Source: a virus (taxonomy: Duplodnaviria; Heunggongvirae; Uroviricota; Caudoviricetes). Taken from it: DNA of 36,622 nt. This document shows, piece after piece, positions 1 to 36,622 of the stretch. Where the stretch lies: IMG/VR virus record IMGVR_UViG_2531839531_000013, positions 1 to 36,622 of that record. The stretch is one strand, 5' to 3'. The notes beneath the pieces were generated by a model. It did no database searches, had not been told where the DNA came from, and was given only the letters and a program-made list of their open reading frames with translations. A program made the translations under genes and the position numbers. Positions within the stretch are counted from its first letter, which is position 1. Every line of letters starts with the position of its first letter.

Positions 1-39
1 ATGGCGCTCATAAATCTGGTATACTTACCTTTACACATT

Positions 40-402
40 GGGGCTGATTCTGGATTCGACGGGATTTGCGAAACCCAAGGTGCATGCCGAGGGGCGGTTG
101 GCCTCGTAAAAAGCCGCAAAAAATAGTCGCAAACGACGAAAACTACGCTTTAGCAGCTTAATAACCTGCTTAGAGCCCTCTCTCCCTAGCCTCCGCTCTT
201 AGGACGGGGATCAAGAGAGGTCAAACCCAAAAGAGATCGCGTGGAAGCCCTGCCTGGGGTTGAAGCGTTAAAACTTAATCAGGCTAGTTTGTTAGTGGCG
301 TGTCCGTCCGCAGCTGGCAAGCGAATGTAAAGACTGACTAAGCATGTAGTACCGAGGATGTAGGAATTTCGGACGCGGGTTCAACTCCCGCCAGCTCCAC
401 CA
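40..402 (+). ncRNA. ssrA: tmRNA (SsrA), complete 363 nt
   Basis: Begins GGGGCTGATTCTGGATTCGAC and ends GGTTCAACTCCCGCCAGCTCCACCA (tRNA-Ala-like acceptor and T arm). Internal tag ORF GCAAACGACGAAAACTACGCTTTAGCAGCTTAA = ANDENYALAA* at 129-161. Recognised as the E. coli-type ssrA. Confidence 0.97.
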
Positions 403-404
403 AA
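358..404. repeat. attL core: 47-bp direct repeat formed by the ssrA 3' end
   Basis: atgtaggaatttcggacgcgggttcaactcccgccagctccaccaaa is identical to 35131-35177. The flanking bases differ on both sides (g/t upstream, t/a downstream). Confidence 0.92.
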
Positions 405-410
405 TAAATC

Positions 411-441
411 AAGGGGTTACGTGAAAGCGTAGCCCTTTTTT
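411..441 (+). terminator. Phage-supplied replacement terminator for ssrA (possibly bidirectional, also closing the RT gene)
   Basis: Hairpin GGGTTACG-tgaaag-CGTAGCCC (414-435) followed by TTTTTT (436-441), 9 nt after the tmRNA CCA end. On the minus strand the same hairpin is followed by gatttattt. Confidence 0.6.
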
Positions 442-450
442 CTTTAGTAG

Positions 451-469
451 TGGCGGCAAAATGGCGGCA
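451..469 (+). repeat. Putative Int arm-type binding sites (TGGCGGCA x2, 11-bp phasing)
   Basis: tggcggca at 451-458 and 462-469. The same octamer, in the same orientation and with the same 11-bp phasing, recurs next to the other att copy (35018-35036). Confidence 0.4.
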
Positions 470-510
470 GACATTCAGTCAAGCCCAGTTGCTACTACAT
501 GCGATCGCAA

Positions 511-1284
511 TTACAACTTAAAGAGTTTCGCTTGCCCTGGATTAACAGCTTCGACGTAGTTTTTGACCCCTATTCTGTGCGGCTCATAATTGCTTGAATA
601 GAAATCAATCAGGAAGTCACTCATTTTCTGAGATGTGACTTTCATAACTCCCTTACTCAAAGTTAAATTAAACACGCTAATCTTTGACGATGGTGCCTGA
701 GTTTTACTCATGTTGGCTTGATAACCAGATTTACGCATTGCCACTAGTGCTTCGTCGTAAGCCGCTTGTAATTGGGCCAAATCGTTTGACGAGATGATCA
801 CATCATCCATAAACACACTTAGCTTGAGATCATGATGTTTGTTCAATCGGCGTAGTAAGCTACCAAAATAACTTTTATCTAAGCAGAGGGTTGCAAGTAT
901 TGGAGATTGAACAAAACCAAAAGGGAGGACATGCTTATGTGGACTATGGGACAAGTTTCTTACAGTTGAAAATGTTGAGATTTCCCGCGCTTGAGAATAG
1001 GTGAAGTAGCTCTTTAGATCACGGGTGATACGACTACGGCTCGTTGACTGAAAAAATTGTTTAATATCAACAACGGCAAAAAAATCACTTTTTAAGTGTA
1101 ATCTGGCAGCTTTAAGATGCCCACCAGTTCTTAGATGGTAAAAATAGAGTGGCGGAATCCACTTGTTTCTGACATCCTGAAGTATCTTCCCTCCGACTTT
1201 ACGTGCCTCAACGCTTGGGACATAAACCCAAACCCCGGGCTTAATCTCAAATTTATCTTCCCACCTTTGAACTTCTATTGTCAT
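511..1284 (-). CDS. Compact reverse transcriptase-like protein (257 aa), cargo
   Basis: RT palm motifs occur in the correct order: FFAVVDIKQFFQS (motif A, Asp73), LPFGFVQSPILATL (motif B'), and FMDD (motif C, residues 158-161, codons 802-813). There is a retron-like AARLH just upstream of motif A. ATG at 1282-1284, with no own SD; the start lies inside the upstream ORF. Confidence 0.8.
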   Translation of the reverse strand: MTIEVQRWEDKFEIKPGVWVYVPSVEARKVGGKILQDVRNKWIPPLYFYHLRTGGHLKAARLHLKSDFFAVVDIKQFFQSTSRSRITRDLKSYFTYSQAREISTFSTVRNLSHSPHKHVLPFGFVQSPILATLCLDKSYFGSLLRRLNKHHDLKLSVFMDDVIISSNDLAQLQAAYDEALVAMRKSGYQANMSKTQAPSSKISVFNLTLSKGVMKVTSQKMSDFLIDFYSSNYEPHRIGVKNYVEAVNPGQAKLFKL

Positions 1285-1426
1285 GAGTTAAATTGTTGTA
1301 GTTGAAGGCCATGTTAAGAACGGCGTAAACCGCACCAACTAAGCCAACAAACGCGGTTGCGCATTTGAGCATAGCGGTGATCAGTTCAACACGCGCCTTA
1401 ACTAAGCCAAGTTCGTTTGTATCCAT
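1253..1426 (-). CDS. Small predicted membrane protein (57 aa from the second ATG), overlapping the RT start by 32 nt
   Basis: GGAGGA (1434-1439) lies 7 nt upstream of ATG 1426. Product MDTNELGLVKARVELITAMLKCATAFVGLVGAVYAVLNMAFNYNNLTHDNRSSKVGR has one hydrophobic helix (about ITAML...LNMAF) and a polar, basic tail. Confidence 0.45.
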   Translation of the reverse strand: MDTNELGLVKARVELITAMLKCATAFVGLVGAVYAVLNMAFNYNNLTHDNRSSKVGR

Positions 1427-1446
1427 AACTTGTTCCTCCATAGATA

Positions 1447-1623
1447 CCTGACGTCTCTTAGCGCAAGCGCATGGCCCTAACTAAATAAAAAATAACAACC
1501 AGTTAGCCCAGAAAGCTTAACAAGTCGGCGTCCGATTACATGGCAATCAGGTAATCGGTCCGCAGTCGCAAAGCGACAAACTACATATCTACGGAGTGGG
1601 GATAAATCCCCGCTAACGTCAGG
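1447..1623 (-). ncRNA. Candidate structured non-coding RNA upstream of the RT module
   Basis: On the minus strand, CCUGACGU+UAGCG (1623-1611) pairs with CGCUA-agag-ACGUCAGG (1463-1447). This helix encloses hairpins at 1598-1611 (GGGGA/UCCCC), 1565-1577 (GUCGC/GCGAC), 1532-1558 (CCGAUUAC/GUAAUCGG) and 1477-1506 (CUAACU/AGUUAG with an 18-nt U-rich loop). Confidence 0.4.
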
Positions 1624-1687
1624 CATTGTTAATTTAACCTCAACTTATAGAAAAGTATAGTTTTAAATCATGTAGTTATGTCGCCAT

Positions 1688-1906
1688 TTAAATCGGCAAA
1701 CCCACCTGTTTAAATTTATGAGGATGCGGCTGAACCGGATTTGACTCTTTTGGCGTTGCAATCGAACGAACAAAAGTTTCATGGGTAACAAAAGTATGGC
1801 TGCAGTTAATGTTCTGGCACTGGTTGTAACGCTCTTTGGTCAATGAAGATACCTGAAAACTGCTGCGAGTATGGGCGGCACTTCCACACAGTGGGCAAAT
1901 CATCAT
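1688..1906 (-). CDS. ogr: Ogr/B-family zinc-finger late transcription activator
   Basis: MMICPLCGSAAHTRSS...ERYNQCQNINCSHTF is the CxxC...CxxxxC pattern and ~72-aa size of P2 Ogr / 186 B. The start is taken at the internal Met doublet rather than the ORF-track start 1939. Confidence 0.85.
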   Translation of the reverse strand: MMICPLCGSAAHTRSSFQVSSLTKERYNQCQNINCSHTFVTHETFVRSIATPKESNPVQPHPHKFKQVGLPI

Positions 1907-1996
1907 TTTTCGAGTTCTCCCCATTTTTGCTAAATTCACAATAATGATATCGCATTATTCCATTTTTCAAACTTAAAAGTTCTCCATTGTGAAGAA

Positions 1997-3097
1997 TCAT
2001 TCCATTTCGAGATCATCAACCTTCACTTCAAGCTCAAGACTGGTCGTAAAACCATTATCCGGGCTGACGGTATGTGTCAGAGTCGTAATGGTCCATTCCG
2101 CATCATCTATCGGCTGTTTAAAGCCACTGACTTTCACTGGCATTTCCGTGTAGAGATCTGCCCGCCCTTCCGCCAGTTGTAGCGAGAATGACGCAACGCC
2201 GCGTTGCAGGCGTTCCCACTGCATTTTCGCTGCCCGTTCAGCGTTGCTCCGGTTGGCATAAGTGCGATTAAGTACCAGCACGTTTTCATCCGTACCCACC
2301 AGGTAATCGCCCTGCTTCGCTTCCAGCTCTTTCTTCTGCTTCTTAGTCCTGCGCTTACGCTTCACCGTGGTGCTTTCTTTCTTCGCGGGTTCGCGGGTAT
2401 GCAACCAGCTGGCAATTATGCCCGTATAGGCTCCGCGATCTGCCAGGGTAAAGCGGTGACTGTCGCCGTCCTTACGTGTGATAGTGATCACCGGCAGTGG
2501 TTTACCGCTGGCACTTTTGCCCTGTCCCTGCCGGATGAATAACAGATTGCCATTTTTCACCGACGCAATAGCACCGTACTGGCGCGCCAGCCGCATCAGA
2601 AAACTACCGTCACTCTCATTAGTCTGGTCTATATGCTCCACGAGCTTATCCGACAGGTCTTTACCCAGTACCATCTTCAGCTTGTGCCGCGCGGCTATCT
2701 CCTTCACCACTTCCCCAATGGTGGTCTTGTGCCACGATTTTTCACGGCGGGTATTCAGCGTTTCCCGAAAATCAGCACTTCGCGCCCGGATAGTCAGGCG
2801 GTCCGGTGCGCCAGTGTGTTCAATCTCGTCCACCGTGAATGCCCCTTTCGGGAAAAGCGGCTGCCCCTTCCAGCCCAGCGCCAGCGTAATGACCGCACCA
2901 CGGCGCGGCAGCACGATTTTCCCGTCGGCATCGTCCAGCTCCAGATCAAGCTGGTCTGCTTCAAAGCCCCGATTGTCCGTCAGAGTCAGACTCATCAGGC
3001 GGTTATCCAGCACAGTGGTGATATCCCTGCCCTCAATACTGATGCTGAATGCCGGAGTTTTGTTGCTTTTGTTAAGCAGTTCAGAGCTGAAATTCAC
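1997..3097 (-). CDS. D: Tail protein gpD
   Basis: 366 aa. Sits in the P2 gpD position downstream of U and upstream of ogr. The start overlaps the U stop. Confidence 0.88.
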   Translation of the reverse strand: MNFSSELLNKSNKTPAFSISIEGRDITTVLDNRLMSLTLTDNRGFEADQLDLELDDADGKIVLPRRGAVITLALGWKGQPLFPKGAFTVDEIEHTGAPDRLTIRARSADFRETLNTRREKSWHKTTIGEVVKEIAARHKLKMVLGKDLSDKLVEHIDQTNESDGSFLMRLARQYGAIASVKNGNLLFIRQGQGKSASGKPLPVITITRKDGDSHRFTLADRGAYTGIIASWLHTREPAKKESTTVKRKRRTKKQKKELEAKQGDYLVGTDENVLVLNRTYANRSNAERAAKMQWERLQRGVASFSLQLAEGRADLYTEMPVKVSGFKQPIDDAEWTITTLTHTVSPDNGFTTSLELEVKVDDLEME

Positions 3098-3579
3098 GAC
3101 AGCAGCCCTCCCACCGTTTTACTGATATCGCTTAAGGTAGACGTTGCCGTTTCCTGCAGATTATTCAGTTGCGCACTGAGATCACCGAACATATCGGACA
3201 GGGATTCATCCACCCGTTTGAGCGACAGGGTGAACTCAATCCGGCGCGGCATACCGTCGCGGAAAAACTCCGTTTTAGTCTGATTCAGTCCCTCAATCAC
3301 ATACATGCCATAAATCGTGCCGCTGCCTTCAATCAGGGGCCATGCTTTCCCCTGTTCTGCCATCTGCTCCAGTGCCAGCAACGACAGCCTGCCACCTGTT
3401 ATCTCCGGCATAAGAACACCGGAAAGCGTCAGCATGTCGTTGTCCGGTCCCAGAAACTGCGTGGACGGACGTCGGTTTACCCGGCTGTTTGCCGCATGTC
3501 GCCAGCTGCGTTGATACTGCAGCTCCTGATACGGCACGGTGCGCAGCATAAACACGTACAATCCCAGCACCATCATCAT
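3094..3579 (-). CDS. U: Tail protein gpU
   Basis: 161 aa, translationally coupled between T and D as in P2. Confidence 0.88.
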   Translation of the reverse strand: MMMVLGLYVFMLRTVPYQELQYQRSWRHAANSRVNRRPSTQFLGPDNDMLTLSGVLMPEITGGRLSLLALEQMAEQGKAWPLIEGSGTIYGMYVIEGLNQTKTEFFRDGMPRRIEFTLSLKRVDESLSDMFGDLSAQLNNLQETATSTLSDISKTVGGLLS

Positions 3580-6500
3580 GCGTCGTATCCCCCCTGATCG
3601 CTGTAGTTACTCCTGGCTTTTGCCTTCAGCCTGCGTTCACGTTCATCAAGCTGGCGGGCCACCTCCCGCGCAATATCCTGCGCACTTTGTCCTGGCTGCG
3701 TCTGAATGATGATCTGCATCGGTGCCTCAATCCGTTGAACGGGCGGCACAGTGGCTGCACGACTCACCATCGCTTCGCCGCCTTTCGCGGGAAGTGCCAA
3801 AGGGTGCAACGGTGGAAGCTCTGCAGGCGCGGCAGCAACGCCCATCATTCCGGCAACAACGGCAGCCAGTGCAGCTGTATTTCTCCGGCTGGTCACATTT
3901 GCCGGGCCGTTAACAATTTCCGGCCCGTTTTCACCGACGATGCCAAACTGCCCGCGCGGGATATAGCCGCCGCTGTCATACATCCCCGCAAAGCCATATC
4001 CCCATGACGGAAAACCACCCGATGGCATCATCACTTTACCGTCTGCATTCACCGTCGCAGGTTGCTGACGCGTCACGCTTTCCGGCAGTTTCGCCTTTGC
4101 AGCCTCTTTACTGACAATGCCGAGTTTATCCAGCAACCAGGAAACGCCAGATTTCAGGGAGTCCAGCGGATGCATAACCATATTCAGCCCTTCCGCCAGT
4201 GCCTCCCCGAATCGTCGCCCCATTGCCGCTGCGCTCTGCAGTTCGGCAGAAGTCGACTTAACGGGCGTCAGCAGATCAGTAAACCAGCCCCACAGCGCCT
4301 GCACTTTGTCACCAATCCACTGGAACACAGGCTTAAGCGGTTCGAACGCTGCACTGATGGGACCTGCCGCCGCTTTGAATCCTTCCACCACGCCACCGAG
4401 AAATGCGGTGATGGGTTGCCAGTATTTCCAGACAACCAGTGCCACACCCGCCAGTGCAGTAACCACAAGACCTATCGGACTGAGCAGAGCACCTAACAGA
4501 CCAGATACGGTATACAGGGCAACGCGCAACATCGCCAGTGGACCAGATGCCAGTACTCGCAGCACCGTGCCTGCGGCAGCCAGCCCGCCGCGTAGTGCTG
4601 CCAGTGGATTCATAAACATCACAGCAACCGCACGTAAACCGGATAATCCAGACCGCAAAAGTGCAACCGGCGCACCTGCTACAGTTTTCAGGACATTTCC
4701 CGTCAGTGATGCCGTGCGGCGCAAAGACGACAACGGCGCAGTAAGTAAACCTGCGGCGTTGCCCGATGAAGCAAGCCCGCGTCGCAGCAGTGCCAGTGGT
4801 GCGCCAGCCAACCAGGACAACGCGCTGCTGGTTCGAGTTACTGCTGCCGTAACGGAAGATAACGTTTTGATACCCAACACAGAGAATCCCAGACGGATCA
4901 CTGCCAGCGGCCCCAGCACTGCAGCCAGCGCCACCGCTAAGGTGCCGAGGCCGACGGTAACCGCAGCCACAACAGCCGATGCTTTCATCAGTGTGCCTGT
5001 CAGTTCCGGGTTAGCTTCCACCCAGCGACGCAACGCCCCCGTGACGCTTTTCACCGTGTACAGAATATCCATCAGCGGCTGGCGCAGCGTTTCGCCCAGG
5101 CTGCTGAAGGTGTTCTGCGCTCCGGTTTTGACCAGCAACCACTGCGCAGAAAGTGAATCCTTGTTAATGTCGGATTCTTTCTGCATGGAGCCAAGCGCAT
5201 CATTGCCCGCTGTCAGTTTTAACTGACGCTGCAGTTCCGGCAGGTTGTTTGCCAGTTTCGCCGCGTCATCGCCAAACTCTTTACCAAACAACATAGTCAT
5301 GGCAGACAGGCGCTTGTCCTGCGGCAGCGCGTTTACCTTCTCCAGCACGCGCTGGATGGTTCCCATCGCATCCTTCGTCATCTGCTTTTCAATCACTTCA
5401 GGATTGAGTTTCAGCAGATTCATCCCTTCAAAGAAACTCTTGCTTTGCATGGTGGCAATGGACAATTCACGCACCATCGCGTTTGCTGCACTGGCTGCAA
5501 CCTCTGGCGCAGCGCCCAGTGTCAGGAAGGTGGAACCCAGCGCCGCCGCTTTACGATAATCCAGACGGTCAGCCACACCGCCCAGACGTTGCATCACATC
5601 AATGATGTCTGCCCCTTTCGACATGGCGTTATCATCCAGATAGTTCAGCGCATCACCGAGCTGTTCAATATTGCGGGTGGGGATTTTGTAGAGCTGGGCG
5701 ATTTTCCCCAGACTTTCTGACAGTTCATCCGCTGGCAGCTCAAAGGCTGTTGCCGCCTTTGCTGCCGTACTGGCGAAGGCCAGCAGGTCACGTTTCTGAT
5801 CTTCCCAGCTGTCGTCAGGGTTTGCGACGTTCATGCGCGCACCACCTTCAACCAGTGCAGCGAAGTCCACCGCACCGTTTTCCATCGGCAACTGTTCGCT
5901 GGCAGCCTTGATGGCATCCTGCATTTCATAAAAACGTGCAGTGCGGTTGCCATTATCGTCACGCAGACCATTGACCTGCTTTGCCACACCTTTCATGGCA
6001 TCTTCCATGCTGGTATAGCTTTTTACTGCCGCCATCACTGGCGCACCCATTGCCAGCCCTGCAGCCGTGGTGGTGGCTCCGGCACCTGCAATACGATCAC
6101 GCACCTCCAGCGAACGGGCATAACTGGCACGCGCTGCATTCATCCTGCGCTGAGCTTCCCCCAGTCGCTTCAGCCGCGCCTCCTGTTTCGAAAGTTCCTG
6201 GTTATAACGTGATGTTTCACGGGCTAAACGGGCAGTTGCTCCCGCATCGTCTTTCGCAGAAATTCCCGCCCGGTACAGTTCAGCACGCACAAGCGCCGTC
6301 TGCTGCTGCAGCTTTTTCTGGCGTTCTTCCAGGCGCTGAACAGCCAGCCGTTGACGGCCCAGAGCAACAACCTGACGTTGCGAAGGCGGCCCCATCGCTC
6401 CCAGTTCCTGACTGAGCAAATTTGCACGCTGGCGGGCATAGTTCAGCCTGTCGCCTAATTTCTGATTTTCTGCCTGCAGCTTTCGGAAGCTGTCCAGACT

Positions 6501-6653
6501 GCTCCCGGCCTGATCAAGCTGCTTTATTGCATCGCGGGATTTTTTGACAGCAGCAGCCAGTTCTCTTGAACTGGCCTGCGCAGATCGAAATGGGCGGGTG
6601 AGCTTGTCAACCGCATTAAGAATGACCTGCAGACGCAGGTTGTTATCACTCAT
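3576..6653 (-). CDS. T: Tail tape measure protein gpT
   Basis: 1025 aa with an N-terminal coiled coil, a central Ala/Gly/Leu-rich repetitive hydrophobic region, and position after E/E+E'. Confidence 0.9.
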   Translation of the reverse strand: MSDNNLRLQVILNAVDKLTRPFRSAQASSRELAAAVKKSRDAIKQLDQAGSSLDSFRKLQAENQKLGDRLNYARQRANLLSQELGAMGPPSQRQVVALGRQRLAVQRLEERQKKLQQQTALVRAELYRAGISAKDDAGATARLARETSRYNQELSKQEARLKRLGEAQRRMNAARASYARSLEVRDRIAGAGATTTAAGLAMGAPVMAAVKSYTSMEDAMKGVAKQVNGLRDDNGNRTARFYEMQDAIKAASEQLPMENGAVDFAALVEGGARMNVANPDDSWEDQKRDLLAFASTAAKAATAFELPADELSESLGKIAQLYKIPTRNIEQLGDALNYLDDNAMSKGADIIDVMQRLGGVADRLDYRKAAALGSTFLTLGAAPEVAASAANAMVRELSIATMQSKSFFEGMNLLKLNPEVIEKQMTKDAMGTIQRVLEKVNALPQDKRLSAMTMLFGKEFGDDAAKLANNLPELQRQLKLTAGNDALGSMQKESDINKDSLSAQWLLVKTGAQNTFSSLGETLRQPLMDILYTVKSVTGALRRWVEANPELTGTLMKASAVVAAVTVGLGTLAVALAAVLGPLAVIRLGFSVLGIKTLSSVTAAVTRTSSALSWLAGAPLALLRRGLASSGNAAGLLTAPLSSLRRTASLTGNVLKTVAGAPVALLRSGLSGLRAVAVMFMNPLAALRGGLAAAGTVLRVLASGPLAMLRVALYTVSGLLGALLSPIGLVVTALAGVALVVWKYWQPITAFLGGVVEGFKAAAGPISAAFEPLKPVFQWIGDKVQALWGWFTDLLTPVKSTSAELQSAAAMGRRFGEALAEGLNMVMHPLDSLKSGVSWLLDKLGIVSKEAAKAKLPESVTRQQPATVNADGKVMMPSGGFPSWGYGFAGMYDSGGYIPRGQFGIVGENGPEIVNGPANVTSRRNTAALAAVVAGMMGVAAAPAELPPLHPLALPAKGGEAMVSRAATVPPVQRIEAPMQIIIQTQPGQSAQDIAREVARQLDERERRLKAKARSNYSDQGGYDA

Positions 6654-7082
6654 CGTTGGCCCCGCTTCTCTGAATCGCTTTATACCGCCATTCCAGCACT
6701 TCGGTCAGCGGCATAACGTCAGTAACGGATGGCGGCCAGTGAAAAATGGTGGCGATATCTGCCACCAGATCGTCAACCGTCAGGCTGTCGGTAAACCGGC
6801 AAGCACCGACTTCTTCAACAAAAAAGTGACAACCTCAACCGACATGGCAGTGAGATCTGCCGGGTCCATCTCTGCAATTTCCTGTGCAGTCAGTGCCGGA
6901 CTGGAGATGCGGGGGATCACGGTCATCATCGCGTTTACATCCATATCCATAATGGCCTGCAGGCGTGTACCGCGCAGCGCACCGGACTGCGGTTTACGCA
7001 GCACAATTTCGGTGATTTCTGTTTTACCGCGCTTGATGGGGGTATCCAGTTGAATGGTCTTTTCAGTCTGCTTATCGCTCAT
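6646..7082 (-). CDS. Tail chaperone E+E' (-1 programmed frameshift product)
   Basis: Slippery T TTT TTG lies on the minus strand at 6825-6819 within codons ACT TTT TTG. The -1 frame stays open for 57 codons (VEEVGACRFTDSL...RSGANDE). It ends at TGA 6648-6646, overlapping the T start ATG at 6653. Confidence 0.7.
6780..7082 (-). CDS. E: Tail assembly chaperone gpE
   Basis: 100 aa, located between FII and T. Contains the slippery site for E+E'. Confidence 0.85.
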   Translation of the reverse strand: MSDKQTEKTIQLDTPIKRGKTEITEIVLRKPQSGALRGTRLQAIMDMDVNAMMTVIPRISSPALTAQEIAEMDPADLTAMSVEVVTFLLKKSVLAGLPTA

Positions 7083-7136
7083 TTTGCTGTCCTGTCAATT
7101 GGGTTCTGGCGCGGTATCCCGCGCCGTTCAGATATA

Positions 7137-7652
7137 TCAGAGGCCGAGGGCGTTGCGGTGCGCTTCCATCAGGTCCACACCGTCCACAATTTCCACCATG
7201 TTGATAAGGTCCACTTCATAGAGCACCTCACCATTGATGGTCAGCTTCGCGTAGCTGTTGGTACTGGTCACTTTGGTGGTGTTGCTTTCGCCCGTCTTCC
7301 ACTCGCCGGAATCCACTTCTTTGTGACGTCCACGCACGACAAGCTCCACGGCCTGCACTTCCCCGGTATCGTCACGCTGAATAGAGCCGGTAAAGCGCAG
7401 CTGGATGCCATCCACCGTGGCTTTACCCATCTGTTTAAACAGCAGCAATTCAGTACCACCAATGGAAAATTCTGTGTCCAGCGCACTGTCATCAAGCCCC
7501 AGATCCACATCCACCGCACCCGGCATTCCGCCGCCGCGATACTTCTCATATTTGCGGGTAAATTTCGGCAGCGTCAGCGACTCAACGATCCCCTGCCAGT
7601 TGTTCCCGTCGTTAAACAGGTTCAGGTGTTTTAATTTGCGTGGTAATGCCAT
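7137..7652 (-). CDS. FII: Tail tube protein gpFII
   Basis: 171 aa, immediately downstream of the sheath gene, in P2 order. Confidence 0.9.
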   Translation of the reverse strand: MALPRKLKHLNLFNDGNNWQGIVESLTLPKFTRKYEKYRGGGMPGAVDVDLGLDDSALDTEFSIGGTELLLFKQMGKATVDGIQLRFTGSIQRDDTGEVQAVELVVRGRHKEVDSGEWKTGESNTTKVTSTNSYAKLTINGEVLYEVDLINMVEIVDGVDLMEAHRNALGL

Positions 7653-7661
7653 GTTGTCCCC

Positions 7662-8834
7662 TTACGCGCTGACCTGGCTGGCGAAATTCACCAGGTACTG
7701 ATCGGTGATGCGCTGACGCAGCATCAGGTTTTCAAGTGGCGGCACTGGCGTGTAGTCGTAGTCGATGGTGAGTTTTCCGGCTTTCAGCGTGTCTTTGTCG
7801 TTCACCGACTCATCCAGCCAGCAATCACCACCAATGAGATAGCCCTGACTGACCAGGCTGCGCATTTTGGCGCGGATACCTTCGATAATGTCGCGGGCCA
7901 GCGACGGGTTAAGCGGTTTATCCACCGCCCACATGTGTGCTTCTGCCATCGTGTCCATCAGCACCTGCGCCGTGCGGGTGTAGTTTTCGAAGGCAAAGAG
8001 CGGGTCATCACTCAGGCAGCGGGAACCCCAGAAGCGGAAACCGTCTTTACGCACAAGCGTGGTAACGTCGTTCTGGTTCAGCAGACCTGCATCGGTTGCC
8101 GGGTCCTGCAGATCCCAGAACACATCTGCAGAAATTCCGGTGACACCGTTCACGCCCACGTTGGACAGGCTTTTGTGCCATCCGGTCTGCTCGTCAATTT
8201 TGGCGCGCAGACCAAGCGCACGGGCGGTGGCATATGCCGTTGCTTCGGCATTCAGCACCGTGTCCCAGCCAGTAAAGTCAGGCCAGATCAGCATCCCTTC
8301 GCGCTGGCTGAAGTTTTCACGGTAAGTGATCGCCTCCTGCACTGTCTTGCAGCCATACGCTGACAGGTAAGCAAATCCACGCAGGCTTTGCGCCACGCTC
8401 AGCAACTCAGTAGCTACCGCCTTGGTGTCGTGGCCTGGCACGCCGAGAATGCGCGGTTTAACGCCGAGCTGTGACTGGGCAGATAACAGGGCTTTCATAC
8501 CTGTTTTTTTACCTTCAGCAGTCACTGCGCCGATGATATTGGTCGTGGTTTCGTCTTCCGTTTCACCCTGCGGCACACGCACAACAATGGTCACGGGTTT
8601 TGCCTGGTCAGCGATGGCATCCAGCGAACGGGCCAGAGTACCTGACTCACCCGCTTTACCGCTGGCAGTCAGCACATCAGTGATCAGCACGGGTTTATTA
8701 AGAGGAAACATTTTTGCATCGGCATCATCGCCCGTGCAGACCATACCCACGATGGCGGTGCTCACCGTGGTAATAGATCGGGTGCCTTCGTTGACTTCAA
8801 CAACGCGCACCCCGTGGTGGTAATCCTGAGCCAT
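7662..8834 (-). CDS. FI: Contractile tail sheath protein gpFI
   Basis: 390 aa, first gene of the FI-FII-E-T-U-D operon. Confidence 0.9.
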
Positions 8835-8910
8835 AGTGGCGAACCTCCTGATTGGATTAGGCTTCGCCCTATGTTGAAGTGATTGTGCCTGACAAACAGC
8901 TAAGCGCAGT

Positions 8911-8928
8911 TGTGTCGTTATTCACACA
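8911..8928. promoter_or_regulatory. Ogr/B-type activator site TGT-N12-ACA (late promoter PF)
   Basis: TGTgtcgttattcacACA. The centre is 85.5 bp upstream of the FI ATG (8834). Confidence 0.6.
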
Positions 8929-8976
8929 AAATAACGGTATTTGTCTGCTTGCAGGGATAATCAACATAATGCTGAT

Positions 8977-9543
8977 TCAGGGGGATTCATTGATCTTATT
9001 TGCCGGAAATTTTCTATAAATGGTAGAAACGCCTACATCAAAAATCAGTGCAATACGCTGTCTTGATTCTCCGGCCTCGAGTAAACGCCCAATCTGTGCC
9101 CACTGTTCGGTGGTCAACTTAGGACGGCGTCCACCTACTCTGCCTTTGGCACGAGCTGCAGCCAGCCCTGCCCTGGTACGTTCAACTATCAGTTCGCGTT
9201 CCATTTCAGCCAGGGCACCCATGACATGAAAAAAGAAACGGCCCATTGGGGTACTGGTATCAATACTGTCAGTCAGGCTTCTGAAATTCACACCACGCTG
9301 GCGCAACTCTTCTATCAGCGTAACAAGATGCCGCATACTGCGCCCCAACCTGTCCAGCTTCCAGACAACCAGCGTGTCTCCTGCCGATAGTGTCCTGAGT
9401 AGTTTTTTCAGCCCCGGTCTGTCGGACTTAGTGCCACTGATTTTGTCCTCAAAAATCTGCTCACATCCCGCGCAGTTCAGTGCATTACGTTGCAAATCGG
9501 TGTTCTGGTCATTTGTTGACACGCGTACATAGCCAATAAGCAT
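8977..9543 (-). CDS. Serine DNA invertase (Hin/Gin/Cin/Pin family)
   Basis: MLIGYVRVSTNDQNTDLQRNAL... contains the catalytic Ser motif, and there is a C-terminal HTH. The start is taken at the MLIGY Met (9543), which is preceded by GGGGA. Confidence 0.95.
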   Translation of the reverse strand: MLIGYVRVSTNDQNTDLQRNALNCAGCEQIFEDKISGTKSDRPGLKKLLRTLSAGDTLVVWKLDRLGRSMRHLVTLIEELRQRGVNFRSLTDSIDTSTPMGRFFFHVMGALAEMERELIVERTRAGLAAARAKGRVGGRRPKLTTEQWAQIGRLLEAGESRQRIALIFDVGVSTIYRKFPANKINESP

Positions 9544-9598
9544 GATCATCCCCCTGAATAAAAACCGGAGATGATGCCAGTTAGCTGTTACCTCTGCA

Positions 9599-9624
9599 TT
9601 TTCTTAAACGTTGGTTTGGGAGAA
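9599..9624. repeat. Invertase crossover site (cix/hix-like, 26 bp), left
   Basis: ttttcttaaacgTTggtttgggagaa has reverse complement TTCTCCCAAACC AA CGTTTAAGAAAA. Its half-site and AA core are identical to the site at 11210-11235, in inverted orientation. Confidence 0.8.
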
Positions 9625-9954
9625 GCCAGATATGTCATTCAGCGAGGAGCTAATGCCAATGGTGCGTGGATACGCTGGTCAGATGGTGCAATAGAAGTCT
9701 TTGGAACGGGGGGTTCTAATGATAATGGACTGGCTAAAGTCGTTTATCCAATTGCGCTACCTAAGCTTTCACGTTTTATCAGCATAGCGGAAAGAATAGG
9801 AACGGATTATGGGGGCACATCTAATAATGTTCACGTTTCAATGATCGTGGATGACCAGGTCACTAATACCGGTTTTTATGTCCGCTGCCAGATGTACGAC
9901 GGAACACCATCAACAAGTGCTTTTTCCTGGAGGGTTTATTGTGCGCCTGTTTAA
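9625..9954 (+). CDS. Silent alternative tail-fibre C-terminal cassette (Hv', 109 codons, no start of its own)
   Basis: The frame reads ...FLNV GLGE ARYVIQRGANANG... through the crossover site. H reads ...LTYL GLGE GSALPV... through its own site, so inversion would give an in-frame fusion after H residue 354. Confidence 0.7.
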   Translation, partial: ARYVIQRGANANGAWIRWSDGAIEVFGTGGSNDNGLAKVVYPIALPKLSRFISIAERIGTDYGGTSNNVHVSMIVDDQVTNTGFYVRCQMYDGTPSTSAFSWRVYCAPV

Positions 9955-10138
9955 TCCTGTTACTTTGACTGAAGTAATCCCCGGTCTTCATGACGTGACC
10001 GGGGCTGTTGAATTACCAGAAGATAACTGGTTTTTTACTGCATCTGAAATCCCTGAAGGAATGGAAATATCTGTTAACGAGAAGGGAGAACCCATTCTGA
10101 TTGAGATTAAACCGTCTCAGGAGGAACTGGCCAGATGA
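9941..10138 (+). CDS. Alternative tail-fibre assembly protein fragment (G', 65 codons, GTG start)
   Basis: GGAGGG lies 6 nt upstream of GTG 9941. The ORF starts 14 nt before the Hv' stop and converges on, and overlaps, the 3' end of G (10107-10138). It lacks the conserved C-terminal module present in G. Confidence 0.5.
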   Translation: MRLFNPVTLTEVIPGLHDVTGAVELPEDNWFFTASEIPEGMEISVNEKGEPILIEIKPSQEELAR

Positions 10139-10712
10139 CATCTGGCGCGGTGCTGGTATCTGTTGCCATCACCGCGTCAGTGTAATCCAGCACGGCGTTA
10201 AGTCGGGTGTTTTCTGCCTGCGTCAGCTTCCGCCCGGCCTGCAATTTCAGTTGAATCAGACTAATGGAAACCATTGCAGCATCAATCAGCGACTGCCGCT
10301 GTGTTTCTGCCATGTCTACTGCTGCTCTATGCTGTGCCTCGGTATCCGTCACCCATTTCTCACCATCCCATTTATCGTATGGCGTTAACGGGGCGATAGT
10401 GGTTGTCTTTTCAGGGTAATCACCCGGAGCTGTGATTTCTTTTGATTCTCCTGTTTCGGTGCTATAGACGATTTCACCGCGATGGTCTGGCACATATTCC
10501 CATGAGTTAAAATCTGCAGAACGGCAAATTGCATAACCAGCTTTATATGAGCCAGGAGCATCTAAACAGGAACATGCCGGGATACCGACACCCACAGCAA
10601 GATATTCGGTTGATGTGGAAATATATTCTCGTGTTTCACCATCATAATTATAAACAGTAATATCTCCCGCCTTTGTGGCGATGAGTTCCTTATTTAATAT
10701 AGCTTTATCCAT
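10107..10712 (-). CDS. G: Tail fibre assembly chaperone gpG
   Basis: 201 aa with an ATGA overlap on the H stop. The C-terminal ...LQAGRKLTQAENTRLNAVLDYTDAV...WPVPP motif is typical of Tfa/U-family chaperones. Confidence 0.85.
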   Translation of the reverse strand: MDKAILNKELIATKAGDITVYNYDGETREYISTSTEYLAVGVGIPACSCLDAPGSYKAGYAICRSADFNSWEYVPDHRGEIVYSTETGESKEITAPGDYPEKTTTIAPLTPYDKWDGEKWVTDTEAQHRAAVDMAETQRQSLIDAAMVSISLIQLKLQAGRKLTQAENTRLNAVLDYTDAVMATDTSTAPDVIWPVPPETV

Positions 10713-12271
10713 CAGGCAGCCCTCACGATATAATTAAAGGCAATGTTACGGGGTCGATTTTCGTTTGCAGTTGGAACAATTCTTGAAGCATCAAGGCCAA
10801 TCACTTTTGGGTAAACACTGCCCTCGGACCTTTCTGTCACCATACTTCTGACTAAGGAGAAATAACTATTGTTCGTTGAGGGGTTCAAAGGCACCACTGC
10901 CCCCTTAAACGAGCCTACTGATTCCCATATTGAATAATTTTCGGTGTTTACAGTCTTGAACTCACCATAGATATTACGTATGGCATCGCCCTGAGCGGAT
11001 AATATTGTTCTCCCCGCATCCGCACTACGCCCATCATCCCAGCCACGAATAAATTCACCGCGTAAATCAGGCAATTTATTTGTCGGGTAAGCCTTTGCCA
11101 GTTCCGGGTATTCTTCAGCAGAAAAAGCCGCACCATTGCATTTCAGCCAGCCTGTCGGCGGAGTGGCGGAAGGCCACGGAACAGGCACACCGACAGGTAA
11201 TGCAGAGCCTTCTCCCAAACCAAGGTATGTGAGAAGACCAGCTACATCCTTTCCACTCAAATTGGTAAGCGTATTGTCCAGCGGTTGTTTACCTGCCAGC
11301 GCATTAAGCATTGTCGTGGCAAAGTTCGGATCATTCCCCAGTGCCGCCGCCAGTTCGTTCAGTGTATCCAGTGCAGCAGGTGCAGAACCCACCATTCCTG
11401 CAATCGCCGATTTCACAAAAGCCGTAGTGGCAATCTGTGTATTGTTGACCGACTGCGCCGCCGTGGGGGCTGTTGGCGTTCCGGTGAGTGCCGGACTCGA
11501 CAACGGTGCTTTTAGTGCCAGCGCATTGTTAATGGTGGTACTGAAATTCGGATCATTGTTAATGGCTGCGGCTATTTCTTTCAGCGTGTCCAGCGTGGCT
11601 GGCGCACCATTAATAAGGGCCGTCAGTGCCGCCTGTACAAACGCAGTGGTCGCAACCTGCGTGGTATTATTCCCCGCCGCTGGCGTTGGCGCTTTGGGGG
11701 TTCCGGTAAATGTCGGGCTGGCTTTTGGCGCGTACTGTGAATGCGGGTCCGGTGCGGCAAGATGTTTTGCCATCTGATCATCCGCGTAAACCTTCAGCTC
11801 CAGTGCCTTGTCATCCACATACTTGCGGGTTGCCAGCACTACAGCAGGGTCGATTTTCAGGGTGATATTGTCCGTGCTGCTGGTAATCAGCACCATGCGC
11901 ACGGTCTGAGTGCGCCCGCTACCTTCAGCCAGTTGCGGCTTATAGCTTTCCGGGCAGTTGCCCACGGCAATCAATGCCCCGGACTCATCAAACAAGCCCA
12001 CTTCACGTATCCACCAACCGCCCTCGTTTTCAGGGATCACCTGTTCGGCAATAATCTGGCTGCTGTTCTGCGGGTCGATATAAAGCATATTCAGCGCAGC
12101 CCGGCGTTTCTCATTTACCAGTGCCGTCTGCTTTGCGTCTGGCGTTGGCAATACTCCACCGCCATCGCCCACCGCCATATGGGTAATTTTTAGCGGCACA
12201 CCGAGCGCGGCGGCGCTGGCAAGTTTCGCCGCGCCAATATCCGTCAGCAGGGTATAAAATTTTGTGCTCAT
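10712..12271 (-). CDS. H: Tail fibre protein gpH (current orientation: constant part + Hv)
   Basis: 519 aa with a conserved P2 H-like N-terminus. It contains two tandem ~75-aa repeats (NTTQVATTAFV...DPNF / NNTQIATTAFV...DPNF) and a C-terminal receptor-binding part after GLGE (residues 351-354). Confidence 0.9.
   Translation of the reverse strand: MSTKFYTLLTDIGAAKLASAAALGVPLKITHMAVGDGGGVLPTPDAKQTALVNEKRRAALNMLYIDPQNSSQIIAEQVIPENEGGWWIREVGLFDESGALIAVGNCPESYKPQLAEGSGRTQTVRMVLITSSTDNITLKIDPAVVLATRKYVDDKALELKVYADDQMAKHLAAPDPHSQYAPKASPTFTGTPKAPTPAAGNNTTQVATTAFVQAALTALINGAPATLDTLKEIAAAINNDPNFSTTINNALALKAPLSSPALTGTPTAPTAAQSVNNTQIATTAFVKSAIAGMVGSAPAALDTLNELAAALGNDPNFATTMLNALAGKQPLDNTLTNLSGKDVAGLLTYLGLGEGSALPVGVPVPWPSATPPTGWLKCNGAAFSAEEYPELAKAYPTNKLPDLRGEFIRGWDDGRSADAGRTILSAQGDAIRNIYGEFKTVNTENYSIWESVGSFKGAVVPLNPSTNNSYFSLVRSMVTERSEGSVYPKVIGLDASRIVPTANENRPRNIAFNYIVRAA
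11210..11235. repeat. Invertase crossover site (26 bp), right, inside H
   Basis: TTCTCCCAAACC AA GGTATGTGAGAA, an inverted partner of 9599-9624. Confidence 0.8.
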
Positions 12272-12873
12272 GGATTCACTCTCATTGTGTCAATAACATG
12301 GACCGCCCCGCCTTCATGCGCGGTGCCACCGGAAATAATCGTTTCGTTGATATACGGATAGATCGTGATTTCTTCGCCAAGATAGCTGGCGGCTCCCACC
12401 CAATGCGGGCCGCTGGTCTGCAGATTGATGGACATGCCGATCATGTGGCGGCTACATGGTTTGGCATCGCTTATCAGTCGCTCAAGTTCCAGATAGGTAT
12501 CTTCAGTGATGCCCTGGTCCTGCACGCCGATATCCAGGCGAAACGTGCCCGGTGTTTCTCCGGTCTGCCACCACTCAATAATGCGGATCAGGAATCCGAA
12601 CGGCTCCACCACCCGCCGCACGGCACTGGTGGTCCCTTTATGCTGATGAATATAAAAAGCATCCTTCACCACCTGGCGCTTGACGCTTTCTGTCCAGCCC
12701 TCGTCCCAGCGATCCACAGAGAACGCCCAGGCGAGATAAGGCAGGAAACTGACCGGACAGGTTGCCGGATTCCACAAGTCACGAAGCGGCACCTGCAGAT
12801 CAGAAATCCCGCTGCAGGTTTGCGCCAGTCGGCGCTCCAGTGGTGTTGAACCCGGTGGCAGCAGACTATTCAT
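12268..12873 (-). CDS. I: Baseplate protein gpI
   Basis: 201 aa, P2 order J-I-H, with overlapping stop/start codons. Confidence 0.85.
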   Translation of the reverse strand: MNSLLPPGSTPLERRLAQTCSGISDLQVPLRDLWNPATCPVSFLPYLAWAFSVDRWDEGWTESVKRQVVKDAFYIHQHKGTTSAVRRVVEPFGFLIRIIEWWQTGETPGTFRLDIGVQDQGITEDTYLELERLISDAKPCSRHMIGMSINLQTSGPHWVGAASYLGEEITIYPYINETIISGGTAHEGGAVHVIDTMRVNP

Positions 12874-13774
12874 CCGTTCCTCCGTTGGTTACGCTCCACT
12901 GCGTACATGATGCCGCCTGTGTTTTGTTCAGGACCACATCTGCCAGAGGAGAAGCCAGCTCCACACGCTGCACACCCTCAACATGCAGGGCGGCAAAGAT
13001 GGCGCTACGGCGAATATCCCGACCAAGACGCGTCTGACTGGCGATGTACTTCTGCAGGCTGGCTTTTGCCGCTGCCATTACCGGCTCTGCTTCTGGCCCC
13101 GGATAGAGAAAAATGGTGGCTTCCACGCGGTACGGGATGATTTCTGCACTGCGAACCGTAAGACGGTCAGCCACCGGGCGGACGTTCTCACTGTTCAGGG
13201 CTTTCTCCACCACATCCAGCAGGTCTTTTTCTGCTGTTCCGTCGCCTTCGCGGCTCAGAACAGTCAGCACCACCTCTGCAGGTGCCGGGCTGGTTGCACT
13301 GGCATCCGCCACCCGACCGTCGGCGCTTCGGGCATGAAATTCATAAGCTGCAGTTGGCCCCGCAACTGAAAGCCCTTCAAAGGCTGCTGGCACACGCAGG
13401 CGTAACGCTTCATCACTTTCCATCACAGCCGCAACGGGCGGTACAGCGTCATTATCAGCAGGCGTCACCGTCAGGCGTTTCACGTTGTAATTGGCAGCGA
13501 GCTGGTCCAGATCGCTCCCTATGGCATAAGCCACCATCACCGCCTGCGCGGCTTCGTTAATGCGCTGGCGCAGAAGCAACTCACGGTAAGCGTTCTCCTG
13601 CAACAATTTGGTAACGGGTTCAGATTCCAGTTCCAGCGTACGCATCACTGCTTCCTGCTCATCTTTCGGATGAAGCGCCACAAATTCTGCCTTGCGTTCG
13701 GCAAGCAGCGTCTCAAAGTCCGTCACATCCACAATCTGCGGCGCAGGTAACTGCGAAAGGTCAATCACTGCCAT
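12866..13774 (-). CDS. J: Baseplate wedge protein gpJ
   Basis: The start is taken at MAVIDLSQLPAPQIV (compare the P2 gpJ N-terminus MPIIDLNQLPAP), which overlaps the W stop. Confidence 0.85.
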   Translation of the reverse strand: MAVIDLSQLPAPQIVDVTDFETLLAERKAEFVALHPKDEQEAVMRTLELESEPVTKLLQENAYRELLLRQRINEAAQAVMVAYAIGSDLDQLAANYNVKRLTVTPADNDAVPPVAAVMESDEALRLRVPAAFEGLSVAGPTAAYEFHARSADGRVADASATSPAPAEVVLTVLSREGDGTAEKDLLDVVEKALNSENVRPVADRLTVRSAEIIPYRVEATIFLYPGPEAEPVMAAAKASLQKYIASQTRLGRDIRRSAIFAALHVEGVQRVELASPLADVVLNKTQAASCTQWSVTNGGTDE

Positions 13775-14120
13775 TCTCTGCTCCTGTTGATACGGAAAGG
13801 GAAACAGGCACACCGTTATTACGCCGCCCGGTCAGCTCCACCACCATAGAACCGTCAAAGTTGCTGTTGATGGTGATGGAATCAAGCGTCAGCCGTGGCT
13901 CCCAGCGACTCAGCGCCACATACACTGCCGACATGACCTGCAGGCGTAATGCCGGATTTTGTGGCTGGTCTATCAGTGCCGACAGCAGGGAACCATATTC
14001 CCGACGGGCAATGCGGCTACCCTGCGGTGTCAGCAGAATGTCCCGCACCGACTGGCGCAGATGATCAATATCAGTAATGACTTTGCCGCTGGCATTGTTC
14101 ATCCCGCTATAAAGCGTCAT
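13761..14120 (-). CDS. W: Baseplate protein gpW (GPW/gp25 family)
   Basis: 119 aa. The motif ...SVRDILLTPQGSRIARREYGSLL... matches my memory of P2 gpW. Confidence 0.88.
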   Translation of the reverse strand: MTLYSGMNNASGKVITDIDHLRQSVRDILLTPQGSRIARREYGSLLSALIDQPQNPALRLQVMSAVYVALSRWEPRLTLDSITINSNFDGSMVVELTGRRNNGVPVSLSVSTGAENGSD

Positions 14121-14695
14121 ACCGGGCCTCCGGTTGTATCGCCGCCTTTCAGGACGCCAGTATGCTGATGCGCATCAACCACAATCCCGTTAGAGCTCAT
14201 CGCTCCGCCGCCCTGGGTAACGCCACCATTGATCACCACTTCGCTGTTAATACGCGTGCGGTCAGCCTCCAGCACAAACTCACTGGTTTTCAGGGTGATA
14301 TTGTCAGCGGCCTCAATGACCATTGATTTGATGCCCCTGACATACCAGCGCCCGGTGGCGGGTTCGTATTCAAACCAGCCGCCGTCCGGGTATTCCGTCA
14401 CGTTGCCGTCCTCAGAGCATGAAGGTGGCGGAAACTGGTTTGAGTAGACCGCAGGCAGGGCAAACGCGGTTTCCAGATTGCCGCCAAGGCTGAACAGCAC
14501 AACCTGCTCACCCACAGACGGTTTCCACCAGGTGCGCGATTTGCCCGCGCGCAATGTCAGCCAGTTAATCCAGTTGGTTTCGAGGTCGCCAGTTTTCACC
14601 CGACACAGCCAGTTTGCCCTGTCCACTTCGGTGACTACACCTGTGCGGATCAGGTTGGTGATAAGGCGCATGATTTCGGTTAATTGTGCGTTCAT
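14117..14695 (-). CDS. V: Baseplate spike/assembly protein gpV
   Basis: 192 aa. ...WLTLRAGKSRTWWKPSVGEQVV... matches the P2 gpV core. Confidence 0.88.
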   Translation of the reverse strand: MNAQLTEIMRLITNLIRTGVVTEVDRANWLCRVKTGDLETNWINWLTLRAGKSRTWWKPSVGEQVVLFSLGGNLETAFALPAVYSNQFPPPSCSEDGNVTEYPDGGWFEYEPATGRWYVRGIKSMVIEAADNITLKTSEFVLEADRTRINSEVVINGGVTQGGGAMSSNGIVVDAHQHTGVLKGGDTTGGPV

Positions 14696-14741
14696 AGGGA
14701 AAGGTTGCCATCAGGGGAAGAAAGGCGACAGTGCTGCAACT

Positions 14742-14759
14742 TGTATCAGTGCTGATACA
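14742..14759. promoter_or_regulatory. Ogr/B-type activator site TGT-N12-ACA (late promoter PV)
   Basis: TGTatcagtgctgatACA is a perfect extended palindrome (TTGTATCAGTGCTGATACAA), located between the S stop and the V start. Confidence 0.6.
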
Positions 14760-14763
14760 AAGA

Positions 14764-15210
14764 TCACCCCGCCAGCCATTGCAGAATCATGTCGCGGGTC
14801 ATTGCCTCAACATCATCATTTACACCCAGAAGGCGACGCTCTGCGTAACGGACCTCAGGTCCTTTGCGACTGACGCGATCGCGCAAGCCGTAATGGTGAA
14901 CACGGGCAATGCGCTGCACCTTACCTTCAAACTGCACGCTGGCAGAGTCGGCGCTGGCGGCAGTTTTCAGGTATTTTGTGGTGCGAAGTTTTGTAAACAT
15001 CTGCCGTTTGATGCGGCCTTTTTTACTGCGTGCTGTTACCCGTCGCGGTTCATAGCTGCTGCCGTCAGGGTTGCGCTGCATCCTGATGTTCTGCTGCTGT
15101 GTCCGGCGCAGTTCCTGCGCCAGCTGGCGCATCATGCGGCTTCTGGCGGCTGGCTCCAGATTCGCCAGCAAGGCACTCAACCAGTCGTCCACTTTTTGCA
15201 GTTCAGCCAC
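14764..15210 (-). CDS. S: Tail completion protein gpS
   Basis: 148 aa, P2 order R-S-V. Confidence 0.8.
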   Translation of the reverse strand: MAELQKVDDWLSALLANLEPAARSRMMRQLAQELRRTQQQNIRMQRNPDGSSYEPRRVTARSKKGRIKRQMFTKLRTTKYLKTAASADSASVQFEGKVQRIARVHHYGLRDRVSRKGPEVRYAERRLLGVNDDVEAMTRDMILQWLAG

Positions 15211-15655
15211 GTTTCACCGTCCACATTTCTTCAGGTTCATCAGGTTCCGCTACAGCTTCAACGCTCGACACGCTGCCGTCAGTGCTGACCAGCACACTCT
15301 CCGTCAGTTGCAGGTTCAGGCTGATATCACAGACATCGTTGCGCAGAATATCCACCTCAAAGGTAAATAGTTTTTCCCGTAACGCCGGGTTATTGATGGC
15401 ATCGGGCTGGTTATCCCTCAGCCACAGCAAAACCGGGGCCATCAGCAGATTCTGGTCGCCGCTGAAATCCTCAATCACCGCGTTCAGGGTGTAACGGTAC
15501 TCCCACGACATGGAGCTGGCCCCCGTGGCAACCAGCGAACCGTTATCCACAAACAGATGCAGTTTGTCCGGGTTATTGCGGACATAAGGCACCGCTTTAT
15601 TGAGGGCGTGGCGCAGGGATTGTGGTTTGTTCACTGTTTCGCTCCTGACACGCAA
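15203..15655 (-). CDS. R: Tail completion protein gpR
   Basis: 150 aa. ...PQSLRHALNKAV...PDKLHLFVDNGS... resembles the P2 gpR N-terminus. The exact start is uncertain. Confidence 0.8.
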   Translation of the reverse strand: MRVRSETVNKPQSLRHALNKAVPYVRNNPDKLHLFVDNGSLVATGASSMSWEYRYTLNAVIEDFSGDQNLLMAPVLLWLRDNQPDAINNPALREKLFTFEVDILRNDVCDISLNLQLTESVLVSTDGSVSSVEAVAEPDEPEEMWTVKRG

Positions 15656-15887
15656 TAATCATGTCCACTTTGTCTGCACAGACCGCCCAGGCAGCCTCCG
15701 TTTCATCCAGCAACGCGTTCAGATCACCATTAGTGCGCGGCGTTGCCTGATCCAGCCGACACGGCGTCACTCGCGGACAACCACTGACGGTAAGCCGTAC
15801 CTCCGGTGAGTGCCGGACGTTCCCGCAGCCGGATAATGTCAGCAGGCAAAGGAGTATCAGCCCAGCGACGTAAATCCTCGTTCTCAC
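15597..15887 (-). CDS. lysC: o-spanin (LysC/Rz1-like lipoprotein)
   Basis: Signal peptide with lipobox LTLSGC. The ORF is out of frame with, and overlaps, the 3' part of lysB, as in P2 lysB/lysC. Confidence 0.7.
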   Translation of the reverse strand: MRTRIYVAGLILLCLLTLSGCGNVRHSPEVRLTVSGCPRVTPCRLDQATPRTNGDLNALLDETEAAWAVCADKVDMIIACQERNSEQTTIPAPRPQ

Positions 15888-16158
15888 GTTTCAGTTCCTC
15901 GATCCGGTGTTGTCGTTGTCTCAGCAGCGCGCTGGTCTGTTCTGCTTCGGCATAGAGCCGCGCCTGCTCCCGGTTATTGGTTTCAGTCAGAATGGACAGG
16001 CTGATAAGCTGGCTGTTGCTCTTTGCCAGTGCCTGGCTTTTGCTCTGCAGCTCGTCTGCCTGCGTGCTGATGGTCTGGCTGGCATCAGCCAGCCGCCACG
16101 TCTGCCAGCCCAGCGCCGCCAGTAATAACGTCAGCACAACCAGCAGCAACCGGTTCAT
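15730..16158 (-). CDS. lysB: i-spanin (LysB/Rz-like)
   Basis: N-terminal TM helix MNRLLLVVLTLLLAALGW followed by a coiled coil. Confidence 0.75.
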   Translation of the reverse strand: MNRLLLVVLTLLLAALGWQTWRLADASQTISTQADELQSKSQALAKSNSQLISLSILTETNNREQARLYAEAEQTSALLRQRQHRIEELKRENEDLRRWADTPLPADIIRLRERPALTGGTAYRQWLSASDAVSAGSGNAAH

Positions 16159-16532
16159 GCTGCTACCTGTTGCGCCATCTGATTACGGGTGATCCAGAAG
16201 GCAATAACGGTCAGTAGATAAAAGACCAGGGTAATAGCCCACCCCGTCCAGGCGAGACTTACAACAATCAGCAATCGCATCACCCAACTGATAAATACGT
16301 TTTCTTTTCGGGTAATTGTCTTCAGCAAAGATGCCCTCAACTCCTGCCAGAGCGGGCCATTCTTAATTAACGCAGCCAGTGCTACCGGAATTACCGCCCA
16401 TGTCAGCAGACAGGCTACCCAAACGCCGGATGCTGCCAGTACCGGAAAAATCCCCTGCGGATACACCATTGCTGCGATTAACAGCGCCATCCATAACATC
16501 AGAAACAGTCCGCTGATTAATTTCTTTTTCAT
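16155..16532 (-). CDS. lysA: Lysis timing membrane protein (LysA-like)
   Basis: Multi-TM protein starting MKKKLISGLFLMLW. The internal start 16532 is chosen because it abuts the K stop (16534). Confidence 0.6.
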   Translation of the reverse strand: MKKKLISGLFLMLWMALLIAAMVYPQGIFPVLAASGVWVACLLTWAVIPVALAALIKNGPLWQELRASLLKTITRKENVFISWVMRLLIVVSLAWTGWAITLVFYLLTVIAFWITRNQMAQQVAA

Positions 16533-16533
16533 T

Positions 16534-17046
16534 TCAGTTTGCTCCCTGTAAACACCAGGCCATCTCCCGCGCACGGCGGTTATCCAGCCCCTGATTAAAA
16601 ACACCTTTCACATAAACCCAGCGCGGCAACTGTCGGCACGCATCCGCCCAGCGCCGCTGATTGAGTAATTTCACCAGTGTGGAACTGCAGGCATTGCCCG
16701 TTCCCACGTTGAAGGCAAACGACACCGCAGCGTCATACACCTTCTGCGGCGGCTGTTGCTTCACACACCTTTCCAGCGCCCGCTCCACACGCAGCACGTT
16801 GGAGATCAGCCCTTCTGCTGCCTGTCGCTCCGTAATGGTTTTGCCGGGAATGACGCCCGACGTATTACCAATGCCGTCGGTCCAGACACCCGCGCTGCAC
16901 TGATACGGCTGCAGACGACAGCCTTCGTAATCAGCAATCAGTTTCAGCCCCTCCACGGAGGTGTGAAGCTGCTGAAAACCCGGCAGCGTGGCAGCAATAG
17001 CCAGCACGGCCCCGACAAGGCAGCGTTTAACGATTGATGGATTCAT
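16534..17046 (-). CDS. SAR-type endolysin (GH24 lysozyme, P1 Lyz / P21 R-like)
   Basis: The EGLKLIADYEGCRLQPYQCSAGVWTDGIGNT catalytic region is preceded by a Gly/Ala-rich N-terminal signal-arrest-release-like helix, CLVGAVLAIAATL. Confidence 0.88.
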   Translation of the reverse strand: MNPSIVKRCLVGAVLAIAATLPGFQQLHTSVEGLKLIADYEGCRLQPYQCSAGVWTDGIGNTSGVIPGKTITERQAAEGLISNVLRVERALERCVKQQPPQKVYDAAVSFAFNVGTGNACSSTLVKLLNQRRWADACRQLPRWVYVKGVFNQGLDNRRAREMAWCLQGAN

Positions 17047-17242
17047 AGTCCTCCCGCGAGATCTGCCCGTCGCGCAGAAGCTGGTAGGCTTTGTGTTTGT
17101 AGTACCAGTTGATAGCCAGCATCAGTACACCAATCATCAGGCCACCCAGCGTTGAGGCATCCTTGATGGACAAATCGCCCAGCCAGGCCAGCACGACGGC
17201 GATGCAGTACGTGATAAAGGCGCTGATTCGCTCAAGCGTCAT
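17027..17242 (-). CDS. Holin/pinholin
   Basis: 71 aa with two hydrophobic helices, immediately upstream of the endolysin. Confidence 0.7.
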   Translation of the reverse strand: MTLERISAFITYCIAVVLAWLGDLSIKDASTLGGLMIGVLMLAINWYYKHKAYQLLRDGQISREDYESINR

Positions 17243-17245
17243 AAT

Positions 17246-17449
17246 TCAGTCCCATAGCTGGACGGTCTGCACGGTGGTGGTGGTCGGAATGTCCGGCAGC
17301 TCCACCTGCAGCCCGTGAGGTAAAAAGGGGCCGTATTCGGCAAGCCCCGGATTTGCCTTCAGTACCTGCTCCGTGACCCCCTGCGTGCGCCCGTAATGAC
17401 GCCAGCAAAGCGCGTCCACCGTGTCATACTGATGCGCACGCACTTTCAT
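17246..17449 (-). CDS. X: Tail protein gpX
   Basis: 67 aa at the P2 gpX position between L and the lysis genes. Confidence 0.8.
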   Translation of the reverse strand: MKVRAHQYDTVDALCWRHYGRTQGVTEQVLKANPGLAEYGPFLPHGLQVELPDIPTTTTVQTVQLWD

Positions 17450-17913
17450 CAGATAAGCTCCACTGTGCAGTGCGGCGCATCCTGCACCCGGCTGATGGCC
17501 CAGCGGGCGTCACGCCACAAATCACCGCTTGCTTCCGCCAGTTCCTCGCCCCGCTTCACACCGGACGCCGTGGCGTCATAGTCCTGGTATCGTTCGTTGA
17601 GCATGGCGCGTGCCCAGCAGTAAACCGCGTTGAAATAGTGCTGAATGCGCTCACTTTTGCCGTCCAGCTGTTCCGCCGGAACTTCTGCCAGCGAGGCATA
17701 CCCCAGCATCTGCTGGCGTCTGCGAAACTCATACAGCTCTGCGTTGACCTCCGAAATTGCCGACAGCGCAACCTGCTTTAAACGCGGCTGCGTCACCGTA
17801 CCGTCAGTGCGCATGACGCTGCGAAACTCCGACAGGTCCACATCAGGCCAGAACGGCGTATTCCTGATGATTTCCGCCTGTTCCGGTGCCTGTTCTGGCG
17901 CAACAAACTTCAT
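17449..17913 (-). CDS. L: Head completion/stabilisation protein gpL
   Basis: The start is taken at MKFVAPEQ (AGGAG upstream). P2 order N-M-L-X. Confidence 0.82.
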   Translation of the reverse strand: MKFVAPEQAPEQAEIIRNTPFWPDVDLSEFRSVMRTDGTVTQPRLKQVALSAISEVNAELYEFRRRQQMLGYASLAEVPAEQLDGKSERIQHYFNAVYCWARAMLNERYQDYDATASGVKRGEELAEASGDLWRDARWAISRVQDAPHCTVELI

Positions 17914-18008
17914 GCTGCTTTCTCCTGAAATAGAGGGCGGTGGACGGGGTTTTGATGTGGCAGTGCCTTTCGCCACCCCGTGCCGCCCGTGCGCGGGGGC
18001 ACGTTCTG

Positions 18009-18659
18009 TCAGCGGCTGTCATTGCGCAGTCTGCGCTCCAGCTGCTGTTTGTCTTTTTTCACGCCACAGCGAGGATCGAGCTGTAACGCATGGTTGAGAT
18101 GATTAAGGGCGGAAGCCGGGTTGCTTTCACTCAGGACAGCGCCAATCGCTTTATGCAGACGCGCCCGTGACTGGTCCGGCATATCCAGACCGTCTGTCAG
18201 CTCCAGCGTCTGCAGCAACAGATCGGCATCAAAGCCGGTGGCGGCAAGCATTGCGCTCTGCGCCGCGTCTGCCATTTCCTCTGCCAGCACGGTCTGCACG
18301 TTGCGGTTACCCAGCGGCATCACCCAGCCATGACGCAGGGCATGACGCCCGATCTCCAGCGCCCCTGCATAATCTCCGGCATCAATGCGCCACAGCATCA
18401 CGTACATCAGCACGTCATCCTGTTGAGCGCCTCCGGCAGCCAGAACGCCCTCCGCCCAGGCGGCATATTTCGGCAGCAGCTCCACCTTGATTTCCGCTTT
18501 TTTGACCGTGGACTGAACGCCCTTGAGACGGCGGCGGTCTTCCGCCAGTTGCAGCAGCATCAGGTCATAGCCCGACGCGTGGCGAACACTGCCACCCTCG
18601 CGAGCGGCCTGTTCAGCCTGAACGCGCAGGCGATGCTGCCGTGCGGGACTCAGGCTCAT
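18009..18659 (-). CDS. M: Terminase small (endonuclease) subunit gpM
   Basis: 216 aa, downstream of N. Confidence 0.85.
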   Translation of the reverse strand: MSLSPARQHRLRVQAEQAAREGGSVRHASGYDLMLLQLAEDRRRLKGVQSTVKKAEIKVELLPKYAAWAEGVLAAGGAQQDDVLMYVMLWRIDAGDYAGALEIGRHALRHGWVMPLGNRNVQTVLAEEMADAAQSAMLAATGFDADLLLQTLELTDGLDMPDQSRARLHKAIGAVLSESNPASALNHLNHALQLDPRCGVKKDKQQLERRLRNDSR

Positions 18660-18662
18660 GAA

Positions 18663-19721
18663 TTACGCTCCGGTTTCTGCTGCGGCGGCGCTGAAGTCAC
18701 CAATCTGGATGTTTTCCACCAGTGCAGCGCAGCGATAGTCCTCAACCACATAGGCTTCGTTAACGGATTCAAAATTTTCAATCCGGTCACGTTTCGGGTT
18801 GTCGATAACTGAACGGCGGCGGGTATCTTCCTGCCAGTAGATGGACAGGTTATCCAGACGGGTGATCAGCAGCGCATTCGGCGGGAAGAACGGCGCACGC
18901 ACCGCCTGCAGGCCACCCATGCGTTTCTGACTGATGATCATATCGGCAGCCAGTTTTTCACTGTTTTCCTGCTCTTTGTTGACCAGCGGGAAATACTTGT
19001 CAGACAGCAGTTCACGACCGCAAATCACCACCAGATCGTCATCGTCCTGGTAGACCACATCGATAAGCTCATTGACGGCATCCATCACTACGGCGTCCAG
19101 GTTGGCATATTCGCCACCTTTCCCGACTTTCACCGCGCCCGGTGTGGTTTCACCGCCCGTGGTGGTGCTGCCCATGACGTGATCCGGTGCATCCTCACGG
19201 ATTTTCTGCAGCCAGCCTTTGTTCACATCCTGCAGCAGCGGGTTTTCGCTACGGTTGGAGGTTTTCGCACGCTTCACGCCGTTAAAGCCGATCATGATGC
19301 GGTCCAGAGCCTGACGTTTCACGATGGCGTTACGGATACGCACCTGGAAATCCTGAAACTTCGCCCACAGGTCCAGCTTCGCGTAGGTCAGCACCGTGTC
19401 AAAGTTAGTCTGTTCGCATTTGTATTCCACATCGACCATCAGCGTCGGATCGACAGGTTCTCGCTCTTTCGCGGTGGTATCAGTGGTTCCGGCAATGGTG
19501 CTGCCAACACCCAGCCCCAGCAACTGACCAGACTGCTCAGTCACTGGCGTGACGTTAATCAGCGTCAGGAAAGAGGCGGACTGCTGGATCTGGTCTTCCA
19601 GCGTCTGCTGCACGGACGGCTCTACGGTGAACTTGCTGGACAGTTCTTCAACTGCCACACCGTTCAGGCGCGCCAGCTGCTGCAGGTAAGCGTTAAAAGC
19701 AAAGCGGGTATTCTTCTTCAT
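18663..19721 (-). CDS. N: Major capsid protein gpN
   Basis: 352 aa, at the P2 gpN position with matching size. Confidence 0.9.
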   Translation of the reverse strand: MKKNTRFAFNAYLQQLARLNGVAVEELSSKFTVEPSVQQTLEDQIQQSASFLTLINVTPVTEQSGQLLGLGVGSTIAGTTDTTAKEREPVDPTLMVDVEYKCEQTNFDTVLTYAKLDLWAKFQDFQVRIRNAIVKRQALDRIMIGFNGVKRAKTSNRSENPLLQDVNKGWLQKIREDAPDHVMGSTTTGGETTPGAVKVGKGGEYANLDAVVMDAVNELIDVVYQDDDDLVVICGRELLSDKYFPLVNKEQENSEKLAADMIISQKRMGGLQAVRAPFFPPNALLITRLDNLSIYWQEDTRRRSVIDNPKRDRIENFESVNEAYVVEDYRCAALVENIQIGDFSAAAAETGA

Positions 19722-19737
19722 CGGGTTTTGTGCTCCA

Positions 19738-20570
19738 TCAGCAATTGGTCAGAGTGTCAGCGGGGGCGTTACCGCCTGTTGCACGCTGGCGGTAGTCCTG
19801 GCGGCTGTCTTCATGACTCAGCTTATTCACCAGTTCGTTAAAGGCGGTCTGCTGTGCCTGCAGGGCAGTCTCCAGCTCAGACAGACGTTCTTCCTGCTCA
19901 GACAGGGATTTTTCGGTGCGTGCGCTCAGGTTTTGCTGCTCAGTGGCGACCAGCTCCACGGCCTTATGCACATCAGAGAACCGGGCATCGTCGGACTGCT
20001 CTTTTTTGGTAAACAGCGCCGTGACACGGGCAAACAGGGACGGTTTGTCCTCCTGGATTTCTTCCAGTTCGATCACCGTTTCCTCTGCGGCGGTAAAGAG
20101 ATTGGCGGGATTCTGCTTGCGGTTTGCCAGCGGGTTATGGGCTGCACTGGCGCTGAATGTCAGCATTTCCGTACCCAAACTGGCAGGGTCATCAGTGGCA
20201 GCCAGGCCGACCAGGTAGGCTTTGCCCGTATCAGCGAACTTCGGGCTGACTTCCATAGAGGTGAATAATTTCTGGCCTTTTTTCACCAATTCCACCAGGG
20301 ACTCCGTTGGCTCAACGTCGGCATACAGCGCCATCTTGCCTGCCAGCGGCCTTCCGTGATTTCTTCAGCAAACAGCGCCGTCACCTTGCCGTAACGGTTA
20401 AAGGTGCTGTCCGGGAGATAAGACTTGATGTGCTCAAGGTTAATCAGCGCGGTATACACCGCCGGGTTGTAGCTGGCTGCCATCTGTTCCAGCCATTCAC
20501 GCTGGATTTCGCGTCCGTCGGTGGTGGCACCTTCCACCCCGATGCGAAAACGCTTTGCTTTCACTGTCAT
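19738..20570 (-). pseudogene. O: Capsid scaffold/protease gpO, interrupted by an apparent 1-nt deletion
   Basis: N-terminal ORF 20283-20570 (MTVKAKRFRIGVEG...AEEITEG) and C-terminal ORF 19738-20334 (MALYADVEP...GGNAPADTLTNC) are collinear with P2 gpO but in different frames. The frames switch at gaaGGCCgctg (about 20348-20351). Confidence 0.8.
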
Positions 20571-20648
20571 GAGCCGTGCTCCGTTAGAAATAACTTACTG
20601 GAGCCTTATGGTTGCGGTGATGGGGGCAGTGAAACAATGCGCGGTATT

Positions 20649-20666
20649 TGTACCGACAACCACACA
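20649..20666. promoter_or_regulatory. Ogr/B-type activator site TGT-N12-ACA in the O/P divergent late promoter region
   Basis: TGTaccgacaaccacACA. The centre is 87.5 bp from the O ATG (20570) and 55.5 bp from the P ATG (20713). Confidence 0.6.
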
Positions 20667-20712
20667 AACCGCAGGCGGGGAAAGCCTTCATTCAAGGCTG
20701 TAGGTTTGTGCC

Positions 20713-22479
20713 ATGAACACCACACTGACACCCGCAGATCTCGATCCCCGTCGGCAGGCCATGCTGCTGTACTTTCAGGGATACCGCGTAGCCCGCATTG
20801 CTGAAATGCTGGGCGAGAAAGTTGCAACCGTTCACAGCTGGAAGAAACGCGACAAGTGGGGTGACTATGGGCCGCTGGATCAGATGCAGCTCACCACCGC
20901 CGCACGTTACTGCCAGCTCATTATGAAGGAGCACAAAGAAGGGAAAGATTTCAAAGAAATTGACCTGCTGGCGCGCCAGTCGGAGCGCCACGCGCGGATC
21001 GGCAAGTTTAACAATGGCGGCAACGAAGCCGACTTAAACCCTAACGTCGCCAACCGCAACAAAGGCCCGCGCCGTCAGCCGGAAAAGAATGTTTTCACCG
21101 ATGAACAGATAGAGAAACTGGAAGAAATCTTCCATTCCTCCATGTTCAACTACCAGCGCCACTGGTGGGAAGCCGGAAAAACCAACCGCATCCGCAACCT
21201 GCTGAAGTCACGCCAGATCGGCGCGACCTTTTACTTTGCCCGTGAAGCCCTGATTGACGCCCTGCTTACCGGACGTAACCAGATTTTCCTTTCTGCCAGT
21301 AAGGCACAGGCTCACGTCTTTAAGCAGTACATCATCGACTTCGCCAAAGAAGTCGAGGTGGAGCTGAAAGGCGATCCGATGGTGCTTCCTAACGGGGCCA
21401 CGCTTTACTTCCTCGGCACCAATGCCCGCACGGCGCAGAGTTACCACGGCAACCTGTATCTGGATGAATATTTCTGGATACCGAAATTCCAGGAGTTGCG
21501 CAAAGTGGCTTCCGGTATGGCTATTCACAAGAAATGGCGACAAACCTATTTTTCCACGCCATCCAGCCTGACCCACAGTGCTTATCCGTTCTGGTCCGGT
21601 GCGCTGTTCAACCGTGGACGCAACAAAGCTGACAAGGTGGACATCGACCTGTCCCACAGCAATCTGGCCCCCGGCCTACTGTGCGCAGACGGGCAATACC
21701 GCCAGATAGTCACCGTGGAAGATGCGGTGCGCGGCGGCTGTAACCTGTTCGACCTCGACCAGCTGCGCATGGAGTACAGCCCGGACGAATACCAGAACCT
21801 GCTGATGTGCGAGTTCGTGGACGATCTCGCGTCCGTGTTCCCGCTCAGCGAACTGCAGGCGTGCATGGTGGACAGCTGGGAAGTCTGGACCGACTTTCAT
21901 GCACTGGCCCTGCGCCCGTTTGGCTGGCGCGAAGTGTGGATCGGTTATGACCCGGCAAAAGGTACGCAGAACGGCGACAGTGCCGGATGCGTGGTGGTGG
22001 CTCCGCCAGCCGTGCCGGGTGGTAAGTTCCGCATTCTTGAGCGTCACCAGTGGCGCGGGATGGACTTCCGCGCCCAGGCTGACGCCATCAAAAAACTGAC
22101 CGAACAGTATAACGTGACCTATATCGGTATCGACTCGACCGGCGTCGGTCACGGGGTTTACGAGAACGTGAAAGCGTTTTTTCCTGCCGTCAGGGAGTTT
22201 GTCTATAACCCCAACGTTAAAAACGCCCTGGTACTCAAGGCCTACGACATTATCAGCCACCGCCGTCTGGAGTTTGACGCCGGGCACACCGACATTGCGC
22301 AGTCATTTATGGCAATCCGTCGCGCTACCACTGCCAGTGGCAACCGCCCGACCTATGAAGCCAGCCGCAGCGAAGAAGCCAGCCATGCCGATCTGGCCTG
22401 GGCAACAATGCACGCACTGTTTAACGAACCGCTGCAGGGCGAGTCCGCCAATACCAGCAATATTGTGGAGATTTTTTGA
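20713..22479 (+). CDS. P: Terminase large (ATPase) subunit gpP
   Basis: 588 aa. LKSRQIGATFYFAREA Walker-type motif, as in P2 gpP. Confidence 0.95.
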   Translation: MNTTLTPADLDPRRQAMLLYFQGYRVARIAEMLGEKVATVHSWKKRDKWGDYGPLDQMQLTTAARYCQLIMKEHKEGKDFKEIDLLARQSERHARIGKFNNGGNEADLNPNVANRNKGPRRQPEKNVFTDEQIEKLEEIFHSSMFNYQRHWWEAGKTNRIRNLLKSRQIGATFYFAREALIDALLTGRNQIFLSASKAQAHVFKQYIIDFAKEVEVELKGDPMVLPNGATLYFLGTNARTAQSYHGNLYLDEYFWIPKFQELRKVASGMAIHKKWRQTYFSTPSSLTHSAYPFWSGALFNRGRNKADKVDIDLSHSNLAPGLLCADGQYRQIVTVEDAVRGGCNLFDLDQLRMEYSPDEYQNLLMCEFVDDLASVFPLSELQACMVDSWEVWTDFHALALRPFGWREVWIGYDPAKGTQNGDSAGCVVVAPPAVPGGKFRILERHQWRGMDFRAQADAIKKLTEQYNVTYIGIDSTGVGHGVYENVKAFFPAVREFVYNPNVKNALVLKAYDIISHRRLEFDAGHTDIAQSFMAIRRATTASGNRPTYEASRSEEASHADLAWATMHALFNEPLQGESANTSNIVEIF

Positions 22480-23513
22480 TGGGAAAGAGTAAGAAGAACC
22501 GCGCTGCGTCGACGAAACAGATCCAGCATAAAAGCCAGACTTCAGCCGAAGCATTCAGCTTCGGTGATCCCGTTCCTGTTCTGGACCGCCGCGAACTGCT
22601 GGACTATGTGGAATGCGTACAGATGGATCGTTGGTACGAGCCGCCTGTGAGTTTCGACGGACTGGCGCGAACCTTCCGCGCCGCCGTGCATCACAGCTCA
22701 CCGATTGCAGTGAAGTGCAACATTCTGACCAGCACCTACATCCCTCACCCGCTGCTCAGCCAGCAGGCTTTTTCGCGTTTTGTACAGGACTATCTGGTTT
22801 TTGGTAACGCCTACCTGGAGAAACGCACGAACCGCTTCGGTGAAGTTATCGCCCTTGAGCCTGCACTGGCAAAATACACCCGACGCGGGTTAGACCTGGA
22901 TACCTACTGGTTTGTGCAATACGGCATGACTACGCAGCCGTATCAGTTCACGAAAGGCAACATTTTTCATCTGATGGAACCGGACATCAACCAGGAGATC
23001 TACGGCCTGCCTGGTTATCTTTCTGCCATTCCGTCAGCTCTGCTCAACGAGTCCGCCACGCTGTTCCGCCGCAAGTATTACATTAACGGCAGTCATGCAG
23101 GCTTCATCATGTACATGACCGATGCAGCGCAGAACCAGGAGGATGTGAACAACCTCCGCAATGCGATGAAAAGCGCCAAAGGTCCTGGTAACTTCCGTAA
23201 CCTGTTTATGTACTCGCCTAACGGTAAAAAGGACGGGCTTCAGATTATCCCGTTGTCAGAAGTGGCGGCGAAGGATGAGTTCCTGAATATCAAGAACGTG
23301 AGCCGGGACGACATGATGGCGGCGCATCGTGTGCCGCCACAAATGATGGGGATAATGCCTAATAATGTCGGGGGGTTTGGGGATGTGGAGAAGGCCAGTC
23401 GCGTATTTGTACGTAATGAATTAACGCCCTTGCAAAAAAGGCTACAAGAGCTGAACGACTGGCTGGGCGAAGAAGTGATTAAATTTACGCCCTATATTCT
23501 TTCAGAAGAATAA
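22476..23513 (+). CDS. Q: Portal protein gpQ
   Basis: 345 aa, ATGA-coupled to P, at the P2 gpQ position next to cos. Confidence 0.93.
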   Translation: MMGKSKKNRAASTKQIQHKSQTSAEAFSFGDPVPVLDRRELLDYVECVQMDRWYEPPVSFDGLARTFRAAVHHSSPIAVKCNILTSTYIPHPLLSQQAFSRFVQDYLVFGNAYLEKRTNRFGEVIALEPALAKYTRRGLDLDTYWFVQYGMTTQPYQFTKGNIFHLMEPDINQEIYGLPGYLSAIPSALLNESATLFRRKYYINGSHAGFIMYMTDAAQNQEDVNNLRNAMKSAKGPGNFRNLFMYSPNGKKDGLQIIPLSEVAAKDEFLNIKNVSRDDMMAAHRVPPQMMGIMPNNVGGFGDVEKASRVFVRNELTPLQKRLQELNDWLGEEVIKFTPYILSEE

Positions 23514-23521
23514 TTCCGAAC

Positions 23522-24220
23522 TTATTTGTTTCTTCTTTGTTCACGCCTTGTCTTGGCTTCGATAAGGCGTTGAGGTTCAGTGTAAAGCCGTTCTAAAAAA
23601 AGATAGGTAAAATCTTCAAGATCCTCAGCAGCAGCTTTATCCAAAATACCTTCATGCGCTCCATCATTTCCGTCATCTTTAACGCATTCAGCTAGTTCCC
23701 TTAAAGCTTCAGGCAGTAGATGATTATCAAATAACCACTCCATTCTTAACCCTAGGCTTCTCCTTATTTTTTGCGCAGGCCCTTGCTCCCCATCAGGAAG
23801 AAGTCCTTTTGTGGCATAATCAAGGCAAAGCCTAAACATGGTTGCTGCTGCATTATAACAACCTATAGCCAAACATTTCGCCCCTTCCTCATATGCACTA
23901 TTGATATGCTCAGGTAAGAACTCTGGTGGCTCCTCTACTGCTAAGTCTGCCGGTGATATAGGCCTAACAACCTCTGCAACTTCCTTTAAGCCGAATATTC
24001 CACTTTCCCAATTATAGCCATCTAAAGTTTTATTTTTCGTTAAAGGTCTGCAAAGAAACATTGTCGTTTTATGACACTCTCGGCAAACACAATAGACCTC
24101 GTATTCGTATGTTTTACCCCCGCCCAATGCATTGTAAACCCTAGTGCAATTCAGCCCATTAACATCAAACGCTATTTTTTGTGATCCACATCGTGGACAG
24201 TCATCCACTAACATAACCAT
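23522..24220 (-). CDS. Zinc-ribbon + DUF4145-like domain protein (cargo, 232 aa)
   Basis: The N-terminus CPRCGS...x34...CVCRECHK has four Cys. The C-terminal LGLRMEWLFDNHLLPEALRELAECVKDDGNDGAHEG...AEDLEDFTYLFLERLY matches my memory of the DUF4145 (PF13643) signature. The gene is AT-rich and has a GGGAGGAG SD. Confidence 0.7.
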   Translation of the reverse strand: MVMLVDDCPRCGSQKIAFDVNGLNCTRVYNALGGGKTYEYEVYCVCRECHKTTMFLCRPLTKNKTLDGYNWESGIFGLKEVAEVVRPISPADLAVEEPPEFLPEHINSAYEEGAKCLAIGCYNAAATMFRLCLDYATKGLLPDGEQGPAQKIRRSLGLRMEWLFDNHLLPEALRELAECVKDDGNDGAHEGILDKAAAEDLEDFTYLFLERLYTEPQRLIEAKTRREQRRNK

Positions 24221-24288
24221 GTCAATTACTCCTCCCTATGAAAAAAATGAGTTGAAAAATTGAATATTCACGACTTAAAAAGCTAGCC

Positions 24289-24317
24289 TATTTAACACCA
24301 TAATTTCATTAATTCAA
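24289..24317 (-). promoter_or_regulatory. Putative sigma70 promoter of the ZnR-DUF4145 gene
   Basis: On the minus strand: TTGAAT (24317-24312), a 17-nt spacer, then TAAATA (24294-24289). It begins 14 bp from the cos core. Confidence 0.45.
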
Positions 24318-24330
24318 CCATGAGCGCGCG

Positions 24331-24349
24331 CTCGTATCCCCGCCACGCC
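24331..24349. other. Probable cos cohesive-end site
   Basis: The reverse complement GGCGTGGCGGGGATACGAG shares its first 13 nt with the 19-nt 186 cos end as I remember it (GGCGTGGCGGGGAAAGCAT; P2 GGCGAGGCGGGGAAAGCAC). It sits in a GC-rich patch at the expected position beyond Q. Confidence 0.55.
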
Positions 24350-24390
24350 TGCCCGCTTTGTGTAGTGGTTTTCATGCACCTGCATGACAT

Positions 24391-24418
24391 AAGCAAAAGC
24401 CCGCCAGCTCTGGCGGGC
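24391..24418 (-). terminator. Rho-independent terminator downstream of the HNH gene
   Basis: On the minus strand: GCCCGCCAG-ag-CTGGCGGGC followed by TTTTGCTT. Confidence 0.6.
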
Positions 24419-24531
24419 ATCAGCAAAAACGATCCTCAAACGATCATGCGATTTCATGCGGCATAGACATGCGTTGGCAAAAATGTACGAAATACTCAGC
24501 TTATAGGAAATGGTCTTTTTCCAACCTCCAG

Positions 24532-25251
24532 TTAGCCAAAGCAGAAACCAATATTGCAATTTGAAACTCCACAGTTGTGAAATTGATGTGGACCTACTCT
24601 TAGCTTGTGTTCGTCTCCTACAATCCGAGTCCCCTTAACCAACATATCTAATCTTTCCACAATCAATCTTTCAGGCGCATCAACTTTAATAATTAAACGA
24701 GGACCTTTCCTTTTTTCTATAATAGTTATTCTAGGACCGACAACCTGAACATCCCAATGCCTTGCACTACAAACCCACTCATTCTTAATTAATTCAAGAT
24801 TAACAATACCTTGACTATCGTAAAATTTACCCGAAATAAGAAAAGCATTATTTTCTTTTTCAATGGTTAACAATGGCTCATTTTGAAACATTATTGGTAC
24901 AGTACAGGATTCAAACGTCGCACCACCAAATATTATTGTTGGATGCCTATCAGAAAAGTCCAATATATCGGCCACATTCCCTTTTTGTAAGGCTGCAGGA
25001 GATTCCATTGCTTTAATTATTTTCTCTTTAGAGTAAAGACGTTTCGTTACTTTCGCATGGCACGTAGGACAAAGTAGTGCTATTGCATTTGGAGAGTGCT
25101 CCTTTGCATCAGCGTATGTGGGAATTACATGCTCATACTCAACAATGGGAGAAGCACAAACAACGCAACCGAAGCCACAGCGCTGCCTTACCTCCAGTTT
25201 TACAGGTTCAGGAATTGTTCTAGATAACCCATGCTTGTTAATAGTTGTCAT
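24532..25251 (-). CDS. HNH endonuclease domain protein with unknown C-terminal domain (cargo, 239 aa)
   Basis: CGFGCVVC...VEYEHVIP...HSPNAIALLCPTCHAK carries the HNH/zinc motifs. The C-terminal ~150 aa are beta-rich with no motif I recognise. The gene is AT-rich and occupies the P2 old/tin position. Confidence 0.8.
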   Translation of the reverse strand: MTTINKHGLSRTIPEPVKLEVRQRCGFGCVVCASPIVEYEHVIPTYADAKEHSPNAIALLCPTCHAKVTKRLYSKEKIIKAMESPAALQKGNVADILDFSDRHPTIIFGGATFESCTVPIMFQNEPLLTIEKENNAFLISGKFYDSQGIVNLELIKNEWVCSARHWDVQVVGPRITIIEKRKGPRLIIKVDAPERLIVERLDMLVKGTRIVGDEHKLRVGPHQFHNCGVSNCNIGFCFG

Positions 25252-25373
25252 AACCTTACCTTAAAACTTCGAGAAACCTTTTATATATTGATACTATATC
25301 AACTAACGCCTCGCACAGCTCGTTGTTCAACCTTGCTGACGCCAGAAGCAAGTTCAGACGCCAGCAACGTTTC

Positions 25374-25607
25374 TTAATGCAGCCAGCTGTCGTCTTCCCA
25401 CACCTTCTGCATAATTTTCATCACTTGCTTCCTTTCTTCGTCCAGTTGCAGTCCGGTCAGTTCCACACCGTTAGAGCTACCTTTGCGGATGCGAATTACC
25501 GTTTTTGGATATAGGGGGCGCAGATTGCGGTAAAGCTCGGATTCAAGGGCGTCCAGGGTAGACTGGCTAATCTTCTGCTCTTTATCGATCATTATTTCAA
25601 TGCGCAT
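25374..25607 (-). CDS. DinI-family protein (77 aa)
   Basis: MRIEIMIDKEQKISQSTLDALESELYRNL...KIMQKVWEDDSWLH aligns with E. coli DinI (MRIEVTIAK...DALAGELSRR...ILQETWESADDWF). GAGGTG SD. Confidence 0.8.
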   Translation of the reverse strand: MRIEIMIDKEQKISQSTLDALESELYRNLRPLYPKTVIRIRKGSSNGVELTGLQLDEERKQVMKIMQKVWEDDSWLH

Positions 25608-25617
25608 AAAAGTCACC

Positions 25618-25806
25618 TCAGCTGATGACATCCATTGAGCGGTTGTATTCGTGGGTTCTGATTTTTGCCATGAGTTCATCTGTCAGTTCAGAAACCCACT
25701 GCAAAGCCAGCCCCTTCTCTTCATCACTACACTCACTAGCCGCTACAAGTTTAAGAAAAAAATCAATGCGCTGGAGCTTCAAAGACTCCAAAAAATAGTC
25801 CTGCAT
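25618..25806 (-). CDS. Small SOS-controlled protein (62 aa), possible Tum-like antirepressor N-part
   Basis: AGGAGG lies 5 nt upstream of ATG 25806. It is the first gene after the LexA box and sits 10 nt upstream of the DinI-like gene. Confidence 0.5.
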   Translation of the reverse strand: MQDYFLESLKLQRIDFFLKLVAASECSDEEKGLALQWVSELTDELMAKIRTHEYNRSMDVIS

Positions 25807-25847
25807 CTTTCCTCCTATGACACCACAAGCAATACTGTATGTATAAC

Positions 25848-25867
25848 CACTGTTTATATTTACAGTA
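25848..25867. promoter_or_regulatory. LexA (SOS) box
   Basis: caCTGTttatatttACAGta is a perfect CTGT-N8-ACAG, about 45 bp upstream of ATG 25806 in an AT-rich promoter region. Confidence 0.8.
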
Positions 25868-25959
25868 TATAATAATCTTACTGATGTAAAACGTTTTTTT
25901 ACGTTCATCAGCCTGATATGCCTGGTATTATTAAGAGCACGAATTGTTAACCCGCGTAA

Positions 25960-28374
25960 TTAATACAGGTTTCGCCACTTATCATCTTCCTGCAAACGCT
26001 GGTTCCGATAGAAGATACGCAGGCCTGCTCCTGACGGAATACTGCCGCCGCGAAGGAGTAAATCGACCTCTTTCTCGCTGCCATCAAATCCTCTGGACTT
26101 CAGTTCATAGACGAGCTGCTGTCGCTGATGGTCTGTAATTCGCTGTTTGTAGTCTTTACGCCGTTTCGGTTTCACCAGGCGTAACCTTGCAGCCAGTTCC
26201 CGGCGCTCTTTTTTGCTCATACTGTGCAGGTAATCATGCAACTCCTTGTCATCCATGCGGGTAATGTCCGTCCTGGTATCCCCATCAGCTGATTTGTCTT
26301 TCCCTTGTTGGTTCAAATTTTCAGCAAGGGGACAGTTATTGCCACGAGTCCAAGGGGCGCAAGCGCCCTGGTCGGCTGCCGCCTCCTGAACGTCAACGGC
26401 TTTACGAACCATTTTCCACTTCACTGCATGAGTGCAGATCTTGCCCTCTGCAATGGGTGACCAGATGCCATAAATACGAATACCATGATCGCCATAGGCG
26501 GTCGGCTCTTCGTTAATTTCATAAGCAGTTCTGATGAGGTGATATTTACGGGGAACCAGTACACCTCCCTGCTTCATGATATAGGTGGCAAAACAACCAG
26601 CATCAGCAGCAGCCAGAATGGCATCAAGGCGCGGGTTATCCAGTACCGGCACACCTGCTTTTTTGTCACCCTGCTGCCTTGCCGCCTGACCAGCCAGCAA
26701 TCGCAGTTCACGGTAAGCCTGACGCCCCGGAATGCCAAAGAAGCGGAATTGCTGAACACGATGCAAAGACGCCCAGGCATTCACGTATTCAGCATTATCA
26801 CGCAGAGATTTACCCGTTTCCTTGCTGATCTCGCCAGCCAGACCACGCCCGTCAATGTTCTTGCTGATATATTTCGCGATGTAGCTTGTCGGCGTTCCTT
26901 TGCGCGGGTTAATCAACTCAGACTTAAAGCGTGGTCCCGTGTTATTCCCCAGCTCCTCGCGGTCTTCACGAATGGCAAACTTACGCAACAAAGCAGTAAT
27001 GGCGCGGCGATCTTTTTTGCGCATAAAACACAACAGGTGCCAGTGAACTGTACCGTCATGATGCGGCTCAGCCACCCGCACGCCATACCAGCGCAATCCG
27101 GCTTTGTGCATAGCCTTACGAAATGCAGCAAACATGCCGACCAGATAATCGCTGCTTTGTCTTACTGTCGCGTTGGTCCAGGTCGGGTTTGGCCTGCCGT
27201 TATTTAGCGTGGAATGGAAACGTGACGGACAGGTGATGGTGTAGAAAACGGCGCAGTCACCACGCATTTCCGCGATAAGCTCCAGACCTTTAACGCAGGC
27301 CATCATCTCATTGCGGCGATGCGCCGGGTTGCTGCTGCTGGCGTTTACCACATCCTCCATGTCCAGCATGTCGCCGTCTTCGTTCACCAGTTCATGAGAA
27401 CGGAAAAACTCCAGAGACTTACGGCGCTGCTCACGTTTATGCATCACGGCTTCATAGCTGACATAGGGAGATGCTTTTTTGCTGACCAGACAGACAGCAC
27501 GCAACTGCTCTTCCCGCCATTCGCAACGCATCTTCCATAATTTCCGATACCACCAGTCGGCGCACAGCATACGCGCCAGCGAACCCGGAATGAGTTCATA
27601 GGGCACAGGTTTGCGGCGGTTTCTTTTCCGGCGGAGTTGCTCAAACGCAGGCGGTATGACATCCAGTCGCAGGGTTTCTGCTGCCACCTTTTCCCATGTC
27701 TTGCGGATTTCTTCCGGCTTAACATCATCGGAGGCGTACAAATCACCACAAGCGGCATCAAGACACATGCTCATATGCGCAGCGACAAGGGTGGACAGGC
27801 GTTTCACCTGATCCTGACTCATTTCAGGCAGGATCAGCAGACCGTCCAGCCCTTCATGGCTTGCCATAAAACGAAAAGATGCAGATAGCTGGCTGTCGCG
27901 TACATGCTCCAGTCGTTCCAGGCATGGCTTAATCGTCTCACGCAAATAGCGGGAATAAGCCTTTGGCCTGCCCAGGTTGCTGAAGTATTTAATACGTTGC
28001 ATCAGCGGCTTGCTGATATGGGAAGGCTGGGCGTTGACATCCGCCAGAATGACCATATCCGGATTAAAACGCTGCTGCTCATGCGCCAGCTTTGCCCGGC
28101 TAATTAGCTTATCCTGCTCCATTTCGCGCTGGACAGGATCACGGGATTCATTAAAGAAATAACGCTCCCAGACCTGATCACTCAGTGCCTCGCGGCGCAG
28201 TTGTTCCTGCTCGTTATCGGCAGCGTACAGAGTGATCAGGTTTGAAAGCGCAGAAACCGGCGCAACTTCCGCCGGGTCCAGATAAGGGTTAATGGCCTTT
28301 TTCGGGCTGTTCCATGAGAATGCTGCGGCAGCCTCGTTAAAGCCGCAGCAGTTGTTCATATCGGCATGACTCAT
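25960..28374 (-). CDS. A: Replication initiation endonuclease gpA (HUH rolling-circle type)
   Basis: 804 aa with the HUH motif TVHWHLLCF and the Tyr motif [12 protein letters not shown]. Confidence 0.9.
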
Positions 28375-29228
28375 GCACGTACTCCGTACACGGCAGAACT
28401 GTCCACGCCACGCGAATAATCAAATCCCACCCAGCAGCGCGGCCCGGAAACAGCAATGATTTCTGTTGCTGATTTACCCTCGCCAGCTGCCACACCGATG
28501 CTGCGTTTTGCTTTGATGTAGTGGTGGGTGAAATTGCGATACAACGAACGGATCAGGGATGTGTCACTGTTAGAAACAATGACCGGATGTCCTTCTGATA
28601 ACCGATGTTCAAGAACGGATGCCAGGTGATACTGGTCATCTTCAGTGAAACCATCAGTGTGATAGCCGGAAAACGTACCGTCATACGGCGGATCGCAATA
28701 CACCACATCCCCCGCCTTCAACATCGCCAGCGTTTCATCAAAGCTGGCGCAGATAAACGTTGCTCGCTGGGCTTTTTCTGCAAATGCGCGAATTTCTTTT
28801 TCAGGGAAATACGGATTTTTATAATTACCGTAGGGAATGTTGAAATGCCCGCTCTTGTTATAGCGACATAAACCACGGTAACCGTGACGATTGAGATACA
28901 GGAAATATACCGCTTTCATGAAATCAGTAATTTCAGTTGAGTAATTAAACTCCTGCCTTATGTTGTAATAAGCCACCTCCCTGTTTGCTTCCTCAAATAA
29001 AGCTCTGGCGCGAGATATAAACGATTCACAATCAGCAGCAACCTTTTTATAGAGGTTGATTAAATCAGGATTAATATCCGCAACAAGATAGCTGGGGTAC
29101 TCCGTCTCCATCATCACAGCACAGGAACCCGCGAAAGGTTCAACCAGTCGCGGGCCAGCAGGAAGATGCTTTTTCAGTTCGGACATAATGGCGGTTTTAT
29201 TTCCCGCCCATTTCAGGATGGTGCTCAT
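28371..29228 (-). CDS. dam: DNA adenine methyltransferase (Dam family, orphan)
   Basis: [17 protein letters not shown] (SAM-binding) and DPPY motifs. The start is taken at MSTILKW (GGAGG SD), overlapping the upstream stop. Confidence 0.9.
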
Positions 29229-29452
29229 ACAGCACCTCCGTTGTAATGTTTGCCTTTCAGCTCTGCGATTTCCTGACAGGTAATGCAAAGCTGCACACCC
29301 GGAATGGCGCGGCGGCGTGCTGGCGGAATTGGCGCTTCACACTCAATGCAAAGCACGCGGGACACGCCCGGCGTTTTGGCACGGGCAGAACGGATATGGC
29401 GCTGGCGTTCTTCTTCAACGCGCTGCTGTACGAGATCCATTGCATCAGCCAT
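29225..29452 (-). CDS. TraR/DksA-family zinc-finger protein
   Basis: C-terminal CIECEAPIPPARRRAIPGVQLCITCQ is a four-Cys finger. Confidence 0.8.
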   Translation of the reverse strand: MADAMDLVQQRVEEERQRHIRSARAKTPGVSRVLCIECEAPIPPARRRAIPGVQLCITCQEIAELKGKHYNGGAV

Positions 29453-29691
29453 TAGTGGATCTCCTGCGCTTCGTTCTGGATTGCTTCAGCTGCCACACGC
29501 AGCAGTTCAGCCGCTTCAACGTGGTTTAGCTGGCGGGATGTGATATGGCACGCAAGGCTATCAAGGCGAGCTGCCATTGCTTCAGCTCTTGCCCGGCGTT
29601 CTTCCAGACGAGCCTCTGTCAGTAAAATATTAAGCCCTGCATCATCCGGTCCGGTTTTAGTCGTGAGGGTTTCAATATTACGCATAATCAA
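29452..29691 (-). CDS. Hypothetical early protein (79 aa)
   Basis: An ORF in the early operon, ATG-coupled to its neighbours. I recognise no motif. Confidence 0.5.
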   Translation of the reverse strand: MIMRNIETLTTKTGPDDAGLNILLTEARLEERRARAEAMAARLDSLACHITSRQLNHVEAAELLRVAAEAIQNEAQEIH

Positions 29692-29752
29692 TTCTCCTGA
29701 ATTTAGCTAAAGGGATACCCGGCGGGTTTACGCCATGAATTTCATTAGTTGG

Positions 29753-30094
29753 TTAATTCGGCATGGTTAGCCGTCTGGGAAATAAGCTCACCACTGCACG
29801 AAAATGATTCATTGCTTTAATCAGCTCCCGCTTTTCGTCAGTGGTCAGCTCATTAATGCTGATGCTATGACGTTCAGCTGGAATTTTTGCCATAAAGAAT
29901 ATAGCAGCCAGTGCCCGTTTATTTTGTTCATTATTGATATCCCGTGGATCACGCATATCTTTAATAAACCGCTCCAGCTCTGACTCAATATTCAGGCCAA
30001 AAACTTTCGCCCTTAACTCCGCAATATGATTAAGTCCATTCAGGCGTTCACCGGGTCTTAATGGAACAGTCGCCGCAGCGCCTTCAATAGCCAT
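29753..30094 (-). CDS. Hypothetical early protein (113 aa)
   Basis: An ORF in the early operon. I recognise no motif. Confidence 0.5.
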   Translation of the reverse strand: MAIEGAAATVPLRPGERLNGLNHIAELRAKVFGLNIESELERFIKDMRDPRDINNEQNKRALAAIFFMAKIPAERHSISINELTTDEKRELIKAMNHFRAVVSLFPRRLTMPN

Positions 30095-30258
30095 TGGTTC
30101 CCCCGTTTTTTCGTTGATAGTTCTGCCAGCAATTCATCTTGCGAACGGCACGGATGCCAGCGTTTACCATCCTCACCCATGATCCAGCCGTGACCGTAGT
30201 GCATTGCCGGACTTTGTTTTACCAGCAGCGATGCAAATGATGGTTCTTTCGTCAGCAT
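30058..30258 (-). CDS. Small early protein in the position of 186 fil
   Basis: The start is taken at MLTKEPSF (GAGGTG SD), just after the cII stop. The assignment is by position only. Confidence 0.4.
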   Translation of the reverse strand: MLTKEPSFASLLVKQSPAMHYGHGWIMGEDGKRWHPCRSQDELLAELSTKKRGNQWLLKALRRLFH

Positions 30259-30265
30259 AAGCACC

Positions 30266-30775
30266 TCACAGCAAACCGAATGAAGCACCGAGGCCAGTCA
30301 CGGTATCAACTGCACTCGCCATCGCAGGATTAGCCTGTAAACGGGCCTGCAATGAAACAGCAGCCAGCGCCATCAGTCGTGTAACAGAGTTAATGCTGCT
30401 GATCGCATCACGACGGCCTACACTGGTTTTTACATCGCCAGAAACCGCACCTGCCGCGACACGCCCTATCTCTGCAGTTGCACTCATGACGTAATGCGGC
30501 AGTTTCTCTTTTGCCACCTCATTAATCGGTACACATGGCAGGCAGTGAATCTGTGCCAGAAAACCGTCTACCAGCGTTGAATCTTCCGTCAGATCGGTAA
30601 GTAGCCAGATATCTGGCGCATTGAGCTGATGCGGTTGATCTGGGTTGAGTTTGTTTCGCAGAGTCTGGACATTCATTCCTGCACGTTCTGCCAGCTTCGC
30701 CATATTGTGACGAAGTGCAAAAGCTCTACAGGCTTCATCAAAATGCGGGTGTTTGGAAATCTTATAATCAAACAT
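30266..30775 (-). CDS. cII: CII-like lysogeny establishment regulator (186 type)
   Basis: 169 aa with the HTH region MAKLAERAGMNVQTLRNKLN. It is the second gene of the pR operon after apl, as in 186. Confidence 0.8.
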   Translation of the reverse strand: MFDYKISKHPHFDEACRAFALRHNMAKLAERAGMNVQTLRNKLNPDQPHQLNAPDIWLLTDLTEDSTLVDGFLAQIHCLPCVPINEVAKEKLPHYVMSATAEIGRVAAGAVSGDVKTSVGRRDAISSINSVTRLMALAAVSLQARLQANPAMASAVDTVTGLGASFGLL

Positions 30776-30807
30776 GCTACCCCCTTAGAAAGTTCTCATA
30801 ATTGAAC

Positions 30808-31050
30808 TTACTTACCAACAATGACGCGGAAGTTGGAATGTCCGAGGGATTCACGGACCTGATCAGTTTTGTACATCAGATAACGCAGACTTACGCGGCC
30901 TTTGTTTTTTTCTTTCTTGACCATGTACTTAGCAAGTTGACCATGGTGAATTTTTTGGTAAACAGAGCCGCGGGAAATGCCCTCCCACTCTGCGAACTCT
31001 GCAGGTGTTGCCATCTCTTTTGGTACACGAATTGAAATATCAGTACTCAT
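30808..31050 (-). CDS. apl: Apl/Cox-like excisionase-regulator
   Basis: 80 aa, HTH-like, the first gene transcribed from pR and divergent from cI. Confidence 0.7.
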   Translation of the reverse strand: MSTDISIRVPKEMATPAEFAEWEGISRGSVYQKIHHGQLAKYMVKKEKNKGRVSLRYLMYKTDQVRESLGHSNFRVIVGK

Positions 31051-31129
31051 AGTGCAGTATCTCTTACTTTGTGTGCGTGTTAGTTCGTTTTAGCCCGTCT
31101 CTTAAACTCTCACATCAAGAGACAAGAAA

Positions 31130-31158
31130 ACATTACGATCTTGATTCAAGATTGTCAA
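31130..31158 (-). promoter_or_regulatory. Putative lytic promoter pR with an operator palindrome in the spacer
   Basis: On the minus strand: TTGACA (31158-31153), a 17-nt spacer, then TAATGT (31135-31130). The spacer contains the perfect palindrome ATCTTGAtTCAAGAT (31138-31152). Confidence 0.55.
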
Positions 31159-31171
31159 ATGGAGATTACCA

Positions 31172-31804
31172 ATGTTAAACATCAGAATGGGTTCCGATAC
31201 GGGAGGTAAAGCAGCTATTGAGAGGCTGCTTGCGGCTTATGGATTCACAACTAAGCAGGCATTAAGTGAGCACCTGAATGTCTCAAAAAGCACTATGGCA
31301 AACAGAGTGTTACGTGACAGCTTTCCTGCTGACTGGATAATTCAGTGCGCACTAGAAACCGGTGTTTCGTTGCTTTGGTTAGCTACAGGACAGGGAAGCA
31401 TGAAAGCAGGATCTGAGACTGAAAAAAGATCTCATAATGAGAACAAACAAGCAATTAAACCGTTATCTAAACTCATAACTCCATCTATTCCTAAAGGAAC
31501 CTTGGAGAATGGACAACTCAGTATTGATGAAGAGATTTTCCTAGACCACAGCATATTACCTGCAAATTATGAAGAATCGATGTTCTTAGAAACCCCTACT
31601 GATTGTTATCTCATCGATAAATCAGTTAAACAAGTCAGCAATGGATTCTGGCTTATCAATATTGATGGAATGATTATTATTGCAAAAATTATGCGGATTC
31701 CCGGCAATAAGATTGTAGTAAATCAAGATGAAGCGTCTTTCGAGTGCTCTGCTGATGATGTGGAAGTTATTGGGCGTGCAGTCAAAGTAATAAAGAGTAT
31801 CTAA
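31172..31804 (+). CDS. cI: CI-like immunity repressor (186 type)
   Basis: 210 aa with an N-terminal HTH (TTKQALSEHLNVSKSTMANRV) and a C-terminal oligomerisation domain. It lies upstream of, and is co-oriented with, int. Confidence 0.8.
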   Translation: MLNIRMGSDTGGKAAIERLLAAYGFTTKQALSEHLNVSKSTMANRVLRDSFPADWIIQCALETGVSLLWLATGQGSMKAGSETEKRSHNENKQAIKPLSKLITPSIPKGTLENGQLSIDEEIFLDHSILPANYEESMFLETPTDCYLIDKSVKQVSNGFWLINIDGMIIIAKIMRIPGNKIVVNQDEASFECSADDVEVIGRAVKVIKSI

Positions 31805-31806
31805 AC

Positions 31807-32823
31807 ATGACTGTCAGAAAACAGCCAAACGGCAAATGGTTGTGTGAGTGCTATCCCAATGGACGCAATGGCAAGCGCGTGCGTAAGCAATTTGCTACGA
31901 AAGGAGAAGCCATTGCTTTTGAAAGCTTCACAATGGAAGAAGTGAATAAAAAACCGTGGCTAGGTGAAAAGGATGATCGGCGACGCCTATCAGAATTAAT
32001 TGAGCTTTGGTATTCCCTGTATGGCCAGACACTCGCAGACCCCAAGCGCCTCATGGCGAAACTTAGAATTATCTGTAATGGTCTAGGCGACCCCATCGCC
32101 TCAGAACTGACAGCCGGTGACTTTACAAAATACCGCGAAGCACGGTTAAAAGGCGACGTTCGTAACGAAGACGGCACACTAATGTCGCCAGTAAAACCAC
32201 GCACGGTGAATCTTGAGCAACGTAACCTATCATCGGTTTTCGGCACATTGAAAAAACTAGGCCACTGGTCAGCACCAAATCCTCTCGCCGGGCTGCCAAC
32301 ATTTAAAATCGCTGAGGGGGAACTGGCGTTCCTGACCTCGGAAGAAATTAAACGTCTGCTAGATGCCTGCGCTGATTCTCAAAACCCCAGTCTGCTTTTG
32401 ATTGCAAAAATATGCCTGGCCACCGGCGCACGCTGGAGTGAAGCCGAAAACCTGCAGGGCCATCAGTTATCTAAATACCGCATCACTTATACCAAGACGA
32501 AGGGCAAGAAAAACCGCACCGTGCCGATATCTCAAGATCTGTATGACGAACTCCCCAAGAACAGAGGGAAGCTATTCACCCCGTGCAGAAAAGCCTTTGA
32601 ACGGGCAGTAAAGCGAGCTGGCATCGAGCTGCCAGAGGGCCAATGCACTCACGTGCTACGTCATACATTCGCCAGTCATTTTATGATGAATGGCGGAAAC
32701 ATACTGGTCCTACGCGATATTCTGGGCCATGCCGATATAAAAATGACGATGATTTACGCCCACTTTTCGCCGGATCATCTTGAAGATGCAGTTACTAAAA
32801 ACCCTTTATGCAACTTAAGATAG
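31807..32823 (+). CDS. int: Tyrosine integrase (P2/186 family)
   Basis: 338 aa with ATGARWSEA (Arg), HVLRHTFASH (HxxR) and LGHADIKMTMIYAH (His/Tyr). Confidence 0.9.
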   Translation: MTVRKQPNGKWLCECYPNGRNGKRVRKQFATKGEAIAFESFTMEEVNKKPWLGEKDDRRRLSELIELWYSLYGQTLADPKRLMAKLRIICNGLGDPIASELTAGDFTKYREARLKGDVRNEDGTLMSPVKPRTVNLEQRNLSSVFGTLKKLGHWSAPNPLAGLPTFKIAEGELAFLTSEEIKRLLDACADSQNPSLLLIAKICLATGARWSEAENLQGHQLSKYRITYTKTKGKKNRTVPISQDLYDELPKNRGKLFTPCRKAFERAVKRAGIELPEGQCTHVLRHTFASHFMMNGGNILVLRDILGHADIKMTMIYAHFSPDHLEDAVTKNPLCNLR

Positions 32824-32908
32824 AGTAACTTATGAAAATAAACTCAAATTATTTACAAATATAATATTCAGCAGGTTATCCATTCTTATTTAACTCTTCA
32901 GACTGAGA

Positions 32909-33130
32909 TTAGATTTTATTTATAGAATAAGATAATTTCATATCACAAAAAACCTGTAAGCCCTCATCTTTGTTGTATAAAAACATAAAAGATGCCATAT
33001 TTAAAAAAGTAGAAAAGCATTGCAATGCAACATTAAAAATAAACCAATAAAAACCAGTCATTAGAAAATGAAAAAAAACAAAAACATTTTTTATCAAAGC
33101 TTCAGTCTGACTACTAGTTTGACTCTGCAA
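32909..33130 (-). CDS. Possible small hydrophobic protein (73 codons, non-ATG start)
   Basis: An open frame that is unusually long for such AT-rich DNA. Two hydrophobic stretches (VFVFFHFLMTGFYWFIFNVAL, FSTFLNMASFMFLY). TTG start, no clear SD. Confidence 0.25.
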   Translation of the reverse strand: MQSQTSSQTEALIKNVFVFFHFLMTGFYWFIFNVALQCFSTFLNMASFMFLYNKDEGLQVFCDMKLSYSINKI

Positions 33131-33137
33131 TTAACTA

Positions 33138-33169
33138 TCAAGATGATCAATATTTATTGATCATCTTGA
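33138..33169. repeat. 32-bp near-perfect palindrome with two GATC sites
   Basis: tcaagatgatcaata-tt-tattgatcatcttga, located 33 bp downstream of the deaminase stop. There is no flanking T-run. Confidence 0.7.
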
Positions 33170-33201
33170 AGTTGCCCTCAGGAAAGATGAGTATAATATT
33201 T

Positions 33202-34935
33202 CTACTCAAGAAGATATTCTAACTCATCTTTTATCGGGATAACTTGCTCATAAAGTCGGTGATATGACTTCCCAATTGCGCCTCTGAATTGTATTAACTT
33301 TGGTGGCTTGTTACCTATATTAATAATATGGTCTTGAGCTATACCTGGGTAGGGATCAATAAATACAATTTCAGATATACCTAACTGATAAGCTTTTTTC
33401 GCACACAGCTCACAGGGACTGGCAGTTGTATATAACCTCCCCCCCTGAACGCCAATGCCACCATATTTTGCAAGTTGTAAAAATGCGTTTTCCTCAGCAT
33501 GTAATGCACGTGTATGAACTTGATTACCTTTTTTATCTTTATCAAGATCATTATGTATATCTTTAAAACAATAAGATAAGTTCCTGCCTCTATAAATATC
33601 ACCAGTTTTATCTATCGCCCTAAAATTTAATAGTTTCTCATTAGCTTTAATTCTGAAAGAACTATTATTTCTCTCATAATGACTGTACACTTTTTCATCA
33701 AAGTCGTTCATTAGGCCATCTAGCGATCTCATAGAGCAAGGAATCTGACCGTTGGCGACATCATTCCAACCCACTGATTTTATTGAATTTTCACCATCAG
33801 TTACTACAGCTCCCACCTGTCTAGATATACAACCAGAGTTTAATTTTACCGTATACGCAACTTGCATAACCCTTTCCATTGCAGTAGGTGTTATCAGACC
33901 AGGATGCTTCATCAGTGCGATGTACCACGCTAATTGTGCTTTTAAAATATTGTCATTATCAAATTCATTTTTTGGGTTAAAAATGTGTATATCTGATAGT
34001 TCAATGCATTTAGTTACATTTGGATTAGTGAGATGTTTGTAAGAGTTATCACCTTTACCTGACTCTACAGAATCTATTTCCTCTATCTGCTTTTCAGAAA
34101 ACTTATGTAGTTTCCGCAAATAGTTTGTTCGATGTTCATCTGGGGCATTTATTGACATTAAATGAAATGCAGAATATCTATCCTTAAAAAATTTTGCTTC
34201 ATATGGATTTCTAATAGCATCTATGACAATTAATGCGTTATCTCTTTTGCTTTTTCTTATTAATTTAATAACCCTATTAATAGTTTCCGGCAAATGAAAA
34301 ACAGATTTAGGTATAAACTCTTTATCTTCAAAATCGACTTCAATACGCCCACGGCGTCTAATTGACTTACCTGCTAACTGATAGACTGAAACATATAAAT
34401 TTGAGTTTATCGCATTTAGTTCAGCTTTGAATTCCTTAGTAAATTTTCTAACTAACCTCAAAATTGATATAAATTTATTAATCGTTTTTTCATTAAGCTT
34501 CAATTCACTATTATGATCAAGCAAATTCTCAATTACATTTTTAAATCTTGTTAAAATGAGATTATCTGAAAATACACCAAAAGTTAATACATTATCTAAA
34601 TGCTCTTTACTGATAGATTTATTAGATGATAGAATAAACTCAGAAGCTTCTTCAACTGTTAACATCAAAAGATACGCTGAGATTAGGTCACTCACCTTAA
34701 TTGAGTAAAAATTTTCCCAGTGATTTTCTGCGAATTTTTTAACTATATTATAACGATGGACATCCAATCCCTTGTAAAAACCCTGTAATTTACTTACATC
34801 AGGGAAGACTGTTTTTTCGTTTTCAAGAATATTAGCTGTTGTTGTGCAACCAGAACCAGTTCGACCTGTCAAACCGACTAAAATAAACTGCCCATTTTCA
34901 AGGAAAAGCTCACTAACGAATTTTTTTTCTTTCAT
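33202..34935 (-). CDS. P-loop kinase-like + cytidine/dCMP deaminase fusion (dCTP-deaminase type anti-phage protein)
   Basis: N-terminal Walker A GLTGRTGSGCTT. C-terminal zinc-deaminase motifs RQVGAVV, HAEENA and PCELCAKK. The region is very AT-rich (for example, 34441-34500 has 11 G/C in 60 nt). ATG 34935 is preferred over GTG 34938. Confidence 0.85.
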   Translation of the reverse strand: MKEKKFVSELFLENGQFILVGLTGRTGSGCTTTANILENEKTVFPDVSKLQGFYKGLDVHRYNIVKKFAENHWENFYSIKVSDLISAYLLMLTVEEASEFILSSNKSISKEHLDNVLTFGVFSDNLILTRFKNVIENLLDHNSELKLNEKTINKFISILRLVRKFTKEFKAELNAINSNLYVSVYQLAGKSIRRRGRIEVDFEDKEFIPKSVFHLPETINRVIKLIRKSKRDNALIVIDAIRNPYEAKFFKDRYSAFHLMSINAPDEHRTNYLRKLHKFSEKQIEEIDSVESGKGDNSYKHLTNPNVTKCIELSDIHIFNPKNEFDNDNILKAQLAWYIALMKHPGLITPTAMERVMQVAYTVKLNSGCISRQVGAVVTDGENSIKSVGWNDVANGQIPCSMRSLDGLMNDFDEKVYSHYERNNSSFRIKANEKLLNFRAIDKTGDIYRGRNLSYCFKDIHNDLDKDKKGNQVHTRALHAEENAFLQLAKYGGIGVQGGRLYTTASPCELCAKKAYQLGISEIVFIDPYPGIAQDHIINIGNKPPKLIQFRGAIGKSYHRLYEQVIPIKDELEYLLE

Positions 34936-35017
34936 CACGTCCCACTTATGAATGTAAGAATATTCAACATATTAATTATAATTTATTAACTCATTTTGTT
35001 CTAGATACTTGATGTAA

Positions 35018-35036
35018 TGGCGGCACTTTGGCGACG
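35018..35036 (+). repeat. Putative Int arm-type binding sites (TGGCGGCA / TGGCGACG, 11-bp phasing)
   Basis: Same octamer family, orientation and phasing as 451-469, about 100 bp from the att core. Confidence 0.4.
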
Positions 35037-35130
35037 GAGCATTAAAAACGCGTAAGACGAGCAAATACAACAAAACACTAACACATTGTTTTTAAATATA
35101 AATAGCTGTTTTTACTATACTAAAAATGGT

Positions 35131-35177
35131 ATGTAGGAATTTCGGACGCGGGTTCAACTCCCGCCAGCTCCACCAAA
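35131..35177. repeat. attR core of the 186-like prophage, and also the ssrA-derived junction of the downstream intA island
   Basis: A 47-bp copy of the ssrA 3' end, identical to 358-404. Confidence 0.92.
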
Positions 35178-35222
35178 ATTCTCCATCGGTGATTACCAGA
35201 GTCATCCGATGAAGTCCTAAGA

Positions 35223-35254
35223 GCCCGCACGGCGCAAGCCCTGCGGGCTTTTTT
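35223..35254 (+). terminator. Native ssrA rho-independent terminator (displaced by the prophage)
   Basis: GCCCGCA-cggcgcaagccc-TGCGGGC followed by TTTTTT. The sequence after the repeat matches the E. coli ssrA downstream region as I remember it. Confidence 0.7.
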
Positions 35255-35380
35255 GTGCCCTCAATTTGTCCCGCGAAGTCCGAAGAAAACTAATTAAATC
35301 CGATCCTTTTAGGCACCTTGTTAGGCACCTCATAAAGCTTTATTGTTTTTTGAGGTGCCTAAAACTATGGAAACCCGGCA

Positions 35381-36622
35381 ATGGCAAGACAAACCAAACC
35401 TCTATCCGTTAAAGAAATAGAATCAGCCAAACCCAAGGAGGCGGACTACGTTCTCTATGATGGCGATGGCCTTGAGCTACTCATTAAATCCAGCGGGAGT
35501 AAAATCTGGCAGTTTCGCTACATTCGCCCTGTCACCAAGAAACGAGCAAAGAAGAGCATAGGCTCCTACCCGTCAGTTACCCTTGCCGATGCCAGAAACT
35601 ACCGTGCAGAGTCCCGCTCACTACTGGCTAAACAGATCGATCCGCAGGAACATCAGCAAGAACAATTGCGCAGTTCGCTGGAAGCCAAAACCAACACTTT
35701 CCAACTCGTAGCTGAACGTTGGTGGAATGTGAAGAAAGCCAGTGTGACAGAGGACTATGCGGAAGATATCTGGCGCTCTCTTGAAAGAGACGTCTTTCCT
35801 GCGATTGGCGACGTTAGCGTTACAGATATTAAAGCTCATACACTGGTTCAGGCCGTACAACCGGTTCAGGCCAGAGGAGCACTGGAAACTGTTCGTCGCC
35901 TGTGCCAACGTATTAATGAGGTCATGATCTATGCCCAGAACACAGGGCTGATTGATGCTGTTCCCAGCGTTAATATCGGTAAAGCCTTCGAGAAGCCTCA
36001 GAAAAAGAACATGCCCAGCATTCGACCGGATCAGCTACCTCAGTTAATGCAGACGATGCGAACAGCCAGCATTAGCCTTTCCACACGCTGCCTGTTCATG
36101 TGGCAACTTCTTACTATTACCCGCCCTGCCGAAGCGGCTGAAGCTCTCTGGGAAGAGGTAGACATAGAAGCGCGAGAGTGGAAGATTCCTGCAGCACGCA
36201 TGAAAATGAACCGCGACCATACTGTTCCATTGTCAGATGAAGCAATTGCGATACTAGAGATGATGAAGCCGTTAAGTGGAAATCGAGAATTTATCTTTCC
36301 CAGCCGCATCAAGCCAAACCAGCCGATGAACAGTCAGACCGTAAACGCATCGCTAAAACGCGCAGGTTTTGGTGGGGTGCTCGTTTCACACGGCCTGCGA
36401 TCTATCGCCAGTACAGCCCTTAATGAGCAGGGATTTCCACCTGATGTTATTGAGGCTGCACTTGCTCATGTGGATAAGAATGAGGTTCGTCGTGCGTATA
36501 ACCGTAGTGATTATCTTGAGCAGCGACGGCCTATGATGCAGTGGTGGGCTGATTTTGTGATGGCTGCAGATCACGGTAGTATGATTGAAGGAGGGATAAA
36601 GGCAATGCGGTTAGTTGGATGA
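35381..36622 (+). CDS. intA: P4-family tyrosine integrase (CP4-57 IntA-like)
   Basis: 413 aa. MARQTKPL...LYDGDGL.LLIKSSGSK.WQFRY N-terminus, with TITRPAEAA, HGLRSIAST and AHVDKNEVRRAYNRSDY catalytic motifs. Closely resembles K-12 IntA as I remember it. Confidence 0.93.
   Translation: MARQTKPLSVKEIESAKPKEADYVLYDGDGLELLIKSSGSKIWQFRYIRPVTKKRAKKSIGSYPSVTLADARNYRAESRSLLAKQIDPQEHQQEQLRSSLEAKTNTFQLVAERWWNVKKASVTEDYAEDIWRSLERDVFPAIGDVSVTDIKAHTLVQAVQPVQARGALETVRRLCQRINEVMIYAQNTGLIDAVPSVNIGKAFEKPQKKNMPSIRPDQLPQLMQTMRTASISLSTRCLFMWQLLTITRPAEAAEALWEEVDIEAREWKIPAARMKMNRDHTVPLSDEAIAILEMMKPLSGNREFIFPSRIKPNQPMNSQTVNASLKRAGFGGVLVSHGLRSIASTALNEQGFPPDVIEAALAHVDKNEVRRAYNRSDYLEQRRPMMQWWADFVMAADHGSMIEGGIKAMRLVG

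Follow-up and report, generated by a model that had tools for sequence, protein, structure and literature searches.

The window, the whole 36,622-nt stretch of DNA analysed here, holds a 186/Fels-2-like (P2/186-like) E. coli prophage integrated in ssrA, and the gene lying between its integrase gene and attP is very probably a single-gene anti-phage dCTP deaminase of the type described by Tal et al. (2022), carried as a moron. Both the gene type and the int-att cargo slot are already known. The positions of the gene, its motifs and its surroundings are summarized in Table 1.

Table 1. Features of the integrase-att interval in the prophage, in window coordinates.
Feature	Position	Strand	Basis or remark
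P2/186-type tyrosine integrase gene, int	31807..32823	+	Int_N and Phage_integrase matches; the stop bounds the cargo slot on the left
AT-rich spacer (25.7% GC)	32824..33201		Separates the stops of the convergent int and deaminase genes; GC count, inverted repeat, tblastn
Anti-phage dCTP deaminase CDS	33202..34935	-	577 aa; profile matches, predicted fold, RefSeq identity
PCELCAKK motif	33394..33417	-	aa 507-514; zinc ligands Cys508 and Cys511
HAEENA motif	33484..33501	-	aa 479-484; zinc-ligand His479, catalytic Glu481; aligns with the HAE of T4 dCMP deaminase
P-loop GLTGRTGSGCTT	34840..34875	-	aa 21-32; degenerate Walker A, Cys30 at the Lys position
Cassette-specific upstream region (~79 bp)	34936..35012	-	Right boundary from alignment with relatives
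Backbone P arm of attP	35013..35130	+	Aligned with Fels-2, SEN8, Cartapus and RM10466; common to deaminase-less relatives
att core (attR)	35131..35177	+	47-bp exact duplicate of the ssrA 3′ end at 358-404 (attL)

The ORF list and its translation place the gene at 33202-34935, with its motifs, exactly where the original prediction had put them. The minus-strand ORF spans 33202-34938 (578 aa) when read from a GTG start; the ATG at 34935 gives 577 aa and a length equal to that of the RefSeq CDS (1734 nt). An ORF of 1.7 kb within DNA of 33% GC is far beyond chance expectation. The protein consists of an N-terminal P-loop kinase-like domain (approximately aa 1-340) and a C-terminal zinc cytidine/dCMP-type deaminase domain (approximately aa 350-530). 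A Walker A motif had been proposed at the N-terminus, and a P-loop is indeed found there, with the residues G24-R-T-G-S-G29-C30-T31; it is a degenerate rather than a canonical Walker A, because Cys replaces the Lys. The stretch G21-C30, which takes in G24-C30 and with it G29 and C30, is invariant among 30 homologues, as are the residues H479, A480, E481, P507, C508 and C511 of the deaminase domain, all of which are present in the prophage protein. In the homologue from E. coli AW1.7, G29A and C30A abolished defence (Tal et al. preprint), and both residues occupy the same positions in the prophage protein.

Profile searches assign the protein to the anti-phage dCTP deaminases. It matches the PADLOC dCTPase model PDLC02373 with an E-value of 2.9e-145, and it scores 423.7 bits against the NCBIfam equivalog NF041025 (anti-phage dCTP deaminase; cut-off 400), with profile positions 1-437 of 437 covered. 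The RefSeq entry for the identical gene, WP_000660070.1, bears the same name. These searches bear out the expectation that this is a known system and not a new one. The Pfam family dCMP_cyt_deam_1 is matched over aa 354-526 (E 1.3e-14), where 173 residues correspond to 97 model positions, which indicates approximately 75 extra residues inside the deaminase domain. The kinase half is weakly recognized by sequence alone (AAA_18, E 0.04; TIGR00152, E 0.039). A Foldseek search used a predicted model of no more than moderate confidence (mean pLDDT 69, with the lowest quality in the deaminase domain): the C-terminal half resembles dCMP deaminases (T4, human, PBCV-1 and S-TIM5; E 4.7e-4), and the N-terminal half resembles the dephospho-CoA kinases 4i1u, 1t3h and 2f6r together with adenylate-kinase relatives (E from 2.6e-3). 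The predicted fusion of a kinase-like domain with a cytidine deaminase is thus upheld by the Pfam match and the fold search. A sequence search of the PDB found no solved full-length homologue and matched the deaminase domain alone. Tal et al. (preprint) selected single proteins of >350 aa with a kinase-like N-terminus and a cytidine/dCMP deaminase C-terminus; the 577-aa protein has both domains and exceeds this length.

The closest experimentally tested relatives are the dCTP deaminases of E. coli U09 and AW1.7 (Tal et al., 2022), which share the two-domain architecture and the length of the prophage protein (577 aa here, 577 aa in U09 and 576 aa in AW1.7). The prophage protein shows 72% identity over 100% of its length to a 576-aa protein cluster (P0083/P0086), the first 105 residues of which equal the cloned AW1.7 sequence. 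The upstream DNA cloned with the U09 gene comprises the att core, the P arm and the cassette upstream region and is ~91% identical to the window (alignment counted by hand); it scores higher still (229 over ~238 nt) against a variant with 97% protein identity. This shared flank places the U09 gene in the same prophage slot. Given the equal length and the near-identical upstream DNA, the prophage protein is predicted to be near-identical to the tested U09 protein. AW1.7-type genes differ in context, since they adjoin a P4-type integrase whereas the gene described here sits in a P2-like prophage, and the defence range of AW1.7 is wider than that of U09 (Tal et al. preprint).

The attL copy of the core coincides with the 3′ end of the tmRNA gene (40-402). 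Next to the att core, the arm-type repeats TGGCGGCA and TGGCGACG lie in tandem, 11 bp apart, at 35018-35036, and a matching pair is found in the other arm at 451-469. The deaminase gene lies within the att-bounded element and therefore belongs to the DNA that can be excised. Fels-2 has ~117 bp and no gene between the int stop and the att core; SEN8 is also gene-free between int and the core. The comparison of int-attP intervals with those of relatives thus finds the slot empty in both phages, which supports reading the additional DNA as an insertion. The original prediction described a very AT-rich insertion of 2.3 kb, with the int stop (32823) on one side and the arm-type repeats and att core (35018-35177) on the other. 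The coordinates hold, as do the insertion and its AT-richness (31.3% GC for 32824-35017 versus 52.1% for the rest of the prophage), and the size is corrected to 2.19 kb. The location had also been singled out as the notable point; the placement is right, but the slot is already in the literature (PMC13586616), and U09 was cloned from the same att-adjacent context.

The slot holds variable cargo. Three dCTP-deaminase alleles that diverge from one another alternate there with unannotated cargo of at least four unrelated types or families, among which are proteins of 222, ~400 and 516 aa. Two further dCTP-deaminase alleles fill the slot in E. coli prophages, and one that is 89% identical fills it in Citrobacter; the other alleles were found in JX21CE8, E1620, EC5502 and Citrobacter, and different cargo in Cartapus, RM10466, JL05, 23-AB02114, EC101, LR14 and Klebsiella phi4.1. 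A public assembly collection indexes the exact protein in 1064 blocks, and its int-att placement is the same in 10 of 10 sampled contexts. Of 5426 complete E. coli genomes, 20 have the cassette; most of the ~140 E. coli genomes that match at 60-80% identity share the P arm only. No close homologue was found among the deposited phage genomes of the collection. The arrangement resembles the defence hotspots of P2-like elements, in which an AT-rich accessory gene occupies a fixed slot while the cargo varies (Rousset et al., 2022, PMC9122126; PMC13586616). The classical P2 hotspots are the gpA-gpQ and tail-gene slots, and the int-att slot is neither; the integrase-att interval holds 3% of the defence systems in P2 elements and is a minor hotspot (NAR 2026, PMC13586616). 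The dCTP deaminase is unmentioned in the main texts of PMC9122126 and PMC13586616.

The spacer downstream of the deaminase gene retains part of an earlier occupant. On its plus strand, positions 32834-32926 (more weakly to 33020) are a decayed 5′ remnant of a 208/222-aa cargo gene, which is intact in the int-att slot of Citrobacter and of E. coli RM10466. The tblastn match has an E-value of 1.2e-5 with 48% identity over 31 aa and contains an in-frame stop; a second piece is collinear in another frame and is weak on its own (E 0.31). The spacer also contains a perfect 15-bp inverted repeat (33138-33169), which is probably a hairpin or terminator, and the spacer is absent from the cluster-2 and cluster-3 deaminase alleles in the int-att slot. 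A 73-aa ORF on the minus strand (32909-33130) was considered as a gene and rejected, since its reading frame is broken by homopolymer indels that differ between nearly identical variants, with three more 1-nt insertions in the NCTC9038 variant. Pfam and PADLOC searches with this ORF returned no match.

Upstream of the deaminase gene, a promoter-like pair was recognized by eye, with a -35 element TAGAAC (35003-34998) and a perfect -10 element TATAAT (34980-34975), and these elements are the putative promoter of the gene, with a predicted 5′UTR of ~30-40 nt. A sigma-70 consensus scan of the upstream region did not flag a promoter, because the -35 element matches the consensus at only 3 of 6 positions.

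The prophage protein is in the same superfamily as AvcD/DcdV, and the AvcID systems (DcdV-DifV; Hsueh et al. 2022), known from V. cholerae VSP-1, V. parahaemolyticus, P. mirabilis and the ETEC H10407 plasmid p58, are the relatives that raise the most substantial alternative: that the locus is a two-part toxin-antitoxin pair whose RNA antitoxin escapes recognition in the P arm and cassette upstream DNA or in the 378-bp downstream spacer. AvcD combines the same P-loop kinase-like and dCMP-type deaminase domains, its Walker A is also non-canonical and lacks the Lys (Cys30 in the prophage protein; S52K is the mutant published for the V. cholerae Walker A), it depletes dC nucleotides on infection, as may be expected here by analogy, and the RefSeq name anti-phage dCTP deaminase is common to both. 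Each AvcD of V. cholerae, V. parahaemolyticus, P. mirabilis and ETEC H10407 requires its cognate upstream sRNA, AvcI, encoded by a co-oriented gene of at least ~150 nt immediately upstream; in the ETEC locus a 186-nt ORF lies 13 nt upstream of avcD. In an AvcID system AvcD by itself is toxic and makes cells filament, and its cognate RNA counteracts it post-translationally. The T7 mutants that escape AW1.7 defence map to the protein that shuts off host transcription (Tal et al. preprint), which is compatible with a labile inhibitor. However, a comparable gene was not detected at the prophage locus. The cassette-specific DNA upstream amounts to only ~79 bp, and beyond it come 118 bp of backbone P arm, which is common to phages without a deaminase. 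The ORF list holds no small ORF upstream of the deaminase, a comparison of the ETEC H10407 avcI region with 32700-35400 gave only chance 9-10-mers, and an Rfam E-value scan of the same interval returned only a tmRNA fragment and noise. The upstream RNA folds no better than its shuffles (z = 0.46). The synonymous sites of the 5′ CDS show no excess conservation (identity to four divergent alleles 0.33-0.54, versus ~0.49 overall). The downstream spacer is a poor candidate in that it is what is left of a decaying pseudogene, has homopolymers of variable length and is missing from the cluster-2 and cluster-3 alleles. Furthermore, AW1.7 defends from its native promoter with only 83 nt upstream (Tal et al. 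preprint), the 532-aa ETEC AvcD is just 25.5% identical to the prophage protein, over 71% of the latter, and AvcID is carried by a plasmid or genomic island and not by a prophage att slot. The known AvcI RNAs share no sequence similarity with one another, so missing similarity proves little and the absence of an antitoxin RNA is unprovable in silico; we nevertheless regard the two-part system as improbable.

Two further readings keep the deaminase activity and change its role. The protein might be a nucleotide-metabolism enzyme like dCMP deaminase, ComEB or T4 Cd, serving the phage itself or housekeeping, and provide the dUMP from which dTTP is made while the prophage replicates, with no part in defence. 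Its catalytic domain belongs with those of the dCMP deaminases: the best solved relatives are T4 Cd (1vq2) and human DCTD (2w4l), these and PBCV-1 bi-DCD (7fh4) and ComEB share the catalytic fold and the HAE/PCxxC zinc site, Cys369 and Cys400 align with the Cys-containing segments SKCCS and VNCC of T4 Cd, and Cd homologues of T-even phages match the C-terminal domain at 28-30% identity. The metabolic dCMP deaminases are, however, only ~140-190 aa long and lack the 340-aa kinase-like domain, and the ComEB model TIGR02571, the housekeeping placement named in advance as evidence against a defence gene, scores 37.1 bits versus a cut-off of 219.45 and covers only the 55-residue zinc motif (aa 476-530). 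The protein passes the equivalog model of the defence family and is close to genes shown to defend, and the gene is an AT-rich accessory missing from most phage relatives; a metabolic role is highly improbable. Scarcely credible is the reading as a polynucleotide-editing deaminase, an APOBEC- or MafB19-like toxin that mutates phage DNA or RNA instead of depleting the pool. It draws on Pfam matches to MafB19-deam (21 bits, cut-off 27), Bd3614-deam and APOBEC_N, all of which fall below the gathering cut-offs and reflect the shared zinc motif only, whereas the fold matches are deaminases of free dCMP nucleotides. For the AW1.7 enzyme, the Figure S2 legend of the Tal et al. preprint reports no evidence of genome or transcriptome editing. 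Both readings are rejected on score and architecture.

For the single-gene dCTP deaminase, a course of action can be proposed from the published homologues (10.1101/2021.04.26.441389; 10.1101/2021.03.31.437871; PMC10511110). The lysogen would express the deaminase from its own promoter within the ~79 bp upstream, convergently with int, and the enzyme would be held inactive as long as the cell is uninfected. Once a superinfecting lytic phage stops host transcription, dCTP (and dCMP) would be deaminated to deoxyuridine nucleotides. The dCTP pool would then collapse and phage DNA replication would stall, such that the lysogen, and hence the prophage, would be protected against competitors. An upstream sRNA antitoxin is essential to the AvcID paradigm and was not detected at the prophage locus, so the trigger step is borrowed from relatives, of which the AvcID ones are ~25% identical. 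As a speculative extension, to which we attach rather little weight, the 576-577-aa enterobacterial clade may be a self-contained sensor-effector without an RNA antitoxin. The ~79 bp would then be its sole private regulatory DNA, beside the Int arm-type sites, and Int/IHF occupancy of attR or the excision context might tune expression to the state of the prophage.

The gene adds little as a further instance, on a temperate phage, of a nucleotide-depletion defence gene that is already characterised. The locus is a clear illustration of the int-att cargo slot in P2/186-like prophages that integrate in ssrA, and its decayed earlier occupant is a trace of cargo turnover. The unannotated occupants of the slot hold more promise for discovery than the deaminase itself.

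The low-GC stretch beyond int holds a single long ORF. Counted from the ATG at 34935 its product has 577 aa, in agreement with the length of the RefSeq CDS, and a GTG start gives 578 aa. The P-loop, HAEENA and PCELCAKK motifs of the original prediction are all found in the 577-aa ORF where they had been placed. The predicted N-terminal Walker A is a P-loop in which Cys30 occupies the position of the canonical Lys. Neither the P-loop nor the zinc motifs HAE and PCxxC vary among 30 homologues. The proposed assignment to the known dCTP deaminase defence type is borne out by the PADLOC dCTPase model (E 2.9e-145), by the NCBIfam equivalog model NF041025 "anti-phage dCTP deaminase" (423.7 bits versus a cut-off of 400, with the profile covered end to end) and by Pfam dCMP_cyt_deam_1 (E 1.3e-14). 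The system is already known, down to the exact protein: RefSeq names the identical gene anti-phage dCTP deaminase (WP_000660070.1) in TUM1887 and numerous further E. coli strains. ComEB, named beforehand as the refuting assignment, gives 37 bits versus a cut-off of 219, and that reading was rejected. The AlphaFold model, computed from 30 homologues, reaches a mean pLDDT of 69, with a good N-terminal half and a weaker deaminase half. For its N-terminal half the structural matches are dephospho-CoA kinases and adenylate-kinase relatives, and for its C-terminal half they are the dCMP deaminases of T4, human, PBCV-1 and S-TIM5, which is consistent with the proposed kinase-like and deaminase architecture. 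A PDB sequence search found no solved structure of a full-length relative.

Positions of the features in the window and of the cargo in related loci
Feature	Position	Strand
tmRNA	40-402	
47-bp direct repeat, attL; attR	358-404; 35131-35177	
Repeat pair, other arm	451-469	
Reverse transcriptase, 257 aa	511-1284	minus
ORF, 62 aa	1253-1441	
ogr	1688-1939	
Resolvase/invertase and tail-fibre fragment	8977-9954	
gpA-gpQ hotspot	23522-25679	minus
Apl/Cox-like gene	30808-31050	minus
CI gene	31172-31804	
int	31807-32823	
Perfect 15-bp inverted repeat	33138-33169	
Deaminase ORF (from GTG)	33202-34938	minus
P-loop GLTGRTGSGCTT	aa 21-32	
HAEENA	aa 479-484	
PCELCAKK	aa 507-514	
Candidate promoter	35003-34975	minus
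Tandem repeats TGGCGGCA/TGGCGACG	35018-35036	
ssrA terminator hairpin	35219-35252	
CP4-57/P4-type integrase gene	35381-36622	
Slot cargo, related loci	L010:2335-3003, L009:3334-4539, L023:2033-3259, L025:2033-3289, L026:2028-3578, L024:2048-3107, L029:5872-6498	
Convergent stops, cluster-2/cluster-3 alleles	L002, L003, L004: 3974-3989	
AW1.7-type allele and P4-type integrase	L032-L036: 2289-5731	

The window contains a complete prophage, P2-like and of the 186/Fels-2 type, in the 3' end of ssrA, with a tmRNA on which ARAGORN and Rfam agree and with attL and attR marked by an exact direct repeat. At its right end the Apl/Cox-like gene is followed by CI and int, and past the int stop the GC content falls from ~50% to 26–39% until ~35000 (31.3% in 32824-35017 versus 52.1% in the remaining prophage). 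The interval from int to the att core is gene-free in Fels-2 (~117 bp) and in SEN8. Alignment of seven loci shows that the backbone homology restarts at ~35013–35017, which limits the cassette to 32824 to ~35012. The AT-rich insertion between int and att is therefore 2.19 kb, slightly shorter than the 2.3 kb predicted. The tandem repeats just after this point and the matching pair on the other arm fit Int arm-type sites, as expected. Only ~79 bp of the cassette's own DNA lies upstream of the deaminase gene.

The integrase gene directly right of attR encodes Arm-DNA-bind_3, Phage_int_M and Phage_integrase domains, and its stop codon is the exact window end. This gene shows that a second integrative element occupies ssrA in tandem; the terminator hairpin native to ssrA is still present. 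Pfam assigns the 190-aa product of the resolvase/invertase gene to Resolvase (E 2.3e-53). The adjacent gene, on the other strand, is the C-terminal fragment of a tail-fibre gene, and the arrangement looks like an invertible tail-fibre switch of host range. The classical P2 hotspot between gpA and gpQ holds three genes. One encodes a DUF4145 protein of 232 aa that matches PD-T7-4 of PADLOC weakly (E 1.2e-6); the other two encode an HNH-domain protein of 239 aa and a DinI-like protein. Between the attL core and ogr/gpD lies a reverse transcriptase gene (Pfam RVT_1 E 1.8e-21) whose top PADLOC matches are retron-type enzymes (RT_VI, E 7.8e-18), with a 62-aa ORF just upstream. The reverse transcriptase gene is likely a defence gene and possibly a retron; therefore, the other att-proximal interval of the prophage also bears a likely defence gene.

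The full-length cassette (at least 95% identical) is present in 20 of 5426 complete E. coli genomes, and the exact protein has the same int-att placement in all ten sampled contexts, one of which is a prophage remnant. Divergent alleles (70% and 75% protein identity) occupy other ssrA prophages (JX21CE8, EC5502, strain 127 and E1620), and an 89% identical allele is found in Citrobacter. At least four types of non-deaminase cargo also use the slot: the 208/222-aa family (222 aa in RM10466 and LR14), a roughly 400-aa family (Cartapus, JL05 and 23-AB02114; 40–50% identity among them), a 516-aa protein in Klebsiella phage ST437-OXA245phi4.1, and a 163-aa and 209-aa pair in EC101. The annotated genes are all co-directional with int, and the five single-gene occupants measured have 33–35% GC. 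These proteins give no significant Pfam or PADLOC match (one marginal PADLOC match, E 0.0073), and the unannotated cargo genes are candidates for undescribed defence genes.

The spacer between the convergent int and deaminase stops is 378 bp with 25.7% GC. A 73-aa ORF in it was rejected, as homopolymer indels break the frame among near-identical variants. In Citrobacter the slot order is int, a 208-aa gene and the deaminase, and the 208-aa protein shares 69% identity with the 222-aa cargo of RM10466. Its residues 2-32 align with window 32834-32926 at 48% identity (E 1.2e-5), interrupted by a stop in frame, so at least part of the spacer is a decayed remnant from the 5' end of a gene that formerly occupied the slot. 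A collinear second piece in another frame (~32973-33020) is weak alone (E 0.31). It is plausible that int was accompanied by the 222-aa gene, that the deaminase was added on the att side, and that the older gene was then lost. The inverted repeat in the spacer probably serves the two convergent genes as a terminator. Cluster-2 and cluster-3 alleles have only 9–13 bp between the convergent stops of the deaminase and int, too little for a terminator; transcripts of the deaminase would be expected to enter int in antisense, and transcriptional interference may then affect int expression.

Two E. coli genes, AW1.7 (576 aa) and U09 (577 aa), have been validated for defence (Tal et al. preprint, 10.1101/2021.04.26.441389). 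A 576-aa cluster (P0083/P0086), identical to the cloned AW1.7 gene over its first 105 residues, shares 72% identity with the window protein over the full length. The AW1.7 mutations G29A and C30A abolish defence (10.1101/2021.04.26.441389), and the window protein has G29 and C30 at the same residue numbers. In the U09 construct, 399 nt precede the start codon (10.1101/2021.04.26.441389): chromosomal flank, followed by the ssrA-type att core, P arm and cassette-specific upstream region that the window also has. This DNA is ~91% identical to the window over 238 nt (hand count of the alignment) and aligns better still to the NCTC9038 variant (score 229 over ~238 nt), whose protein is 97% identical to that of the window. 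To judge from the matching att core, P arm and cassette upstream DNA, U09 almost certainly bears the same cassette in the same slot. A near-identical allele from this slot appears to have been tested for defence already. In contrast, the AvcD proteins described by Hsueh et al. are only distantly related; that of ETEC H10407 (plasmid p58, 532 aa) has 25.5% identity over 71% of the window protein.

By homology, a lysogen would make the deaminase from the gene's own promoter, for which a candidate (TAGAAC, 17 nt, TATAAT) was read by eye and missed by a consensus scan. The enzyme would stay inactive until a superinfecting phage turns off host transcription, and would then convert dCTP and dCMP to deoxyuridine nucleotides, starving phage DNA synthesis. 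The brake in AvcID is a labile sRNA, AvcI, encoded just upstream of the toxin (Hsueh et al.). At the window locus we found no small ORF upstream of the deaminase, no similarity to ETEC AvcI and no antitoxin RNA in an Rfam scan, and no sign of such an RNA in the folding energy of the upstream region or in synonymous-site conservation of the gene. According to the preprint, the AW1.7 construct gave defence with only 83 nt upstream (10.1101/2021.04.26.441389).

Deaminase alleles also occur in other elements. The AW1.7-type 576-aa allele of Citrobacter and relatives lies ~525 bp from a divergent P4-type integrase (Arm-DNA-bind_3) in a different integrative element that encodes a DUF927 protein, and LF82 has a further allele within an ICE transfer region; dCTP deaminases thus recur beside integrases at element edges. 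The int-att location singled out by the original prediction is real and instructive but not novel, as a 2026 survey already counts it among the minor defence hotspots of P2 elements, with 3% of their systems (PMC13586616). In GCA_013045105.1 (L019, locus 4365-12523), decay has left of the prophage, beside smpB, only the deaminase, int, an ogr-like gene and a further ORF: the defence gene outlasts the phage that carried it in.
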